Source of the DNA: an uncultured Actinomycetes bacterium
Lineage (GTDB): Bacteria; Actinomycetota; Thermoleophilia; UBA2241
Length of the DNA stretch: 64,000 bases
Assembly (NCBI GenBank): GCA_963753695.1
Contig: CAVWDG010000011.1
Location: forward strand, 100,324 to 164,323
Reading direction: 5' to 3'
Of the stretch, positions 1 to 64,000 are shown one piece after another. Both the position numbers and the translations under genes were made by a program. The notes below the pieces were generated by a model, which searched no databases, was not told the DNA's origin, and saw only the letters and a program-made list of their open reading frames with translations. The number at the start of each line of letters is the position of its first letter. Position 1 is the first letter of the stretch.

Positions 1-278
1 GCCGCGGCGACGATCTCGCGGTCGCGCGTCGAGGCGGCGCCGCGCGTGGCGTAGTCGACGTGCAGGGCGGCCAGCTCGAGTCCCAGGCCAAGGCGGCGGT
101 CGACCGCGCGCACGAGGTCGAGCAGGGCCATCGAGTCGGCGCCGCCGGACAGCATGAGCAGCACCCGCTCGCCAGGGCGCAGCAGGGCGCCGGCGGCGAC
201 GAAGTCGGCCGCCCGCCGGCGCAGGTTCGTCGTCACGCGGCCGCGAGACCCGGCGCCTGTCGGAGCGCCGTTCACCAT
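1..278 (-). CDS. tilS: tRNA(Ile)-lysidine synthetase TilS, N-terminal part; gene continues beyond window start
   Basis: Minus-strand translation gives MVNGAPTGAGSRGRVTTNLRRRAADFVAAGALLRPGERVLLMLSGGADSMALLDLV... with the PP-loop SGGxDS motif typical of TilS; ATG at 276-278. Confidence 0.6.
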   Translation of the reverse strand, partial: MVNGAPTGAGSRGRVTTNLRRRAADFVAAGALLRPGERVLLMLSGGADSMALLDLVRAVDRRLGLGLELAALHVDYATRGAASTRDREIVAA

Positions 279-312
279 CGCCGGGGCCGTCTGTCGCGCG
301 CCGCCATGGGCG

Positions 313-660
313 CTAGAACGACACGACCCGGTCGCTGCGCACGACGAGGTCGGCGAGGTCGTGGATGGTGCCGATCTGTGCGCCGTCGACGACGTCGGTG
401 GCAGTGATGCCGCGTGTCTGGCAGCAGGTGCCGCAGAGGGTGACCACGGCGCCCTTGCCGAGCACCTCCAGGAGCGAGTCCTCGAGCGAGGCGTGCGCGC
501 CGCGCGGGTCCTGGCCGCGGCGCGCCGTGTGCACGCCGTCGCCCAGGAAGAAGAGCTCGACCCACTGCTCCTTGACGAGCAGCGCGCCGGCGAGACGCAG
601 GGCGTTGTAGGGCAGCTCGCTGCCGTAGGGGCTCCCGTTGATGATCAGCGTCGTGACCAT
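313..660 (-). CDS. DsrE/DsrF-like sulfur-relay (YchN-like) family protein
   Basis: ORF 313..705; MVTTLIINGSPYGSE...VTLCGTCCQTRGI matches DsrE family hallmarks (N-terminal INGxPYG, conserved Cys loop); start taken at internal Met (residue 16). Confidence 0.75.
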   Translation of the reverse strand: MVTTLIINGSPYGSELPYNALRLAGALLVKEQWVELFFLGDGVHTARRGQDPRGAHASLEDSLLEVLGKGAVVTLCGTCCQTRGITATDVVDGAQIGTIHDLADLVVRSDRVVSF

Positions 661-751
661 GCCTGTCTCCTTTGTGCCTAGCCTCACGTGAGCGCGTGAG
701 AGCATAGTACGCCAAAAAAATAGGGCGCCCGAACGGGCGCCCCGGAAGGCT

Positions 752-828
<77 letters not shown>

Positions 829-1027
829 ACGTGTACCTGCTTCTTTGTTCCCAAGCAGGGTTGGCAGTATACCGCCGCCTCGTGCTCCTTGTAAAGGCTC
901 GCGCGTGCCCGCGGGCGCCCCTGAGGGACGCCGCCGAAGCGAGTCGGCCACGAGCCGCGGAGCCTGCGCCCGCGCCTTGCCGGTCAAGGCCGGCCACGAC
1001 CGGCCGATACAGACCCTGACGACGTCC

Positions 1028-2149
1028 ATGAGCACCCCGACCGACACCAGCGCACCACGTCCCGGCCGCGTCCGGCGACTGCTGCGCGCCGGCCTGCTCG
1101 CCGCCGCCCTCGCGGCCGGCATCGCGTGCCTGTCCGCAGGCAGCGCCGCGGCGAACCCCAAGGCGATCGTCGCCACGCGGCAGCCGACCAGCCTCTCGGG
1201 GCTGCAGCAGGCCGCCGACAAGGTCCAAAAGCAGATCTCCGCCCTCGACGACCGCCTCGAGGTCGTCGTCGAGCAGTGGGACGGCGCCCAGTCGCAACTC
1301 GCCACGATCGAAGTCCAGCTCAGCCGGGTCCGGCTGCAGCTCGCCCAGAGCCAGAGCGATCTTGCCCAGCAGCAATCCGTGCTGGGCGCGCACCTCGCCT
1401 GGATGTACAAGCTCGGCGACTACGGCGTGCTCGACGAGGTGCTGAGCGGCGGCAGCATCACGAGCGCCGGGGCGCGCGTCGAGCTCTACAAGCGCGTGAA
1501 CGAACAGGACCGCGCACTGCGCAGCGGCTTTCTCGCTACCGTCAAGCAGGTGGCCGCCCTGCAGGCGTCGTTCTCCACCGAACGCGACCAGGCGATGGTC
1601 GCGCAGCAGCGCGTCGACGCGGCGCGCGCCACGATCTCCGACGAGCTCGCCCAGCGCCAGGCGATCCTCGACGGGCTGAACGGCCGCATCAAGCTCATCG
1701 TCGACCGGCGCAACCAGGCGGCCGCGGCCGCGGCCGGCCACCTCGGCCGCGTCGCGCTCGCCCAGATCGGCACTATCCACGGCACGCAGGCCCAGGTCGG
1801 CGTGATCCGCGACGCCCTGAAGTTCCTGGGGGTGCCGTACGTGTGGGGCGGCGCCACCCCGAGCGGCTTCGACTGTTCGGGCCTCGTGCTTTATGTCTAC
1901 GCCAGGTACGGCGTCTCGTTCCCGCACTTCGCCGCCTGGCAGGCCAACATGGGCACGCCGGTCGCCGAGTCGCAGCTCCAACCGGCAGACCTGGTGTTCT
2001 TCGGCAACCCGATCCACCACGTGGTGATCTACGCCGGCCACGGGCTCGTCATCCAGGCGCCGCACACGGGCGACGTCGTCAAGGTCAGCCGCCTGTCCGA
2101 CTTCGAGGCGCCCTCCGCCTGCCGGCGCTACCTGCTGCACCTGCCCTGA
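1028..2149 (+). CDS. NlpC/P60 (C40) peptidoglycan endopeptidase with signal peptide and N-terminal coiled coil (RipA-like)
   Basis: C-terminal GVPYVWGGATPSGFDCSGLVLYVYARYG...HHVVIYAGHG catalytic Cys/His motifs; N-terminus MSTPTD...AAALAAGIACLSAGSAAANP signal-like; start at Met residue 62 of ORF 845..2149. Confidence 0.8.
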   Translation: MSTPTDTSAPRPGRVRRLLRAGLLAAALAAGIACLSAGSAAANPKAIVATRQPTSLSGLQQAADKVQKQISALDDRLEVVVEQWDGAQSQLATIEVQLSRVRLQLAQSQSDLAQQQSVLGAHLAWMYKLGDYGVLDEVLSGGSITSAGARVELYKRVNEQDRALRSGFLATVKQVAALQASFSTERDQAMVAQQRVDAARATISDELAQRQAILDGLNGRIKLIVDRRNQAAAAAAGHLGRVALAQIGTIHGTQAQVGVIRDALKFLGVPYVWGGATPSGFDCSGLVLYVYARYGVSFPHFAAWQANMGTPVAESQLQPADLVFFGNPIHHVVIYAGHGLVIQAPHTGDVVKVSRLSDFEAPSACRRYLLHLP

Positions 2150-2200
2150 CGAAGGGCGCCCTCTAACGCAAACGGCGCGCCGGGGGTAGACTGTCGGCGT

Positions 2201-2521
2201 ATGAACGGCACCGTCCTGCTCATCATCCTCGTCGTCGTGGTCGTCGCCGCGCTGGTCGCGCTCGTGCCGCTGGCCGTGCGCGGGTACCACCTGTACCGCT
2301 CGGTGCGCCGCGCGCAGGCCGAGCTCGTGCCGATCGCCGACGGACTCGCCCAACGAGCCGACGCGGCCGCCCAGAAGGCCGCCGCCCTGGGCGACAGAGG
2401 GACGGAGCTCACCGAGCGCCTCGAAGAGCTGCAACGCTCGGTCACCCGCGCCGCCGTGCTCATGAAGGCCATGCGCGACGCCGCCGTTCCCTGGGACCGC
2501 CTGCGCCGCTACGTAAAGTAG
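2201..2521 (+). CDS. small membrane protein (DUF948-like; N-terminal TM helix plus coiled coil)
   Basis: ORF 106 aa, LLIILVVVVVAALVALVPLAV TM segment followed by charged helical region. Confidence 0.45.
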   Translation: MNGTVLLIILVVVVVAALVALVPLAVRGYHLYRSVRRAQAELVPIADGLAQRADAAAQKAAALGDRGTELTERLEELQRSVTRAAVLMKAMRDAAVPWDRLRRYVK

Positions 2522-2611
2522 GGCGTTCAGCGCGGCTCCGCGGCCGGGCTCCCGCACACGCTTTCTCCACGGCACCACCTGGCGCCCGACGGCGCGCATC
2601 GTCTCAAGGCA

Positions 2612-2653
2612 CAAAAAAGAACGAGGGGCCGGGCCTTGCGGCCCGGCCCCTCG
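2612..2653 (-). terminator. rho-independent terminator downstream of ald (possibly bidirectional)
   Basis: GC hairpin GAGGGGCCGGGCC-ttgc-GGCCCGGCCCCTC. On the plus strand it is preceded by AAAAAAGAA, which gives a T-run after the hairpin on the minus strand. Confidence 0.5.
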
Positions 2654-2679
2654 CGTGAAGGTCAGTCGTTGCTTTTGGC

Positions 2680-3804
2680 TTACGCCTTGAGGGCGTCGGC
2701 CAGCGGCGTGTAGGTGAGGCCATGAGCCTCGGCGACGGACGGGATGGTGAGCTTGCCACGGTAGACGTTGACGCCAAGAGCCAGCGCTGCGTCTTCGGCG
2801 ACGGCCTTCTCGAAGCCCTTGTTGGCGAGCGCGAGGCCGAACGGCAGCGTCGCGCCGGCGAGGGCCATCGTGGAGGTGCGGGCCACGGCGCCGGGCATGT
2901 TGGCGACGCAGTAGTGGATCACGCCGTCGACCACATAGGTGGGCTCGGTGTGCGTGGTGGGCTTGGAGGTCTCGAAGCAGCCGCCCTGGTCGATGGCGAC
3001 GTCGACGAGGACCGAACCCGGCATCATGTTCTTGAGCATGCTCTTCTTGATCAGATGCGGGGCCTGCGCGCCGCCCGGCAGCAGCACGGCACCGACGACG
3101 AGGTCGGCGTCGGCGATCTCGGCCTCGATGGCCGCTTCGGTGCTGAGGACGGTCTCGATGTGACCGGCGAAGACGTCGTCGAGGTAGGTCAGACGCTCAG
3201 CGCTCTTGTCGACGACGACCGTGCGGGCGCCGATACCGACGGCGACCTTGGCGGCGTTGGCGCCGACGGTGCCGCCGCCGATGATGACGACCTTAGCCTG
3301 CGGTACGCCGGTGACGCCGCCGAGGAGCACGCCGCGGCCGCCGTTGTTCTTCTGCATGTGGGTGGCGCCGGCCTGGATGGCCAGCTTGCCGGCGACTTCG
3401 CTCATCGGGAAGAGGAGCGGATGGGCGCCGTTCGGATACTCGACGGTCTCGAAGGCGATGCCGCGGATATCGGCGGCGAGCATGGCGTCGGTGAGCTCAC
3501 GAGCGTAGGCGGCGGCCATGTGGAGGTAGGTGTACAGGATCTGGCCAGGCTTGAACTTCTTGTACTCGACCTGGATGGGCTCCTTGACCTTGTAGATCAG
3601 GTCGGCGCGCGCGAACACGTCGTCGACGGGAGCGAGCTCGGCGCCCGCAGCCTTGTACTCGGCGTCGCTGAAGCCTGAACCGACACCAGCGCCGGCCTCG
3701 ACCACGACGGTGTGGCCCGCGCGCACGAAGTCTTTGGCGCCGTTCGGCGTCATCGCGACACGGTATTCCTCGTTCTTGATCTCTTTCGGCACGCCGACGA
3801 TCAT
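2680..3804 (-). CDS. ald: alanine dehydrogenase
   Basis: 374-aa ORF, MIVGVPKEIKNEEYRVAMTP...GGGTVGANAAKVAVGIGA Rossmann motif; strong AGGAGG RBS upstream. Confidence 0.9.
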   Translation of the reverse strand: MIVGVPKEIKNEEYRVAMTPNGAKDFVRAGHTVVVEAGAGVGSGFSDAEYKAAGAELAPVDDVFARADLIYKVKEPIQVEYKKFKPGQILYTYLHMAAAYARELTDAMLAADIRGIAFETVEYPNGAHPLLFPMSEVAGKLAIQAGATHMQKNNGGRGVLLGGVTGVPQAKVVIIGGGTVGANAAKVAVGIGARTVVVDKSAERLTYLDDVFAGHIETVLSTEAAIEAEIADADLVVGAVLLPGGAQAPHLIKKSMLKNMMPGSVLVDVAIDQGGCFETSKPTTHTEPTYVVDGVIHYCVANMPGAVARTSTMALAGATLPFGLALANKGFEKAVAEDAALALGVNVYRGKLTIPSVAEAHGLTYTPLADALKA

Positions 3805-3829
3805 CGTCGTCCTCCTTGTTGACCGCAGT

Positions 3830-3960
3830 TCACCCAGCAGCCCCCGGTACGAACGCGTTGCCGGCGCGCATCATGCCCGTGGACGATGGCAGTCTAGCAG
3901 AAAAACCGAACGTCTTCTTCCATAGTCGAAAGAAAGCGAACGTGCGATTGCCGATTCGTT
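3830..3960 (-). promoter_or_regulatory. AT-rich ald upstream control region (candidate Lrp/AldR-type binding sites and promoter)
   Basis: Locally AT-rich island in a ~74% GC sequence, with repeated CGGTTTTT motifs. Confidence 0.3.
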
Positions 3961-4078
3961 AAAAACCGATGAGGACGGTGCCGTCGGGCCGCGGTCGGGC
4001 TGCGGTCGGCGCCCGCGTCGCCGCTGCCGCCGCCGGCGAGCGCGAGGCTGCGGCCGCCGGCAAGCGCGAGGCTGCGGG

Positions 4079-4576
4079 TCAGTCGTCGGCGCCGTTGGCC
4101 CGGGTCCAGGCCTGGGTCATGGCGGGCGGCAGGAGCAGCCACTTGTTGGCCGCCTTCATGACGACGAACATCTCGCTCGACTGTATGCCGCCCAGCTTCT
4201 GCAGCGAGGCGTTCAGGAACTCGTAGAGGCCGTTCATGCCGTCGGTGGTGACGACCTCGGCGATGATGTCGTAGCGCCCTGTGACCACCGCCGCCCAGCT
4301 CACTTCGTCGAGCGCCGCCAGGCGCTCGACCATCTCGTCTAAGTTGTAGCGGTCGAGGCTGAGACCGACGATGGCGATGGTGAGCTCGGGCGTCTCGGAC
4401 GAGGCGACCAGCGCCGCGACGCGCAGCACGCCCGCCCCGATCAGCTGGCGCAGCCGGCCGCGCACGGTCGGTGTGGAGATACCCAGGCGAGAGGCCATGT
4501 CGGAGGCCGCCAGGCGGCCGTTGCCGAACAACGTGGCGATCAGCGCCTTGTCGAGCGCGTCGAGTCCGCGTTTCAT
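4079..4576 (-). CDS. Lrp/AsnC family transcriptional regulator
   Basis: MKRGLDALDKALIATLFGNGRLAASDMASRLGISTPTVRGRLRQL... HTH plus RAM domain; start at Met residue 80 of ORF 4079..4813. Confidence 0.8.
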   Translation of the reverse strand: MKRGLDALDKALIATLFGNGRLAASDMASRLGISTPTVRGRLRQLIGAGVLRVAALVASSETPELTIAIVGLSLDRYNLDEMVERLAALDEVSWAAVVTGRYDIIAEVVTTDGMNGLYEFLNASLQKLGGIQSSEMFVVMKAANKWLLLPPAMTQAWTRANGADD

Positions 4577-4664
4577 GTCTCCCCCGCGTCGCTGCGGCCG
4601 CCACGGGCGGCCGTTCCCCGTATGTGTATCATACTGGACCTGAAGAGCGACGACGGGGGGCGGC

Positions 4665-5498
4665 ATGAGACTCGAAGGCGCGAAGTGCCTGGTGGTCGGC
4701 GGCGCGCGGCGCGCAGGCCGCGTCGTGGCGCTCGACCTGGCCGCCCACGGCGCCGACGTCGCGGTGAGCACGCGGTCGGCGGCCGGCGATGCCGCCCAGA
4801 CCTGCGCCGCCATCCGCGGCCTCGGCCGGCGCGGCGCGACGGTGTCGGGCGACGCCGCCGTGCCGGCCGAGGCCGCGCGCCTCGTGAGCGCCGCCGTCGA
4901 GGCCCTGGGCGGCCTCGACGTGCTCGTCTACGCCGCCAGCGGTCCCTTCAGCCCCGCCCTACCCCAGCACGCCGACCCCGCGGAATGGCAGGCGTCGTTC
5001 GACGTGATCGTGCGCGGCTTCTTCGTGACCGCCTGCGCGGCGCGCGAGGCGTTCGTCGACAGACCCGTCCCCGCGCCCAACGCGGCGCCCGCGGCCGGCG
5101 CCGTCCCCGGCGCCGGCGCCGCGCCGCCGGCCGTCGGGGCCGCGCCCATCCGGGGCGTTATCGTGGCGCTCACCGACGTGCTGGGCACCGTCCCATCGGC
5201 CGCCTTTGCCGGGCACGGCGCCGCCAAGGCGGCGCAGATCATGCTGGTGGCCTCGCTGGCCAAGGCCTGGGCGCCCGACGGCGTGCGGGTGTGCGGCGTG
5301 GCTCCGGGACCCATCGACCTGACCGACGACCCGCGGCGCGAGGCCACCATGAGAGCCGCGGCGAAGTCGGCCACCGGTCACCTGGTCGATGCCGCCGAGA
5401 TCGCGCGAGCGGTGCGCTTTATGATCGCCTGCGACGCCCTGACCGGCGTGAACCTGCCGGTCGACGGCGGCGAGCTGCTCGGCAGGTCGGCGCTCTAG
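4665..5498 (+). CDS. SDR family oxidoreductase
   Basis: KCLVVGGARRAGR glycine-rich NAD(P)-binding motif, YxxxK region (GHGAAKAA). Confidence 0.7.
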   Translation: MRLEGAKCLVVGGARRAGRVVALDLAAHGADVAVSTRSAAGDAAQTCAAIRGLGRRGATVSGDAAVPAEAARLVSAAVEALGGLDVLVYAASGPFSPALPQHADPAEWQASFDVIVRGFFVTACAAREAFVDRPVPAPNAAPAAGAVPGAGAAPPAVGAAPIRGVIVALTDVLGTVPSAAFAGHGAAKAAQIMLVASLAKAWAPDGVRVCGVAPGPIDLTDDPRREATMRAAAKSATGHLVDAAEIARAVRFMIACDALTGVNLPVDGGELLGRSAL

Positions 5499-7156
5499 AC
5501 GGGGCGCGCGACGCGCGGGCGCTTGCCCGACTGCGCCGTGAGCTCGCGCGCCTTGAGGGCCAGCCAGAACTCCATGCGGTCCTGCGAGCTGCCCAGGTCG
5601 CGCCCGGTGATGTCTTCGACGCGCTTCATGCGGTAGCGCAGCGTGTGGCGGTGCACGTAGAGGCGCTCCGCGGCTTCGCCCCAGTGGCCGTTGGCCTCGA
5701 GGAAGCACGCCAGGCTCTTGACCAGGTCGCTGGCGTTGGCCTCGTCGTAGTCGTGCAGCTTGCCGAGCACGCTGTCGTAGAAGACCTCGAGCGACACCGT
5801 GTCCTGCAGGCCGAGCAGCAGGCCGTACGAGCCCAGGTCGTCGAAGCTCGCGATGACGCTGGTGCTGCCCTTGAGCTTGCGGATCTGGATGGCGTACAGC
5901 GCCTCGTAGTAGCTCTGCCGCAGGTCGACGAGCAGGCGGTGGGGCCGGCCTATGCCGACCGAGACCGTGACTTCGGAGATCATGCCGCCGATCGTGCCCT
6001 GCAGCTCGGCGGCCAGCGCCAGCATGTCGTGCGGCGTACGCTGCCCGAGCTGGACCAGCACGATCACCGAATCGCTGTGCGACGCCGAGATGAACAGCAG
6101 GTCGCGCTGCGCGAGGAACTCGTCGACCGCCCAATGCAGGCGCTCCTTGACGTCCTGCACCGCCTGCTCTTTGTCGCGGGCGCCGTCGGCGAAGGCCTTG
6201 AAGCCGTCGATGTCGACCAGCATGATGAGCTGCTCGGCGCCCGGTTCGAGGCCGAAGAAGGCCAGGCGGCGGGCGATCTCCTCTTCGTAGAGGTCGCTGG
6301 CGATGAGCTCGTCGAAGAAGTCGCCGGCCAGCCGCTTTTCGGTCTCGGCGACCGCCTTCTTCTTGACCAGCTCGAGCGCCGTGACCGTGACCACGTGGTG
6401 CAGGATGATGCGGTCGTAGTCGGAGAAGTCGCCGCCGTCTTTGATGACCGCGAGAAAGGCGCCGATGCGGTGCGAGGCGACGACGGGGTAGACCTGCACG
6501 CTGCCGCCCGCGCCGTGCGGCGCCTCGGCGGCGAAGTCCTGGCGCGAGGCGCGCTTGTCGGAGATCTGCTTCCAGAGGTCGGCGATAAGCTCGGCGGGAA
6601 TGCGGCGCCGGTGCGCCGCCTCGCACAGCACGAGACCGTGAAAGTCGAACAGCACGGCCGAACAGCCGACCAGGGCCGAGAGCGTCGAGATGATGAACTG
6701 CAAGCCCTTTTCTTCGAGCACGATCTTGGTGAGCTTCTCGTGCACTGCCAGCGAGCGCTGCAGGAGCGAGTACTGCTCGTTGACGATCTTTGAGGCGACG
6801 GCTTCGGTGATGGCGATGAACGGGATGTTGTAGGGCACCTCGAACAGCGGAAAGTCGTGCTGCTCGGCGAGCGCGACCATGGACTCGGGCACCGTCTTGA
6901 AGCCGAAGCCCACGCCAAAGCCGAGACCGGACAGGTTGGCGTCGATCAGGCGGCGCAGCATGGCGAGCTGCTCGGCCTCGCGGTCGACCAGTGCGAGGCC
7001 CGTGGTGAGCAGCAGCTCGCCGCCCTTGAGCCAGCGCGTGGGGTCGGACATCTCGGCGATATGCACCCAGCGCACCGGGTTGCTGATCGCCTTCTTGCCT
7101 GCGCAGAGCCTGAGATTGAGACCGGGGATCTCGAGGATGTCCTGAACGGTGATCAT
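5495..7156 (-). CDS. PucR family transcriptional regulator
   Basis: N-terminal MITVQDILEIPGL...LLLTTG and C-terminal HTH (HRHTLRYRMKRVEDITG); GGGAGG RBS 11 nt upstream of ATG at 7156. Confidence 0.7.
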   Translation of the reverse strand: MITVQDILEIPGLNLRLCAGKKAISNPVRWVHIAEMSDPTRWLKGGELLLTTGLALVDREAEQLAMLRRLIDANLSGLGFGVGFGFKTVPESMVALAEQHDFPLFEVPYNIPFIAITEAVASKIVNEQYSLLQRSLAVHEKLTKIVLEEKGLQFIISTLSALVGCSAVLFDFHGLVLCEAAHRRRIPAELIADLWKQISDKRASRQDFAAEAPHGAGGSVQVYPVVASHRIGAFLAVIKDGGDFSDYDRIILHHVVTVTALELVKKKAVAETEKRLAGDFFDELIASDLYEEEIARRLAFFGLEPGAEQLIMLVDIDGFKAFADGARDKEQAVQDVKERLHWAVDEFLAQRDLLFISASHSDSVIVLVQLGQRTPHDMLALAAELQGTIGGMISEVTVSVGIGRPHRLLVDLRQSYYEALYAIQIRKLKGSTSVIASFDDLGSYGLLLGLQDTVSLEVFYDSVLGKLHDYDEANASDLVKSLACFLEANGHWGEAAERLYVHRHTLRYRMKRVEDITGRDLGSSQDRMEFWLALKARELTAQSGKRPRVARPV

Positions 7157-7283
7157 CTGTTCGTCGTCCTCCCGCACGGGTGCCGTCGCCGTACATGCTG
7201 CGCCATTACTCTACCTTCTGTCCAACCACAAGGCGAGGGTACAGTGCAGATTGTCCAAGGCGGAGCGCGACGGGCGGTCCGGC

Positions 7284-7625
7284 TCAGGCGCTCGGAGCGT
7301 TCGCCTCGACCACCACGGCGGTGCCGTACGCGATCACTTCGGTCATGTTCTGCATGAGCTCGGTGGCGTCGTAGCGCACGGCGAGGATGGCGTTGGCGCC
7401 CATCTGGTCGGCGTGCGCCACCATGATGGCGAAGGCCTCGGAGCGAGCCTGCTCGCACATCTCCACGTACTCGTCGATGCGGCCGCCGCCCAGCGAGCGA
7501 AAGCCGGCCGCGATCTGGCTGCCGAGGTGCGCCGAGCGCACGGTCACGCCGCGCACCACGCCCAAGTTGCGCACCACGTGACAGCCGGGCATCTCGAAGG
7601 TCGTCGTCGTCCACTGATAGTCCAC
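7284..7625 (-). CDS. YbjQ/UPF0145 family protein
   Basis: VDYQWTTTTFEMPGCHVVRNLGVVRGV... matches the YbjQ N-terminus (IITTTxxIEGYEIV); GTG start with GAGGAGGA RBS; ~113 aa. Confidence 0.7.
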   Translation of the reverse strand: MDYQWTTTTFEMPGCHVVRNLGVVRGVTVRSAHLGSQIAAGFRSLGGGRIDEYVEMCEQARSEAFAIMVAHADQMGANAILAVRYDATELMQNMTEVIAYGTAVVVEANAPSA

Positions 7626-7666
7626 AGCGTCCTCCTCGTCTGTGTTCGCTCGCTTCTCTGTTCTGC

Positions 7667-8782
7667 TCAGTCCATGTCGAAGACTCGATAGGGGCTCTCG
7701 CAGGGCGGGCCGGCGCAGGCGTACAGCCGGCGTTCGTCCAAGTCGCAGATGATGCTGCCGACGGTCATGCCCTGCTCCCCGGGCGGCTCGCTCTGGTCGG
7801 GATGGCCGCAGATGCAGGCCTGCGGCGAGGGCTCGTGGCAGCGCAGGATGTCGGCCACGAGAGCCACAGGCTCGGCGCCGTGGTCGAGCCCCGCGGCCAG
7901 CAGCGTCTCGGCCGTGCCCAGCCGCGTGCGCGACTCGTCGTGAGCGAAGCCCTCGAACGGCGCCATCTCGGGCGCCACATAGTGGTTGGTGTGGGCCAGG
8001 TAGCCTCGCGCCGTGTGGTCGGCGAAGGCGCTCGCCGTGGCCGACGACTCGATGTCCCACAGCCGCCCCGCGGTGTCGGCGAAGCACTGGTTGGTCCCGC
8101 GAGCGCGGGCGGCGGTCAGGCCGCGCTCGCGCGCCTCTTCGAGCGTGGCGGCGGTCATGGTCGAGCGCCGCACGAAGATGTTGGGCACGCCCACGCGATT
8201 GTCGCGGGAGTGCAGCGAGTTGCTCACGTTGCCGACGCCGTGCGAGTTCACGCCGACTATCGGCAGGTAGGCGGCGCCGGCGAAGGCCAGCAGCCGCGTG
8301 CCGTCGGGGCCGGTCAGGTCGAAGAGCACGTTGTTGGGGGCATCGACCACGTACCAGTCCATGTTGTGACCCACGATGTGCCGCCCGTCACAGGCCACGG
8401 CGACGGCGGTGCAGCCGGGCGTCACGAGACGGCGAGGCGAGGCCGGCGCGGCGGGCAGCGGCGCCGCGCCCACGACGGGCTCGGCGGCGGTGAGCTCTTC
8501 GGCGCAATTGGGCACCAACAGCGCGTCGAAGGACACTCCGGCGCCCTCGGCCATGCCTTCGAGCTCCGCGACCGGACCGGGAGCGTAGCGGCGCGCGTAA
8601 GGCAGGTAGGCGGCGGCCTGCCGGACGGCCGCGTCGAACGACAGCCCGCCGCTCATCGCCGCGAAATTGTCGGCAAAGAAGGCGAGCGAGGCCTCGATCT
8701 GCGGGCGCGCCGCCTCGCCGACCTGGCGCCCGATCTCGCGGTGCGAGCCCTGGGCGCGCACGTGGACGAAGGGGATCGCCAC
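7667..8782 (-). CDS. C45 family Ntn-hydrolase (acyl-CoA:6-aminopenicillanic acid acyltransferase-like)
   Basis: VAIPFVHVRAQGSHREIGRQVGE N-terminus and ...VTPGCTAVAV putative self-cleavage Gly-Cys nucleophile; GTG start preceded by AAAGGAG. Confidence 0.7.
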   Translation of the reverse strand: MAIPFVHVRAQGSHREIGRQVGEAARPQIEASLAFFADNFAAMSGGLSFDAAVRQAAAYLPYARRYAPGPVAELEGMAEGAGVSFDALLVPNCAEELTAAEPVVGAAPLPAAPASPRRLVTPGCTAVAVACDGRHIVGHNMDWYVVDAPNNVLFDLTGPDGTRLLAFAGAAYLPIVGVNSHGVGNVSNSLHSRDNRVGVPNIFVRRSTMTAATLEEARERGLTAARARGTNQCFADTAGRLWDIESSATASAFADHTARGYLAHTNHYVAPEMAPFEGFAHDESRTRLGTAETLLAAGLDHGAEPVALVADILRCHEPSPQACICGHPDQSEPPGEQGMTVGSIICDLDERRLYACAGPPCESPYRVFDMD

Positions 8783-8865
8783 CGGCCGGGCTCCTTTCGC
8801 GGGCTCGCGGGCGGACCGGCGCCCACGCGGGCCGGTCGCCCCTGTCGGTCTCAGCCTGCTCGCTG

Positions 8866-10406
8866 TCAGCTTGCTCGCTGCGCGCGCCGACCGTCGAGCA
8901 GGCGACGCGGGTCGGGCCACTCCGGCAGGCCGAGCTCGCGTGCGCACTCGTCGATCTGGGCGCACATCGCCGCCATTGTATCGGCAGGCAGGCCCACGGG
9001 CTCGCGCGCGAGCAGCTCGGCGACGCGCTCACGGGCGAGACCGGCGAGACCGGGGCCGACCGACCGGCGGCCGGCAGCGCCCGACCCGCGCTCGGCGGCC
9101 CCCGGCGCCCCGCCGGCGGCGCGGCCCCTGAGGCGCGGCGCCACGAGCTCGCTGCGCAGGTAGCGCCTCGTGTGCCTGCTGGCCAGGAAGCCCTTGTCGC
9201 CCAGCACCGTGTCGACGATCGCCCCCACGTCGAGCGCCTGGTCGTCGTAGGGGCGCGCGCTGAGCGCGTAGAAGACGTCGCCGAGGATGTCGTCGTCGAT
9301 GACCAGCGCCTCGAGGCTCGACGAGGCGCCGGCCGCCACGTCGCCCACGCCCGACAGAAAGCGCGGCCGGGCGAGCATGCCGAGCAGCGCGTTCAAGGCA
9401 TGCTCGGCGCCGAACTGGGCGTCGGCCACGTGTGAGTCGCTCGACGGTCCGTAGCAGTCACAGGCCATGCCGTAGCGGCGCGCCAGCAGCACCGCTGCGC
9501 ACGACGCCACGCCGGTCTCGGGGGTGCCTGAGCGGAACGCGCCGGTACGCGGGTCGACCGCCGACAGGCGCGGACCGTAGTAGGTCGGCGTTCCCGGGGC
9601 CACCGCCTGGACCACGACCAGGCCGGCGAGGACCTCGGCGTTCTGCAGCGCGACGGCGGCGGAGATCGCCCCCGGCGCCGTCGTGCCCGCCGCCGGGCAG
9701 GGCAGGATCTCGACCACGACCCCGCCGCGGCCCACCGTCTCGATCAGCGCGTCGGTCACCTCGGCGCCGAGCAGCAGGGGGCTCACCGGCGAGAAGGCGA
9801 GGTCGACCGGGTAGCGCCCGCCGGCGCCGCTGCTCCCCGTGAGGGCGATCGCCATCTTGCGCAGGTGGCGCGCCTGGAAGGGCCACGAGATGCCGGGCCC
9901 GCCCACGTACTTGTCGGTCTCGAAGGCGACGAGCAGGTACGAGTACAGCGGCTCGAGCTCGCCGGGCACGTCCTGGGGCTGCAGCAGCGAACAGACGGCG
10001 TGCTGGTTTTCGAGCTGATGCATGACCCTGGTGAAGTCGCCCTGGTCGGCCAGCGTGGCCCGCCGCGCGACGCCGGTGAAGGCGTCGGAGACCTTGGCGG
10101 CACCCCCCATGTTGTGCACGAAGATGTCGCCCGGCGCGGCGTCGATGGCGAGGGAGCGCCCCGCGCCGCGCGCGCTCAGCACGTAGGCGGCGCACTGGGC
10201 GGCCACCGCTTGCGCTACGACGGCGCGGGGTACCAGCACCCGGCCGGGAGCGCCTTCGCGGCAGCCCGCGCGCAGCAGCAGCTCGCGCGCCGCGGGCGAC
10301 TCAACACGCACGCCGGCGCGCTCGAGCAGTTCGAGCGAAGCTGTGTGGATGGCGTCGATGGCCTCGTCGGGCCAGAGCGCACCGACGGCAGCATGCGTAG
10401 CCTGGC

Positions 10407-10410
<4 letters not shown>
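8866..10410 (-). CDS. MttB-superfamily methyltransferase (trimethylamine/glycine-betaine:corrinoid type), non-pyrrolysine; start codon uncertain
   Basis: ...LWPDEAIDAIHTASLELLERAGVRV...TIM-barrel MttB family signature over ~510 aa; no in-frame TAG. The N-terminal 280 aa of track ORF 8866..11238 are out-of-frame overlap with the upstream ATPase gene. Confidence 0.75.
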
Positions 10411-11497
<1,087 letters not shown>

Positions 11498-11498
<1 letters not shown>

Positions 11499-12517
11499 CA
11501 GGCCACCTTCCAGCAGCGCGCGAAGTGCCCGGGGTCGAGCTCGACCATCTCCTGCTCGGTCTGCGTGCAGGCCGGCTCGCCCTCGGAGCAGCGCGGGTAG
11601 AAGCGGCAGCCCGGCGGCGGGTTCAACAGGTTGGGCGGGTCGCCGGCGATCGAGCTCACCATCTCGCGCGTCTCGTGGATGTTGGGGAACGCCTTGATGA
11701 GCTGCCTCGTGTAGGGGTGCTTGGCGTAGTTGAAGATCTGCGTGGTGGTGCCCGCCTCGACGACCTTGCCGGCGTACATGATGACGCCCTTGTCGCAGGT
11801 CTCGGCCATGACCGACAGGTCGTGGCTGATGAGGATGAACGACAGGTCGAGCTCGTGGCGCAGGCGCTCGATGAGCTCGAGGATCTGGGCCTGCACCATG
11901 ACGTCGAGCGCCGTGGTGGGCTCGTCGCCGATGATGAGCTTGGGGTTGCAGGCGAGGGCCATGGCGATCATGGCGCGCTGCCGCATGCCGCCCGACATCT
12001 CGTGGGGGTATTCGGTGACCCGCTTGGGGTTGATGCCCACCAGGTCGAAGAGCTCGCGAGCCCGCACCATGGCCTTGGCCTCGGAGATGCCTTCGTGGAG
12101 CACGATGGGCTCGGCGATCTGCTTGCCCACCTGCTGCACCGGGTTCAGGGCGTTCATGGCGCCCTGGAAGATGATCGAGATGTCCTTCCAGCGCACCTTG
12201 CTCATACCGTACTCGGTGCGCTTGGCCAGGTTCTTGCCGTCGAAGAGGATCTCGCCGCTGACGATGCGGCCGTTCTCGGGCAACAGCTTGAGGATGGCGA
12301 GGGCCGCCGTGGTCTTGCCGCAGCCCGACTCACCGGCCAGGCCCAGACTCTTGCCGTGCTCGACCATGAAGCTCACGCCGTCGACCGCCTTGACGTCGCC
12401 GTCGCGCAGCTTGAAGTAGGCTTTGAGGTCGCGCACGTCGAGGATGCCGTCGTGCTCGATGGGCTGGCCTTTGGCGGCCGCCTCGGCGGCCGGGGCGGCC
12501 GACTGCACCTTGCTCAT
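11498..12517 (-). CDS. ABC transporter ATP-binding protein, OppD/DppD type
   Basis: MSKVQ... [25 protein letters not shown]; AAGGAGGG RBS; 4-nt ATGA overlap with downstream ATPase gene. Confidence 0.85.
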
Positions 12518-13960
12518 GGCCGCCCTCCTTCGTTGCCGTGCGGATCCCAGTCGTTCGCGGGACCCGGCCAGATACCGCCCCCGGCGGTCGTCGAGGCTGA
12601 TCTCGGTGCCGCCGGCGCCGCCGCCCAGGGTGAGGAGGCGGTCGGGACCTTCGTCGGGCCGCCCGCCGCTCTCTTCGCGCTTGCGCAGCTTGGGGTCGAG
12701 GACTTCGTCGAAGGCCGTGCCCATGAAGGTGAAGGCCAGCACCACGAGCACGATGGCGATGCCCGGCGGCAGCAGGTACCACCAGGCCGGCAGGTCCGGC
12801 GGCGCCCGACTACCCAGGCGTAGTGGAGCATGGTGCCCCAGCTGAAGTTGAGCGGGTCGCCGAGGCCGAGGAACGACAGGGTGGTCTCGGAGAGGATGGC
12901 GATGGCCACCACCAGCACTAGGTTGGCGAAGACCAGGGGAAGACGTTGGGCAGGACGTGTTTCTGCATGATGTGCCAGTTGCCGAGCCGATGGCCCGGCC
13001 GCGCTCGATGAACGGCAGCTCGCGCACGCGCAGGGCGTCGGCGCGCACGACGCGAGCGGTGCCGGGCCAGCTCGTGATGCCGATGATGAGCACGATGATG
13101 CCAGTAGTGCTGCGCCCCAGGCGGCGGCCAGCACCATGGCCAGGGGCAGCCAGGGGATGACCAGAAAGACGTCGGTGAGGCGCATGCAGATCTCGCCGCG
13201 CCAGCCGCCGTAGTAGCCGGCGGAGATGCCGATGCCCGCGCCCAGGACCGTCGAGATGACGGCGGCCGAAAGGCCGACGGTGAGCGAGATGCGGGCGCTC
13301 CAGATGAACTTCGGCGAGCACCGACATGCCCTGTTCGGTCCATGCCGAACCACGGTAGTAGTGGATGGGTGGGCGGAGGGGCCGAAGGTGGCCCGCCCGA
13401 CCTGGGCGTCGGGTCGAGCAGCGCGTGGTCGGCGAGGAACGGCGCGAGCAGCGCCATGGCCACGAAGACGGCCATGATGACGAGACCCGCCATGCCCTGC
13501 CAGTTCGACCGGTACAGCCGCCAGATCTGGCGGGTGTTCCAACCGTGAGCTCGGCGCGCTCGGGGTTGCCGGGGCCCACGCCCAGACGCGGGCCGCCAGG
13601 GCCACGATGAGCAGCGTCTGCAGCAGCCAGGCGATGGTCGTGTCGCGGCCGGGGAGAGAGAAGTGGCCGGTCGCCAGGCCGCTGGCCGCGAAGAACCCAC
13701 GCCGCGCAGACCAGCGCGGCGCCGAGCAGCACCCGGGGAAGGCCGAACGCGTCGTCTGGCGCGCCAGCTTGACGACGCCGTAGGCTCCGAGAGCGAGCCC
13801 CGGAATGAGCGGTATGTAGGCCGGATAGTTCGCCACGTGGCCGAGAAGAAGCCGCGAGGACGTGGGCGACACCCGTGCGCAGCGGGCGGTCCTTGGGGTA
13901 GGTGATGAGCTCGAGCATGAGCCAGACGACCGGCGTCCAGACGAGGACCCAGTGCGCACC
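12514..13960 (-). pseudogene. OppC/DppC-type ABC permease, disrupted by multiple frameshifts (5' boundary uncertain)
   Basis: Permease motifs are split across all three minus frames. WRLYRSNWQGMAGLVIMAVFV (13493..13430) and GNWHIMQKHVLPNV are in one frame. ARISLTVGLSAAVIS...AGYYGGW and LSETTLSFLGLG are in a second. WPGTARVVRADALRVRELPFIERGRAIGS and WWYLLPPGIAIVLVVLAFTFMGTAFDEVLDPK are in a third. Confidence 0.6.
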
Positions 13961-13977
13961 GCCGGGGGATCATGCCT

Positions 13978-14943
13978 TCACCCGCGGGTCGAGGTAGTAG
14001 TACATGATGTCGGCGATGAGGTTGGCGAGGATCACGGCGACGGAGGCGAGCAGGAACACCGCCTGCATGACCGGGTAGTCACGCTGCACCATCGAGTCGT
14101 AGGAGAGCAGGCCCAGCCCCGGCCAGTTGAAGACCGCTCTCGGTGAGGATGGCGCCCGAGAGCACGAAGCCGATGTTCATCATGATGAGCGTGACGGTGG
14201 GCAGCATGGCGTTGGGCACCACGTGACGCCAGAGCACGTTGCTTTCTCGACAGGCCCTTGGCGCGCGCCGTGAGCGCGAAGTCCTCTTTCATCACGCCGG
14301 TGATGCGAGCTGCGCATGATCAGGTGGTACTCGCCCACGTAGGTGATGGCGAAGGTGAAGGCCGGCAGGAAGAGGTGGTGCATGAGGGCCCCCAGCTGCG
14401 AGTACCAGCCGGTGTAGACCACGCCCGGGTCGGTACATGCGCCCCGCAGGGAACCAGCGTAACTACGTGGAGAAGAGCATGATGAAGAGAGGCCGACCCA
14501 GAAGGTGGGCATGGAGTACATGATCATGCCGGTGTTGGTGGTGGCCACGTCGAAGCGTGCTGTTACGCCGCCAGCCGGCGAACACACCCATGACGAGCCG
14601 ATGATCGTGGCGAACAACGTGCCCGTGCCGACCAGCAGCAGCGTCGGCCAGATGCGCTCGCCCACCACCTGGGCAACGGGCCGCTTCTGGGCGAAGGAAT
14701 CGCCGAACTTCCGGCGGACGGTGTCGTTCCAGTAGTAGACGAACTGCTCGTAGAGCGGCTTGTCGAGGTGAAAGAGGGCGCTTCTTTGGCCAGGGCGTCC
14801 ATGGAGAAGCGGCCCTTGGGGGTGAGCAGCCGGGCGGGGTCACCGGGCAGGATGCGAAAGAGCACGAAGTTGAACGACGCGATGAGGACGATCGTGAGCA
14901 GCGCGTTCAGGATCTTGCGAACGAAGTAGCGCCGTTTATCCAC
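13978..14943 (-). pseudogene. OppB/DppB-type ABC permease, disrupted by multiple frameshifts
   Basis: MDKRRYFVRKILNALLTIVLIASFNFVLFRILPGDPARL, VGERIWPTLLLVGTGTLFATIIG, TARAKGLS and C-terminal NWPGLGLL...IADIMYYYLDPRVKA all lie in different minus frames. Confidence 0.6.
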
Positions 14944-15210
14944 GGCGCGAGCGCGTGCGAAGAAGCGATGCGGTGGCCATCGCGCCCATTCCCCCTCCTC
15001 TCATGGCATCCCGGCGCCGACCGCGGCCAAGCCCGCGGCGCGCCGTCACTCAGTGTGCAAGAGAGACGGCCCCAAGGCAAGGGGTCTGTCGGGGCCGTCC
15101 CGAGTGGGCCGGCGACCGGCAGCGCCACCACGGCCTCGCGCTCAGTCTGAGGTGCAGTCTAGCGCAACTCGCGCGGTGAAAGGGGGCCCAAAAGTCGCAA
15201 GGCACGTGGC

Positions 15211-15263
15211 CAAAACGGCGCTGGGGCGGGCCGTCGCCGGCAGGCGACGGCCCGCCCCCAGCG
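15211..15263 (-). terminator. rho-independent terminator after the MtgA-like gene
   Basis: Perfect ~20-bp inverted repeat GCGCTGGGGCGGGCCGTCGCC-ggcag-GGCGACGGCCCGCCCCAGCGC followed by GTTTTGG on the minus strand. Confidence 0.5.
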
Positions 15264-15320
15264 CACCGGAGACGTACCGGACAGCGCGACCCCGGAGGGC
15301 CGGCTACCGGAAGAGATCTG

Positions 15321-16127
15321 CTATTCGAGCAGCCCCGCGCGGTGGGCCTTGAGGTAGTTGCCGCAGAAGCTGTCTTCGTTGCGCAGCGCTTCGACGGCCT
15401 TGATGGTGGCCATCATCTGCTTGTTGCGCACGTCGAGCACGGCGCCGTCGATGCCGATGCCGGCGCACATGGAGACGAAGGTGCGGTTGAGCAGCGGGCG
15501 GTTGGGCAACCCGAAGCTGACGTTGCTGAGGCCGCCCGTCGAGCGCACGCCCGGCAGGTTGGCCTTGATGAGCGCCAGGGTGCCCATGGTCACGAGGGCC
15601 GCCGTGGAATCGGCGGAGACGGTCATGACCAGCGGGTCGAACCACATGTCCTCGGCGGGCAGGCCGGCCGCGGAGAGCTTGTCGTGAAGCATCTTGGCGA
15701 CGGCGAAACGGTCTTCGGCCGTGCAGGGGATGCCTTCGTCGTTCAGGCAGAGGGCGACGACCGGGCACTTGTACTTCTCGACCAGCGGCAGCACCGTGTC
15801 GATGCGGCTCTGCTCGCCGCTGATGGAGTTGATGTGGGGGATCTTGCCGCCGTCTTTGATGGCCGCTTCGACGCCGGCCTGCAGGGCGGCGGGGCTGGCG
15901 GAGTCGATCATGAGCTGATTGTCGGTGACACTGCGCACCGTGGCGATGAGCCAGAGAAGGTCTTCGACCTCGTTGCCGCCGGCCACGCCGCCGTTGACGT
16001 CGAGGATGTTCGCGCCGGCCGTGACCTGATCGGTCGCGAGCGTCTTGATGAACTCGGCGTCACGCGCCCCAATGGCTTCGCCGACCTGCTTGCGAGTCCC
16101 GTTGATCGATTCGCCTACCAACAGCAT
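15321..16127 (-). CDS. methyltetrahydrofolate:corrinoid methyltransferase, pterin-binding domain (MtgA/MtrH/AcsE-like)
   Basis: MLLVGESINGTRK... DHPS-like pterin-binding barrel; ATG at 16127 preceded by GGAGGT. Confidence 0.75.
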   Translation of the reverse strand: MLLVGESINGTRKQVGEAIGARDAEFIKTLATDQVTAGANILDVNGGVAGGNEVEDLLWLIATVRSVTDNQLMIDSASPAALQAGVEAAIKDGGKIPHINSISGEQSRIDTVLPLVEKYKCPVVALCLNDEGIPCTAEDRFAVAKMLHDKLSAAGLPAEDMWFDPLVMTVSADSTAALVTMGTLALIKANLPGVRSTGGLSNVSFGLPNRPLLNRTFVSMCAGIGIDGAVLDVRNKQMMATIKAVEALRNEDSFCGNYLKAHRAGLLE

Positions 16128-16280
16128 GACCACTACCTCCACGACTTTTGTGATGCGAGATCGGCCCCGACGGCCGGCGTCGAGCCGCAGCGTCGGACTA
16201 TCGTTGGCCGGGGTCCGTATCTTACAGAGCGCGCGGAGGGGTTGCCAACCGTAGCCCTGTCGGAGCGCCCGGGAGGACCG

Positions 16281-19200
16281 TCAGTCGCCGACCGCCGCCG
16301 GCGGCGGAGCGGGCGCGCCCGAGGCGCGGCACTGGTCGAGAAAGAGGCGCGCCAGCACCGGGTCGAACTGCACGCCGGCGCCGGCGCGGATCTCGGCGCG
16401 GGCCTCGTCTAAGCTGAGGGCCGCGCGGTAGGGCCGGTCGGACAGCATCGCCTGAAACGAGTCGCCGATGGCGATCAGCCGCGCACCCATGGGGATCTCG
16501 TCGCCGCGCAGCCCGTCGGGGTAGCCGCGGCCGTCCCAGCGCTCGTGGTGGTGGCGCACGATCTCGACGAACTCGGTGGGCGCCTCGGCGTTGGTGAAGA
16601 TGTCGACGCCGAGCTCGACGTGGCGGCGCAGCTCGTCGCGGTCGGCGTCGGTCAGGCGGTCGCCCTTCTCGAGGAGTTCGGCGCGTATGCCGACCTTGCC
16701 GACGTCGTGCAGGCGCGCCGCCACCTCGTAGATGGCGCGGTCGGCGTCGGCCAGGCCGGCGCGCTCGCCGAGCTCGCGCACCATCTCGGCCACGGCGTCG
16801 CCGTGGTGTTCGCGGTAGCTCGCCTTGGCGTCGACCGCGGCGGCCAGCACCTCGATGCCGTTGCGCCAGGAGCGTTCGCCCGAGTCGTCGCTGGGGCGCG
16901 CCTCCATCATCTCGCGCACGTCGCGGTAGTAGAGCACGCAGTTGCGCCCGCGCCGCTTGGCCCAGAGCAGCGCCGTGTCGGCCGCCCCCAGAACGGTCTT
17001 GGCATCGAGGCCGCAGGCGGGAAAGTCGGCGACGCCGATCGAGGCCGATACGCGAAACGCGTCGCCCTCCTCGACTTCGATCTCGCGCACGCGCGTGCGG
17101 ATGCGGTCGGCGAGCTGGCAGGCGTCTTCGGGCGAGGTCTTGGGCAGCAGGGCGGCGAACTCCTCGCCGCCGTAGCGGGCCGCGTAGTCGGCCTCGCGCG
17201 TGGTGTTGGAAAGGACCTGGGCGACCTCGCGCAGCACCGCGTCGCCGCGGGGGTGGCCGAAGTGGTCGTTGACCCTCTTGAAGTGATCGAGGTCGAGCAT
17301 GAGCAGCGAGAAGCCGTCGCCGTAGCGCTCGCAGCGGCGCACCTCGTGCTCGAGGGTCTCCTGGAAGTGGCCGTGATTGTAGAGGCCGGTCAGCGGGTCG
17401 GTGACGGCGCGCAGCTGGCTGCGCTCGTAGAGCGAAGCGTTCTCGATGGCGATGGCCGCGAGGTTGGCGAACGGCTTGACGAGCTCGAACTCCTCTTCGG
17501 AGAAGGTCTTGCCGCCGAGGCGGTCGAGGTTGAGCACGCCGATCACCTTGTTCATGACGTGGAGCGGCAGCACGATCGAGGCCTGCGGTTCGACCGGCGT
17601 ATCGGGCACTTGGTTGGCGCGGGGGTCGTCGTGCGCCGCGTTGCACAGCAGGGCCTCGTCGTGGGTGACGGCCCAGCCCCAGAGCCCCTGCTCTACGCTG
17701 ATCGGGTTGTCGATCAGCTCCTGGGCGTATTCGTCGCGCGCCCACGCGGTGACGATGCGGCGCGTGTCCCACTCGACCTTGCTGATCGCCAGCGTGTCGT
17801 ACTCGACGAGCAGGCGGAGCTTCTCTGTGATCGCCTCGAACACGACCTGCTCGTCCAAGGTTGAGAGGATCGACTCGCTCACGCGCACGAGGTCCTGCTG
17901 CGACTGGAGCTGTCGCTCGAGGCGCAGCTCCTGCACCTCGAGCGCGGCGTACTGCTGGGCATTCTCGATGGCGATCGCGGCCTGGTTGGCGAAGATCTCG
18001 ACGCCGCGGATGGACTCCATGGTGGGCAGCAGACGGTCGAGGGGGTCGTTGACGGAGAGAGCTCCCAGGCAGCGGCCGGCGCGCGACTGCAGGGGCACGA
18101 CCAGGCAGTCGCCGGTCTGCCACTCGTCATCGCGACGCGCGCCCAGGTCGGTGACGGGCAGCAGCCGGCGTTCGTCAGGGCTCGGCGGCACGCGCCGGCG
18201 CTGGCGGAAGAACGAGTTGCCCATGCGGAACTCGGGGCGCATCGTCTGCTCGAAGACCTTCATGGGGATGGGCGTCGTCAGGTAATGACTGCTGAGCTCG
18301 GGCGAGCCGCCCAGCGACACGCGGGCCTGCAGGGTCTCGGCCGTCTCGTCGTAGAGGAACAGATCGACCTGCCGGTAGCTGAGCGACTCGAGCACGGTCG
18401 CCGCGACGCGCTGCAGCACCTGGTCCAAGTCGAGTGTGGCGCGCAGCTCGTAGCCCAGGCGCAGCAACGCTTCGAGGGTGGATGAGCGTTCGGCGAGCTC
18501 GGCGGCGAGCTGCGAACGGCGCTCGTAGAGGCTCGCGTTGTTGATCATGAGAGCAGCGAAGCCGGCCACCGCCTGCCCCACGCCGATGCGCTCGTCGTCG
18601 AAGTCGGCCTCGCGGCCCGGTTCGTCGAGCACGGCGACGCCGAACAGCTCGCCCTGGGCGACGAACGGCAGGGCGAGGACCTTACGGGCATCGAGCGTCG
18701 CGAACTCGGCTTTGCCGACCCCCGGGCTTTCCGGCGTCATGACCAGCGGCTCGCGCAGGTCGCGCAGCCAGTCGCTCACGTGCCCCTTGCCGTCGCCGAA
18801 CGGAGCCACGAGGGCGGCTCCGGTGGAGGCGGCGAGGCGCAGGTGATCGCCTTCGACCAGCAGGATGGCGCAACGCGACACGCCCACCGCGGCGGTGAGC
18901 TGCTGCGCCATCGAACCGAGCAGGTGGTGCAGGTCGAGCGAGGCCGCGAGGTCGGTGGCGACACGGCCGAGCATGCCGGCGGCCGGCGTGAAGTGCGGCA
19001 GGGCGTGCTGCACGCCGGGTGCCGGACGGTGGCGCAGGGCGAGCACGACGGCGAGGGCACAGACGGCGGCGAGGGCGAGGACCGTCGCATAGACGTGGGT
19101 GCCGCCCTCGACGGCCAGGAGGCCGAGGAAGGCGAGAAACCCGGCGAGCGACGTGAAGACCGCCTCGCGCCACGAGAGCACCAGGGCAGCGGCGAGCGCG

Positions 19201-19319
19201 GGCACTGCGTAGAGCAGCACCGCCACCGAGTCGTTGTCGACGCGCCAGCTCACGAGGGCGGCCAGCGCCAGAGCGCAGACGACGAGGATCGCCTGCCGGC
19301 TGCGGATACGCTTGCGCAA
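16281..19319 (-). CDS. membrane-anchored multi-GAF GGDEF (diguanylate cyclase) / HD-GYP (phosphodiesterase) signalling protein
   Basis: N-terminal TM helices, GAF regions, GGDEF domain with RYGGEEF motif, and C-terminal HD-GYP (HDVGK...HHERWDGRGYP). Confidence 0.8.
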   Translation of the reverse strand: MRKRIRSRQAILVVCALALAALVSWRVDNDSVAVLLYAVPALAAALVLSWREAVFTSLAGFLAFLGLLAVEGGTHVYATVLALAAVCALAVVLALRHRPAPGVQHALPHFTPAAGMLGRVATDLAASLDLHHLLGSMAQQLTAAVGVSRCAILLVEGDHLRLAASTGAALVAPFGDGKGHVSDWLRDLREPLVMTPESPGVGKAEFATLDARKVLALPFVAQGELFGVAVLDEPGREADFDDERIGVGQAVAGFAALMINNASLYERRSQLAAELAERSSTLEALLRLGYELRATLDLDQVLQRVAATVLESLSYRQVDLFLYDETAETLQARVSLGGSPELSSHYLTTPIPMKVFEQTMRPEFRMGNSFFRQRRRVPPSPDERRLLPVTDLGARRDDEWQTGDCLVVPLQSRAGRCLGALSVNDPLDRLLPTMESIRGVEIFANQAAIAIENAQQYAALEVQELRLERQLQSQQDLVRVSESILSTLDEQVVFEAITEKLRLLVEYDTLAISKVEWDTRRIVTAWARDEYAQELIDNPISVEQGLWGWAVTHDEALLCNAAHDDPRANQVPDTPVEPQASIVLPLHVMNKVIGVLNLDRLGGKTFSEEEFELVKPFANLAAIAIENASLYERSQLRAVTDPLTGLYNHGHFQETLEHEVRRCERYGDGFSLLMLDLDHFKRVNDHFGHPRGDAVLREVAQVLSNTTREADYAARYGGEEFAALLPKTSPEDACQLADRIRTRVREIEVEEGDAFRVSASIGVADFPACGLDAKTVLGAADTALLWAKRRGRNCVLYYRDVREMMEARPSDDSGERSWRNGIEVLAAAVDAKASYREHHGDAVAEMVRELGERAGLADADRAIYEVAARLHDVGKVGIRAELLEKGDRLTDADRDELRRHVELGVDIFTNAEAPTEFVEIVRHHHERWDGRGYPDGLRGDEIPMGARLIAIGDSFQAMLSDRPYRAALSLDEARAEIRAGAGVQFDPVLARLFLDQCRASGAPAPPPAAVGD

Positions 19320-20042
19320 ACGAAATTCCCCTTCCGACGCCGCTTGCCAGTCTCGGCGTCACCCCCATTGTCGAGCGCTTTGACCGATACCTTGAGCCGT
19401 TTGTCGCCTCTTTTGACAACAGTGGCCCGCGTTCCTTTGTCCCGGGCCGTCAGAGAGGTCCCTGCAGGCTCGTTGACCGGGCCGGGACGGTCGGTGCGAC
19501 GCGCGCGCGGGGCGGTCGGCGCGGCGCTCGCCCGGGTGGTCGACACGGCGCCTGCACGAGGCGGCCGCCAGGCGGAGTCGGCTAAGTCAGTCGGGCGGCG
19601 GGAAGATCCAGTCGGGCGGCTCGTGGCGGCGCTCGGCGCGTCGGCGCTCGGCGTCGGCCTGGGCGACCCAGCGGCGGCGCGGCCCGGAGCGGCGATCCAT
19701 GACGACGCGCACGTCGTGGCGCCCCGCATAGACCCGGCTGAACAACGCGAACAGCCGCTCCTTCGCCGGACCCGTGACGATCAGCTCTCTGACGACGGGC
19801 TCTTGCGTGGCGCCTCACCCCCCTCGGGTGCGCTCGTGCAGCCTGCTGCCCCACCGTGACCCGGGCGGGGCACCCGAGGCTATGCCCCTCGCCGCGCGCC
19901 GCGCAACGGGCGGCCCCGTTACGTCGTGCGTGGCCTAGACAGATGTACTAGAGGCGAGGCTGGGGCGAGGCGGGAGGCTTGAGCGCGGAAGCGGGGCGCG
20001 AGCGGGGAAGCCGCGCCCGGGCGGGCGGTCACGAGCCCCACG

Positions 20043-20081
20043 AAAAAGCGGCGGGCGGGCCCGCATGGGCCCGCCCGCCGC
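20043..20081 (-). terminator. rho-independent terminator of groESL
   Basis: GCGGCGGGCGGGCCC-gcat-GGGCCCGCCCGCCGC hairpin followed by TTTTTCG on the minus strand, 50 nt after the groEL stop. Confidence 0.55.
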
Positions 20082-20128
20082 GACGCGTGGTGCGATACGT
20101 GAAGGAAGCTTGCGCTAACCCTTCAGTC

Positions 20129-21767
<1,639 letters not shown>

Positions 21768-21779
21768 TCAGCCTCCCTT

Positions 21780-22073
21780 CTATTTGACTATGGCGAGGAT
21801 CTCGCTCACCCGGAGGATGAGGAGTTCTTCGCCGTCGCTCGTTTTGTACTCGGTGCCCGAGTACTTGCCGTAAATGACCTTCTCGCCGACCTTCACATCG
21901 ACAGGGATGCGCTTGGTGCCGGTCTCGTCCCACTTGCCCTCGCCGGCGGCTACGACTTCGCCGATCATCGGCTTTTCTTTGGCCGTGTCGGGAAGCACGA
22001 TGCCGCTGGGCGTCTTCTCTTCTTGCGTGACCGCCTTGATGATGACGCGGTCCTCGAGCGGCTTCAGCTTCAT
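21780..22073 (-). CDS. groES: co-chaperonin GroES
   Basis: MKLKPLEDRVIIKAVTQEEKTPSGIVLPDTAKEKP..., 97 aa, AAGGAGGG RBS. Confidence 0.9.
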   Translation of the reverse strand: MKLKPLEDRVIIKAVTQEEKTPSGIVLPDTAKEKPMIGEVVAAGEGKWDETGTKRIPVDVKVGEKVIYGKYSGTEYKTSDGEELLILRVSEILAIVK

Positions 22074-22098
22074 ACAGCCCTCCTTCTCTGTTGGAATC

Positions 22099-22124
22099 TG
22101 GCACTCACACCATGAGAGTGCTAA
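22099..22124 (-). promoter_or_regulatory. CIRCE element (HrcA operator) in groES 5' UTR
   Basis: Minus strand TTAGCACTC-tcatggtgt-GAGTGCCAA, 17/18 match to CIRCE consensus TTAGCACTC-N9-GAGTGCTAA. Confidence 0.75.
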
Positions 22125-22372
22125 CGCTTGGGAGACGTTATGGTATGGCCCGTACCGGGACTTGTCAAACGATGGCCATCGGCCGGCGGCACTGTGGCCG
22201 ACAGTGTCAGATTCCCCTTCTGAGCAGGTTTTTTCGCCCACAAGACAAGGAATCCGAGACGCCCGCCGGCGGGCGGCCGCGAGGCCGCGTCGGCGGCCGA
22301 CTCAGGGCGCCGGGCGAGCGGATGGCGCCCGACGCTGGCCACGCTCCCGTCGGCCGCCGTACAATCAGCGCC

Positions 22373-22810
22373 ATGCGCGTACTGCTGCAGCGGGTCGAGC
22401 GAGCCACGGTGACCGTCGAGGGTCGCGAGGTGGCGGCCGTCGGGCGCGGCTTCCTCGCCCTGGTCGGCGTGACCCATGCGGACACCCGCGAGAATGCCGC
22501 TCGACTGGCCGCCAAGACGGTCAAGCTGCGCGTCTTCGACGACGAGCGCGGACTCATGAACCGCGCCATCGGCGACAGCGGCGGCGCCCTGCTCGTCGTC
22601 TCGCAGTTCACGCTCTACGCCGACACGCGCCGCGGCAATCGCCCGAGCTTCACCGACGCCGCGCCGCCGGCCCAGGGCGAGGAGCTCTACGAGGCCCTCG
22701 TCGCGGCGCTGCGCGCCGCCGGTCTCGAGGTCGCGACCGGCGTGTTCGGCGCCCACATGCACGTCTCGCTGGTCAACGACGGCCCCGTGACGATCCTGCT
22801 CGAAGACTGA
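22373..22810 (+). CDS. dtd: D-aminoacyl-tRNA deacylase
   Basis: MRVLLQRVERATVTVEG...SQFTLYAD...GPVT, 145 aa; ATG is residue 95 of ORF 22091..22810. Confidence 0.85.
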   Translation: MRVLLQRVERATVTVEGREVAAVGRGFLALVGVTHADTRENAARLAAKTVKLRVFDDERGLMNRAIGDSGGALLVVSQFTLYADTRRGNRPSFTDAAPPAQGEELYEALVAALRAAGLEVATGVFGAHMHVSLVNDGPVTILLED

Positions 22811-22847
22811 GGCGCCGCCCGTCGGGGGCGCCGGCGAGTCCACAAAG

Positions 22848-22895
22848 ACGACGGCGGGGCGGGGGCCGCATGCGGCCCCCGCCCCGCCGTCGTCT
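22848..22895. terminator. bidirectional palindromic terminator between convergent dtd and permease genes
   Basis: Perfect palindrome GACGACGGCGGGGCGGGGGCCGCA|TGCGGCCCCCGCCCCGCCGTCGTC. Confidence 0.5.
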
Positions 22896-22910
22896 GCACC
22901 GCCCCCGGGA

Positions 22911-24805
22911 TCAGACCGAGGGCGGCGCCCCCACGACGAGTGGCTCGCCCAGCTCCTCGACCGGCAACGCCAGCAGCGGCGTGAAGGGCTCGGCGCCGAT
23001 CGGCACGATCTTCTCTGCAAGGCGACGCCGGCGCACACGCACGACAGCAGGGCGAGCACGACGGCTGCCGCCCAGACGTGCAGATCCGCCATGCGGTACC
23101 AGACGTGGTCGTAGGCGAACACCAGGCCGGGCACGAGCGCCAGCGCCGTGAGCAGGCCGCCGATCACCACGTAGCGCGCGGTGAGCAGCCCGCCGACGAT
23201 CATGACGACGCCCATGGCCACGAGCAGCCGCGGCGCGCTCACCGCGCCGCCGCCGATCCGCCAGGCCAAGCCGAGACGGTAGCCGGCGGCGCCATGCACG
23301 TAGAGGCCCGCGCCGACGGCCGCGATGCCGGCCGCCACGCCCAGCGCGGCCCCGATCAGCCGCCAGGGCCGGGCGCTCGCGCGACGGGACTCGGTCCGAG
23401 TGCCGAACGAGCCGGCGACGCTCGTCACCATGGCGCCCTCGAGAGCGTCGTCGGCCGTGCCCTTGTAGACCTGCTTGAAGACCAGGTAGGCCACGGGACC
23501 GGAGATCACGCCGATGAGACCGCCGACCAGGTAGTCGGCGCCGTTGGTGAACAGCGCGTACACGGCGATGGCGATCGGGAACAACACGTAGACGAAGAGC
23601 AGCCAGGTCGGCAGGGGCACGCGGAACGGACGCGGCAGTTCGGGCTGGCGCCAGCGCAGCACGACGGCCGCGATGAAGATCGGGATGTAGCTGAACATGA
23701 GCAGGAAGACGTCGATCACGATCAGCGTGGTGAAGCTGCCCTTCACGAGGACGGCGTCGACCAGGCCCATGATGAGGATGGCGACCCACGGCGTGCCCCA
23801 CGACTTGTGCACCTTGCCCATGAAGCGCGGGTACAGGCGGTCGCGCGAGAGCTGGTACGAGGGTCGCGAGCCGCTCGCCAGGTAGCCGGCGTAGAGCCCG
23901 AGGTTGCTGGCGATGGCCGAGGCGAAGACCGCCCACAGCAGCACCGCGCCGCCGACGAGCTGGCCCGCCTTGACGAAGTCGACGGCCGCGCCGCCGCCGC
24001 TGGCGTCGGACACGAGGTTCACCCAGTTGCCGCTGCCGGCCGCCCTGACGGCGGCCATGGTGGTGAGGGCGTAGGTGATGATGACGACCGGCACGGCGAT
24101 CATGATGGCCCGCGGAATGAGTCGCTGCGGGTTCTCGACCTCGGCGGCGAGGGTCGACATGGACTCATAGCCCGAGTACATCCACATCATGATGGCCAGG
24201 CCGCCGCTGCTGGCCGCCACGAAGCCCATATGCGGCGGCAGCATCGGTGAGATGGGGTTGCCCGTGCCCTTGGCGAAGCCCCAGATCACGAGCGCCACAA
24301 AGGGCGCCATGACGATGATCTGGATGACGGTGAGCGCCTTGCCAGTCAGGTCGAGGCCGCGGATGTTGATGAAGGTGAAGAACGCCACGAGGCCGATGCC
24401 CAGCACCCAGCGCCAGTCGTCGCTGATGCCCCACTTGCTCTGGATGTAGCCCAGCGCCAGCGTGATGTAGACGGCCGAGTCGACGTACAGCGACAGGGTC
24501 CACCACCAGCCCGTCTGGAAGCTCCAGTACTCGCCCATCGCGCGCCGCACCCAGCGGTAGAAGCCGCCGCCCTCGGGAATGGCCGAGCCGAGCTCCGAGG
24601 CGACCAGCGCCATCGGGATGCTCCACACGAAGGGCAGCAGGCAGATCATGAGGATGGTGAAGCCGGGGCCCGAACCCGACACGACGTCTTCCATGCCGAA
24701 CGATCCCGAGCACACCAGCGTGAAGACGACGATCACCGCCGTGAAGATGCGCATGCGCACGCGGCGCAACGCCGGGTCGGTGAGCAGGCTACGAACGTCG
24801 GACAT
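22911..24805 (-). CDS. APC-superfamily amino acid/polyamine permease with extra C-terminal TM region; probable frameshift near 23025
   Basis: 12-TM APC core (MSDVRSLL...FKQVYKG) then extra hydrophobic helices; the track ORF runs to 22121 without a stop. An alternative frame gives a plausible C-terminus ...LAEKIVPIGAEPFTPLLALPVEELGEPLVVGAPPSV* ending at 22911. Confidence 0.65.
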
Positions 24806-25036
24806 GCGGACCCCCCAGTGCATTTCCGGTCGAGCGTCGGGCGAGTCTCCCCTCGGCTCCCTGCCCGCAGTCTACAAACTGCGCGGCGCGGCGCAAGGGG
24901 GAGGCGCCTGCGAGACGCATGGTGTCGGCGCCGGCGAGGCCCGGCGCCGACCCAGACACGCGCCGGGAGCCGCCCCGGCTAGGCCGTCGATCGACTTCGT
25001 CGTCGCCGCTCAGGCAGGCGTGACTTCGTCGCGCGC

Positions 25037-26666
25037 CTAGTCGCGCAGCCCGGGGGCGAGCTGCCAGAGGTCGATGCCCAGCTTGTCGTTCTCGCGGTAG
25101 TCGATGGGCACCTCGACGATCACCGGGCCGGGGGCGGCGAGCGCCTGGCGCAGCACCGGCATGAGCTCGCCGGCGCGCTCGACGCGAAAGCCCTGCAGGC
25201 CGAAGGACCGGGCGAGCGCCACGAAGTCGGGGTTGCCGAAGCGCGTGCCCGAGACGTGGCCGAACTGCCGGCGCTGGTGCATCTCGATCAGGCCGTAGCT
25301 GCCGTCGGTCCAGACGAGCACGACCAGGGGGTTGCCCAGCCGCTTGGCGGTCTCGAGCTCGCCGACGTTCATGAGAAAGCCGCCGTCGCCGACGATGGCC
25401 ACGACTTTGTGGGCGCCGCGCATGGTGAGCGCGGCGGCGATGGCGGCCGGCAGGCCGAAGCCCATCGCCGCAAAGCCGTTGGAGATGAGAACCGTCTTGG
25501 GCTCGCGAGCCTCCCAGAAACGCGCCACCCAGAGCTTGTGGGCGCCGACGTCGCTCACGAGGATGTCGTCGGTGGCCATGAGGTCGCGCAGGTCGCGCAG
25601 CACGCGCTGGGGCTTGACCGGGGCGTCGTCGTCTTCGCCCACGTCGAGAGCCACCTCGAAGGCGCGGTGATAGGGCGGCACCTCGAGGGCAGTCGGGGGC
25701 TCGGCGGCCAGCAGAAACCCGAGCTGCGCGATGATGTGAGTGAGGTCGCCGACCAGCTCGACCTCGGGCACGTAGTGGGCGTCGATCTCGGGGGTCACCG
25801 TGTCGATGCAGATGATGCGCCGATCGCCGGCCGGGTTCCAGGCCGACGGGCGCCCACTCGACCATGTCGTAGCCCACGCAGATCACGAGGTCGGCGCGCC
25901 CGAAAAAGCCGGCCGGGTAGTTCTGCGCGTTCAGGCCGGCGGTGAACAGGAAGTGCTCGTCGTCGGCGTCGAGCACGCCCTTGCCCATGAAGGTGGTGAT
26001 CACGTGCAGCCCGGTCCTGCGGCAGAGCTCGCGCAGCGCCGGCGCGGCTCCCTGGCGCACGACCCCGTGGCCCACGAGCAGCACGGGCCGGCGCGCCGCG
26101 CGGATCAGATCGGCCGTGAGGCGCAGGGCCGCCTCGTCGGGTTCGCTCACCGGCTGCGGCGTGCGCTGCAGGCAGCGCCCGCCTGTGGCGGGGCTCGCCA
26201 TGACGTCGGCCGGCAGCTCGAGGTGGGTGGCCCCGGGCTTTTCGGCGGTGGCCACCGCGAAGGCCTTGCGCACCGCCTCGGCGACCGTGCGCGGGTCGTG
26301 GACCCGTGCGTTCCACTTGGTCATGGGCTGCATCATCTCGACGATGTCGATGAACTGGTGGGTCTCTTTGTGCATGCCCGACAGGTCGACCTGGCCGGTG
26401 ATCGCTACGACCGGAGCGTGGTCGAGATTGGCGTCGGCGATGCCGGTGGCCAGGTTGGTCGCCCCCGGGCCCAGGGTCGCCAGGCACACGCCGGCCTTGC
26501 CGGTGAGGCGCCCGTACGCCTCGGCCATGAAGGCGGCGCCCTGCTCGTGGCGCGTGGGGATGAAGGTGATCTGCCCGGAGCGGTCGAGCGCCTCGTTTAT
26601 GTCGAGGGTCTCCTCACCCGGTATGCCGAAGACGTACTCGACGCCCTCGTTTTCGAGGCACGACAC
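25037..26666 (-). CDS. thiamine-pyrophosphate enzyme, acetolactate synthase large-subunit-like; frameshift near 25845
   Basis: N-terminal CLENEGVEYVFGIPGEETLDINEAL...GPGATNLATGIADA (TPP N-domain) in ORF 24789..26666; C-terminal TPP-binding domain (GDGGFLMN...) in ORF 25037..25798. Confidence 0.75.
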
Positions 26667-26925
26667 GAACTGGTCGGCCGCGAATCAACGGGCGCCGGCG
26701 AGCCGACGCCTGCGCCTTGGCCGGTGTCGCCTGGGGCATTGCGCCTTTGGGCGCCGCCGCCCGGGGCGCCGCGCTGCCGCGCGCCGCCGCGACCGGGGTG
26801 TCGCCGGGTGTGACGTTCGTCTTCATCTCGTGCCGTGGAGCTCCCGTCTCGGACAGGGCCGTCCTGCCGCGGTGGTCGATGCTCCTAGTCTTACCCGTTT
26901 ACGGCGACCACGCGACGGCCGCCGG

Positions 26926-27956
26926 CTAGCGCCGCCGCGGGATGTTCAGGGCGGGCTCGGAGGCGTAGGCGTCGAGGCCCAGGTAGTCCGGCCAGGGCAC
27001 GGCCTCGAGGTGGCGCGCCGCCAGGCCGACCATGGCGGCGTTGTCGGTGCACAGCGCGACGGGCGGGATGAACGCGGTCAGGCCGCGCCGCTCGCAGGCG
27101 TCGGAGAGGCGGCGGCGCAGCCGCGAGTTCGCGGCCACGCCGCCGCCCACCGCGACCCGGCGCAGCCCCTCGTGCTCGGCGCAGCGCACCGTCTTGTGGA
27201 CGAGCTGATCGACGATGGCCTCCTGGTACGAAGCGGCCACGCCGGCGCGACGGGCCGCGAAGCCGGCCTGCGCCTCGTGCTCGCGCAGGTAGTAGAGCAG
27301 CGCCGTCTTGAGGCCGCTGAAGCTGAAGTCGAAGCCCTGCGGCAGGCTGCGCGGAAAGGTCACCAGCGCCGGGTCGCCGGCGGCGGCCAGCAGATCGAGC
27401 TCGCGGCCGCCGGGGTACGGCAGGCCGAGCAGCCGGGCGCCCTTGTCGAAGGCCTCGCCGGCGGCGTCGTCGAGCGTGCGGCCGACCACGCGAAACTCGA
27501 CGCCGCGCTCGACCACGGCGAGCATGGTGTGACCGCCGCTCGCCGTGAGGCACACGAACGGCGCCTCGACGCCCAGGGCGTAGGCGGCCGCCAGGTGACC
27601 TTGCAGATGGTCGACCGGCATGAGCGGCAGGCGGCGGGCGTAGGCGAGCGCCTTGGCGGCGGCCAGGCCCACGAGCAGCGCGCCGATCAGGCCGGGGCCG
27701 GTGGTCACCGCGACGCCCTCGAGGTCGTCCCAGCCGACGCCGGCTTCGCCCAGGGCGTCGGCCACCGCGCCGACCAGCAGTTCGGTGTGGCGCCGCGACG
27801 CGACCTCGGGCACGACGCCGCCGAAGGGCGCGTGGAACTCGTGCTGCGACGAGACGATCGACGAGCGGATGACGGCGGCGCCGTCGGGGCCGCGGTCTCG
27901 ACGACCGCCGCGCTCGTGTCGTCGCACGAGGTCTCGATGCACAGCAGCAGGCTCAC
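26926..27956 (-). CDS. tsaD: tRNA N6-adenosine threonylcarbamoyltransferase TsaD; frameshift near 27880
   Basis: N-terminus VSLLLCIETSCDDTSAAVVE in one frame, rest (...HEFHAPFGGVVPEVASRRH...) in ORF 26926..27942; GTGA overlap with rimI stop. Confidence 0.8.
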
Positions 27957-28441
27957 GCCGAGTCGCCCTCGCGCTCTTTCCACATGATGAGGGCGTCCTC
28001 GCGGTTGTCGGAGTAGTAGCCGCGGCGCACGCCGGTGGCCACGAAGCCGTAGCTGCGGTAGAGCTCGATGGCCGGCTCGTTGGACACGCGCACCTCGAGC
28101 GTGTGGCCGCGGTGCGGGTCGTCGTCGGTGATCTCGAAGTAGTGTTCGAGCAGGTCGGAGGCGATGTGGTTGCGGCGCTGCGACGCGTTCACCGCCAGGT
28201 TCATGATGTGCCAGACGTCGACGAACATGTCGGCGATGAGGTAGCCGACCAGGCGCCCGCCGACCAGGCAGCCCAGGCACAGCGCCTCGGGCTTGACGAG
28301 CATGCTGGCGAAGACGTTCGGGTGCCACGGCAGGGTGAAGGTGTCGTTCTCGATGGCGACGATCGCCGCGAGGTCGGCCGGCAGCAGCCGCCGGATGACG
28401 GTGGCGCCGGCGGTCGGACGTTCGGGCGGCGAGTCGATCAT
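27953..28441 (-). CDS. rimI: ribosomal-protein-alanine N-acetyltransferase RimI
   Basis: GNAT fold, MIDSPPERP...; 162 aa; ATGA overlap with tsaB stop. Confidence 0.8.
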   Translation of the reverse strand: MIDSPPERPTAGATVIRRLLPADLAAIVAIENDTFTLPWHPNVFASMLVKPEALCLGCLVGGRLVGYLIADMFVDVWHIMNLAVNASQRRNHIASDLLEHYFEITDDDPHRGHTLEVRVSNEPAIELYRSYGFVATGVRRGYYSDNREDALIMWKEREGDSA

Positions 28442-29250
28442 CGGCGCGGCTCCTCGGTCGGCGGCGGAGCGCCGCGGTCGGTGGACGATGGCGCGGCGGC
28501 CCGCGGCGCCGCGGGCGCCTGCTTGCGCGGCACGGCGTCGGGCTCGCGGCCGTAGATGGGCAGCGTGTCGGCGAAGCCCCGCGTGAGCTCCGACGAGCCG
28601 GCCAGGAAGGTGCGGGCGACCATGAGGGCGCTGGGGGCGGCGACGGCGCGCTCGAGCACGACGGCCGGCGGCAGCCGGTCGGCGTGCGGCAGCGCGCCGT
28701 CGCCGCCCACGACCGCGCCCGGAACGTCGCAGAGGAACGCCGACAGCTCGTCGACGCTCACCACGGTGAGCGGCACGAGCAGCTCGAGCTCGGGCCACGG
28801 CGCGAGCCACGGCACAGGCCGCGGCGCCGGCGCCGCGGCGGGCCGCGACGTGCGCCGGTAGACGGCCGCGAAGACCTCGCCGCGGCGGCCGTCGATCAGG
28901 GGCACGACGTGAGCGGCGCTCGCGCCTGCCTCGCCTGCGGCGAGGCCGCGGGCGAGCGCCTCGAGACTGGGCACGCCGGCGATCGGCAGATCGGCGGCCT
29001 GCGCCAGGGCGCGCGCCGCGGCGATGCCGATGCGCAGGCCGGTGAACGTGCCCGGGCCCAGGCCGCAGACGATGGTCTCGACGTCGGCGAGCGTGGTGCC
29101 GGCCGCGGTGAGCGCCTCGTGCACGCACTCAAGCAGGCGCCGCGCCTGGTGCGCGTCGGCGCTGGGTCGCGATCCGCCCAGCGCGGCGCCGTCGGCCGCG
29201 ACGACCGCGGCAGTAGCGACGGCGCTCGAGGTCTCGACCGCGAGGATCAC
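28438..29250 (-). CDS. tsaB: tRNA threonylcarbamoyladenosine biosynthesis protein TsaB
   Basis: VILAVETSSAVATAAVV...GPGTFTGLRIG; GTG start, GTGA overlap with tsaE stop. Confidence 0.8.
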   Translation of the reverse strand: MILAVETSSAVATAAVVAADGAALGGSRPSADAHQARRLLECVHEALTAAGTTLADVETIVCGLGPGTFTGLRIGIAAARALAQAADLPIAGVPSLEALARGLAAGEAGASAAHVVPLIDGRRGEVFAAVYRRTSRPAAAPAPRPVPWLAPWPELELLVPLTVVSVDELSAFLCDVPGAVVGGDGALPHADRLPPAVVLERAVAAPSALMVARTFLAGSSELTRGFADTLPIYGREPDAVPRKQAPAAPRAAAPSSTDRGAPPPTEEPRR

Positions 29251-29843
29251 GTCGCGGTCCCCCGCGTGCAGCCTTCGCGGTCGGGCGCCTCGCCCGCCGA
29301 CGCGCGCGTCGTCGCCCCTCCGCCTGCAGTCGCTTCGTCGGAGACCGACCCACCGGGCGCGAGCAGGACGTCGTCGATGCCGGCCGCCGTCATCTCGGCG
29401 GCGAGCGCCGCTTCGAGGCTGGGGGCGGCGCGCAGCTCGAGGCCGCGACTGTCGGGCGTGCGATGCGTGAGCGCGACGTCGACGTCGGCGGGCGGCAGCT
29501 CCGCCGCGCCCGCCTCGGGCCACTCCACGAACGTCAGCGAGGCGCCGTCGAGGTAGTCCTCCCAGGCGAACAGAGTCGCGTCGGCGCCCGGCCACAGGCG
29601 GTAGAGGTCGAGGTGGTGCAGCCGCAGGGAGCCGGCGCCTTCATAGCTCTGCGCGAGCGTGAACGACGGGCTGGCCACCACGCTCTCGACGCCGAGCGCA
29701 TGCAGGATGTCGCGCACGAGGGTGGTCTTGCCGGTGCCGAGCTCGCCGCGCAACGTGACCAAGGCGGGCGGCGCGAGTCGGGCCGCAAAGAGGCGCGCAA
29801 ACCTGCCGGTCGCCTCCGGCGAAGCAAGCGTGGCCGTGAGCAC
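29247..29843 (-). CDS. tsaE: tRNA threonylcarbamoyladenosine biosynthesis ATPase TsaE
   Basis: LTATLASPEATGRFARLFAARLAPPALVTLRGELGTGKTTLVR Walker A, ...LHHLDLYRL. Confidence 0.75.
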   Translation of the reverse strand: MLTATLASPEATGRFARLFAARLAPPALVTLRGELGTGKTTLVRDILHALGVESVVASPSFTLAQSYEGAGSLRLHHLDLYRLWPGADATLFAWEDYLDGASLTFVEWPEAGAAELPPADVDVALTHRTPDSRGLELRAAPSLEAALAAEMTAAGIDDVLLAPGGSVSDEATAGGGATTRASAGEAPDREGCTRGTAT

Positions 29844-29847
29844 GCCC

Positions 29848-30753
29848 TTAGAAGAGGCCGAGTTGTTCGGCCGGTCCGCTGGTCGCCGGTGGGCGCGGAG
29901 GCGCCGGCGGCTGCGCGGCCGGCGGCTGTGCGGGAGCCTGCGGCGACTGCGCGGGAGTCTGCGGCTGCGCGGGAGCCTGCGGCGGCTGCGCTTGCGGCAG
30001 CGTCGGTGCGGGCGTCGGCGTCTCGGCTGCCGGCGACGTCGCGGTCTCGGGCGCCAGCGTCGGCAGCACGATCGGGCGGCTTGCGGGCGGTTGGACGTGC
30101 AGCGCGACGGGCGCGACGGCGCTGCCATCGGGCGCCGCGTCGCCGTCGAGCGGCAGGCCGAGCACTTCGGGCAGCCGCAGCATGTCCTGCTTGAGAGTCT
30201 CGAGCATGGCCGGCGTGTAGAGGGCGGCAGCCGGATGGAAGATCGGATAGAGGTAGAGATCGCGGCTGCCCACGCGCGTGCGCTGCGGGATGCCGTGCAC
30301 GCGGGTGATGCCGGTCGGGCTGCCCGAGAGCAGCTTGGTGGCGAAGTTGCCCAGCGTGCACACGACGCGCGGCGCGATGATCTCGACCTGGCGCACGAGG
30401 TAGGGCTCGCAGGCGGCGATCTCTTCGGGCTTGGGGTCGCGGTTGTTGGGCGGGCGCGACTTGAGCACGTTGGCGATGTAGACCTGCTCGCGCGACAGGC
30501 CGATGGTCTGCAGGAGCTGTTCGAGGAGCTTGCCGGCCTGGCCCACGAAGGGCCGGCCCTGCTGGTCTTCGTGGTAGCCGGGCGCCTCGCCGACGAACAT
30601 GAGGTCGCTGTGCGGGTCGCCTTCGCCGAACACCACCCGGGTACGCGTGGCCGACAGCAGGCACTTCTCGCAGGCCTCGGCCTCGGCCCGAAGCCGCTCG
30701 AGCGCGGCTACGACCGGGTCGTCAGTGGCAGGTGCCACAGGATGAGCTCCCAC
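29848..30753 (-). CDS. uracil-DNA glycosylase family 4 with C-terminal Pro/Ala/Gln-rich low-complexity tail
   Basis: EACEKCLLSATRTRVVFGEGDPHSDLMFVGEAPG...; tail ...PQAQPPQAPAQPQTPAQSPQAPAQPPAAQPP encoded by near-tandem DNA repeats. Confidence 0.8.
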   Translation of the reverse strand: MGAHPVAPATDDPVVAALERLRAEAEACEKCLLSATRTRVVFGEGDPHSDLMFVGEAPGYHEDQQGRPFVGQAGKLLEQLLQTIGLSREQVYIANVLKSRPPNNRDPKPEEIAACEPYLVRQVEIIAPRVVCTLGNFATKLLSGSPTGITRVHGIPQRTRVGSRDLYLYPIFHPAAALYTPAMLETLKQDMLRLPEVLGLPLDGDAAPDGSAVAPVALHVQPPASRPIVLPTLAPETATSPAAETPTPAPTLPQAQPPQAPAQPQTPAQSPQAPAQPPAAQPPAPPRPPATSGPAEQLGLF

Positions 30754-30937
30754 ACGAACCGCAGTTCTTGCTCCCGCCGCCGCCGAGGTTGGCCGACGTC
30801 GAGTGGACGGCGAAGCTCGAGAGCATGCGGCGGATGTCGTTGGTGGAGCACTCGGGGCACCGCGGCTTGTCGCCGTTGCGCACGAGCTCTTCGAACCGCA
30901 GCTCGCAATGCTCGCAGATGAACTCGTAGATGGGCAT
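30722..30937 (-). CDS. FmdB-family zinc-ribbon protein
   Basis: MPIYEFICEHCELRFEELV...KPRCPECST... CxxC-N-CxxC plus Gly/Ser/Cys tail. Confidence 0.8.
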   Translation of the reverse strand: MPIYEFICEHCELRFEELVRNGDKPRCPECSTNDIRRMLSSFAVHSTSANLGGGGSKNCGSCGSSSCGTCH

Positions 30938-31034
30938 GGCGACAGTGTACCACCGAGCCTCGAAGCGACGGCTTATCGCGGGCGTGGCGCCGGCGTGGCG
31001 GCGGTGTGGCGAGCGGCGGCCGGCGCCGACGCGG

Positions 31035-31997
31035 CTACGCCGCCGCGACCCCGGCTTGCTCGAGCGAGGCGGCGAACTCGCCGCGGCCCCAGGTCGTCAA
31101 CCGCACGTTGGACACCCGCAACCTGCCCCTTCGGTACCCCGAGCTGGCGGCCACATACCCCCATCCTTCGAGCCAGTACAGATGGCGGTACAGGTCGGGC
31201 CAGCTCAAACCCGTCTTGCGCAGGAGATAGATGTCGTCGGCGGTGCCGACGACGAACAGAGTGGCCATGACGTCGCGAAACGCATCGCTGCGCGTCGCGC
31301 CCGAGTCGCTCGCGCTCTCCGGTTGCCATTCGCTTCCGGCGAGCGGCGCGCGCGCTCGGGGCGTGGAGCGCACCAGCCTCACGATGCGTCGCACTCCGAG
31401 AGCGAAGACGACGACGCCGATCGCGACCAACGGCACCGCCATCCACGTGCCAAGCAGGGCGAACAGCGCGGCGAACAGCAGCGACGCCGCAGTGCCGGCC
31501 ACGTACCACCTGCGCGGCCACGCCAAAGCGCCCGCATAGTAGCTGCCTGCCGCGCCGGCGACGACCGCGAACGCGATGTCGTAGGAGCTGGCGTCGCCGG
31601 TGAAGCCGGGAGGCCCGAAGGCGCGCCCGATGCCCACACCCAGCACGATCCAGAGCGCCACGAGCGCGCCCGCCGACGCCAAGCCGACCGCGCTCGACCT
31701 CGACAGCGGTCGCGCCGTCCAGGAGCCCTGCCGCGGTTTGAGCAAGAGCCACTCCACCACCAACAGCGGGGCCCACGAGACCGCCATGAGGCCGGGCCAG
31801 CCGCGGTCCACCCAGTTCGGCGACGCGGTCGGTATCGCAAGATACACAAGCAGCCAGCCGACCACGAGCATGGTCCCGGGGAGGACCAACACGCGCTCCG
31901 GCCTCAGCTGGGCAAAGTCGAGGGTGCGCAACCCTCCGACCCCGTCATCTGGCTCGCTGCCGGCCGCGGCTCCTGTACCGATAGTGGGTTCATCCAT
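31035..31997 (-). CDS. hypothetical membrane protein with C-terminal winged-helix-like region
   Basis: 320-aa ORF with several hydrophobic helices; no confident family assignment. Confidence 0.4.
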   Translation of the reverse strand: MDEPTIGTGAAAGSEPDDGVGGLRTLDFAQLRPERVLVLPGTMLVVGWLLVYLAIPTASPNWVDRGWPGLMAVSWAPLLVVEWLLLKPRQGSWTARPLSRSSAVGLASAGALVALWIVLGVGIGRAFGPPGFTGDASSYDIAFAVVAGAAGSYYAGALAWPRRWYVAGTAASLLFAALFALLGTWMAVPLVAIGVVVFALGVRRIVRLVRSTPRARAPLAGSEWQPESASDSGATRSDAFRDVMATLFVVGTADDIYLLRKTGLSWPDLYRHLYWLEGWGYVAASSGYRRGRLRVSNVRLTTWGRGEFAASLEQAGVAAA

Positions 31998-32114
31998 CGT
32001 CCCATTCCATCAGAGGAAACCGCTGCGTCAAGCGGCCGGCCTCCGTTGGCCGCGGCCGGCCGATCGCGTCCAGCGCGGCCGTTCACGTTTGTCCACGCGG
32101 TCCCTACGGCAGAA

Positions 32115-32157
32115 TTGACCGTGCCGGGCATCTGCCCCTAAGCTTGCACTTGTGCAA
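32115..32157 (+). promoter_or_regulatory. candidate promoter (TTGACC-N18-TAAGCT) with perfect palindrome TTGCACTTGTGCAA at the +1 region
   Basis: Direct reading of sequence; sits in the divergent intergenic region upstream of the DUF2520-panC-yjbQ-hps/rraA operon. Confidence 0.35.
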
Positions 32158-32329
32158 TCGCCCACATGCTCGGGCGGTTTGCGCGACGCCCTCGCTTCGA
32201 GCCCAGGGGCCGGAGACGAGGACGACCGCACGGTGAAAGTGCGCCGGGACGTTAGGCCGGCGTGGTACCGCCCGCCACGGGGGGACTGCAGCCAAGGAGC
32301 CGACGCCTTGCTTCCAGACGAAGCGCTGC

Positions 32330-33196
32330 GTGTATGTGTCGATCGGACCGGGCCGCCTGGGCGCGACGCTCGTCGCGTCGCTCAGGAAGGCCGGCGTCGC
32401 CGTGTCCGCGGTGGTCGCCTCGCCGGCCGTGCCGCTCGACCCCACGGCCGACCCTCCCCGCCTCTCGCTGGCCGACGCCGTCGCGCGCGCCGACGTCGTG
32501 TGGATCACGGTGCCCGACGACGGCATCGAGGCCGTCGCCCACGACGTCGCCGCGGCACTCGCGACACCGCTCGAGCGGCCGGTCGTGGCCATCCACTCGA
32601 GCGGCTTGGGCTCGCTCGACCTGCTCGCCCCGCTGCGCGGCCGCGTGGCCGGCATCCTGTCGCTGCACCCCCTGCAGAGCTTCGCCGTGCCGGGCGACGA
32701 GACCGCGCTGCGCGACGTGCCGATGGCCGTCACCGGCGACACGCCGGCCGACGTCGAGCTCGGCGTCTGGCTCGCCGAGCGCCTGGGCTGCCGCCCCTTT
32801 CCCCTGGCCGACGAGGCCAAGCCGCTCTACCACCTCGCCGCCGCGGCGGCGAGCAACCTCTTCGTGGCCCTGCAGAGCGAAGCCGGCGAGTTGATGGCGG
32901 CGGCGGCGGGCGTGCCGCCCGCCGCCGCCGCCCGCCTGCTGGGACCGCTCGTGGCCACCACCGCCGCCAACGTCGCCGCGCGGGGGCCGTCGCAGGCGCT
33001 GACCGGTCCGGTAGCGCGCGGCGACGTGGGCACAGTGCGCGCCCACCTCGCGCTGCTCGACGAGCAGGCGCCGCGCTTTGCCGACACCTACCGCTCGCTC
33101 TCGCTGCAGGCGCTGCACCTGGCCGCGCCGCGCTTAGACGACGACACCGTGCGCACGCTGCGCGAGCTGCTCGACCGCCCCGAAGGACGCCCGTGA
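32330..33196 (+). CDS. Rossmann-like / DUF2520 domain protein (commonly precedes panC in actinobacteria)
   Basis: MYVSIGPGRLGATLVASL N-terminal dinucleotide-binding motif; 288 aa. Confidence 0.6.
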   Translation: MYVSIGPGRLGATLVASLRKAGVAVSAVVASPAVPLDPTADPPRLSLADAVARADVVWITVPDDGIEAVAHDVAAALATPLERPVVAIHSSGLGSLDLLAPLRGRVAGILSLHPLQSFAVPGDETALRDVPMAVTGDTPADVELGVWLAERLGCRPFPLADEAKPLYHLAAAAASNLFVALQSEAGELMAAAAGVPPAAAARLLGPLVATTAANVAARGPSQALTGPVARGDVGTVRAHLALLDEQAPRFADTYRSLSLQALHLAAPRLDDDTVRTLRELLDRPEGRP

Positions 33197-34218
33197 GCGC
33201 CGCGCGCCACGCCACGACGACCGTCGCGCGCACGGTGGCGGAGACGCGCGCGGCCGTGGCCACCGGCGAGCGCCCGGTCGGCCTGGTGCCGACCATGGGG
33301 GCTCTGCACGACGGGCACCTGGCCCTGATCGCGGCGGCCGCGCGGGAGTGCGCCACGGTCGTGGTGTCCATCTTCGTGAATCCCACCCAGTTCGGCGCGG
33401 GCGACGACCTCGCCCGCTACCCGCGCGACGAGGCCCGCGACGTCGCGCTCGCGGCCGGCGCCGGCGCGACGCTCGTCTTTGCGCCGGCGGTCACCGAGAT
33501 GTACCTGCCGGGCGCGGCCGTGACCGTGCACGTCGAAGGTCCGCCGGCCGCCGGCTACGAGGCGGCACAGCGGCCGGGCCACTTCGACGGCGTGGCCACC
33601 ATCGTCGCCAAGCTGCTCACGATCGTCGCCCCCGACCGCGCCTACTTCGGGTGCAAGGACGCCCAGCAGCTAGCGGTCGTGCGGCGCTTGGTCACAGACC
33701 TCGACCTGCCGGTCGAGATCGTGGCCGTCGACACGGTGCGCGAGCCCGACGGCCTCGCCCGCAGCTCACGCAACGTCTACTTGAGCGCCGGGCAACGCGC
33801 CGCGGCTGCCGGCCTGCATAGGGCGCTGGTCGCAGGCCGCGCGGTCGCGGCCGACGGCGCCGGCGCAGTCATGACCAGGGTCACCGCCGAGTTGCAGGCC
33901 GCCGGACTGGCGATCGACTACGTGGCCGTCGTCGACCCCGACAGCTTTGTGCCCATCGGCGCCGACGCGACCGACGCCGCGCGACAGTCAGACGCCCCAC
34001 GGCAGCCCGCCACCCCGCGCCGGTCCGACGCCCTGCGCCCGGACGACCTCATCGTGGCCGCCGTGCGGCTCGGCGAGACCCGGCTGCTCGACAACGTAGC
34101 GATCGGCGCGGCGGCGCAGGCCGCGACGACGAACACGACATCACCCGAGCCGGACCCGCGCCGCGGGCCGGCATCGCACGACAAGGAGAGGCAGCGTGGC
34201 GACAGTCATGGACAGTGA
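33193..34218 (+). CDS. panC: pantoate--beta-alanine ligase
   Basis: ...PVGLVPTMGALHDGHLALI...NPTQFG...; GTG start in GTGA overlap with upstream stop. Confidence 0.85.
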   Translation: MSAARHATTTVARTVAETRAAVATGERPVGLVPTMGALHDGHLALIAAAARECATVVVSIFVNPTQFGAGDDLARYPRDEARDVALAAGAGATLVFAPAVTEMYLPGAAVTVHVEGPPAAGYEAAQRPGHFDGVATIVAKLLTIVAPDRAYFGCKDAQQLAVVRRLVTDLDLPVEIVAVDTVREPDGLARSSRNVYLSAGQRAAAAGLHRALVAGRAVAADGAGAVMTRVTAELQAAGLAIDYVAVVDPDSFVPIGADATDAARQSDAPRQPATPRRSDALRPDDLIVAAVRLGETRLLDNVAIGAAAQAATTNTTSPEPDPRRGPASHDKERQRGDSHGQ

Positions 34219-34669
34219 ACGGCGCAAAGCTACGGAGCGCGAAGGCGTGGTACGCGTCGTGACGGACACGATCGAGTTCCCCAGCCGCGGCGACGCCGAC
34301 ATCATCGCGATCTCGGACAAGGTCTTCGAGGTCGTCCGCCACTCAGGGCTGCACGACGGCACCGTGACGATCTTCGTGCCGGGCGCGACCGGCGCGGTCA
34401 CGACGCTCGAGTTCGAGCCCGGCGTGGTGCACGACGTGCAGGAGGCGCTCGACCAGCTCACGCCGCCCGACCGCCACTACGCACACAACGACAACCTGCG
34501 CGACGGCAACGGCCACTCGCACGTGCGCGCCGGCCTTGTGGGCCCGTCGCTCACAGTGCCCTTCGTCGCGGGCCGCCTCACGCTGGGACGCTACCAGACC
34601 ATCGTCTTCTGCGACTTCGACGCGCGCCCCCGGCAGCGCGAGCTGATCGTGCAGGTGATGGGCGTATGA
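34196..34669 (+). CDS. YjbQ/UPF0047 family protein (secondary thiamine-phosphate synthase family)
   Basis: ...HDGTVTIFVPGATGAVTTLEFEPG...HYAHNDNLRDGNGHSHVRAGLVGPSLTVP... Confidence 0.7.
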   Translation: MATVMDSERRKATEREGVVRVVTDTIEFPSRGDADIIAISDKVFEVVRHSGLHDGTVTIFVPGATGAVTTLEFEPGVVHDVQEALDQLTPPDRHYAHNDNLRDGNGHSHVRAGLVGPSLTVPFVAGRLTLGRYQTIVFCDFDARPRQRELIVQVMGV

Positions 34670-35978
34670 GCGACTCGACCGACACAGGCGGGCGCATCGT
34701 CGTGCAGGTCGCCCTCGACTTCGTCGACCTGCCGCGCGCCATCGAGATCGCCCGCGAGGCGGTCGCCGGCGGCGTCGACTGGGTCGAAGCCGGCACGCCG
34801 CTCATCAAGGCCGAGGGCCTGCGCGCCGTGCGCGAGCTCAAGGCCGCCTTCCCCGACAAGCTCATCTTCGCCGACTTGAAGACGATGGACGCCGGCCGCA
34901 TCGAGGTCGAGTACGCGGCCAAGGCGGGCGCCGGTCTGGTCGGCGTGCTCGGCGCGGCCAGCGACTCGACCATCAAGGAGTGCATCGAGGCCGCCCACAA
35001 CTACGGCTGCAAGCTGATCGTCGACATGATCGAGGTCGTCGACCCGGTCGCCCGCTCGCGCCAGGCCGAGGCGTGGGGCGCCGACTACGTGGGCATCCAC
35101 ACCGCGATCGACCAGCAGATGCGCGGCGAGGCGCCCTTCACCACGCTGCGCGCCGTAGCCGAAGCAGTGTCCATTCCCGTGAGCGCGGCAGGCGGCATCA
35201 ACTCCGAGACCGCCGCGGCGGCCGCGGCCGCCGGCGCCGGTATCGTCGTTGTGGGCGGCGCGATCACCAAGGCGGCCGACGCCACCGCGGCCGCCGCCGA
35301 GATCCGCCGCGCCGTCGACACCGGCGTCGCCATCGCCACGACCCTCTACAAGCGGGCCGGCGAGGCCGACATACGCAGCGTCCTCGAGCAGGTCTCGACG
35401 GCCAACATCTCCGACGCCTGGCACCGCCAGCCGTCGCTGCACGGCATCAGGCCGCTGCTGCCGGGCGCCCACATGTGCGGCCCGGCGGTCACCGTGCGCA
35501 CCTACCCCGGCGACTGGGCCAAGCCGGTCGAGGCCATCGACGAGTGCAAGCCCGGCGACGTGCTGGTGGTCGATGCCTTCAACAGCTACCCCGCCATCTG
35601 GGGCGAGCTCGCCACACACAGCGCCGTGGTCAAGGGCCTGGCCGGTCTGGTGGTGTGGGGCGCCATCCGCGACACCCCGAGATCGCCCGCATGGGGTTCC
35701 CGGCCTTCTCGAGCCTCGTGAGCGCCAACGCCGGCGAGCCCAAGGGCTTCGGCGAGATCAACGTGCCGGTCTCGATCGCCGGCCAGACCGTCGAGCCCGG
35801 CGACTGGGTCGTGGGCGACGACGACGGCGTCATCGTGCTGCCCCGGGCGCAGGCCGTCGAGCTCGCCAACCGCGCCATGGACGTGCTCGAAAAAGAGAAC
35901 CGCCTGCGCGGCGAGATCGACGCCGGCAAGACGCTCGCCGAGGTCGCCTACCTGCAGAAGTGGGAGAAGGCGCGCTGA
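34666..35978 (+). CDS. fusion protein: hexulose-6-phosphate synthase-like (KGPDC/OMPDC barrel) N-domain + RraA-like C-domain; frameshift near 35680
   Basis: N-part RIVVQVALDFVDLPRAIEIA...DWVEAGTPLIKAEG (HPS/KGPDC); C-part ...ISDAWHRQPS...GDVLVVDAF... continuing in ORF 34980..35978 (...GFPAFSSLVSANAG...GDWVVGDDDGVIVLP). Confidence 0.7.
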
Positions 35979-36042
35979 CGTCCCCGGCAACCGTGGCGGC
36001 GCGCCTCGCGCCCCCGGCAACCGCGGCGCCGTCCGCGCGGGG

Positions 36043-36264
36043 TCAGGACCCGGCGCGCACGGTGAGGTAGCGCCGCAGCGCGACGAACGTCCAGATGCCT
36101 TCGACCACGCCGAACGGCCAGGCGCCTGACAGAAAGCCGTAGGTGCTCGACAGCGCGCAGCCCAGGGCGAAGGCGGCGATGAAGATGGGGCCGCGCTTTT
36201 CGAGCGCGTACATGAGCATCATGAACGTGACCGCCACGACGCCGTACAGGGTGACCGCGCTCAC
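36043..36264 (-). CDS. small two-TM membrane protein (hypothetical)
   Basis: 73-aa ORF with two hydrophobic helices. Confidence 0.35.
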   Translation of the reverse strand: MSAVTLYGVVAVTFMMLMYALEKRGPIFIAAFALGCALSSTYGFLSGAWPFGVVEGIWTFVALRRYLTVRAGS

Positions 36265-36846
36265 TTACGCTCGCTTTCGTCGTTCGACAGGCAGCGCTCG
36301 CAGCGTACCACCCCGGGCCGCCGCGGCGCCGAGCGCGGCCCGCAGCGTGCCCAGTCGGGGCAGGCTCACCAGGTGGCCGGCGCAGCCGCAGTCCGAGGCG
36401 CCGAAGCGTAGCGCGGCGCCGTCGGGCGCCAACGCTGCGGCGGGCGCGGCCGGGCCGGCGGGCGCCGCCGTTCCGTCGGGCGCCGAGGCTCCATCGGGGG
36501 CTGTCGCGTGCGTGACGGCGGCCCACAGCAGCGCAGCCAGCTCGCACTCGGAAAGCGGCGTGTCGAGCAGCCAGGCGCGCGTCGCCGGGTAGCGCGCGAA
36601 CAGGTAGTCGGCGTGCCAGCGCAGCGGTTTGTCGGCGCGCCGGTGGCGCGCGACGCGAGCGTCGCGCCCGCGGCGCGCGCTGCCCACGTAGGCCTGCCAG
36701 CCGCGCGCAAAGGTGACCGCCCCGAGCGCGCCCACCACGATCGTCTCGCGCCGCGGCACGAGGGTCGCCACGACGTACAGAGAGTTGAGGGCGGCAGCGG
36801 GCCGCGCGGCAGCCTTCGTCGCGCGCGGATCGCGCCGGGCTTTCAC
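36265..36846 (-). CDS. GIY-YIG-like DUF123 family protein
   Basis: ...QAYVGSARRG...LRWHADYLFA...ECELAALL...FGASDCGCAGHLVSLP resembles the DUF123 (Uri-superfamily) motifs. Confidence 0.5.
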   Translation of the reverse strand: MKARRDPRATKAAARPAAALNSLYVVATLVPRRETIVVGALGAVTFARGWQAYVGSARRGRDARVARHRRADKPLRWHADYLFARYPATRAWLLDTPLSECELAALLWAAVTHATAPDGASAPDGTAAPAGPAAPAAALAPDGAALRFGASDCGCAGHLVSLPRLGTLRAALGAAAARGGTLRALPVERRKRA

Positions 36847-36871
36847 CGGCGCCGCATCACGAGTCGGGCCG

Positions 36872-37776
36872 TCACCGGCGCCGCGCGGCGCGGGCCCGGC
36901 GGCGCAAGTTCACGGCGTGTTCGCGGGCCAGCGCCTCGCGGCCGCCGGCGGCCAGGCGCTTGCCGCGCGGCAGGCTCTGGCAGAGGGGGCAGAAGTGCGT
37001 GCCGCGCCCACCGAGCTCGACGCGCTCGATCGGTGTGTCACAGACGCGGCACGGCCGGCCGGTGCGCCCGTAGACGTTGAGCATCGCCTGAAAGTCGCCG
37101 CTCGCGCCGTCGGGGTCGACAAAGGTGTCGATCGAGGCGCCGGCGTGCTCTATGCCGAGCTGCAAGGTCTCGAGCAGGGCGTCGTGCAGGCGCTCGATCT
37201 CGCCGGGACCGAGCGTGCCGGCCGTGCGAAGCGGGTGCAGCCGTGCCCGGAACAGCGTCTCGTCGGCGTAGATGTTGCCCACACCGGCGATGCGCCGCTG
37301 GTCGAGCAGGAACGACTTGAGCGGGGCGGTCCGCTGCTCGAGCGCACGTCGCAGGTAGGCGCTCGTGAAGGCGTCGCTGAACGGCTCGGGGCCGAGCGCG
37401 GCGAAGAAGGCGTTCTCGTCGGCGGCCGGCACCGCCCACACCCGCCCGAAGCGGCGCGTGTCGTAGAACAGCAGCTCGGCGTCGGGCCGCAAGCGCGCGA
37501 CGAAGCGCGGCGCCCGTCCCCCGGTTCGGGGGCGAGCAGGAGACGTCCGGTCATGCGCAGGTGCACGACGAGCAGCATGCCCTCGAGCTCGATGATGAGG
37601 TACTTGCCGCGCCGTCGCAGAGCGACGACGCGACGCCCCACGAAAGCGGCCCGCAGATCGGCGCCGGTCTGGTTGGAGACGAGAGGATCGTTCACCGTCA
37701 CCTCGTCGACCACCAGACCTGGCAGGCAGGTCTCGAGGCGGCGCCGCACGGTCTCGACCTCGGGCAGCTCAGGCAT
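36872..37776 (-). CDS. mutM: formamidopyrimidine-DNA glycosylase; frameshift near 37500
   Basis: N-terminus MPELPEVETVRRRLE in ORF 37150..37776; H2TH and zinc-finger C-domain (...CRVCDTPIERVELGGRGTHFCPLCQ) in ORF 36872..37492. Confidence 0.8.
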
Positions 37777-39205
37777 CGCGAGCGCCCTCCTGCTCGCGCT
37801 CCCACCAGGCCAGCAGGAACGCGCGCGCCTGGTCGGGCGTGGCTACGTCGCCGCACTCGATCTCCTCTTCGAGCACCGCCAGCGCGCGGCCCACCGCGGC
37901 CCCTGGACCCACGCCGAGCAGGGTCATGACCTCGTCGCCGCTCAACAGGCGGCGCGGCGGCGAGGGCGTGTCGCCGAAGACGTCGCGGGCTATGCGAAAG
38001 TGGCGCGCCAGCGACTGCGGCGGCGTGCGCTCGCCGCGGGTCGCCACGCGATCGGCGAGCGACAGCACGATGGCCTCGAAGACGAAGGGCTGCGCGTCGC
38101 GCCGAAAGCGCACCAGCGCGCGGCGTGTGAGGGGCATCTCGCGCACCAGAAAGCCGAGGCGCAGATGCTGACGCACGAGCTCGGCGAGGAACTGCTCGAA
38201 CCGCTTGCTCATGCGCAGCCGGCGACAGACGTCGCGCGCGATCTGTTCACCCAGGCGATCGTGCGAGAGGAACATGATGCGTCCCTCGCCGTCGACCTGG
38301 CGCGCCAGGGGCTTGCCGACGTCGTGGAGCAGCACCGCCCAGGCGAGCGGCGCGAGGACGGGCGCGCCCGGCAGGCCGCACTCGGCCGGCGTCGCCAGGT
38401 AGCGCTCGCCGCCGAGCGCGGTCACGACCTGCGAAAGGAACGAGAGCGCCTCGAGGGTGTGCTCGAAGACGTCGAGGTGGTGATAGGGGTTCTGCGTGAC
38501 GCCGCGACAGGAGGCCACCTCGGGGAGCACGGCCTCGAGGGCGCCGAGGTCGGCCAGGCTGCGCAGGGCAGACGCGACGCAGGGCAGCCCGAGCAACGTC
38601 GAAAGCTCATGCTCGAGACGCTCGGGGCTCGCCGCGGCGAGGCGGCCGGCGGCCGCCCGGGCCGCCTGCTCGACCTGCGGGGCCACGGTCAGGCCGAGCT
38701 CGCAGCGCAGGCGCGCAAGGCGCACCACACGCACGGGGTCGTCGTCGAAGGCGTCGGGAGCACACGCTACAAGGCGCCGCGCGCGCAGGTCGGCGAGGCC
38801 GCCGCAGGGGTCGATCAGGTCGCCCGGCGCCGCGCTCGGCGCGCTCGGCGCGCTCGCCCCTTCGCCCGGCGCCGCCAGCGCGCGGGCCATGGCATTGACG
38901 GTGAAGTCGCGGCCCCGCAGGTCGTCGGCGATCGTGGGGCCGCGCAGTGGGGTCACGTCGACGTGGCCGCCCTCGCAGGCGATGCGCCATGCCGAGAAGC
39001 GCTCGGAGTACGAGAAGGCGGGCGCGTCGAGCGCCGTCGCCAGCGTGCGGGCGAAGCCTTCGGCGTCGCCGGCTACCGCGAGGTCGATGTCGTCGCACTC
39101 GCGGTGCAGCAGCCCGTCGCGCACGGCGCCGCCCACGAGCCAGGCGCCGCCGCTCGCGGCGGCGGCCGGCGCGGCGGCGGCGGCGATGGCGTAGGTGTCG
39201 AGCAT
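37769..39205 (-). CDS. cca: CCA tRNA nucleotidyltransferase with HD domain
   Basis: GGAVRDGLL...DIDLAV...RDFTVNAMA nucleotidyltransferase head and HD motif (LLHDVGKP); 478 aa. Confidence 0.75.
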   Translation of the reverse strand: MLDTYAIAAAAAPAAAASGGAWLVGGAVRDGLLHRECDDIDLAVAGDAEGFARTLATALDAPAFSYSERFSAWRIACEGGHVDVTPLRGPTIADDLRGRDFTVNAMARALAAPGEGASAPSAPSAAPGDLIDPCGGLADLRARRLVACAPDAFDDDPVRVVRLARLRCELGLTVAPQVEQAARAAAGRLAAASPERLEHELSTLLGLPCVASALRSLADLGALEAVLPEVASCRGVTQNPYHHLDVFEHTLEALSFLSQVVTALGGERYLATPAECGLPGAPVLAPLAWAVLLHDVGKPLARQVDGEGRIMFLSHDRLGEQIARDVCRRLRMSKRFEQFLAELVRQHLRLGFLVREMPLTRRALVRFRRDAQPFVFEAIVLSLADRVATRGERTPPQSLARHFRIARDVFGDTPSPPRRLLSGDEVMTLLGVGPGAAVGRALAVLEEEIECGDVATPDQARAFLLAWWEREQEGARDA

Positions 39206-39219
39206 GCCCTGCGGCGCCG

Positions 39220-40434
39220 TCAGGCCGAGTCGCGTGGGCCGTCGTCGGACCGTGCAGAGGCGGGGCGCGCACCCGGCGCGAGCATCGCGACCGGCCAGCT
39301 GGGGACCGCCGTCACGCGTGCGGCCTCGAGGGCTACCGGCGCCTCGACGTAGCGCCGCACGACGCGCGGCGCGATGTCGCAGGCGACCTCGTAGTTGATC
39401 GTGTCGAGCACCCAGGCGACGTCTTCGGCCAGGATGCGCTCGGCGCCCGAGCGGCCGATGAACACGACCTCGTCGCCGGGACGAACCGCGGCCGGGTCGT
39501 CGGGCAGCAACACGGTGAGCTGGTCCATGCTGATGGTGCCCGTGATGCGGCAGCGCCTGCCGGCGATGAGCACGTCGCCGCGGTTGGTGAGCGCGCGCGT
39601 GACGCCGTCGGCGTAGCCGATCGGTACGATGGCCAGGCGCGCGGGGCGCTCGGCGACATACCGCCGGCCGTACCCGACCGATTCGCCGGCGACGACCTCG
39701 CGGATGGCGGCCACGTACGAGCTCAGGCGCAGCGCCGGACGGAGCCCGCGGGGCTCGGGGTCGTCGCCGAAGGGCGACAAGCCGTAGATGGCGATGCCGG
39801 TGCGCACCATGTCGAAGTGCGCCGCCGGTTCGCGCATGGTCGCGGCGCTGTTGGCGGTGTGCGCCGTGAGGCTCGGGTAGCTCGCCTTGAGGTCGGCGGC
39901 GAGCGCCGTGAAGCGCTGGAGCTGGGCGGCGAAAAACGTGGGGTCGCCTTCGTCGGCGGTGGCGAAGTGGCTCATGAGACCCGACAGACGGTCGCCGGCG
40001 GCGGCGGCCAGGGCGGCGGCGTCGTGCTCGCGCACGCCCAGCCTGCCCATGCCTGAGTTGAACTTGACGTGCACGTGGGCGCGGCGCTGCAGCGCCTCGG
40101 CGAGGAACGCCTGCGACCACACGGCGACGTCGGCGTGCGCCTTGACCGCGCGCGAGAGCTCGACGCCGGTCAGCGGCCCGAAAATCAGCAGGGGAGCGGC
40201 GATGGCCGCTTCGCGCAGCTCCTCGGCCTCGGCCACGGTGGCGATGCCCAGCCACGACGCCCCCGCCTGCAACGCCGCGCGGGCCACGGGCACGGCGCCG
40301 TGGCCGTAGCCGTTGGCCTTGACCACCGCGCACAGCGCCGTGCCGGCGGGCAGCAGCGAGACCAGGTAGGCGATGTTGTGACGCACGGCCGACAGGTCGA
40401 CCGTGGCCAGGGCGCGCTGTCGGTCGTCGAGCAC
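39220..40434 (-). CDS. alr: alanine racemase
   Basis: ...AVVKANGYGHG PLP-Lys motif; start taken at GTG one nt after CBS-gene stop (alternative ATG at 40497). Confidence 0.85.
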   Translation of the reverse strand: MLDDRQRALATVDLSAVRHNIAYLVSLLPAGTALCAVVKANGYGHGAVPVARAALQAGASWLGIATVAEAEELREAAIAAPLLIFGPLTGVELSRAVKAHADVAVWSQAFLAEALQRRAHVHVKFNSGMGRLGVREHDAAALAAAAGDRLSGLMSHFATADEGDPTFFAAQLQRFTALAADLKASYPSLTAHTANSAATMREPAAHFDMVRTGIAIYGLSPFGDDPEPRGLRPALRLSSYVAAIREVVAGESVGYGRRYVAERPARLAIVPIGYADGVTRALTNRGDVLIAGRRCRITGTISMDQLTVLLPDDPAAVRPGDEVVFIGRSGAERILAEDVAWVLDTINYEVACDIAPRVVRRYVEAPVALEAARVTAVPSWPVAMLAPGARPASARSDDGPRDSA

Positions 40435-40435
40435 G

Positions 40436-41008
40436 CTAAAGCCCCAGCATGCGGATGACGTCGTGCCGCGCGACGATGCCGACGAGGCGGCCGTCATCGA
40501 CCACGGGCACGCGGTTGACCTTCTTGTCGACCATGATGTTGGCGGCCCGGCCGACCGGGTCGTCGGGCGCCACCGTGAACACGTCGGTCGTCATGACGTC
40601 GCCCACGGAGTTGCCCACCATCTTCTTGAGGCGCTCCTCGAACTTGCGCTGGCTGCCCAGGTAGACGAGGTTGCCGAGCAGCTCGAAGTAGTGCGGCGCG
40701 CGCACGTCGGCGTCTTCGATCACGAGGTCGCCCTCGGTGACGATGCCCACCAGGCGTCGCCCGGCGTCGACCACCGGCACGCCGCCCAGGTCTTTCTGGC
40801 GCAGCAGGAGCACCAGCTCGTGCACCGTCGCCTCGGGGCCTATGGTCACGACGTCGCGCTCCATGACGTCGGCCACGCGCGGGTCGTCGCCCTCCGCCCG
40901 GCCGGCCCTGGCCGCTTCGTCGCCTTCCGCTGTGTCGCGAGTCGCTTCTGTGTCGGCCGTCGCGTCGTGCCCGGCCTGTGCGCTGCTGTCGTCGCTCACC
41001 TGGCTCAC
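40436..41008 (-). CDS. CBS domain pair protein
   Basis: Two CBS motifs (VMERDVVTIGPEATV..., VMTTDVFTVAPDDPV...). Confidence 0.75.
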   Translation of the reverse strand: MSQVSDDSSAQAGHDATADTEATRDTAEGDEAARAGRAEGDDPRVADVMERDVVTIGPEATVHELVLLLRQKDLGGVPVVDAGRRLVGIVTEGDLVIEDADVRAPHYFELLGNLVYLGSQRKFEERLKKMVGNSVGDVMTTDVFTVAPDDPVGRAANIMVDKKVNRVPVVDDGRLVGIVARHDVIRMLGL

Positions 41009-41065
41009 CGTCCCGCTCTCGTCTTTGTGAATGAGCTCGCCCTTGTCGGGCTCGCGATTTGTGAC

Positions 41066-42646
41066 CTAGTCGTGGTCGTGTCCGTGTTCGTGCCCATGAT
41101 CGTGGTCGTGCTCGTCGTCGTCGCCGCGCACCAGGCGCTCGACCGCCAGCGGCAGAAAGTCGAACAGGTCGCTGGCGATCATGCCCTCGGCACTGACCGC
41201 GGTCTCGATCGCGAGGTCGGCGGCCAGACCGTGCACGTAGGCGCCCAGACAGGCCGCCTCGGTGGCCGTGAGGCCCTTGGCGAGCTGGCCGGCGATGATG
41301 CCGGTGAGCACGTCGCCGGTGCCCGGCGTAGCGAGGCCGGGGTTGCCGGTCGGCACGATGAAGGCCGTGCCGCCGGGATCGGCGACGATGGTGCGCGCGC
41401 CTTTGAGCAGCACCGTCGCGGCGCTGCGCCGGGCAGCCTCGCGCGCCGACGAAAGGCGGTGCGCGGCGACCTGGTCGGCGCTCGTGCCGAGCAGGCGGGC
41501 AAGCTCGCCCTCGTGCGGTGTGAGCACGGTCGGGCCGGTGCGGGCGGCCAGCAGCTCGAGGTCGCCCGCCAGCGCGTAGAGGCCGTCGGCGTCGATCACG
41601 AGCGGCGTCGCGGGCTCGGCGACGACGACCTCGCGCACCAGCGCGACCGTGTCGTCGTCGCGCCCCATGCCGGGGCCGAGCGCGGTCGCCTTGAGACCGC
41701 CCATCTGCTCGCGCAGCGCGGCGAGGTCGTCGTGGCCCAGGCGGCCCTTGCTCGCGCCCGGCACATTGATGACCTCGAGGTAGGGCTTTTCGCCCACCAG
41801 GTCGGCGGGCAGCAGGCAGTGCACCAGGCCGGCGCCCGAGCGCAAGGCACCCAGGGCGGCCATGGCCGCCGCGCCGCTCATGCCGCGCGAGCCGCCGGCC
41901 ACCAGCACGGTGCCCACCGAGCGCTTGTGGTCGGCCTCGGTCTTGGGCCGCACGACGAGGCCGGCGGCGAGGCTCGTGAGCACGAAGACGTCGGGCTGCT
42001 CGTCGCAAGCCGGCGGTATGCCGATCGGCACGACCACGACGTGGCCGGCGTGACGGCCGCCGGGGCTGACGAAATGGCCGACCTTGGGCGCGTGCAGCGC
42101 CACGGTGAGGTCGGCCAGCACGGCGGGACCGGCGACCTCGCCGGTCGAGGCGTCGACGCCCGAAGCGATGTCGAGGGCGACGACCGCGGCGGCCGAGGAG
42201 TTCATCTCGGAGATGGCCTCGGCGGCGGCGCCTTCGGCCACGCCGGCAAAACCGGTCCCGAACACGGCGTCGAGCGCGACGTCGGCGTCGCCGACGGGTT
42301 CGACGCCGTCGACGATCTCGACGCCCAGGCGGTCGGCGATCTCGAGGTTGAGGCGCGCGTCGCCGCGGTAGGCGTCGCGCCCGGCGACGGCGAACACGGT
42401 GACCTCGACGCCTGCATTGAAGAGCTCGCGGGCCACGACGAAGCCGTCGCCGCCGTTGTTGCCCTTGCCGGCGTAGATCACCACGCTTTCTGCGTCGAAG
42501 GCCAGCATGAGCTCGCGGGCCACCGCGGCGCCGGCGCGCTCCATGAGGTGGCCGCCGGGAATGCCGACGCCCTCGATCGCCGCCGCGTCGGTGGCGCGCA
42601 TCTTCTCGGCGGTCAGCAGACCGACCGACAGTGACTCGAGCATCAT
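41066..42646 (-). CDS. nnr: bifunctional NAD(P)H-hydrate epimerase / ADP-dependent dehydratase (Nnr) with His/Asp-rich C-terminal tail
   Basis: YjeF-N (AGKGNNGGDG) and YjeF-C (GxGD...) domains; tail DDDEHDHDHGHEHGHDHD. Confidence 0.8.
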   Translation of the reverse strand: MMLESLSVGLLTAEKMRATDAAAIEGVGIPGGHLMERAGAAVARELMLAFDAESVVIYAGKGNNGGDGFVVARELFNAGVEVTVFAVAGRDAYRGDARLNLEIADRLGVEIVDGVEPVGDADVALDAVFGTGFAGVAEGAAAEAISEMNSSAAAVVALDIASGVDASTGEVAGPAVLADLTVALHAPKVGHFVSPGGRHAGHVVVVPIGIPPACDEQPDVFVLTSLAAGLVVRPKTEADHKRSVGTVLVAGGSRGMSGAAAMAALGALRSGAGLVHCLLPADLVGEKPYLEVINVPGASKGRLGHDDLAALREQMGGLKATALGPGMGRDDDTVALVREVVVAEPATPLVIDADGLYALAGDLELLAARTGPTVLTPHEGELARLLGTSADQVAAHRLSSAREAARRSAATVLLKGARTIVADPGGTAFIVPTGNPGLATPGTGDVLTGIIAGQLAKGLTATEAACLGAYVHGLAADLAIETAVSAEGMIASDLFDFLPLAVERLVRGDDDEHDHDHGHEHGHDHD

Positions 42647-43116
42647 CGTCCCTCGCCTTCTGTGGAGCCGGCGACCGCATCGGCGCCGGCGGCATCGTGT
42701 TCGTCGCGGCCGGCGCCCGCGTGGGGGCCGGCGGCATCGCGGATGGCGACGGCCATGGCGTAGGCCATGCCGCCGGTGTGGCTCAGAGACAGTTCTACCC
42801 TCGTGACGCCGAGTCGTCGAGCGATCTCGGCCACCGTGCCATGCAGCGCCACGCGCGGCTTGCCGCCCGACAGCACCTCGATCTCGCGCCACACGAAGCC
42901 GATGATGCCGATCCCCAGCGCTTTGCCCACTGCCTCTTTGGCGGCAAAGCGCGCCGCGTAACGCGGGAACGGGTCGGCGTGGCCGTCGCTGTAGCGGCGC
43001 TCCTGGTCTGAGAAGAGACGTTCGTAGGCGCGCGGCAGACGCTCGAGCAGGCGCCGCATGCGCGCGACCTCGACCACGTCGATGCCCACCCCGCTGACGC
43101 CCGGCGGCAGGTCCAC
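42643..43116 (-). CDS. acpS: holo-[acyl-carrier-protein] synthase with C-terminal extension
   Basis: GVGIDVVEVARM...RFAAKEAVGKALG motifs; exact start (GTG near 43098 vs 43116) uncertain. Confidence 0.7.
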   Translation of the reverse strand: MDLPPGVSGVGIDVVEVARMRRLLERLPRAYERLFSDQERRYSDGHADPFPRYAARFAAKEAVGKALGIGIIGFVWREIEVLSGGKPRVALHGTVAEIARRLGVTRVELSLSHTGGMAYAMAVAIRDAAGPHAGAGRDEHDAAGADAVAGSTEGEGR

Positions 43117-43122
43117 GTGCGC

Positions 43123-44951
43123 TTACTCGACCGTGACGGTCTTGGCGAGGTTGCGCGGCTGGTCGACGTTCAGGCCGCGCAGGCAGGCGATGTGGTAGGC
43201 CAGCAGCTGCAGCGGCACGATCGCCACCATGGCGGCCACCACCGGGCCGCAGCGCGGTATCCACAGCACGGCGGCGGCGATCTCGTCGATCGCGTCGTTG
43301 CCCGCGGTCGCCACGGCGATCACCTCGGCGCCCCGGGCGCGGACCTCTTCGATGTTCGAGACGACCTTGGCGTAGACCGGGCTGTCGTTGGCCACGACGA
43401 CCACCGGCGAGCCGTTCTCGAGCAGGGCGATGGGGCCGTGCTTCATCTCACCGGCGGCGTAGGACTCGGTGGGGATGTAGGCGATCTCCTTGAGCTTGAG
43501 AGCGCCCTCGAGACAGACGCCGTAGCCGATGTGGCGGCCGAGGTACAAAAAGAAGGCCTCGCCCGCGTAGCGCCGCGCGATCTCCTCGACCTGCGGGTTG
43601 GCCACCAGACAGTCCTCGACCAGGGCCGGCACCTCGGCGAGCTCGAGCCCGGCCTGCTGCAGCTCGTCGGGCGAGAGCGTGCCGCGCACCCGGGCGAGGT
43701 GCAGGGTGAGCAGCAGCAGCGCGGCGATCTGGGCGACGTGGGTCTTGGTGGCGGCCACCCCGATCTCGAGACCGGCGCGCGTGAACAGCACCGCGTCGGC
43801 TTCGCGCGTGGCCTGGCTGCCCATGATGTTGGTGAGCGCCAGCACCGGCGCGCCGGCCTCGTGGGCGAGGCGCATGGCGGCCAGGGTGTCGAGGGTCTCG
43901 CCCGACTGGGTGATGCCCACCACGAGCACCTCGCCGTCGAGCACCGGGTCGCGGTAGCGGAACTCGCTGGCCAGGTCGATCTGCACCGGCAGGCCGGCGA
44001 ACGACTCCATCGCATACGAGGCGATCAGGCCGGCGTGGTACGAGGTGCCGCAGCCGATGATGAGGACGCGCCGCAGGCGGCGCACGAGCTCGTCGGGCAG
44101 GTCGACCTCGGACAGGTCGACCTCGCCGTCGTCGTTCAGGCGGCCGGCGAGCGTGTCGGCCAGGGCCTGGGGCTGCTCGTTGATCTCCTTGATCATGAAG
44201 GTCTCGTAGCCGCCCTTTTCGGCGGCGTCGGCGTCCCAGGTCGACCTCGCCCTCTTCGCGTTCGACCGGCGCGCCGGCGGCGTCGGTCACGACGGCGCCG
44301 TCGGCCGACAGCGAGACGACGTCGCCGTCGTCGAGCACCAGCACGCGGCGTGTGTGGGCCAGAAAGGCGGGGATGGCCGAGGCGATGAAGGCTTCGTCGT
44401 CGCCCAGGCCGACCACGAGCGGCGCCTCGTGGCGCGTGCCCACGATCAGCTCGCGGCTCGTCGGCCGAGATCGCGCAGAACGCGTAGTTGCCGTCGAGGC
44501 GGCGCACGGTGGCGCGCACGGCCGCGGCGAGGCCCTCGGCGATGCTTTCTTCGATCAGGTGGGCCACGACCTCGGCGTCGGTCTCGGAGGTGAGCGTGTG
44601 GCCGCGCCCGGTGAGCTCGGCGCGCAACTGTTTGTAGTTCTCGATGATGCCGTTCAGCACGATCGAGATGCGCCCGGTGCAGTCGTCGTGGGGGTGGGCG
44701 TTGGCCTGCGAGGGCCGTCCGTGGGTGGCCCAGCGCGTATGGCCGAGGCCCACGACGGCCGGCGAGTCGCCGTTTCCGGCGGCCGCGATCAAGGCGTCGA
44801 GGTTGCCGACGGCGCGCACGACGTCGATGTCGCCGTCGCACAGCAGCGCGATGCCGGCCGAGTCGTAGCCGCGGTACTCGAGATGGCGCAGGCCGTCGAG
44901 GATGATCGGCTTGCCGGGTCTGAGCCCGGCGTAGCCTACGATGCCGCACAT
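43123..44951 (-). CDS. glmS: glutamine--fructose-6-phosphate aminotransferase; at least two frameshifts (near 44440 and 44200)
   Basis: MCGIVGY... glutaminase domain (ORF 44193..44951), middle segment in ORF 43448..44443, SIS domains in ORF 43123..44196 ending ...KTVTVE. Confidence 0.85.
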
Positions 44952-44974
44952 GGGACCTTGCTTCGCTGAAGAAG

Positions 44975-45150
44975 ACGAACGCGCGGTGGTGAGAGCGACA
45001 CGTTCGAACCGTTTTGTGGCCGCCGTTGCCGGTGGGCTTTGTCGGTTCGATCACGACCGTGTCGGGCCGGGAGGCATCCGCCGAAGACTTCGATGAACCT
45101 CCGCCTCGTCACCTCTCGGGACTGGGTCGCCGAGGGGTCTGGCGCTCATG
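44975..45150 (-). ncRNA. glmS ribozyme (GlcN6P-responsive) in glmS 5' UTR
   Basis: Minus strand AGCGCCAGAcccc...GGTGACGAGGcggaGGTTCATCGAAGTCTTCGGCGGATGCCTCCCGGCC matches the conserved glmS ribozyme core (AGCGCCAGAACU...GACGAGG...UCGAAUUUUCGGCGGAUGCCUCCCGGCU); 3' boundary approximate. Confidence 0.6.
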
Positions 45151-45308
45151 GAAAACTAAGTCGAAGCTCACACTGCCGGGCGCGTCTGGGACCGTCGTCG
45201 AGATTCTTGTTGGAGGGCACCTCCTGCTTGGCTCACGGCATTCTAACCTTTTTCGCCGCGGGCGCGGAGGCGTCTTCTGCCCGGCATTGGCCGCGGACGG
45301 CCGCAAGC

Positions 45309-45851
45309 TTACGGCCCCGCGGGCTCCTCGAGGTCGTCGGTGGCCGCATCGCCGACCGCGCCGCGGCCGCCAGCGCCGGCGGCGCCCTCGCCGTCGTAGT
45401 AGTCGACGGCGCTTGAGCGACGCACCATAACGTCGTCGTCGTGGTTGCCCGTCCAGATCGCGATCTTGTCGGAATCGGGGTAGACCGTGGCGGCGGGGTG
45501 GCTGACCGTCGACCACATGAGCACGCGCACAGTCTCGGCGGTCTCGTTGCGCAGGCCGTGGGCGCCCTGCGGGCCGGTCGCGAAGGACACGACGTCCCAG
45601 GGAGCGAGGACCTCGCTGCCCTCGGGTCGGCGCAACGTCGGACGCCCGGCGAGCACCAGGAGCCACTCCTCTTCGGCGTACTCGTAGTGGTACGGGCAGA
45701 TCGCCTGCCCGGGAGGCAGCTCGTAGAGGCTGGCGCCGAGCTGGGCGGCGCCCAGCAGCGGGCCAAAGCGGAACATGCCCGCGCGAAAGCCTTCGGGGTC
45801 GTCTGGGTCGTAGCTGAACTGGGGGGCGGCGATGTTGAGGCGCTGCGACAT
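45309..45851 (-). CDS. cupin domain protein
   Basis: ...PYHYEYAEEEWLLVLAGRPTLR...APWDVVSF... cupin beta-barrel motifs. Confidence 0.6.
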   Translation of the reverse strand: MSQRLNIAAPQFSYDPDDPEGFRAGMFRFGPLLGAAQLGASLYELPPGQAICPYHYEYAEEEWLLVLAGRPTLRRPEGSEVLAPWDVVSFATGPQGAHGLRNETAETVRVLMWSTVSHPAATVYPDSDKIAIWTGNHDDDVMVRRSSAVDYYDGEGAAGAGGRGAVGDAATDDLEEPAGP

Positions 45852-45932
45852 GGCGACTGGTGTGTGCCCCGGCCACAGGGGCGCGAACCCCGTAACGAGC
45901 CCTGCGGTGCGCCGCGGGACCGCCCGGGGCGC

Positions 45933-46583
45933 CTACCTGGCTGAGACCAGCCCTGCGCCCATCGCGAAGGCCTTCTCGCAGTCCTTGGGGAACTCCGTGT
46001 CGCGGCGGCGCGCCTTGGCGGCCTCGTCGAAGCGGTCGGCGACGACCTTGCTGTAGTCGCGGAACTGGTAGGTGTCGAAGCTCGCCAGCGACTCGCAGCC
46101 GCCGAACACGCGGGCCAGGACGCGCTCGCCGGCCGCCAGGTGGTCGGCCACGCCCCAGGTCTTCATGACCTCGGGCGACGGCATGTTCATGGTGTAGATG
46201 CAGCCCACGCGCAGGGCGCCGGTGTAGAGCGTCTGCGGTGGGTCGCTGTAGACCAGGTAAGGAAAGACGAGGCGCTCGATGAAGCAGCGCATCTCGCCGG
46301 AGAGGTCGCCGAAGTAGATGGGCGAGCCCAGCAGGAGGGCGTCGGCGCTCTCGATGTCATGCAGCACCGGCGTGAGACCGTCGGTGTGGGCGCAGCGGCC
46401 GTAGCTTTTGCCCTGCCGCGTCTTGCAGGCGAAGCAGCTGACGCAGCCCTTGAAGTCGAGGTCGTAGAGGTGCACGAGCTCGGTCTGCGCGCCCTGCGAG
46501 GCCACGCCGTCGAGCGCGCTCTGCAACAGGGTCGCGGTGTTCCACGCCTTGCGCGGGCTGCCGTTGATCGCCACGACATTCAC
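45933..46583 (-). CDS. flavodoxin-like NAD(P)H-dependent FMN reductase family protein
   Basis: VNVVAINGSPRKAWNTATLL...ADALLLGSPIYFGDLSG; GTG start in GTGA overlap with glmM stop. Confidence 0.65.
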   Translation of the reverse strand: MNVVAINGSPRKAWNTATLLQSALDGVASQGAQTELVHLYDLDFKGCVSCFACKTRQGKSYGRCAHTDGLTPVLHDIESADALLLGSPIYFGDLSGEMRCFIERLVFPYLVYSDPPQTLYTGALRVGCIYTMNMPSPEVMKTWGVADHLAAGERVLARVFGGCESLASFDTYQFRDYSKVVADRFDEAAKARRRDTEFPKDCEKAFAMGAGLVSAR

Positions 46584-47927
46584 GCCGGTCGCTCGCCGAG
46601 CTCTTCTTGCACGACCGCGACGATGCGGTCGCAGACCGCGTCGCAGTCGTCTTGCGTGGCGGCTTCGGCCATGACGCGCACCAGGGGTTCGGTGCCCGAG
46701 GGCCGCACGAGCACGCGACCCTGACCGGCGAGGCGCGCGGTCTCGCGCTCGACCGCCTGCCAGACCGCGGCCGCGCCTTCGAGCGCGTCGCGGTCGCGCA
46801 CCCGCACGTTGACCAGCTTCTGCGGCAGGCGCTCCATGACCTTGGCGGCCTCGTCTCAACGACTGGCCCATCTCGCCGAGGGCCTGCAGGAGAAGGAGCG
46901 CGGTGGCCAGGCCGTCGCCGGTGGTCGAGACGTCGCGGTTGATCACGTGGCCGGACTGCTCGCCGCCGAGCACGTAATCGCTGCTTGAGCATCTCGGCGA
47001 TGACGTAGCGGTCGCCAACGGCGGTGGTCACCACCGCGATGCCCTCGCGGCCATGGCCAGGTGAAAGCCGAGGTTGGTCATGACCGTGGTGACGACGGTG
47101 TCGGCGCGTAGCGCGCCCTTACCCTTGAGGTGCCGGGCGAGGATGGCGATGACGAAGTCGCCGTCGACCAGGGCGCCGCGCGAGTCGACGGCCAGCACGC
47201 GGTCGCCGTCGCCGTCGAAGGCGAGACCCAGGTCGAAGCCGTCGGCCCGCACGACGTCCTGCAGCGCGGCCACGTGGGTCGAGCCGCACTCCTGGTTGAT
47301 GTTGAGCCCGTCGGGCGCGGTGTGAGCAGGACGATGTCGGGCGCCCGACTCGCCCAGAGCGAGCGGGGCCGCCTGGAACATGGCGCCGTTGGCGCAGTCG
47401 ACGGCGATGCGCAGGCCGGAGAGGTCGAGCGGAATGCGCTCGACGACGGTCGCTACGTAGTCCTCGACGGCGCCCTCGACGAAGTCGGCGCGCCCCACCT
47501 GGTCGCCGCGCAGCGAGACCAGGTCGTGGCGGCCGACGTGCGCTTCGATCTCGGCCTCTTCGTCGTCGGAGAGCTTGATGCCGAGGTGGCTGAAGATCTT
47601 GATGCCGTTGTCGGCGAAGGGGTTGTGCGACGCCGACACGACCACGCCGGCGTCGGCTCTGTGCTCGACGACGAGCGCCGCCAGGCCGGGCGTGGGAATG
47701 ACCCCGGCGATCTCGACCGAGCCGCCGCCGCTCGTGATGCCCGCCACCAGGGCGGCTTCGAGCATGGCGCCCGACACGCGCGTGTCGCGGCCGATGAGGA
47801 ACCGAGGGCCTGGGCCGCGGTGCTGGGCAAGCACGTAGGCCGCGGCGCGACCGACCTGCAGGGCGAGCTCGGGCGTGAGCTCGTCGCCGGCCAAGCCGCG
47901 GATACCGTCGGTGCCGAAGAGGGCCAC
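46580..47927 (-). CDS. glmM: phosphoglucosamine mutase; several frameshifts in the C-terminal half
   Basis: MALFGTDGIRG...SASHNP N-half in ORF 47028..47927; GGEQSGHVI..., then ...GRVLVRPSGTEPLVRVMAEA in other frames. Confidence 0.8.
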
Positions 47928-48095
47928 GGCTACGAGCGCCTGTGCGATGCAGGTACGGACATGACTGTGGTCATGCTACCCCCGGGGTCGAGCGTGCGAC
48001 AACAGAGACCGACGCGCTTCCCGGCCGCGATAGACCATGCGGAAGCCGGGCCCGGCGATCGGGCGGCGCACCACAGATGGCGAAGGGGTCGCGGG

Positions 48096-48488
48096 CTAGC
48101 GCTTAGAGAACTGCGGGCGCTTGCGGGCCTTCTTGAGGCCGGCCTTCTTGCGCTCTTTCACCCGTGCGTCGCGCGTGAGAAAACCGGCGCGCTTGAGCGG
48201 CGTGCGCAGGCTTTCGTCGGCGACGATGAGCGCGCGGGCGATGCCGTGACGGACGGCGCCGGCCTGACCGGCCATGCCGCCGCCGTTCACGTTGACGCGC
48301 ACGTCGAACTTGGCCTGCGTGTGGGTGGCCTCGAAGGGCATGACGGCGATGGTCTGCAGCACGCGCCTACCGAAGTAGTCGTCGAGCTCCTTGCCGTTCA
48401 CGACCACACGGCCCACGCCGGGAGTGAGGATGACGCGCGCGACGCTGGTCTTGCGCCTGCCGGTGCCCGGTATAGGTGACTGAGGCCA
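48096..48488 (-). CDS. rpsI: 30S ribosomal protein S9 (two compensating single-base indels near 48400-48470)
   Basis: GTG after AAGGAG; MASVTYTG[[15 protein letters not shown]]..[14 protein letters not shown]...[12 protein letters not shown]; the bracketed stretch is out of frame versus expected [17 protein letters not shown]. Confidence 0.8.
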
Positions 48489-48494
48489 CGCGTC

Positions 48495-48929
48495 TTACTC
48501 CTTGATCGCGAGCGGTGCGGGATTCTGGGCCACGTGCGGGTGCTCGGGACCTGCGTAGACCTTGAGCTTGCGCAACTGGGCCGCTCCGAGCTTGTTGTGC
48601 GGCAGCATGCCCTTGACCGCGCGGCGCACGACTTCTTCGGGGCGCCGGGCCAGAAGGTCTTTGAGCGCTTCGCCCTTGATGCCGCCGGGATACCCGGAAT
48701 GGCGCCAGTACATCTTTTCGTCGAGCTTCTTGCCGGTGACGGCGATCTTCTCGGCGTTGACGATGACGACGAAGTCGCCGGTATCGATGTTGGGCGTGTA
48801 GATCACCTTGCGCTTGCCGCGCAGGGCGTCGGCAACGACAGTCGACAGGCGGCCGAGCGTTTGGCCGTCGGCGTCGACTACGTACCACTTCTTTTCGATT
48901 GTCGCGGGCTTTGCTACGAAGGTCTTCAC
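48495..48929 (-). CDS. rplM: 50S ribosomal protein L13
   Basis: MKTFVAKPATIEKKWYVVDA... Confidence 0.9.
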   Translation of the reverse strand: MKTFVAKPATIEKKWYVVDADGQTLGRLSTVVADALRGKRKVIYTPNIDTGDFVVIVNAEKIAVTGKKLDEKMYWRHSGYPGGIKGEALKDLLARRPEEVVRRAVKGMLPHNKLGAAQLRKLKVYAGPEHPHVAQNPAPLAIKE

Positions 48930-48969
48930 GCGAAAACTCCTTGAATGCGCGAGGGGGTATGATACCCGG

Positions 48970-49782
48970 TCACGATAGGCGACGCAACTCTACGTTGTCG
49001 CCCGGCGCAAGACCAAGGACTTCCTCGGCCGAACCGGTGTTGACGGCCAGCGCTACCTGACCATAGCTGTCGACCAGCACCATGATATCGCTGGGGCGCA
49101 CTTCTACGAACGATCGGGCCAGCCGCGCAAGGTACCGTTCCCCGCCGCAGACCAGTTCGATCGGGTCGCCGAGCTGGGCCTGCTCGAGGCGCTCGGCGTC
49201 TAAGTTGAGGGCGACGTTGCCGAAACGGTCGATCAGCACCGCCGCGGCGCGCAGGCCTGTGTCGGTCGCCTGTGGCGGCGGGATCTCGAGGCGCACCAGA
49301 CCGGCCGGGTCGATGGCGGGCCCGAGCTGCGCGGCCGGCAGGCCGGTGGCCAGGCGGGCTGCGACCGGCGCGAAGATGTCGCGGCCGTGGAAGGTCGCCG
49401 ACAGCGGCGCGATGAACAGCTCGTCGTTGGTGATCTCCCAGGCGCCGGCGATGCCGCCGTCGGCCTCGGCGGCCAGGACCAGCATGCCGTTGTCGGGCCC
49501 CACGAAGAAGCGGTCGCCGGACGAGCGCAGCGCGACGGCGCGCCGCGTGCCGCCGACACCAGGGTCGACCACGGCCAGGTGGACGGCGCCGTCGGGCATG
49601 TAGGGCGCCGTGTTGCGCAGCACGAAGGCGGCGCCGATCAGGTCGTGTCGGGCGATGCCGTGGGTGACGTCGATCACGCGCACCTCGGTCGCGAAGCGCG
49701 CGATGACGCCGCGGCAGGTGCCGGCGAAGTCGTCTTCGTAGCCGTAGTCGGACAGAAAGCAGATGGGGCGCGGTGGGGTCAC
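48970..49782 (-). CDS. SAM hydrolase / SAM-dependent halogenase family protein (DUF62)
   Basis: ICFLSDYGYEDDFAGTCRGVIA...DVTHG...VVDPGVGG family motifs. Confidence 0.75.
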   Translation of the reverse strand: MTPPRPICFLSDYGYEDDFAGTCRGVIARFATEVRVIDVTHGIARHDLIGAAFVLRNTAPYMPDGAVHLAVVDPGVGGTRRAVALRSSGDRFFVGPDNGMLVLAAEADGGIAGAWEITNDELFIAPLSATFHGRDIFAPVAARLATGLPAAQLGPAIDPAGLVRLEIPPPQATDTGLRAAAVLIDRFGNVALNLDAERLEQAQLGDPIELVCGGERYLARLARSFVEVRPSDIMVLVDSYGQVALAVNTGSAEEVLGLAPGDNVELRRLS

Positions 49783-49833
49783 GACGAACAGTGTACCCGA
49801 CCCGGGCCTCTGGGGTGGCGCGGCGGCGGCGCT

Positions 49834-50661
49834 CTATCGTGCGGCGTCGGCGGCGATCGCCGCCGCCAGGCCGGCCGCCGAGTAGACGGTCGCCTCGACG
49901 GCCACCGGCAGCCCGAGCTCGCGCAGGGTCGCGCTGGTCACCGGCCCGATCGACGCGAGCCGCACCGCGCTGAGTCGTGCCGCCATGCCGTCGGCGCCCA
50001 GCAGCGCCGCGAAGTGACGAGCCGTGGAGCTTGAGGTGAAGGTCACGTAGTCGGCCGCCTCGATGGCGGCCACCGGGCAGGCAAGCGCCGCGGCCGGCAC
50101 GGTGTCGTACACAGCGACGACGTCGACGGTCACGCCGCGCCGGCGCAACTCGTCGGGCAGCACCGACCTGGCCTCGCGAGCGCGCGGCAGCAGCACCCGC
50201 CGCCCGGCAAGGCGCCGAGCCCGGTGCTCGATCGCCGCGAGCACGTCTTCGGCCACGTACTCCTCGGGCACGATGCTGGGCAGCAGCCCGCGCTCTTCGA
50301 GGGCCAGCGCCGTGGCCGGCCCGATGGCGACGAGCTCGCACGCCGCGAGCGCCGCGGCCCGACGGCCGCGCTCGTGCAGGCGCTCGCAGAAGGCGCCCAC
50401 CGCGTTGGCACTTGTGAAGATCACCGTGTCGTAGCTCTCGAGGCCGTCGATGGCGGCGCGCAGCTCGCCGTTCAGCGCCACCGGCACGATCTCGATGACC
50501 GGGCAGGCGAGCACCCGGGCGCCGTCGCGTTCGAGGAGCGCGGCCAGGCCTTCGGCCTGGCCGCGCGGACGCGTCACGACCACGCAGCGCCCGGAGAGCG
50601 GCAGCCGCGCCCCGGTCCGCTCGGCGCGCCCGCCGCGCTCGGACTCGCTGGGCGCCGTCAC
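49834..50661 (-). CDS. hemD: uroporphyrinogen-III synthase
   Basis: HemD fold signatures (...VVVTRP...FTSANAV...); ATGA overlap with hemC stop. Confidence 0.7.
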   Translation of the reverse strand: MTAPSESERGGRAERTGARLPLSGRCVVVTRPRGQAEGLAALLERDGARVLACPVIEIVPVALNGELRAAIDGLESYDTVIFTSANAVGAFCERLHERGRRAAALAACELVAIGPATALALEERGLLPSIVPEEYVAEDVLAAIEHRARRLAGRRVLLPRAREARSVLPDELRRRGVTVDVVAVYDTVPAAALACPVAAIEAADYVTFTSSSTARHFAALLGADGMAARLSAVRLASIGPVTSATLRELGLPVAVEATVYSAAGLAAAIAADAAR

Positions 50662-51785
50662 CGGGCGCTGCCCGGCGCGAGGCCATCTGAGTCGCGCACC
50701 GCCGCCAGGATGCGCTCGGCGCCGGCGGCGCGCAGGCGCTCGGCCAGCGCGCGCCCGAGGGCCTCGGGCGCCGACGCCGGGCCGGCGAGCGAATCGCGCA
50801 CGGCCTCGGCGCCGTCGAGCGAGCCGACGAAGGCGCGCAGCACGAGCTCGGCGCCCGAGGGCGGCTCGCCACCGGCGCGCGCGCGGTCACGGAGGGTGCC
50901 GCTCCCCGGCGCGACGTCCCCGCCGGATGTATCGGCGCCGGGCGCGACGCGCAGCTCGGCGTGCGCGCCGATGGGGATCTGGCAGCCGCCTTGCAGCGCC
51001 CCCAGCAGGGCGCGCTCGGCGCGCACGGCCAGGGCGCTCGGGTCGTCGTGCAGGCAGGCGAGAAGCGCGGCGGTGGGCTCGTCGCCTGTCCTTACCTCGA
51101 CAGCCAGGGCGCCCTGGCCCACCGCGGGCAGCATCTGCTCGAAGGTAAAGGCAAAAGCGGCGAGGTCGGCGCGCCCGAGGCGGGCAAGGCCGGCGGCGGC
51201 CAGCACGGTACCGTCGAGGCGCTGCTGCGCGACCTTGCGCAGACGGGTCTCGACGTTGCCGCGCAGGTCGAGAAGCTCGAGGTCGGGACGCAGCGCCAGC
51301 AGCTGCGAGCGCCGTCGCAGGCTCGAGCTGCCCACGCGGGCGCCGGCGCGCACCTCCGCGAGGCCGGCGGGCGGGTACGAGGCGGCGCCGGCAGCCGCCA
51401 CGAACACGTCGCGCGGGTCTTCGCGGCGCGTGAAGGCGCCGACGACGCACCCGTCGGGCAAGGCGGTCGGCAGGTCTTTGGCCGAGTGCACCGCGCAGTC
51501 GATGCGGCCGTCGAGCAGGGCGCTCTCGAGCTCCTTTGTGAACAGGCCTTTGTCGCCGATCTGCGAGAGGGGCGCGTCGAGGATGCGGTCGCCAGTGGTG
51601 ACCATCGTGGCGATCGTCACGTCGAGCCCGGGGTGGGCGGCGCGCAGCTGGGCAGCGACCGCCTCGGCCTGAACGAGGGCGAGCGTGCTGGCGCGCGAGC
51701 CGATGACCACGCGCGCGGCGCTCACCGGCCGGTCGGTCCCCGCCCAAGGCCGCGCGCACCGGGCGTGCGGCGGGCGCCGGTTCAT
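50658..51785 (-). CDS. hemC: hydroxymethylbilane synthase (start uncertain: ATG 51785 or GTG 51725)
   Basis: ...VVIGSRASTLALVQAE...GDRILDAPLSQIGDKGLFTKELE... Confidence 0.8.
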   Translation of the reverse strand: MNRRPPHARCARPWAGTDRPVSAARVVIGSRASTLALVQAEAVAAQLRAAHPGLDVTIATMVTTGDRILDAPLSQIGDKGLFTKELESALLDGRIDCAVHSAKDLPTALPDGCVVGAFTRREDPRDVFVAAAGAASYPPAGLAEVRAGARVGSSSLRRRSQLLALRPDLELLDLRGNVETRLRKVAQQRLDGTVLAAAGLARLGRADLAAFAFTFEQMLPAVGQGALAVEVRTGDEPTAALLACLHDDPSALAVRAERALLGALQGGCQIPIGAHAELRVAPGADTSGGDVAPGSGTLRDRARAGGEPPSGAELVLRAFVGSLDGAEAVRDSLAGPASAPEALGRALAERLRAAGAERILAAVRDSDGLAPGSAR

Positions 51786-53259
<1,474 letters not shown>

Positions 53260-53292
53260 GCAGAGTCCCTTCCTACCCAGCGCCGGCGCGCG

Positions 53293-53454
53293 TCAAGCGT
53301 CGTTCTCGCGACGGGTGAGCTCTTCGTCGAGCAGGGCCACGTCGCGCTGCAGGCGCCCGATGCGGCGGCCGGCCACGCCCAGGTAGGCGATGAGCACGAT
53401 GAGCACGGCCGCATACGCGGCGGCGACATACTTGGCGGCTTCGGCTAGCGGCAT
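53293..53454 (-). CDS. CcmD-like small membrane protein (53 aa, not in ORF track)
   Basis: ATG 4 nt after ccmC stop; MPLAEAAKYVAAAYAAVLIVLIAYLGVAGRRIGRLQRDVALLDEELTRRENDA. Confidence 0.5.
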   Translation of the reverse strand: MPLAEAAKYVAAAYAAVLIVLIAYLGVAGRRIGRLQRDVALLDEELTRRENDA

Positions 53455-53457
53455 CGG

Positions 53458-54198
53458 TCATCTCCCCAGACGGTACTTGAGCTCGCGGAGCTGCTCGTGC
53501 AGGGACTCGATGCCCAGCTCGATGCGCAGGAGCCCGACGAACAGGAGGGTCATGCCGGCCATGCCGGCCAGAAAGGCGATGAGGTCGCGGTAGTCCATGC
53601 CGCTGCCCGACGGCCCGATGACGACGGGGTGCAGCCCCGCGGGCAGGAAGCGCGTGGCAAAGAAGGTGATGGGCACATCGACGAAGGCGATGATGGCGAA
53701 CAGGGCGCCGTAGGTGGCGCGCCGCGATTCGTCGTCGACCGAGCCGCGCAGCACGAAGTAGCCGCTGTAGAGCAGGCAGGCCAGCAGGAACGTGGTGAGG
53801 CGCGGCTCCCAGGCCCACCACACCCCCCAGGCGGCCCGCCCCCAGATCACCCCGGTGATCATGACGAGCGCGCTGAACAGCAGGCCCAGGCGCACTGCCG
53901 CCACGCCGAGGCGGTCGTAGCGGGCGTCGCCGCCGCGCAGGTAGAGGATGGCGGCCACGAAGGCCACGCCGAAGGCCAGCAGGGCGGTCTCGGCGATGGG
54001 CGCGTGGATGTAGAAGATCTTCTGGCTGAAGCCCAGGGTCGAGGCGTCGGTGGGCGCGATCCAGAAGCCCACGAGCACGCCGGCGGCCAGCAGCGCGGCC
54101 GCGGCGGCGAGGATCGCACCGGTCGTGGCCAGGCGGGGCGCCGCTGGGCGCGCGACGCTCCGTTCCGAGTCGGTAGCGACGGTCGTGGCGCTCTGCAC
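53458..54198 (-). CDS. ccmC: heme exporter protein CcmC
   Basis: WAWEPRLTTFLLACLLY (WWD-type) motif; GTG start with GGAGAG RBS, 5 nt after ccmB stop. Confidence 0.8.
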   Translation of the reverse strand: MQSATTVATDSERSVARPAAPRLATTGAILAAAAALLAAGVLVGFWIAPTDASTLGFSQKIFYIHAPIAETALLAFGVAFVAAILYLRGGDARYDRLGVAAVRLGLLFSALVMITGVIWGRAAWGVWWAWEPRLTTFLLACLLYSGYFVLRGSVDDESRRATYGALFAIIAFVDVPITFFATRFLPAGLHPVVIGPSGSGMDYRDLIAFLAGMAGMTLLFVGLLRIELGIESLHEQLRELKYRLGR

Positions 54199-54202
54199 CT
54201 CG

Positions 54203-54886
54203 TCACTCTCCGATCGCGACGTCGTAGGTGCCGTAGGCCAGCACCAGGAAGACACCATCGTATACCAGCAGAAACGCGAGCCGCCCGAACACCGAGGGCG
54301 GCGTCGCGGCGCCCGACAGCAGGCCGCTCGTGCCCGACGCGGCGGCGATCAGCAGGGGGATGACCAGGGGCAGGAAGACGATGGGCAGCAGCAGGTCGCG
54401 GGAGCGCGTGTTCATGGTGATCGTGGCGAGCAGCGTGCCCAGCGCCGCGATGCCCAGGTCGGCGAGCACCACCAGGGCGAGGAACGCCGGCAGGTGCGTC
54501 GCTATGCGCCCCGAGGCGAAGAACAGCGCGAACACGGGCACCGCGACGAGCTGGATGGCCCCCAGATAAAGCAGGTTGGCGGTCATCTTGGCCAGGAAGA
54601 TGGTCACCCTGTCGACCGGGCAGAGCAGCAGGCCGTCGAGGCAGCCGTCGTCCTTTTCGTGGGCGAAGGAGCGGTTGAGCCCGAGCAGGGCGCCGAAGAC
54701 GAAGACCACCCACAGCATGCCGCCTGTGTAGAACGACAGGCGGCCGCCGCCCGACACCGTGAAGGCGTAGTGAAAGACGATCATGGCCAGCACGACGAAC
54801 AGGAACATCGAGACGACCGTCTCGCGCGTGCGCAGCTCCGAGACCACGTCTTTGCGCACCATGGCCCTGAACTGCCGCCAGCCCAT
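54203..54886 (-). CDS. ccmB: heme exporter protein CcmB
   Basis: 227-aa six-TM ORF with the typical CcmB N-terminus (MVRKDVVSELRTRE...). Confidence 0.75.
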   Translation of the reverse strand: MGWRQFRAMVRKDVVSELRTRETVVSMFLFVVLAMIVFHYAFTVSGGGRLSFYTGGMLWVVFVFGALLGLNRSFAHEKDDGCLDGLLLCPVDRVTIFLAKMTANLLYLGAIQLVAVPVFALFFASGRIATHLPAFLALVVLADLGIAALGTLLATITMNTRSRDLLLPIVFLPLVIPLLIAAASGTSGLLSGAATPPSVFGRLAFLLVYDGVFLVLAYGTYDVAIGE

Positions 54887-54888
54887 GC

Positions 54889-55695
54889 CTAGACCAGCGC
54901 CCCTTCGCGGACGTGCTCGCGGTAGGTGGCGGCGAAATGGTCTTCGGCCATGCCGCCGGCGTGGGCGAAGACGACCCTGCCGGCGTCGAGGATGAGCACC
55001 TGGTCGGCGAGACCGAGCCCCTGCCGCAGGCTGTGGGTCGCCATGACGAAGGTGTGCTCGGCGCGGATCTCGCCGAGCAGCCCGTCGAGCAGCTCGACCG
55101 CGTGGGGGTCGAGGCCCGAATGGGGCTCGTCGAGCAGCAGCACGCGAGGCTCGTGGAGCAGCGCCCGGGCGATCGCCAGACGCTGCTGCATGCCTTTCGA
55201 GAACGTGGCGACGACGTCGTGACTGCGGTGGCTGAGCTCGACGCGCTCGAGCAGGTCGGCGATGCGCCGCTCGGCGTTTGCGACGCCGTACATGTCGGCG
55301 TAGAAGCGCAGGTTCTCGTGCGCCGTGAGGTCGCGGTACAGCAGCGAGTCGTGCGAGATGAAGCCGATGGCGCGGCGCGCCGGAGCGGGGTCGCCTCGCA
55401 GGTCGTGGCCGGCCACCGAGACGCTGCCCGACGAAGGCCTGAGCAGCGTCGCCAGCAGGCGCAGCGTGGTCGTCTTGCCGGCGCCGTTGGGCCCGAAGAG
55501 CGTCAGAAAGCCGCCGCGCGCGACGGTGAACGACACGTCACGCAGCACGTCGCGGCGGCCGAAGGCCTTGCCGAGCCCCTCGACGCAGACCTCGGGCGTC
55601 GCGCCGCCGCCGGCACGCCCAGACGTCACGTCGCCGGCGCCCTCCGCCGGCGCTGCGCCGGCGCGCTCGTGGCCGGCGCGCCCCTCGGCGGCCAT
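54889..55695 (-). CDS. ccmA: heme ABC exporter ATP-binding protein CcmA
   Basis: Walker A GPNGAGKTT, LSGG-like FSKGMQQRL; start at Met residue 22 of ORF 54889..55758, adjacent to ccmF stop. Confidence 0.75.
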   Translation of the reverse strand: MAAEGRAGHERAGAAPAEGAGDVTSGRAGGGATPEVCVEGLGKAFGRRDVLRDVSFTVARGGFLTLFGPNGAGKTTTLRLLATLLRPSSGSVSVAGHDLRGDPAPARRAIGFISHDSLLYRDLTAHENLRFYADMYGVANAERRIADLLERVELSHRSHDVVATFSKGMQQRLAIARALLHEPRVLLLDEPHSGLDPHAVELLDGLLGEIRAEHTFVMATHSLRQGLGLADQVLILDAGRVVFAHAGGMAEDHFAATYREHVREGALV

Positions 55696-57673
55696 CAGAT
55701 CGCCTCGCCCCGGGCCTCGTCGCGCGCCGCGACGGGCGCTCGCGCGCGGCGCGGCCACAGCGACACGCCGCCGGCCACCACGAGCACCATCACGCCGAGC
55801 CAGACCAGGCGCACGAGCGGGAATACATCGAGCTGCAACCGCAGATGGGTGCTCGCCGTGTCGAACGGGTCTTGCGCCACGACGAACAGGTCGCGTGGCA
55901 GGCTGCCGAGGATGACGGCGCGCACGGCGGCGCCGTCGACCGGGTAGACGTCGGTGTGCGGCGCGAGCAGGCCCACCTGGCGGCCGTCGCGGGTGACGAC
56001 GAAGTGGGCGAAGAAGCGATGCGAGCTCTGTGGCCCGCTGTCCTGCGAAAACCCGGTGAAGCGCAATGTGTAGCCCGCCACGCTCGCGGTGGCGCCCGCC
56101 TTGGCCGGCAGGTAGGCGCCGCTCTCGATCTTGTAGACGTTCGAGCCCAGCAGCCCCGCGAGGATGAGGATGACGCCCGCATGGGCCACCCAGGCGGCCG
56201 TGCGCGTGCGACTCGCGGTGAGCGCGCGGCTCAGGCCGGTGAGCAGTCCCTGCTCACCGGCGGCCCGCCGCGCGGCGGCGGCGATGAACGTGACGACGGC
56301 GGCCGCGGCAAAGACGCAGACCTCGAGGCCGACCAGGCCGAACGCGCTCGAGCGCCAGTCGCCCGTCAGGAGCAGCAGCGGCAGGGCGACGAGGGCCGCG
56401 AGCAGCGGCCAGCGCGCGGCGCGCCACACGCCGCCGGCGCCGCGGCCCAAGGCGAGCAGCGGGCAGAGCGCGACGGCGAACACCACGACGACGCCTAAGG
56501 GCTCGGCGAAGAGGCGGTAGGTGTCGGGGCCAACCGTGCGGTCGCTGACGAGCGGCACGACGACGGTGGCCACGAGCAGCGCCGCGGCGAAGGCGCTGAG
56601 CGCGATGTCGAGCGCGTGGTGAGCGACGTCGCCCACCGAGGCGAGCAGCGGCTCCCCGTGCGTGCCGAAGCGCCGCCAGCGCAGGGCCAGCAGGCCGACC
56701 GACAGGGCGGCCACCAGGGCGAGCAGGCTCGAGAGGATCACGATGAGCGTGTCGTTGCGCTCGAAGGCGTGCACTGAGCTGATCAGTCCGGTGCGCGTGG
56801 TCCAGGTGGCGACGATCGTCAGCCAGAAGGTGGCGCAGGCGAGCGCCAGCGTGGAGCGCCGCAGGCGGCCACGCCGGCGAAAGACGATGATCGAGTGCAG
56901 CAGCGCGGTCGCGGCCAGCCAGGGGATGAGCGAGGTGTTTTCGACCGGATCCAGCCCCAGTAGCCGCCCCACGACAGCACGACGTAGGCCCACCAGGCGC
57001 CCAGGCCTATGCCGAGCGACAGGAACACCCAGCCGGCGACCGCCCAGCGCTGGGCGCCCAGCACCCAGTCGCGGCCGCCGTCGCCGAGCAGCAGCGCGGC
57101 GGTGGCGTAGGCGAACGGCACCGTGAGCGCGGCGTAGGCGGCGAACAGCGCGGGCGGGTGCAGCACCATCGCCGGGTGCAGCAGGAGCGGGTTCAGACCC
57201 TGGCCGGCCGCCGCCGGGGCGGCCGACACGAACGGGTTCGAACCCGGGTCGGCCACCATGAGCACGGCGAAGACCGCGGCCACGGCGGCCAGCACGCCGA
57301 CGGCGGTCGCCGTCAGGCGGTCGAGCGTCTCGACGTCGCGCAAGGCGACGACCACGGTGATCACGGCGAGCAGCAGGAGCCAGAGCAGGAACGAGCCCTG
57401 CTGGCCGGCCCAGAAGCCGGCCACGCGGTAGAAGAACGAGAGGCTCGTGTCGGAGTTCTGGGCGACGTAGGCAAACGAGAAGTCGCGCGCCACGAACGCC
57501 TCGAGCAGCACCGCGGCGGCCACGACGACCGCGAAGAAGAGCCCGTACACGGCCAGGTAGCCCCAGCGCACGAGCTCGCCGCTGCGGCGGCGCACGCCGA
57601 GCGCGATGAGCGCCACCGCGGCCAGCGAGAAGCCAAGGCAGCACAGCAGGGCGAAACGGCCGGCGACGATCAC
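55695..57673 (-). CDS. ccmF: cytochrome c-type biogenesis protein CcmF; frameshift near 56930
   Basis: N-part in ORF 56819..57739 (...GWGGYWGW), remainder in ORF 55695..57644 (DPVENTSLIPWLAATALLHS...). Confidence 0.8.
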
Positions 57674-57678
57674 GCGCT

Positions 57679-58101
57679 CTACCCGCCGATGCTCGGCTGC
57701 GGCAGGGGGCTCGCCTTGCCGGCGTACTTCGAGGGGCACTTGGTCTCGAGCTGGGCGGCGTCGATACGGTCGCCGCTCGACGCGAACTTGCCGGTCACCA
57801 CGACCTGCACCCCGGCGGCGAAGGTGGCCGGCATCTGGCCGTCGTAGGCGACCTTGACCGTACTCGAGCGGCCGGTCAGGTCTTCGATCGTGAAGCGCAC
57901 GCCGCCCGCGTCGCGCACGATGGTGCCGTGCACGACCGCGCCGCCGACCTTGACGTTGCGGCCGTTGTCGGCGCTCGACAGCGCCGACACCTGGCGGTAG
58001 TAGGCCCCCTGCGAGGCGACGACGTAGACGATCGCCGCGGCGAAGACGACGACGAGGATGACGGTGGCCACGATGAGGCGCCGCTGCGCCTTTTTGCTCA
58101 T
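57679..58101 (-). CDS. ccmE: cytochrome c-type biogenesis heme chaperone CcmE
   Basis: MSKKAQRRLIVATVILVVVFAAAIVYV...GKFASSGDRIDAAQLETKCPSKY. Confidence 0.8.
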   Translation of the reverse strand: MSKKAQRRLIVATVILVVVFAAAIVYVVASQGAYYRQVSALSSADNGRNVKVGGAVVHGTIVRDAGGVRFTIEDLTGRSSTVKVAYDGQMPATFAAGVQVVVTGKFASSGDRIDAAQLETKCPSKYAGKASPLPQPSIGG

Positions 58102-58298
58102 GTGCTCGTCCTTTCCACGGTCGCCTGCGTCGATGAGCCGCTTCAAATGTAGTCGGTCAGGGCGCGGGCGTCACTCGTTCGGCGGCGCCGGCGACGGTTC
58201 AGCGGCGCCGGCGGAGGGCGTCGACGCACCCCGCGCCGGACGGCCAGACTACAGGACTCGGGAGTCCCACGGCGTACAGTAGGTCGACGACCGCTCAA

Positions 58299-58889
58299 GT
58301 GACCAAGGAGACGACCCTCATGCGCGCTGCGATCCACGCCGACGTCATCGGCTCACGGCAGCTCGACGACCCCGAGGCCTTGCAACGCGCGCTCGGCGAG
58401 GGTGTGGCCCGCCTGAACGAGCTCTTCGCGCCGGGACTCGCCGCGCCGTTTGCCGTAGTCGAGATCGACGCCGTCGAAGGGGCGCTCGCCGACGCCGCCC
58501 AGGCGCCGCTGTGCGTCAGCGTCCTGCGCGAGCTCGTCGCGCCGCTGCAGGTGCGCGTGGGCGTGGCGCTCGACGGCGCCGCCGAAGAGGCCTTCGTGGC
58601 CGCCTGGCAGGCGGACCGTCTCGTGCACTATCGCGGCACCGGCATGGCCGGCGACCTGCTGCTGAACGCCTACTGCGCCCTGGTCGAGCCTCTGGTGCGC
58701 GCCCGCAGCGACGCCCAGTGGCGCGCGCTGCGTACGGTGCGTGGGCACCCGGACCCGGCCGCGGCCGCGGCCGAGCTCGGCATAGGTCCGGACGATCTCG
58801 AGGAGCTGCTCGCGGCGGCGCAGTGGCGCGCCGTCGAAGACGCCGACGCGACGATCGCCGCCTACCTGGCCATCGCGCTCGGCGCGTAA
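58299..58889 (+). CDS. hypothetical protein, possibly SatD family
   Basis: MRAAIHADVIGSRQLDDPEALQRAL... resembles the SatD N-terminal motif; weak. Confidence 0.4.
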   Translation: MTKETTLMRAAIHADVIGSRQLDDPEALQRALGEGVARLNELFAPGLAAPFAVVEIDAVEGALADAAQAPLCVSVLRELVAPLQVRVGVALDGAAEEAFVAAWQADRLVHYRGTGMAGDLLLNAYCALVEPLVRARSDAQWRALRTVRGHPDPAAAAAELGIGPDDLEELLAAAQWRAVEDADATIAAYLAIALGA

Positions 58890-59151
58890 AAGGGCGCTCC
58901 GGCGGGGCAAAGGGCTGACGAACGCCGCACACACTCGGGAGGGCGCTGCGGCCGGGGCAAGGGCTACAGGTCGGGGCTGTCTCGGTTACGGTACGCTGCG
59001 CACTGTGGGAGCGTTTGCACCTCGCAGGCCGACCTTCCGCCCTTACCCCGGCCTCCGCTTTTCGCCACACAAGCGGGGCACGGACCGCACCCCGGTACCC
59101 GGCCTTCGCTAACGCCGGGGGCAAAGGTCCCGCGCCGTGGCGCTCCGCCAG

Positions 59152-59664
59152 CTAGACGGTGACGCGGGCGCAGTCGCCGCCCAGGTCGGCGAGTTTCTCG
59201 AGGGCGTGCGGCAGGGCCTCGCGGATCACCTCGAACTGCTCGCGGCACGCCGTCGGGCTGCCCGGGAAGTTGATGATCAGGGTGGTGCCGCGCAAGCCGC
59301 TCACGGCGCGCGAGAGCATGGCGTGGGGCGTCTTCGAGAGCGAGGCGGCGCGCATGGCCTCGGCGAAACCCGGCGCCTCGCGATCGAAGGCCATCTTGCT
59401 GGCTTCTGGGGTCACGTCGCGCGACGTAAAGCCCGTGCCGCCCGTGGTGAGGATGAGGTTGGCCGGCGTGCGGTCGGCGTAGTGCATGAGTTTCTCGGAG
59501 AGCAGCAGCTTCTCGTCGGGCAGCAGTACGCGCTCGACGTACTCGGCCCCGAGCTCGTTGAGCAGACCCTCGAGCACGGCGCCGCTTTCGTCGTCGCGGC
59601 GGCCGGCGTGGCCCGAATCGGACAGCGTGATCACAACGGCCCGAATGCCGACCGTCTCGCTCAT
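59152..59664 (-). CDS. molybdenum cofactor biosynthesis protein MogA/MoaB (molybdopterin adenylyltransferase)
   Basis: ...LILTTGGTGFTSRDVTPEA...; ATGA overlap with upstream gene. Confidence 0.75.
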   Translation of the reverse strand: MSETVGIRAVVITLSDSGHAGRRDDESGAVLEGLLNELGAEYVERVLLPDEKLLLSEKLMHYADRTPANLILTTGGTGFTSRDVTPEASKMAFDREAPGFAEAMRAASLSKTPHAMLSRAVSGLRGTTLIINFPGSPTACREQFEVIREALPHALEKLADLGGDCARVTV

Positions 59665-60185
59665 GGCCGCTCCTCGCTTTCGCATCCTTCGTCGGACGCC
59701 TCTTGCGCGCCCGCTCCCGTGGCTCCCGCGCCCATCGCCGTCACGACGACTTCGTCGCCGGCGCGCAGCGGTCCTCCCTGCAGCACGCGCACGAAGATGC
59801 CTTCGCGCGGCATGACGCAGTCGCCGGCGGCGCGGTAGATCGCGCAGTGGTCGTGGCAGACCTTGCCGATCTGGGTGAGCTCGACCAGGCAGTCGCCCAG
59901 ACGAAAGCGCGTCCCCAGCGGCAGCTCTGCCACGGCCAGTCCCTGGGTGGTCACGTTCTCGGCGAAGTCGCCGGGGCCCACGTCGAGCCCTTTGGCGCGC
60001 ATCGTGTCGATGCTCTCGATGGCCAGCAGGCTCACCTGCCGGTGCCACGGGCCGGCGTGGCCGTCGCCCGCGACGCCGTGGCCGGCGACCAGCTCGATCG
60101 CGGCGCAGGGCTTCTTGCGCACGCCCTTGGTGGCGGCCACGTTGACCGAGACGACGCTGCCCCGTGGCAGGCCGGAAGCCGTCAT
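59661..60185 (-). CDS. MOSC domain protein
   Basis: ...GVAGDGHAG...RQVSLLAIE... MOSC beta-barrel with conserved Cys. Confidence 0.7.
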
Positions 60186-60667
60186 GGCGCGTCCTTGCGG
60201 CGCCAGTGGCCGCTCGCGCCGCCCGACTTTTCGAGCAGCCGCACGCCGGTGACCTCGATGCCGCGGTCGATGGCCTTGCACATGTCGTAGACCGTGAGGG
60301 CGGCGACCGACGCGGCCACGAGCGCCTCCATCTCGACCCCGGTGCGCCCGACCAGGCGCGCCTCGGTGGTCACGTGCAGCCCGGGCAGCGCCTCGTCGGC
60401 CTCGATCTCGACGCCGACGAAGGTCAGCGCGAGCGGGTGGCAGAGCGGGATCAGCTCGTGGGTGCGCTTGGCGGCCATGATGCCGGCGAGGCGCGCGGTG
60501 GCCGCGACGTCGCCCTTGGGCACGCGCTCGTCGCGGATGGCGTCGAGTGTCGCCTGGGCCATGAGCACGCGAGCTTCGGCGCGCGCCACGCGCTCGGTCT
60601 CGGGCTTGCCGGCGACGTCGACCATGCGGGCCCGGCCCTGTTCGTCCAGATGAGAGAGTCCGTTCAC
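60182..60667 (-). CDS. moaC: cyclic pyranopterin monophosphate synthase MoaC
   Basis: [28 protein letters not shown]... Confidence 0.85.
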
Positions 60668-60677
60668 AGGTGCGATG

Positions 60678-61640
60678 CTAGCCTCCGATCTGAGACATGC
60701 CGCGACCGGCGTCGGGAGCTTCGACCAGACGATCGAAGCGCTTGCCGTCGATGGCGTCGGCGATGGCGGCAGCCAGCTTGCGCGGGTCGCCGATGAGCGG
60801 ACGCACGTCGAGCTCGCGCTCGGGCGCCGAGAACAGGCAGGTCTTCAGGCGCCCGTCCGACATGAGACGCAGGCGGTTGCAGCGCGCGCAGAAGTGGTCG
60901 GACACCCCCGAGATGAAGCCGATCGTGCCCAGCGCGCCCGGCACGCGGTAGTAGCGCGCCGGCCCCAGGCCGAACGGGCCGTCGACGTCTTCGACATGAT
61001 GGTCGGCCCGCAGGCGTTCGAGCACGGTCCAGGCAGGCACGAAGTCGCGCTCGCCCGCCAGGCGGCGGTCGAGCGGCATGTACTCGATGAAGCGCACGTG
61101 CACCTCGCGCCGCCGGGTGAGCTCGACGAAGCCGTCGACCTCGTCGGCGGCGCCGGTCAGCAGCACGGCGTTGACCTTGACCGGCGCGAAGCCCGCGGCG
61201 AAGGCCGCGTCGAGCCCTGCCAGGGCGTCGGCCAGGCGCCCGCCACGCGTGAGCTGCGCGTAGCGGCCCGCGTCTAAGCTGTCGATGCTCACGTTGACGC
61301 GCTTGAGGCCGGCCGCTCGCAGCTGCGCGGCGCACCCCGGCAGCAGGATGCCGTTGGTCGTGAGCGACAGGTCGGTGAGGCCCTCGAGCGCCGCCAGGCG
61401 CTCGATGAAGCCGACGAAGCCCTTGCGCACCAGCGGCTCGCCGCCGGTCACCCGGACCCGCGTGACCCCGGCCGCCAGGGCCGCCGCGGCGAAGGCCAGG
61501 AGCTCTTCGTAGGAGAGGATGTCTGTGTGCGAACGCGGCGGCACGCCCTCGGCCGGCATGCAGTAGACGCAGCGCAGGTTGCACCGGTCGGTGACCGACA
61601 GGCGCAGATAGTCGACGCGGCGCGGAGGAGAGGCGTTCAT
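60678..61640 (-). CDS. moaA: GTP 3',8-cyclase MoaA
   Basis: ...[19 protein letters not shown] radical-SAM motif; start at Met residue 23. Confidence 0.85.
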
Positions 61641-61791
61641 CGCTCTCAAGTGTAACGCGACGGCCGGGCGCGCGTCACACGACTCGGGCGGCGCGCCGAC
61701 GCCCACGGAAGGCCGGCGCCGCGCCGGCGCGACGGCGAACGTCGCGCGGACGCGGCGGCGCGCGCATCCGCGAGCGTCGCCGCGTCCGCCC

Positions 61792-61992
61792 CTACTTCGA
61801 CACCATCACCTCGGTGGCTTTTATGACGGCCTTCACCTTGTCGCCCTCGGTGAGCCCCAGCGACTCCGCCGAGTGGCGCGTGATGGCGGCGACGACCTCG
61901 GTGCCGCCTACGTCCATCACGACCTCGGCCATGACGGCGCCGAGGGTGACTGACTTGACGGTGCCTGGCAGCTGGTTACGGGCGCTGATCAT
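61792..61992 (-). CDS. molybdopterin-binding Mop (TOBE domain) protein
   Basis: MISARNQLPGTVKSV...GDKVKAVIKATEVMVSK. Confidence 0.8.
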   Translation of the reverse strand: MISARNQLPGTVKSVTLGAVMAEVVMDVGGTEVVAAITRHSAESLGLTEGDKVKAVIKATEVMVSK

Positions 61993-62042
61993 GGCGACCT
62001 CTCGTGGTCGGTTCGCTCGGGCTGACTGACTGCCCCTGTTCT

Positions 62043-63578
62043 CTACATCCCCTCGCGCTTGCAGGCCCCGAGCGGCGAGCCCGGGCTGCCCCAGTCCATC
62101 TCGCGGATCATGACCATCTTGAGCTCGGTCATCTCGGCGATGGCGAACTTGACGCCCTCGCGCCCCATGCCTGAGCTCTTGATGCCGCCGTACGGCATGT
62201 GGTCGACGCGGAAGGTCGGGACCTCGTTGATCATGACGCCGCCCACCTCGAGGTGACGGGCGGCGTAGAGGGCCTTGTTGAGGTCGCGCGTGAAGATGCC
62301 GGCCTGCAGGCCGTAGTCGCTGTCGTTGGAGATCTCGATGGCCTCGCAGATATCGCGCGCCTTCTGCACCGCGAGCACCGGCCCGAAAACCTCGTTGGCG
62401 CAGACCTTCATGTCACGCGTCACGTCGGTGAGCACGGTCGGGCGCAGGTCACCGGCCGCGTCGATGCCGCCCACGGCGACGGTGGCGCCCTGCTCTACGG
62501 CTTCGGCCACCCAGGCCTTCACGCGGGCCGTCTCCTTGTCGTCGATCAGGGCGGCCACGTCGGTCGTCTCGTCGAGCGGGTCGCCGACCTTGAGCGCCGC
62601 GACCGAATCCACCAGGCCCGCGAGGAACTCGTCGTAGACCTTCTCGTGCACGACCACGCGCTGTACCGAGATGCAGACCTGTCCGGAGTTCGTGAACCCG
62701 CCGGCGACGACACGCTGCAGCGCGAGGTCGAGGTCGGCGTCGTCTTCGACGATGGTCGCCGAGTTGTTGCCCAGCTCGAGGGTGACCATCTTCATGCCGG
62801 CGTCGCTGGCGATCTGGCGGCCGACCGGCGGGCTGCCGGTGAAGGTCACCATGTTCACCCGCTCGTCTTTGACGAGCTTGGTGCCCAGGGTCGAGCCCGG
62901 GCCCACCACGACCTGCAGGACGTCGTCGGGCAGGCCGGCCTCGCTTAGGAACTCGGCCAGACGCAGCGCGGTGAGCGGGGTCGACGAGGCGGGCTTGAGC
63001 ACGACGACGTTGGCCGCCGCCAGCGCCGGGGCCACCTTGTGGCTGACCAGGTTGAGCGGAAAGTTGAAGGGCGAGATGGCGACGATGAGGCCGCGCGGCT
63101 CGCGGATCGTCCAGCCGAAGCGGTTCTCGCCGCCCTGGTCGGCGTCCATCTCGATGATCTCACCGGCCGTGCGCTTGGCCTCTTCGCTCGCCCAGCGAAA
63201 CGTCGAGGCGCCGCGCCGCGCTTCGACGCGGGCGTCTTTGAGCGGCTTGCCGCCCTCGAGGGCGATCAGGCGGGCGACCTCCTCTGCGTGGTCCTCGAGC
63301 AGGTGCGACGTGCGCTCGAGGATCTGGGCGCGCTTCCAGGCCGGCGTCCAGCGCCACTCGGCGAAGGCCGCGACGGCCCGGTCGAGGACGCCGTCGACCT
63401 CGTCGAGACGCGTCGTGTTGATGGTGGCGATCTCGCTGCCGTCCCACGGGCTGTGCACGGCGAGCGGATCGCCGGTCCCCTGGGGACCGGCGATCCGCAA
63501 CCCTTTCGCTACTTTTTCGGTGACCTCTACGACCACGGGCGCTCCTTCTACCTGCAGTTCCGGCAGTAGCCGACCCAT
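62043..63578 (-). CDS. NAD(P)-dependent aldehyde dehydrogenase
   Basis: ...FTGSPPVGRQI..., ELGNNSATIV, catalytic Cys region GQVCIS. Confidence 0.8.
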   Translation of the reverse strand: MGRLLPELQVEGAPVVVEVTEKVAKGLRIAGPQGTGDPLAVHSPWDGSEIATINTTRLDEVDGVLDRAVAAFAEWRWTPAWKRAQILERTSHLLEDHAEEVARLIALEGGKPLKDARVEARRGASTFRWASEEAKRTAGEIIEMDADQGGENRFGWTIREPRGLIVAISPFNFPLNLVSHKVAPALAAANVVVLKPASSTPLTALRLAEFLSEAGLPDDVLQVVVGPGSTLGTKLVKDERVNMVTFTGSPPVGRQIASDAGMKMVTLELGNNSATIVEDDADLDLALQRVVAGGFTNSGQVCISVQRVVVHEKVYDEFLAGLVDSVAALKVGDPLDETTDVAALIDDKETARVKAWVAEAVEQGATVAVGGIDAAGDLRPTVLTDVTRDMKVCANEVFGPVLAVQKARDICEAIEISNDSDYGLQAGIFTRDLNKALYAARHLEVGGVMINEVPTFRVDHMPYGGIKSSGMGREGVKFAIAEMTELKMVMIREMDWGSPGSPLGACKREGM

Positions 63579-64000
63579 TCGTCGGACCGGTGCTCCTCGT
63601 TGAACGGCCGGCGCTCGCTCAGCGACACGACCTTACCCGCTTCGGGCTCTTCCTTGCCGTGCTGATAGACGCCGAGCGGCCTGTCGGTCAGGTCGATGTT
63701 GATCTGCTTGACCTCGTGATACTCCTCGATCCCGAAGGCGCCGAGCTCGCGGCCGATGCCGCTCTGCTTGTAGCCGCCCCAGGGAGCCTCGCTATAGGTG
63801 GGGTGGTAGGTGTTGACCCAGGTGATGCCGGCGCGCAGCGCCTTGATGACGCGCATGGCGCGCGTGACGCCTTGGTCCACACGCCGGCCGCCAGGCCGTA
63901 GATCGTGTCGTTGGCCAGACGGATGGCCTCGTCTTCGGTGTCGAACGGGATGACGACGAAGCACCGGCCCGAAGATCTCCTCCTGGGCGAGCGCATCGTG
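63548..64000 (-). CDS. second aldehyde dehydrogenase, C-terminal part (gene extends past window end; frameshift near 63840)
   Basis: ...MRVIKALRAGITWVNTYHPTYSEAPWGGYKQSGIGRELG...; preceding segment FVVIPFDTEDEAIRLANDTIYGLAAGVWT lies in another frame. Confidence 0.6.
   Translation of the reverse strand, partial: HDALAQEEIFGPVLRRHPVRHRRRGHPSGQRHDLRPGGRRVDQGVTRAMRVIKALRAGITWVNTYHPTYSEAPWGGYKQSGIGRELGAFGIEEYHEVKQINIDLTDRPLGVYQHGKEEPEAGKVVSLSERRPFNEEHRSDEWVGYCRNCR

Follow-up and report, generated by a model that had tools for sequence, protein, structure and literature searches.

The window, as we call the whole 64-kb stretch of DNA analysed here (coordinates are positions within it), carries a copy of a catabolic gene cluster that is conserved among uncultured Thermoleophilia-like Actinomycetota. 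Across related loci an Opp-type importer and Ntn hydrolases accompany an enzyme of the MttB family and a methyl-THF:corrinoid methyltransferase, as the earlier note on this DNA had proposed, and the probable role of the cluster is to take up a methylated amine of peptide-like kind, cleave it and hand its methyl group to folate. We put at about even the chance that the full reading holds, namely a conserved cluster for the catabolism of peptide-like N-methyl compounds in which the frameshifts of oppB and oppC are long-read consensus errors. The order Pterin_bind-[S58]-OppB-OppC-OppD-OppF-[SBP_bac_5]-MttB-C45 is repeated in metagenomes from peat, sediment and soil, at more than 70 related loci, the fuller form comprising Pterin_bind, an S58 (DmpA-like) peptidase, OppBCDF, a secreted SBP_bac_5, MttB, C45 and PucR. 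No account of it was found in the searchable literature, in agreement with the suggestion that the module is undescribed.

All ten genes reported for the window were found as stated and on the minus strand (Pfam, NCBIfam): a GAF-GGDEF-HD-GYP gene, the Pterin_bind methyltransferase, OppB, OppC, OppD, OppF, the MttB homologue, a C45 hydrolase, YbjQ (7284-7625; Pfam YbjQ_1, E=6e-33) and PucR. The last gene (5495-7156; Pfam PucR, GGDEF_2 and HTH_30), which is kept at the cluster end in distant loci too (L079, L102), falls beyond the range 7284-19319 first given for the set. To call the set an operon was also too strong, because the Pterin_bind gene has a separate promoter-like site and hairpin and the GGDEF gene joins the cluster in one subclade only, that of the window. 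This latter gene (16281-19319) encodes a 1012-aa GAF-GAF-GGDEF-HD-GYP c-di-GMP protein (Pfam GGDEF, HD_5 and three GAF stretches) with GGEEF and HHERWDGRGYP motifs; in L101 and L102 an aldehyde dehydrogenase gene takes its place. The promoter-like site 5' of the Pterin_bind gene (16219-16248, minus strand; TTGGCA-18-TAAGAT) is a consensus match only, at 9/12 positions, and the terminator claimed for this gene corresponds to a strong GC-rich hairpin followed by UUUU on its 3' side (15219-15267, minus strand; fold -79 kcal/mol, z = -5.9). The 370-nt spacer 5' of oppB matched no Rfam family; a window-wide search for a riboswitch or other RNA gave just two matches, a glmS ribozyme and a tRNA-Met, neither of them in this spacer. 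OppB/OppC and OppC/OppD join at ATGA; of the two 4-nt overlaps described earlier, that of OppC/OppD is thus correct while OppD/OppF overlap by 1 nt (TGATG).

Variants without MttB (L024, L026, L038, L051) or without the transporter (L102, all oppBCDF lost), together with the hairpin and promoter-like site of the Pterin_bind gene, could point to a D-/beta-peptide uptake and hydrolysis operon whose MttB and pterin pair serve general one-carbon or methionine metabolism and not the imported compound, the more so as the MT2 of Ruegeria pomeroyi is bidirectional and shared with methionine synthesis (PMC12478193). We consider this unlikely, given that the transporter genes lie between Pterin_bind and MttB in the majority of the more than 70 loci, at OppD identities down to about 75%, and that oppF and mttB overlap or abut across loci (TTGA, CTGA or short gaps in a start-codon survey).

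The MttB homologue (8866-10410, minus strand) matches the MTTB profile (PF06253) at E=1.9e-55, with residues 11-426 on positions 34-444 of 500, and so belongs to the superfamily; its frame runs uninterrupted from 10410 to 8866 with no in-frame UAG (pyrrolysine) codon, which puts it in the non-Pyl branch. Against TIGR02369, the trimethylamine (TMA) methyltransferase equivalog, it scores 228.6 bits (cut-off 525) and is therefore not MttB in the strict sense. The start is non-canonical, either CTG at 10408-10410 or ACG at 10396-10398; the ACG stands at a position conserved as ATG or TTG in relatives, and an independent contig (L002) shows the same state. The abutment of OppF stop and MttB start described in the earlier note thus takes the form of an overlap with the CTG (CTGA), but the MttB gene it leads into has no canonical start codon. 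Within the ACG clade its dN/dS is 0.22, and MttB is under purifying selection.

To our knowledge, substrates have been assigned to few non-Pyl MttB homologues, in every case acidic quaternary amines. The window protein is about 30% identical to MtgB (E=4e-39 to the MtgB structures 9yce and 2qne) and keeps 0 of the 4 residues with which MtgB binds glycine betaine (PMC13080624): Y97 is replaced by Gly, R312 by Asp, H348 by a gap and F356 by Gly. Arg312 binds the carboxylate (PMC13080624); its column belongs to a well-aligned block without gaps, where the Asp is invariant in 14 clade members. By these residue-level and score-based tests, on which its placement relative to MtgB rests, the homologue lies outside the glycine-betaine MtgB clade, and the possibility raised earlier that it belongs inside can be set aside. 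The exchange of Arg for an invariant Asp might even mark a widespread, undescribed MttB branch with new donors that are released in the cell by the hydrolases and give their methyl group to THF via a corrinoid protein shared with other pathways, a proposal that we make tentatively and rate below an even chance. Such a donor would not be acidic and might be cationic or carry an amino group; DmpA-like and C45 hydrolases would free it from a D-/beta-aminoacyl or acylated compound after import. In a bolder variant, the oppDF ATPases, which survive the oppBC deletions of L024 and L031, would act beyond the importer.

The second methyltransferase (MT2; 15321-16127, minus strand; 268 aa, MtgA/MtgD/AcsE-like, Pfam Pterin_bind) scores 301.7 bits against NCBIfam NF005719 (cut-off 259), as expected of a methyl-THF:corrinoid methyltransferase. 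Its best solved relative is 4o0q, a D. hafniense methyltransferase (E=1.5e-48), with 2yci and 2e7f as other PDB matches, and these nearest relatives are corrinoid-dependent MeTr enzymes; the identical protein is encoded on four other short contigs. A linked corrinoid protein, reported missing, is indeed absent: no B12-binding domain was found in any scanned ORF of the window (Pfam; essentially all large ORFs), and no DxHxxG...SxL...GG motif in a coding-like frame of the window or of about 100 related loci (about 700 kb). As an oddity this absence carries less weight than the earlier note gave it, since the MtgC of R. pomeroyi is likewise unlinked, MtgB, MtgC and MtgD being encoded at separate loci there (PMC12478193). 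Taken at face value, the lack of any corrinoid-binding gene in so many loci, though MT1 and MT2 are always linked, might mean that the two enzymes work free of a corrinoid protein, with methyl transfer to THF either direct or mediated by free cobalamin. This is very improbable in our view: all characterised MttB-superfamily enzymes and close MT2 relatives use a corrinoid partner (PMC13080624), unlinked partners are documented, and the flanks examined reach at most 10 kb in the related loci, a span that is uninformative on the remaining genome.

Of the importer, two ATPases with ABC_tran and oligo_HPY domains (Pfam) are intact, and two permease genes are recognisable that are frameshifted here and intact in relatives. 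OppD (11498-12517, minus strand; 339 aa) is 91-96% identical to its orthologues in a single frame, and OppF (10407-11498, minus strand; 363 aa) has zero gaps against L002; exact-protein look-up returned no record for OppF, OppD or an OppB fragment. The 64-kb window holds no gene for a substrate-binding protein (SBP), so that the label SBP-less fits the window; it does not fit the module, because about 22 related loci carry an SBP_bac_5 gene with a signal peptide between oppF and mttB (best solved matches AppA and AgaA), and the absence is a loss in the window's subclade. An SBP-MttB fusion, as suggested by single ORFs of L102 and L012, was rejected, the Illumina contigs showing separate ORFs with an intervening stop and with signal peptides present. 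L102 is a long-read contig, and L012 has masked bases. The earlier note had reasoned that relatives sharing the gene order and having intact permeases, an adjacent SBP and an adjacent corrinoid protein would make the window an ordinary degraded copy; the first two are common and the third was never seen.

The two permease genes are indeed broken while OppD and OppF are intact, as described, but decay explains this less well than a low-quality long-read consensus. The oppB-type gene (13973-14943, minus strand) is interrupted by one stop (TGG>TAG) and 8 indels of one base, and the oppC-type gene (12514-13976, minus strand), whose product has a multi-TM extension at the N terminus, by one stop and about 16 indels of the same size; these roughly 24 indels and two stops all lie inside a noisy stretch (12589-14842) that holds all window-specific indels and an excess of substitutions, at about one indel per 90 nt or some 50-fold the window background. 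Judged from the pattern of changes, the frameshifts most probably arose as consensus errors where a long-read metagenome assembly crosses a strain-variable stretch. Of the 26 events, about 24 have a length of 1 nt, insertions and deletions are balanced (13 each), positions are random, and 16 of the 24 indels have no adjoining identical base. Natural decay consists mostly of substitutions, with indels of variable size that are biased to deletions and repeats; here, singleton substitutions exceed those of the short-read contig L018 by about 13 against 8 indels, an excess that roughly equals the indel number and is far from a substitution-dominated process. Nor do the frame-corrected genes show relaxed selection, with a dN/dS of 0.27 for OppB (0.23-0.25 in intact relatives) and 0.37 for OppC (0.32-0.38), and neither has more than a single stop. 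L018 itself is 100% identical over 1,560 nt upstream, with zero differences in the non-coding spacer adjoining oppB, and then carries an intact OppB of 323 aa; the first difference stands at 14842 and the last window-specific indel at 12589. The substitution spectrum (Ts:Tv, GC>AT bias) is uninformative, intact relatives being equally G<>C-rich.

The breakage is specific to the window's assembly. Related loci that have oppB and oppC from short reads or better consensus all have them intact (OppC orthologues of 484-551 aa), and one broken OppC-region ORF product occurs on a single contig only in the collection. At least six housekeeping genes are split in the window as well (GroEL, a TPP enzyme, GlmS, GlmM, CcmF and Fpg), which also argues for an artefact; the split GlmS gene sits behind an intact glmS ribozyme, and the GroEL and TPP orthologues are intact in L101. 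The related MFD contigs were assembled from Nanopore reads only and polished once with Medaka (PMC12313526). As a practical warning, a cluster of frameshifts in a long-read MAG can look like gene decay.

Under real decay oppB and oppC would be genuine pseudogenes of a non-functional importer, in a module undergoing erosion, with oppDF, mttB and the hydrolase still selected, perhaps for work with another permease pair or in another role. Natural erosion does occur in this cluster: Illumina contigs L024 and L031 show clean deletion of oppB and most of oppC beside intact oppD and oppF, mttB is lost in L024 and L026, and L102, another locus without oppB and oppC, has lost all of oppBCDF. In the window the damage is limited to the two permease ORFs, each frame-corrected gene contains a nonsense codon, the OppB changes on the window branch look neutral (about 8 synonymous and 19 non-synonymous by hand count), and the loss of the MttB start codon is genuine. 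We nevertheless regard decay as doubtful, because the indels are single-base, outside homopolymers and as often insertions as deletions, the overall dN/dS is unchanged, the adjoining spacer matches L018, essential genes elsewhere are frameshifted too and the broken product is confined to one contig. Judged from sequence alone, deliberate or simulated mutagenesis of the noisy stretch may be another source of the changes. The noisy stretch lies neatly within the two permease ORFs, a confinement that an artefact does not predict; its indel density, the neutral-looking OppB changes and the failure to find an intact OppB more than 93% identical to the frame-corrected one also count against an artefact, the best match being 91% in a search whose E-value cut-off (1e-100) left out short fragments and is silent on broken fragments elsewhere.

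In the mechanism that we propose, the Opp/Dpp-family ABC importer, SBP-dependent in the ancestral form of the cluster, would take up a small peptide-like or amide-linked compound bearing N-methyl groups. Ntn-type hydrolases would then cleave the amide bond. In the window this would be the C45-family autoproteolytic acyltransferase/hydrolase (7667-8782, minus strand; Pfam AAT, AAT-like), which scores 174.8 bits against NCBIfam NF040521 (cut-off 85) and shows the Gly-Cys motif TPGCTAV, and in most relatives also a DmpA-like S58 aminopeptidase, whose gene the window lacks and whose protein scores 254-320 bits against D-aminopeptidase and DmpA structures (320 bits to D-aminopeptidase). The MttB-family enzyme could then methylate a Co(I) corrinoid protein whose gene lies elsewhere in the genome, and the pterin-binding enzyme could transfer the methyl group onward to tetrahydrofolate, under the control of the PucR-type regulator. 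The gene identities, their conserved linkage, the absence of a linked corrinoid protein and the purifying selection on MttB are observed; the kind of substrate, the sequence of reactions and a corrinoid partner encoded in trans are inferred.

Among known systems, MtgBCA of Desulfitobacterium hafniense and Acetobacterium (glycine betaine:THF) likewise joins a non-Pyl MttB-family TIM-barrel enzyme to an MT2 close to that of the window. In contrast to MtgBCA, no linked corrinoid protein or RamA-type activase was seen with the window cluster, the glycine-betaine pocket of MtgB is not kept, the transporter is of Opp/Dpp and not betaine/choline type, and the cluster includes two Ntn hydrolases. MtgB/MtgC/MtgD of R. 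pomeroyi also pair an MttB-family MT1 with a pterin-binding MT2 in a non-acetogenic, non-methanogenic bacterium, with the corrinoid component encoded apart from MT1, as we propose here; its substrate is glycine betaine and its three genes are scattered (PMC12478193), whereas here MT1 and MT2 are always clustered, next to genes for an importer and hydrolases, and MT1 has a different substrate pocket. Like the Opp/Dpp/App peptide and opine importers (PepT family), the transporter has two permeases and two oligo_HPY ATPases, with a family-5 SBP in relatives; it departs from them in the OppC extension of about 210 aa, in the missing SBP gene of the window's subclade and in the setting of its genes between two methyltransferase genes. 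The hydrolases resemble DmpA/BapA (S58, in relatives) and the acyl-CoA:6-APA acyltransferase-like C45 family, the window protein keeping the Gly-Cys site with the Penicillium acyltransferase only distantly related (E=1e-5). We know of no described tie of DmpA/BapA or C45 Ntn hydrolases to methyl transfer.

In this cluster one MttB clade is joined to a peptide-type importer and to two amide hydrolases; taken with the changed pocket, this offers a testable lead to a new substrate class. If the invariant Asp does mark new donors, the cluster would represent an unrecognised route of methylated-nitrogen turnover in Thermoleophilia-like actinobacteria of peat and soil. Non-Pyl MttB homologues are abundant and expressed in wetlands, and the Stordalen Mire study names the genus Bog-752 (PMC10805028); one of the related loci comes from isolate bog_752.

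On the minus strand of the window (G+C ~71%), Pfam and NCBIfam assignments for 5495-19319 identify a linked set of genes: a GAF-GGDEF-HD-GYP protein (16281-19319), a 268-aa pterin-binding protein (15321-16127), recognisable, frameshifted oppB (13973-14943) and oppC (12514-13976), intact oppD (11498-12517) and oppF (10407-11498), both with the oligo_HPY domain, an MttB-family methyltransferase gene (8866-10410), a C45 autoproteolytic acyltransferase/hydrolase (7667-8782), YbjQ (7284-7625) and a PucR-family regulator (5495-7156). The pterin-binding protein scores 301.7 bits against a curated NCBIfam cut-off of 259 for methyl-THF:corrinoid/iron-sulfur protein methyltransferases, and its closest solved structure is 4o0q, a methyltransferase of Desulfitobacterium hafniense. 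The genes had been described as an operon. They do form a cluster, but the pterin-binding gene has a promoter-like site 5' of it and, 3' of it, a very stable hairpin that runs into UUUU, so that the set probably comprises several transcription units and 'operon' is too strong a term. The oppB/oppC and oppC/oppD junctions are 4-nt overlaps (ATGA), while oppD/oppF, also recorded earlier as a 4-nt overlap, shares a single nucleotide (TGATG). As in three related loci (L003, L004, L102), PucR is followed by genes for an SDR, an AsnC-type regulator and alanine dehydrogenase (2680-5498), which may form one catabolic neighbourhood with the cluster, in which, for instance, an aminopeptidase would release alanine.

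Related loci were gathered by MttB homologue look-ups, an MttB scan of species-representative genomes and an OppD metagenome scan, and all fetched loci were surveyed by tblastn. More than 70 share the cluster arrangement. They come from Stordalen palsa, bog and fen peat MAGs, lake and river sediments, Microflora Danica soil MAGs and bioreactors, with source labels of Thermoleophilia or Actinomycetota. A fuller order, seen in L079 and in the syntenic locus L101, reads Pterin_bind, Peptidase_S58, OppB, OppC, OppD, OppF, SBP_bac_5, MttB, C45, then PucR, and is apparently the ancestral form. The S58 protein of these relatives matches a D-aminopeptidase structure at 320 bits and DmpA at 254 bits; the substrate-binding protein (SBP), which on Illumina contigs has an ORF of its own and carries a signal peptide, is similar to peptide- and opine-binding proteins, a similarity that indicates no ligand. 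In the subclade of the window (L003, L007, L008, L022), the S58 and SBP genes are absent, and YbjQ and, upstream, the GGDEF gene have been gained; L101 and L102 have an aldehyde dehydrogenase at that upstream position instead. The module is thus not SBP-less as such, a description that fits the subclade's locus only. The neighbourhood tsaE-rimI-tsaD-TPP enzyme-groES-groEL is common to the window, L101 and L102. In L102 (10965-14258, 1097 aa) and L012 (6718-9765, 1015 aa), SBP_bac_5 and MttB read as one long ORF; a true fusion is disfavoured by the separate ORFs of the Illumina contigs, and the long ORFs probably stem from loss of a stop, from assembly or from masking. OppC of the cluster family totals 484-551 aa, with an N-terminal hydrophobic extension of ~210 aa before the OppC_N/BPD_transp_1 core (L003 6217-7872; window ~13540-13976) and a variable middle segment.

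Judged from its sequence, the window MttB is a member of a distinct clade with an altered substrate pocket. It reaches only 228.6 bits, where NCBIfam sets the cut-off for the Pyl-type TMA enzyme at 525, and aligns with the glycine betaine methyltransferase MtgB (structures 9yce and 2qne) at E=4e-39 and ~30% identity. The four MtgB residues that bind glycine betaine, Y97, R312, H348 and F356 (PMC13080624), are replaced by G, D, a gap and G, respectively; on this comparison of scores and residues the protein lies outside the MtgB clade, where a placement would have removed the novelty that the earlier note saw in it. The R312 column falls in an ungapped alignment block (LARxYG...DAQxGxE), and throughout the clade of the window MttB the position holds an Asp without variation, set in the motif ACDCYGP. 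All MttB-superfamily members with an established function keep R312, and all of them act on acidic quaternary amines (PMC13080624), which suggests that the substrate of this clade would not be an acidic quaternary amine.

The window mttB lacks a canonical start codon. An ATG or TTG eight codons upstream of a conserved Trp is the start in all relatives but two, the TTG overlapping the oppF stop (TTGA). This position is ACG both in the window (10396-10398, within 10396-10410, minus strand) and in an independent JGI short-read contig (L002), and GCC in the close relative L001; a CTG codon overlaps the oppF stop (CTGA) in each of the three, which gives the window's oppF/mttB junction a 4-nt overlap. 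MttB has a dN/dS of 0.22 within the window's clade, N-terminal codons included, that is, purifying selection. Such selection despite loss of the start makes a non-canonical, coupled start likely, and translation of MttB, coupled to oppF, probably begins at CTG or ACG. This supports the proposed translational coupling of transporter and methyltransferase, with a corrected, non-canonical start.

As first noted from the sequence, the cluster has no corrinoid protein. Pfam scans covering nearly every sizeable ORF of the window find no B12-binding domain, nor is there one among precomputed Pfam calls in 10-kb flanks of related loci, and a six-frame scan of the window and ~100 loci revealed no DxHxxG...SxL...GG signature in a coding-like frame. 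In this respect the cluster genuinely differs from mtgBCA and mttBC. A precedent exists: Ruegeria pomeroyi encodes at separate loci its MttB-family MtgB, its pterin-binding MtgD and the cobalamin protein MtgC, which also serves methionine synthesis (PMC12478193). Since the MttB-family enzyme and a bona fide corrinoid-dependent methyl-THF methyltransferase are both present, the economical reading is that the corrinoid protein would be encoded in trans, elsewhere in the genome. Gene identities and linkage are established; for substrate, order of steps and corrinoid partner we infer the following scheme, which has the best support: the Opp-type system would import a peptide-like methylated compound, the C45 enzyme (with a DmpA-like enzyme in most relatives) would cut an amide bond, MttB would methylate the corrinoid protein encoded elsewhere, and the pterin-binding enzyme would pass the methyl group to THF, PucR controlling the set. 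In keeping with the suggestion of a possibly undescribed module, the searchable literature yielded no description of the cluster, which may lead to a new class of MttB substrates. Stordalen Mire Actinobacteriota, including the genus Bog-752, are reported to express non-Pyl mttB (PMC10805028), and one related locus (L015) is from isolate bog_752.

Alignment with relatives places ~24 window-specific single-base indels in the permease genes, 8 in oppB (14781 to 14138) and ~16 in oppC (13958 to 12589), with one in-frame stop in each. The earlier note took the permeases as decayed beside pristine ATPases; the damage is probably non-biological, a poorly supported consensus over a strain-variable segment. 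Flanking this noisy stretch (12589-14842), 8.7 kb covered by four independent short contigs show zero gaps. Over 1,560 nt, non-coding spacer included, the window and the short-read contig L018 are 100% identical; from 100 nt into oppB onwards L018 diverges by 5%, and its OppB is intact at 323 aa. The indels are all of 1 nt, with insertions and deletions balanced, and 16 of the 24 have no identical base adjacent. Natural pseudogene indels are deletion-biased and variable in size; the pattern is unlike these and unlike replication slippage. Once their frames are corrected, OppB and OppC have dN/dS values against L021 of 0.27 and 0.37, much as intact relatives do (0.23-0.25 and 0.32-0.38), and the window has only ~13 more singleton substitutions in oppB than L018, an indel-rich ratio given its 8 indels. 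One broken-ORF product of the stretch occurs exactly once in a collection of 15 billion proteins, on a 389,543-nt contig that the window probably comes from. In favour of real decay, the less probable reading though a serious one, the noisy stretch sits inside the two permease ORFs, a hand count of window-derived oppB changes gives ~8 synonymous and 19 non-synonymous, and a search for intact proteins revealed none >93% identical to the frame-corrected OppB. Real decay also has parallels: Illumina contigs L024 and L031 cleanly delete oppB and most of oppC and keep oppD and oppF, mttB is missing in L024, L026, L038 and L051, and L102 lacks oppBCDF and C45, leaving Pterin_bind, SBP, MttB and PucR.

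The artefact reading is further favoured by the splitting of genes that the organism could hardly spare. GroEL (20129-21701), a TPP-dependent enzyme (25037-26684), GlmM (46580-47927), CcmF (55695-57679) and Fpg (36872-37803) each fall into two ORFs in different frames, whereas in L101 GroEL (545 aa) and the TPP enzyme (566 aa) are single intact genes. Likewise, the essential gene glmS (43123-44951, minus strand) is divided between a GATase ORF (44193-44951) and an SIS ORF (43123-44196) directly behind an intact glmS ribozyme (RF00234, 44994-45157, minus strand, 90 bits), which points to an assembly frameshift. The window's close relatives are Nanopore-only assemblies with one round of Medaka polishing (PMC12313526), and several of them (L001, L004, L016) contain frameshifts in abundance. 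An amino-acid permease ORF (22121-24805, minus strand) of 894 aa matches Pfam over residues 21-421 only; its long C-terminal part has no assignment, and the ORF may be another fusion made by a frameshift. The split CcmF belongs to a System I cytochrome c maturation set (53458-58101, minus strand; CcmA-like ABC ATPase, CcmB, CcmC-like, CcmE, CcmF) adjoined by the haem biosynthesis genes HemA and HemD; System I is less usual than System II in actinobacteria.
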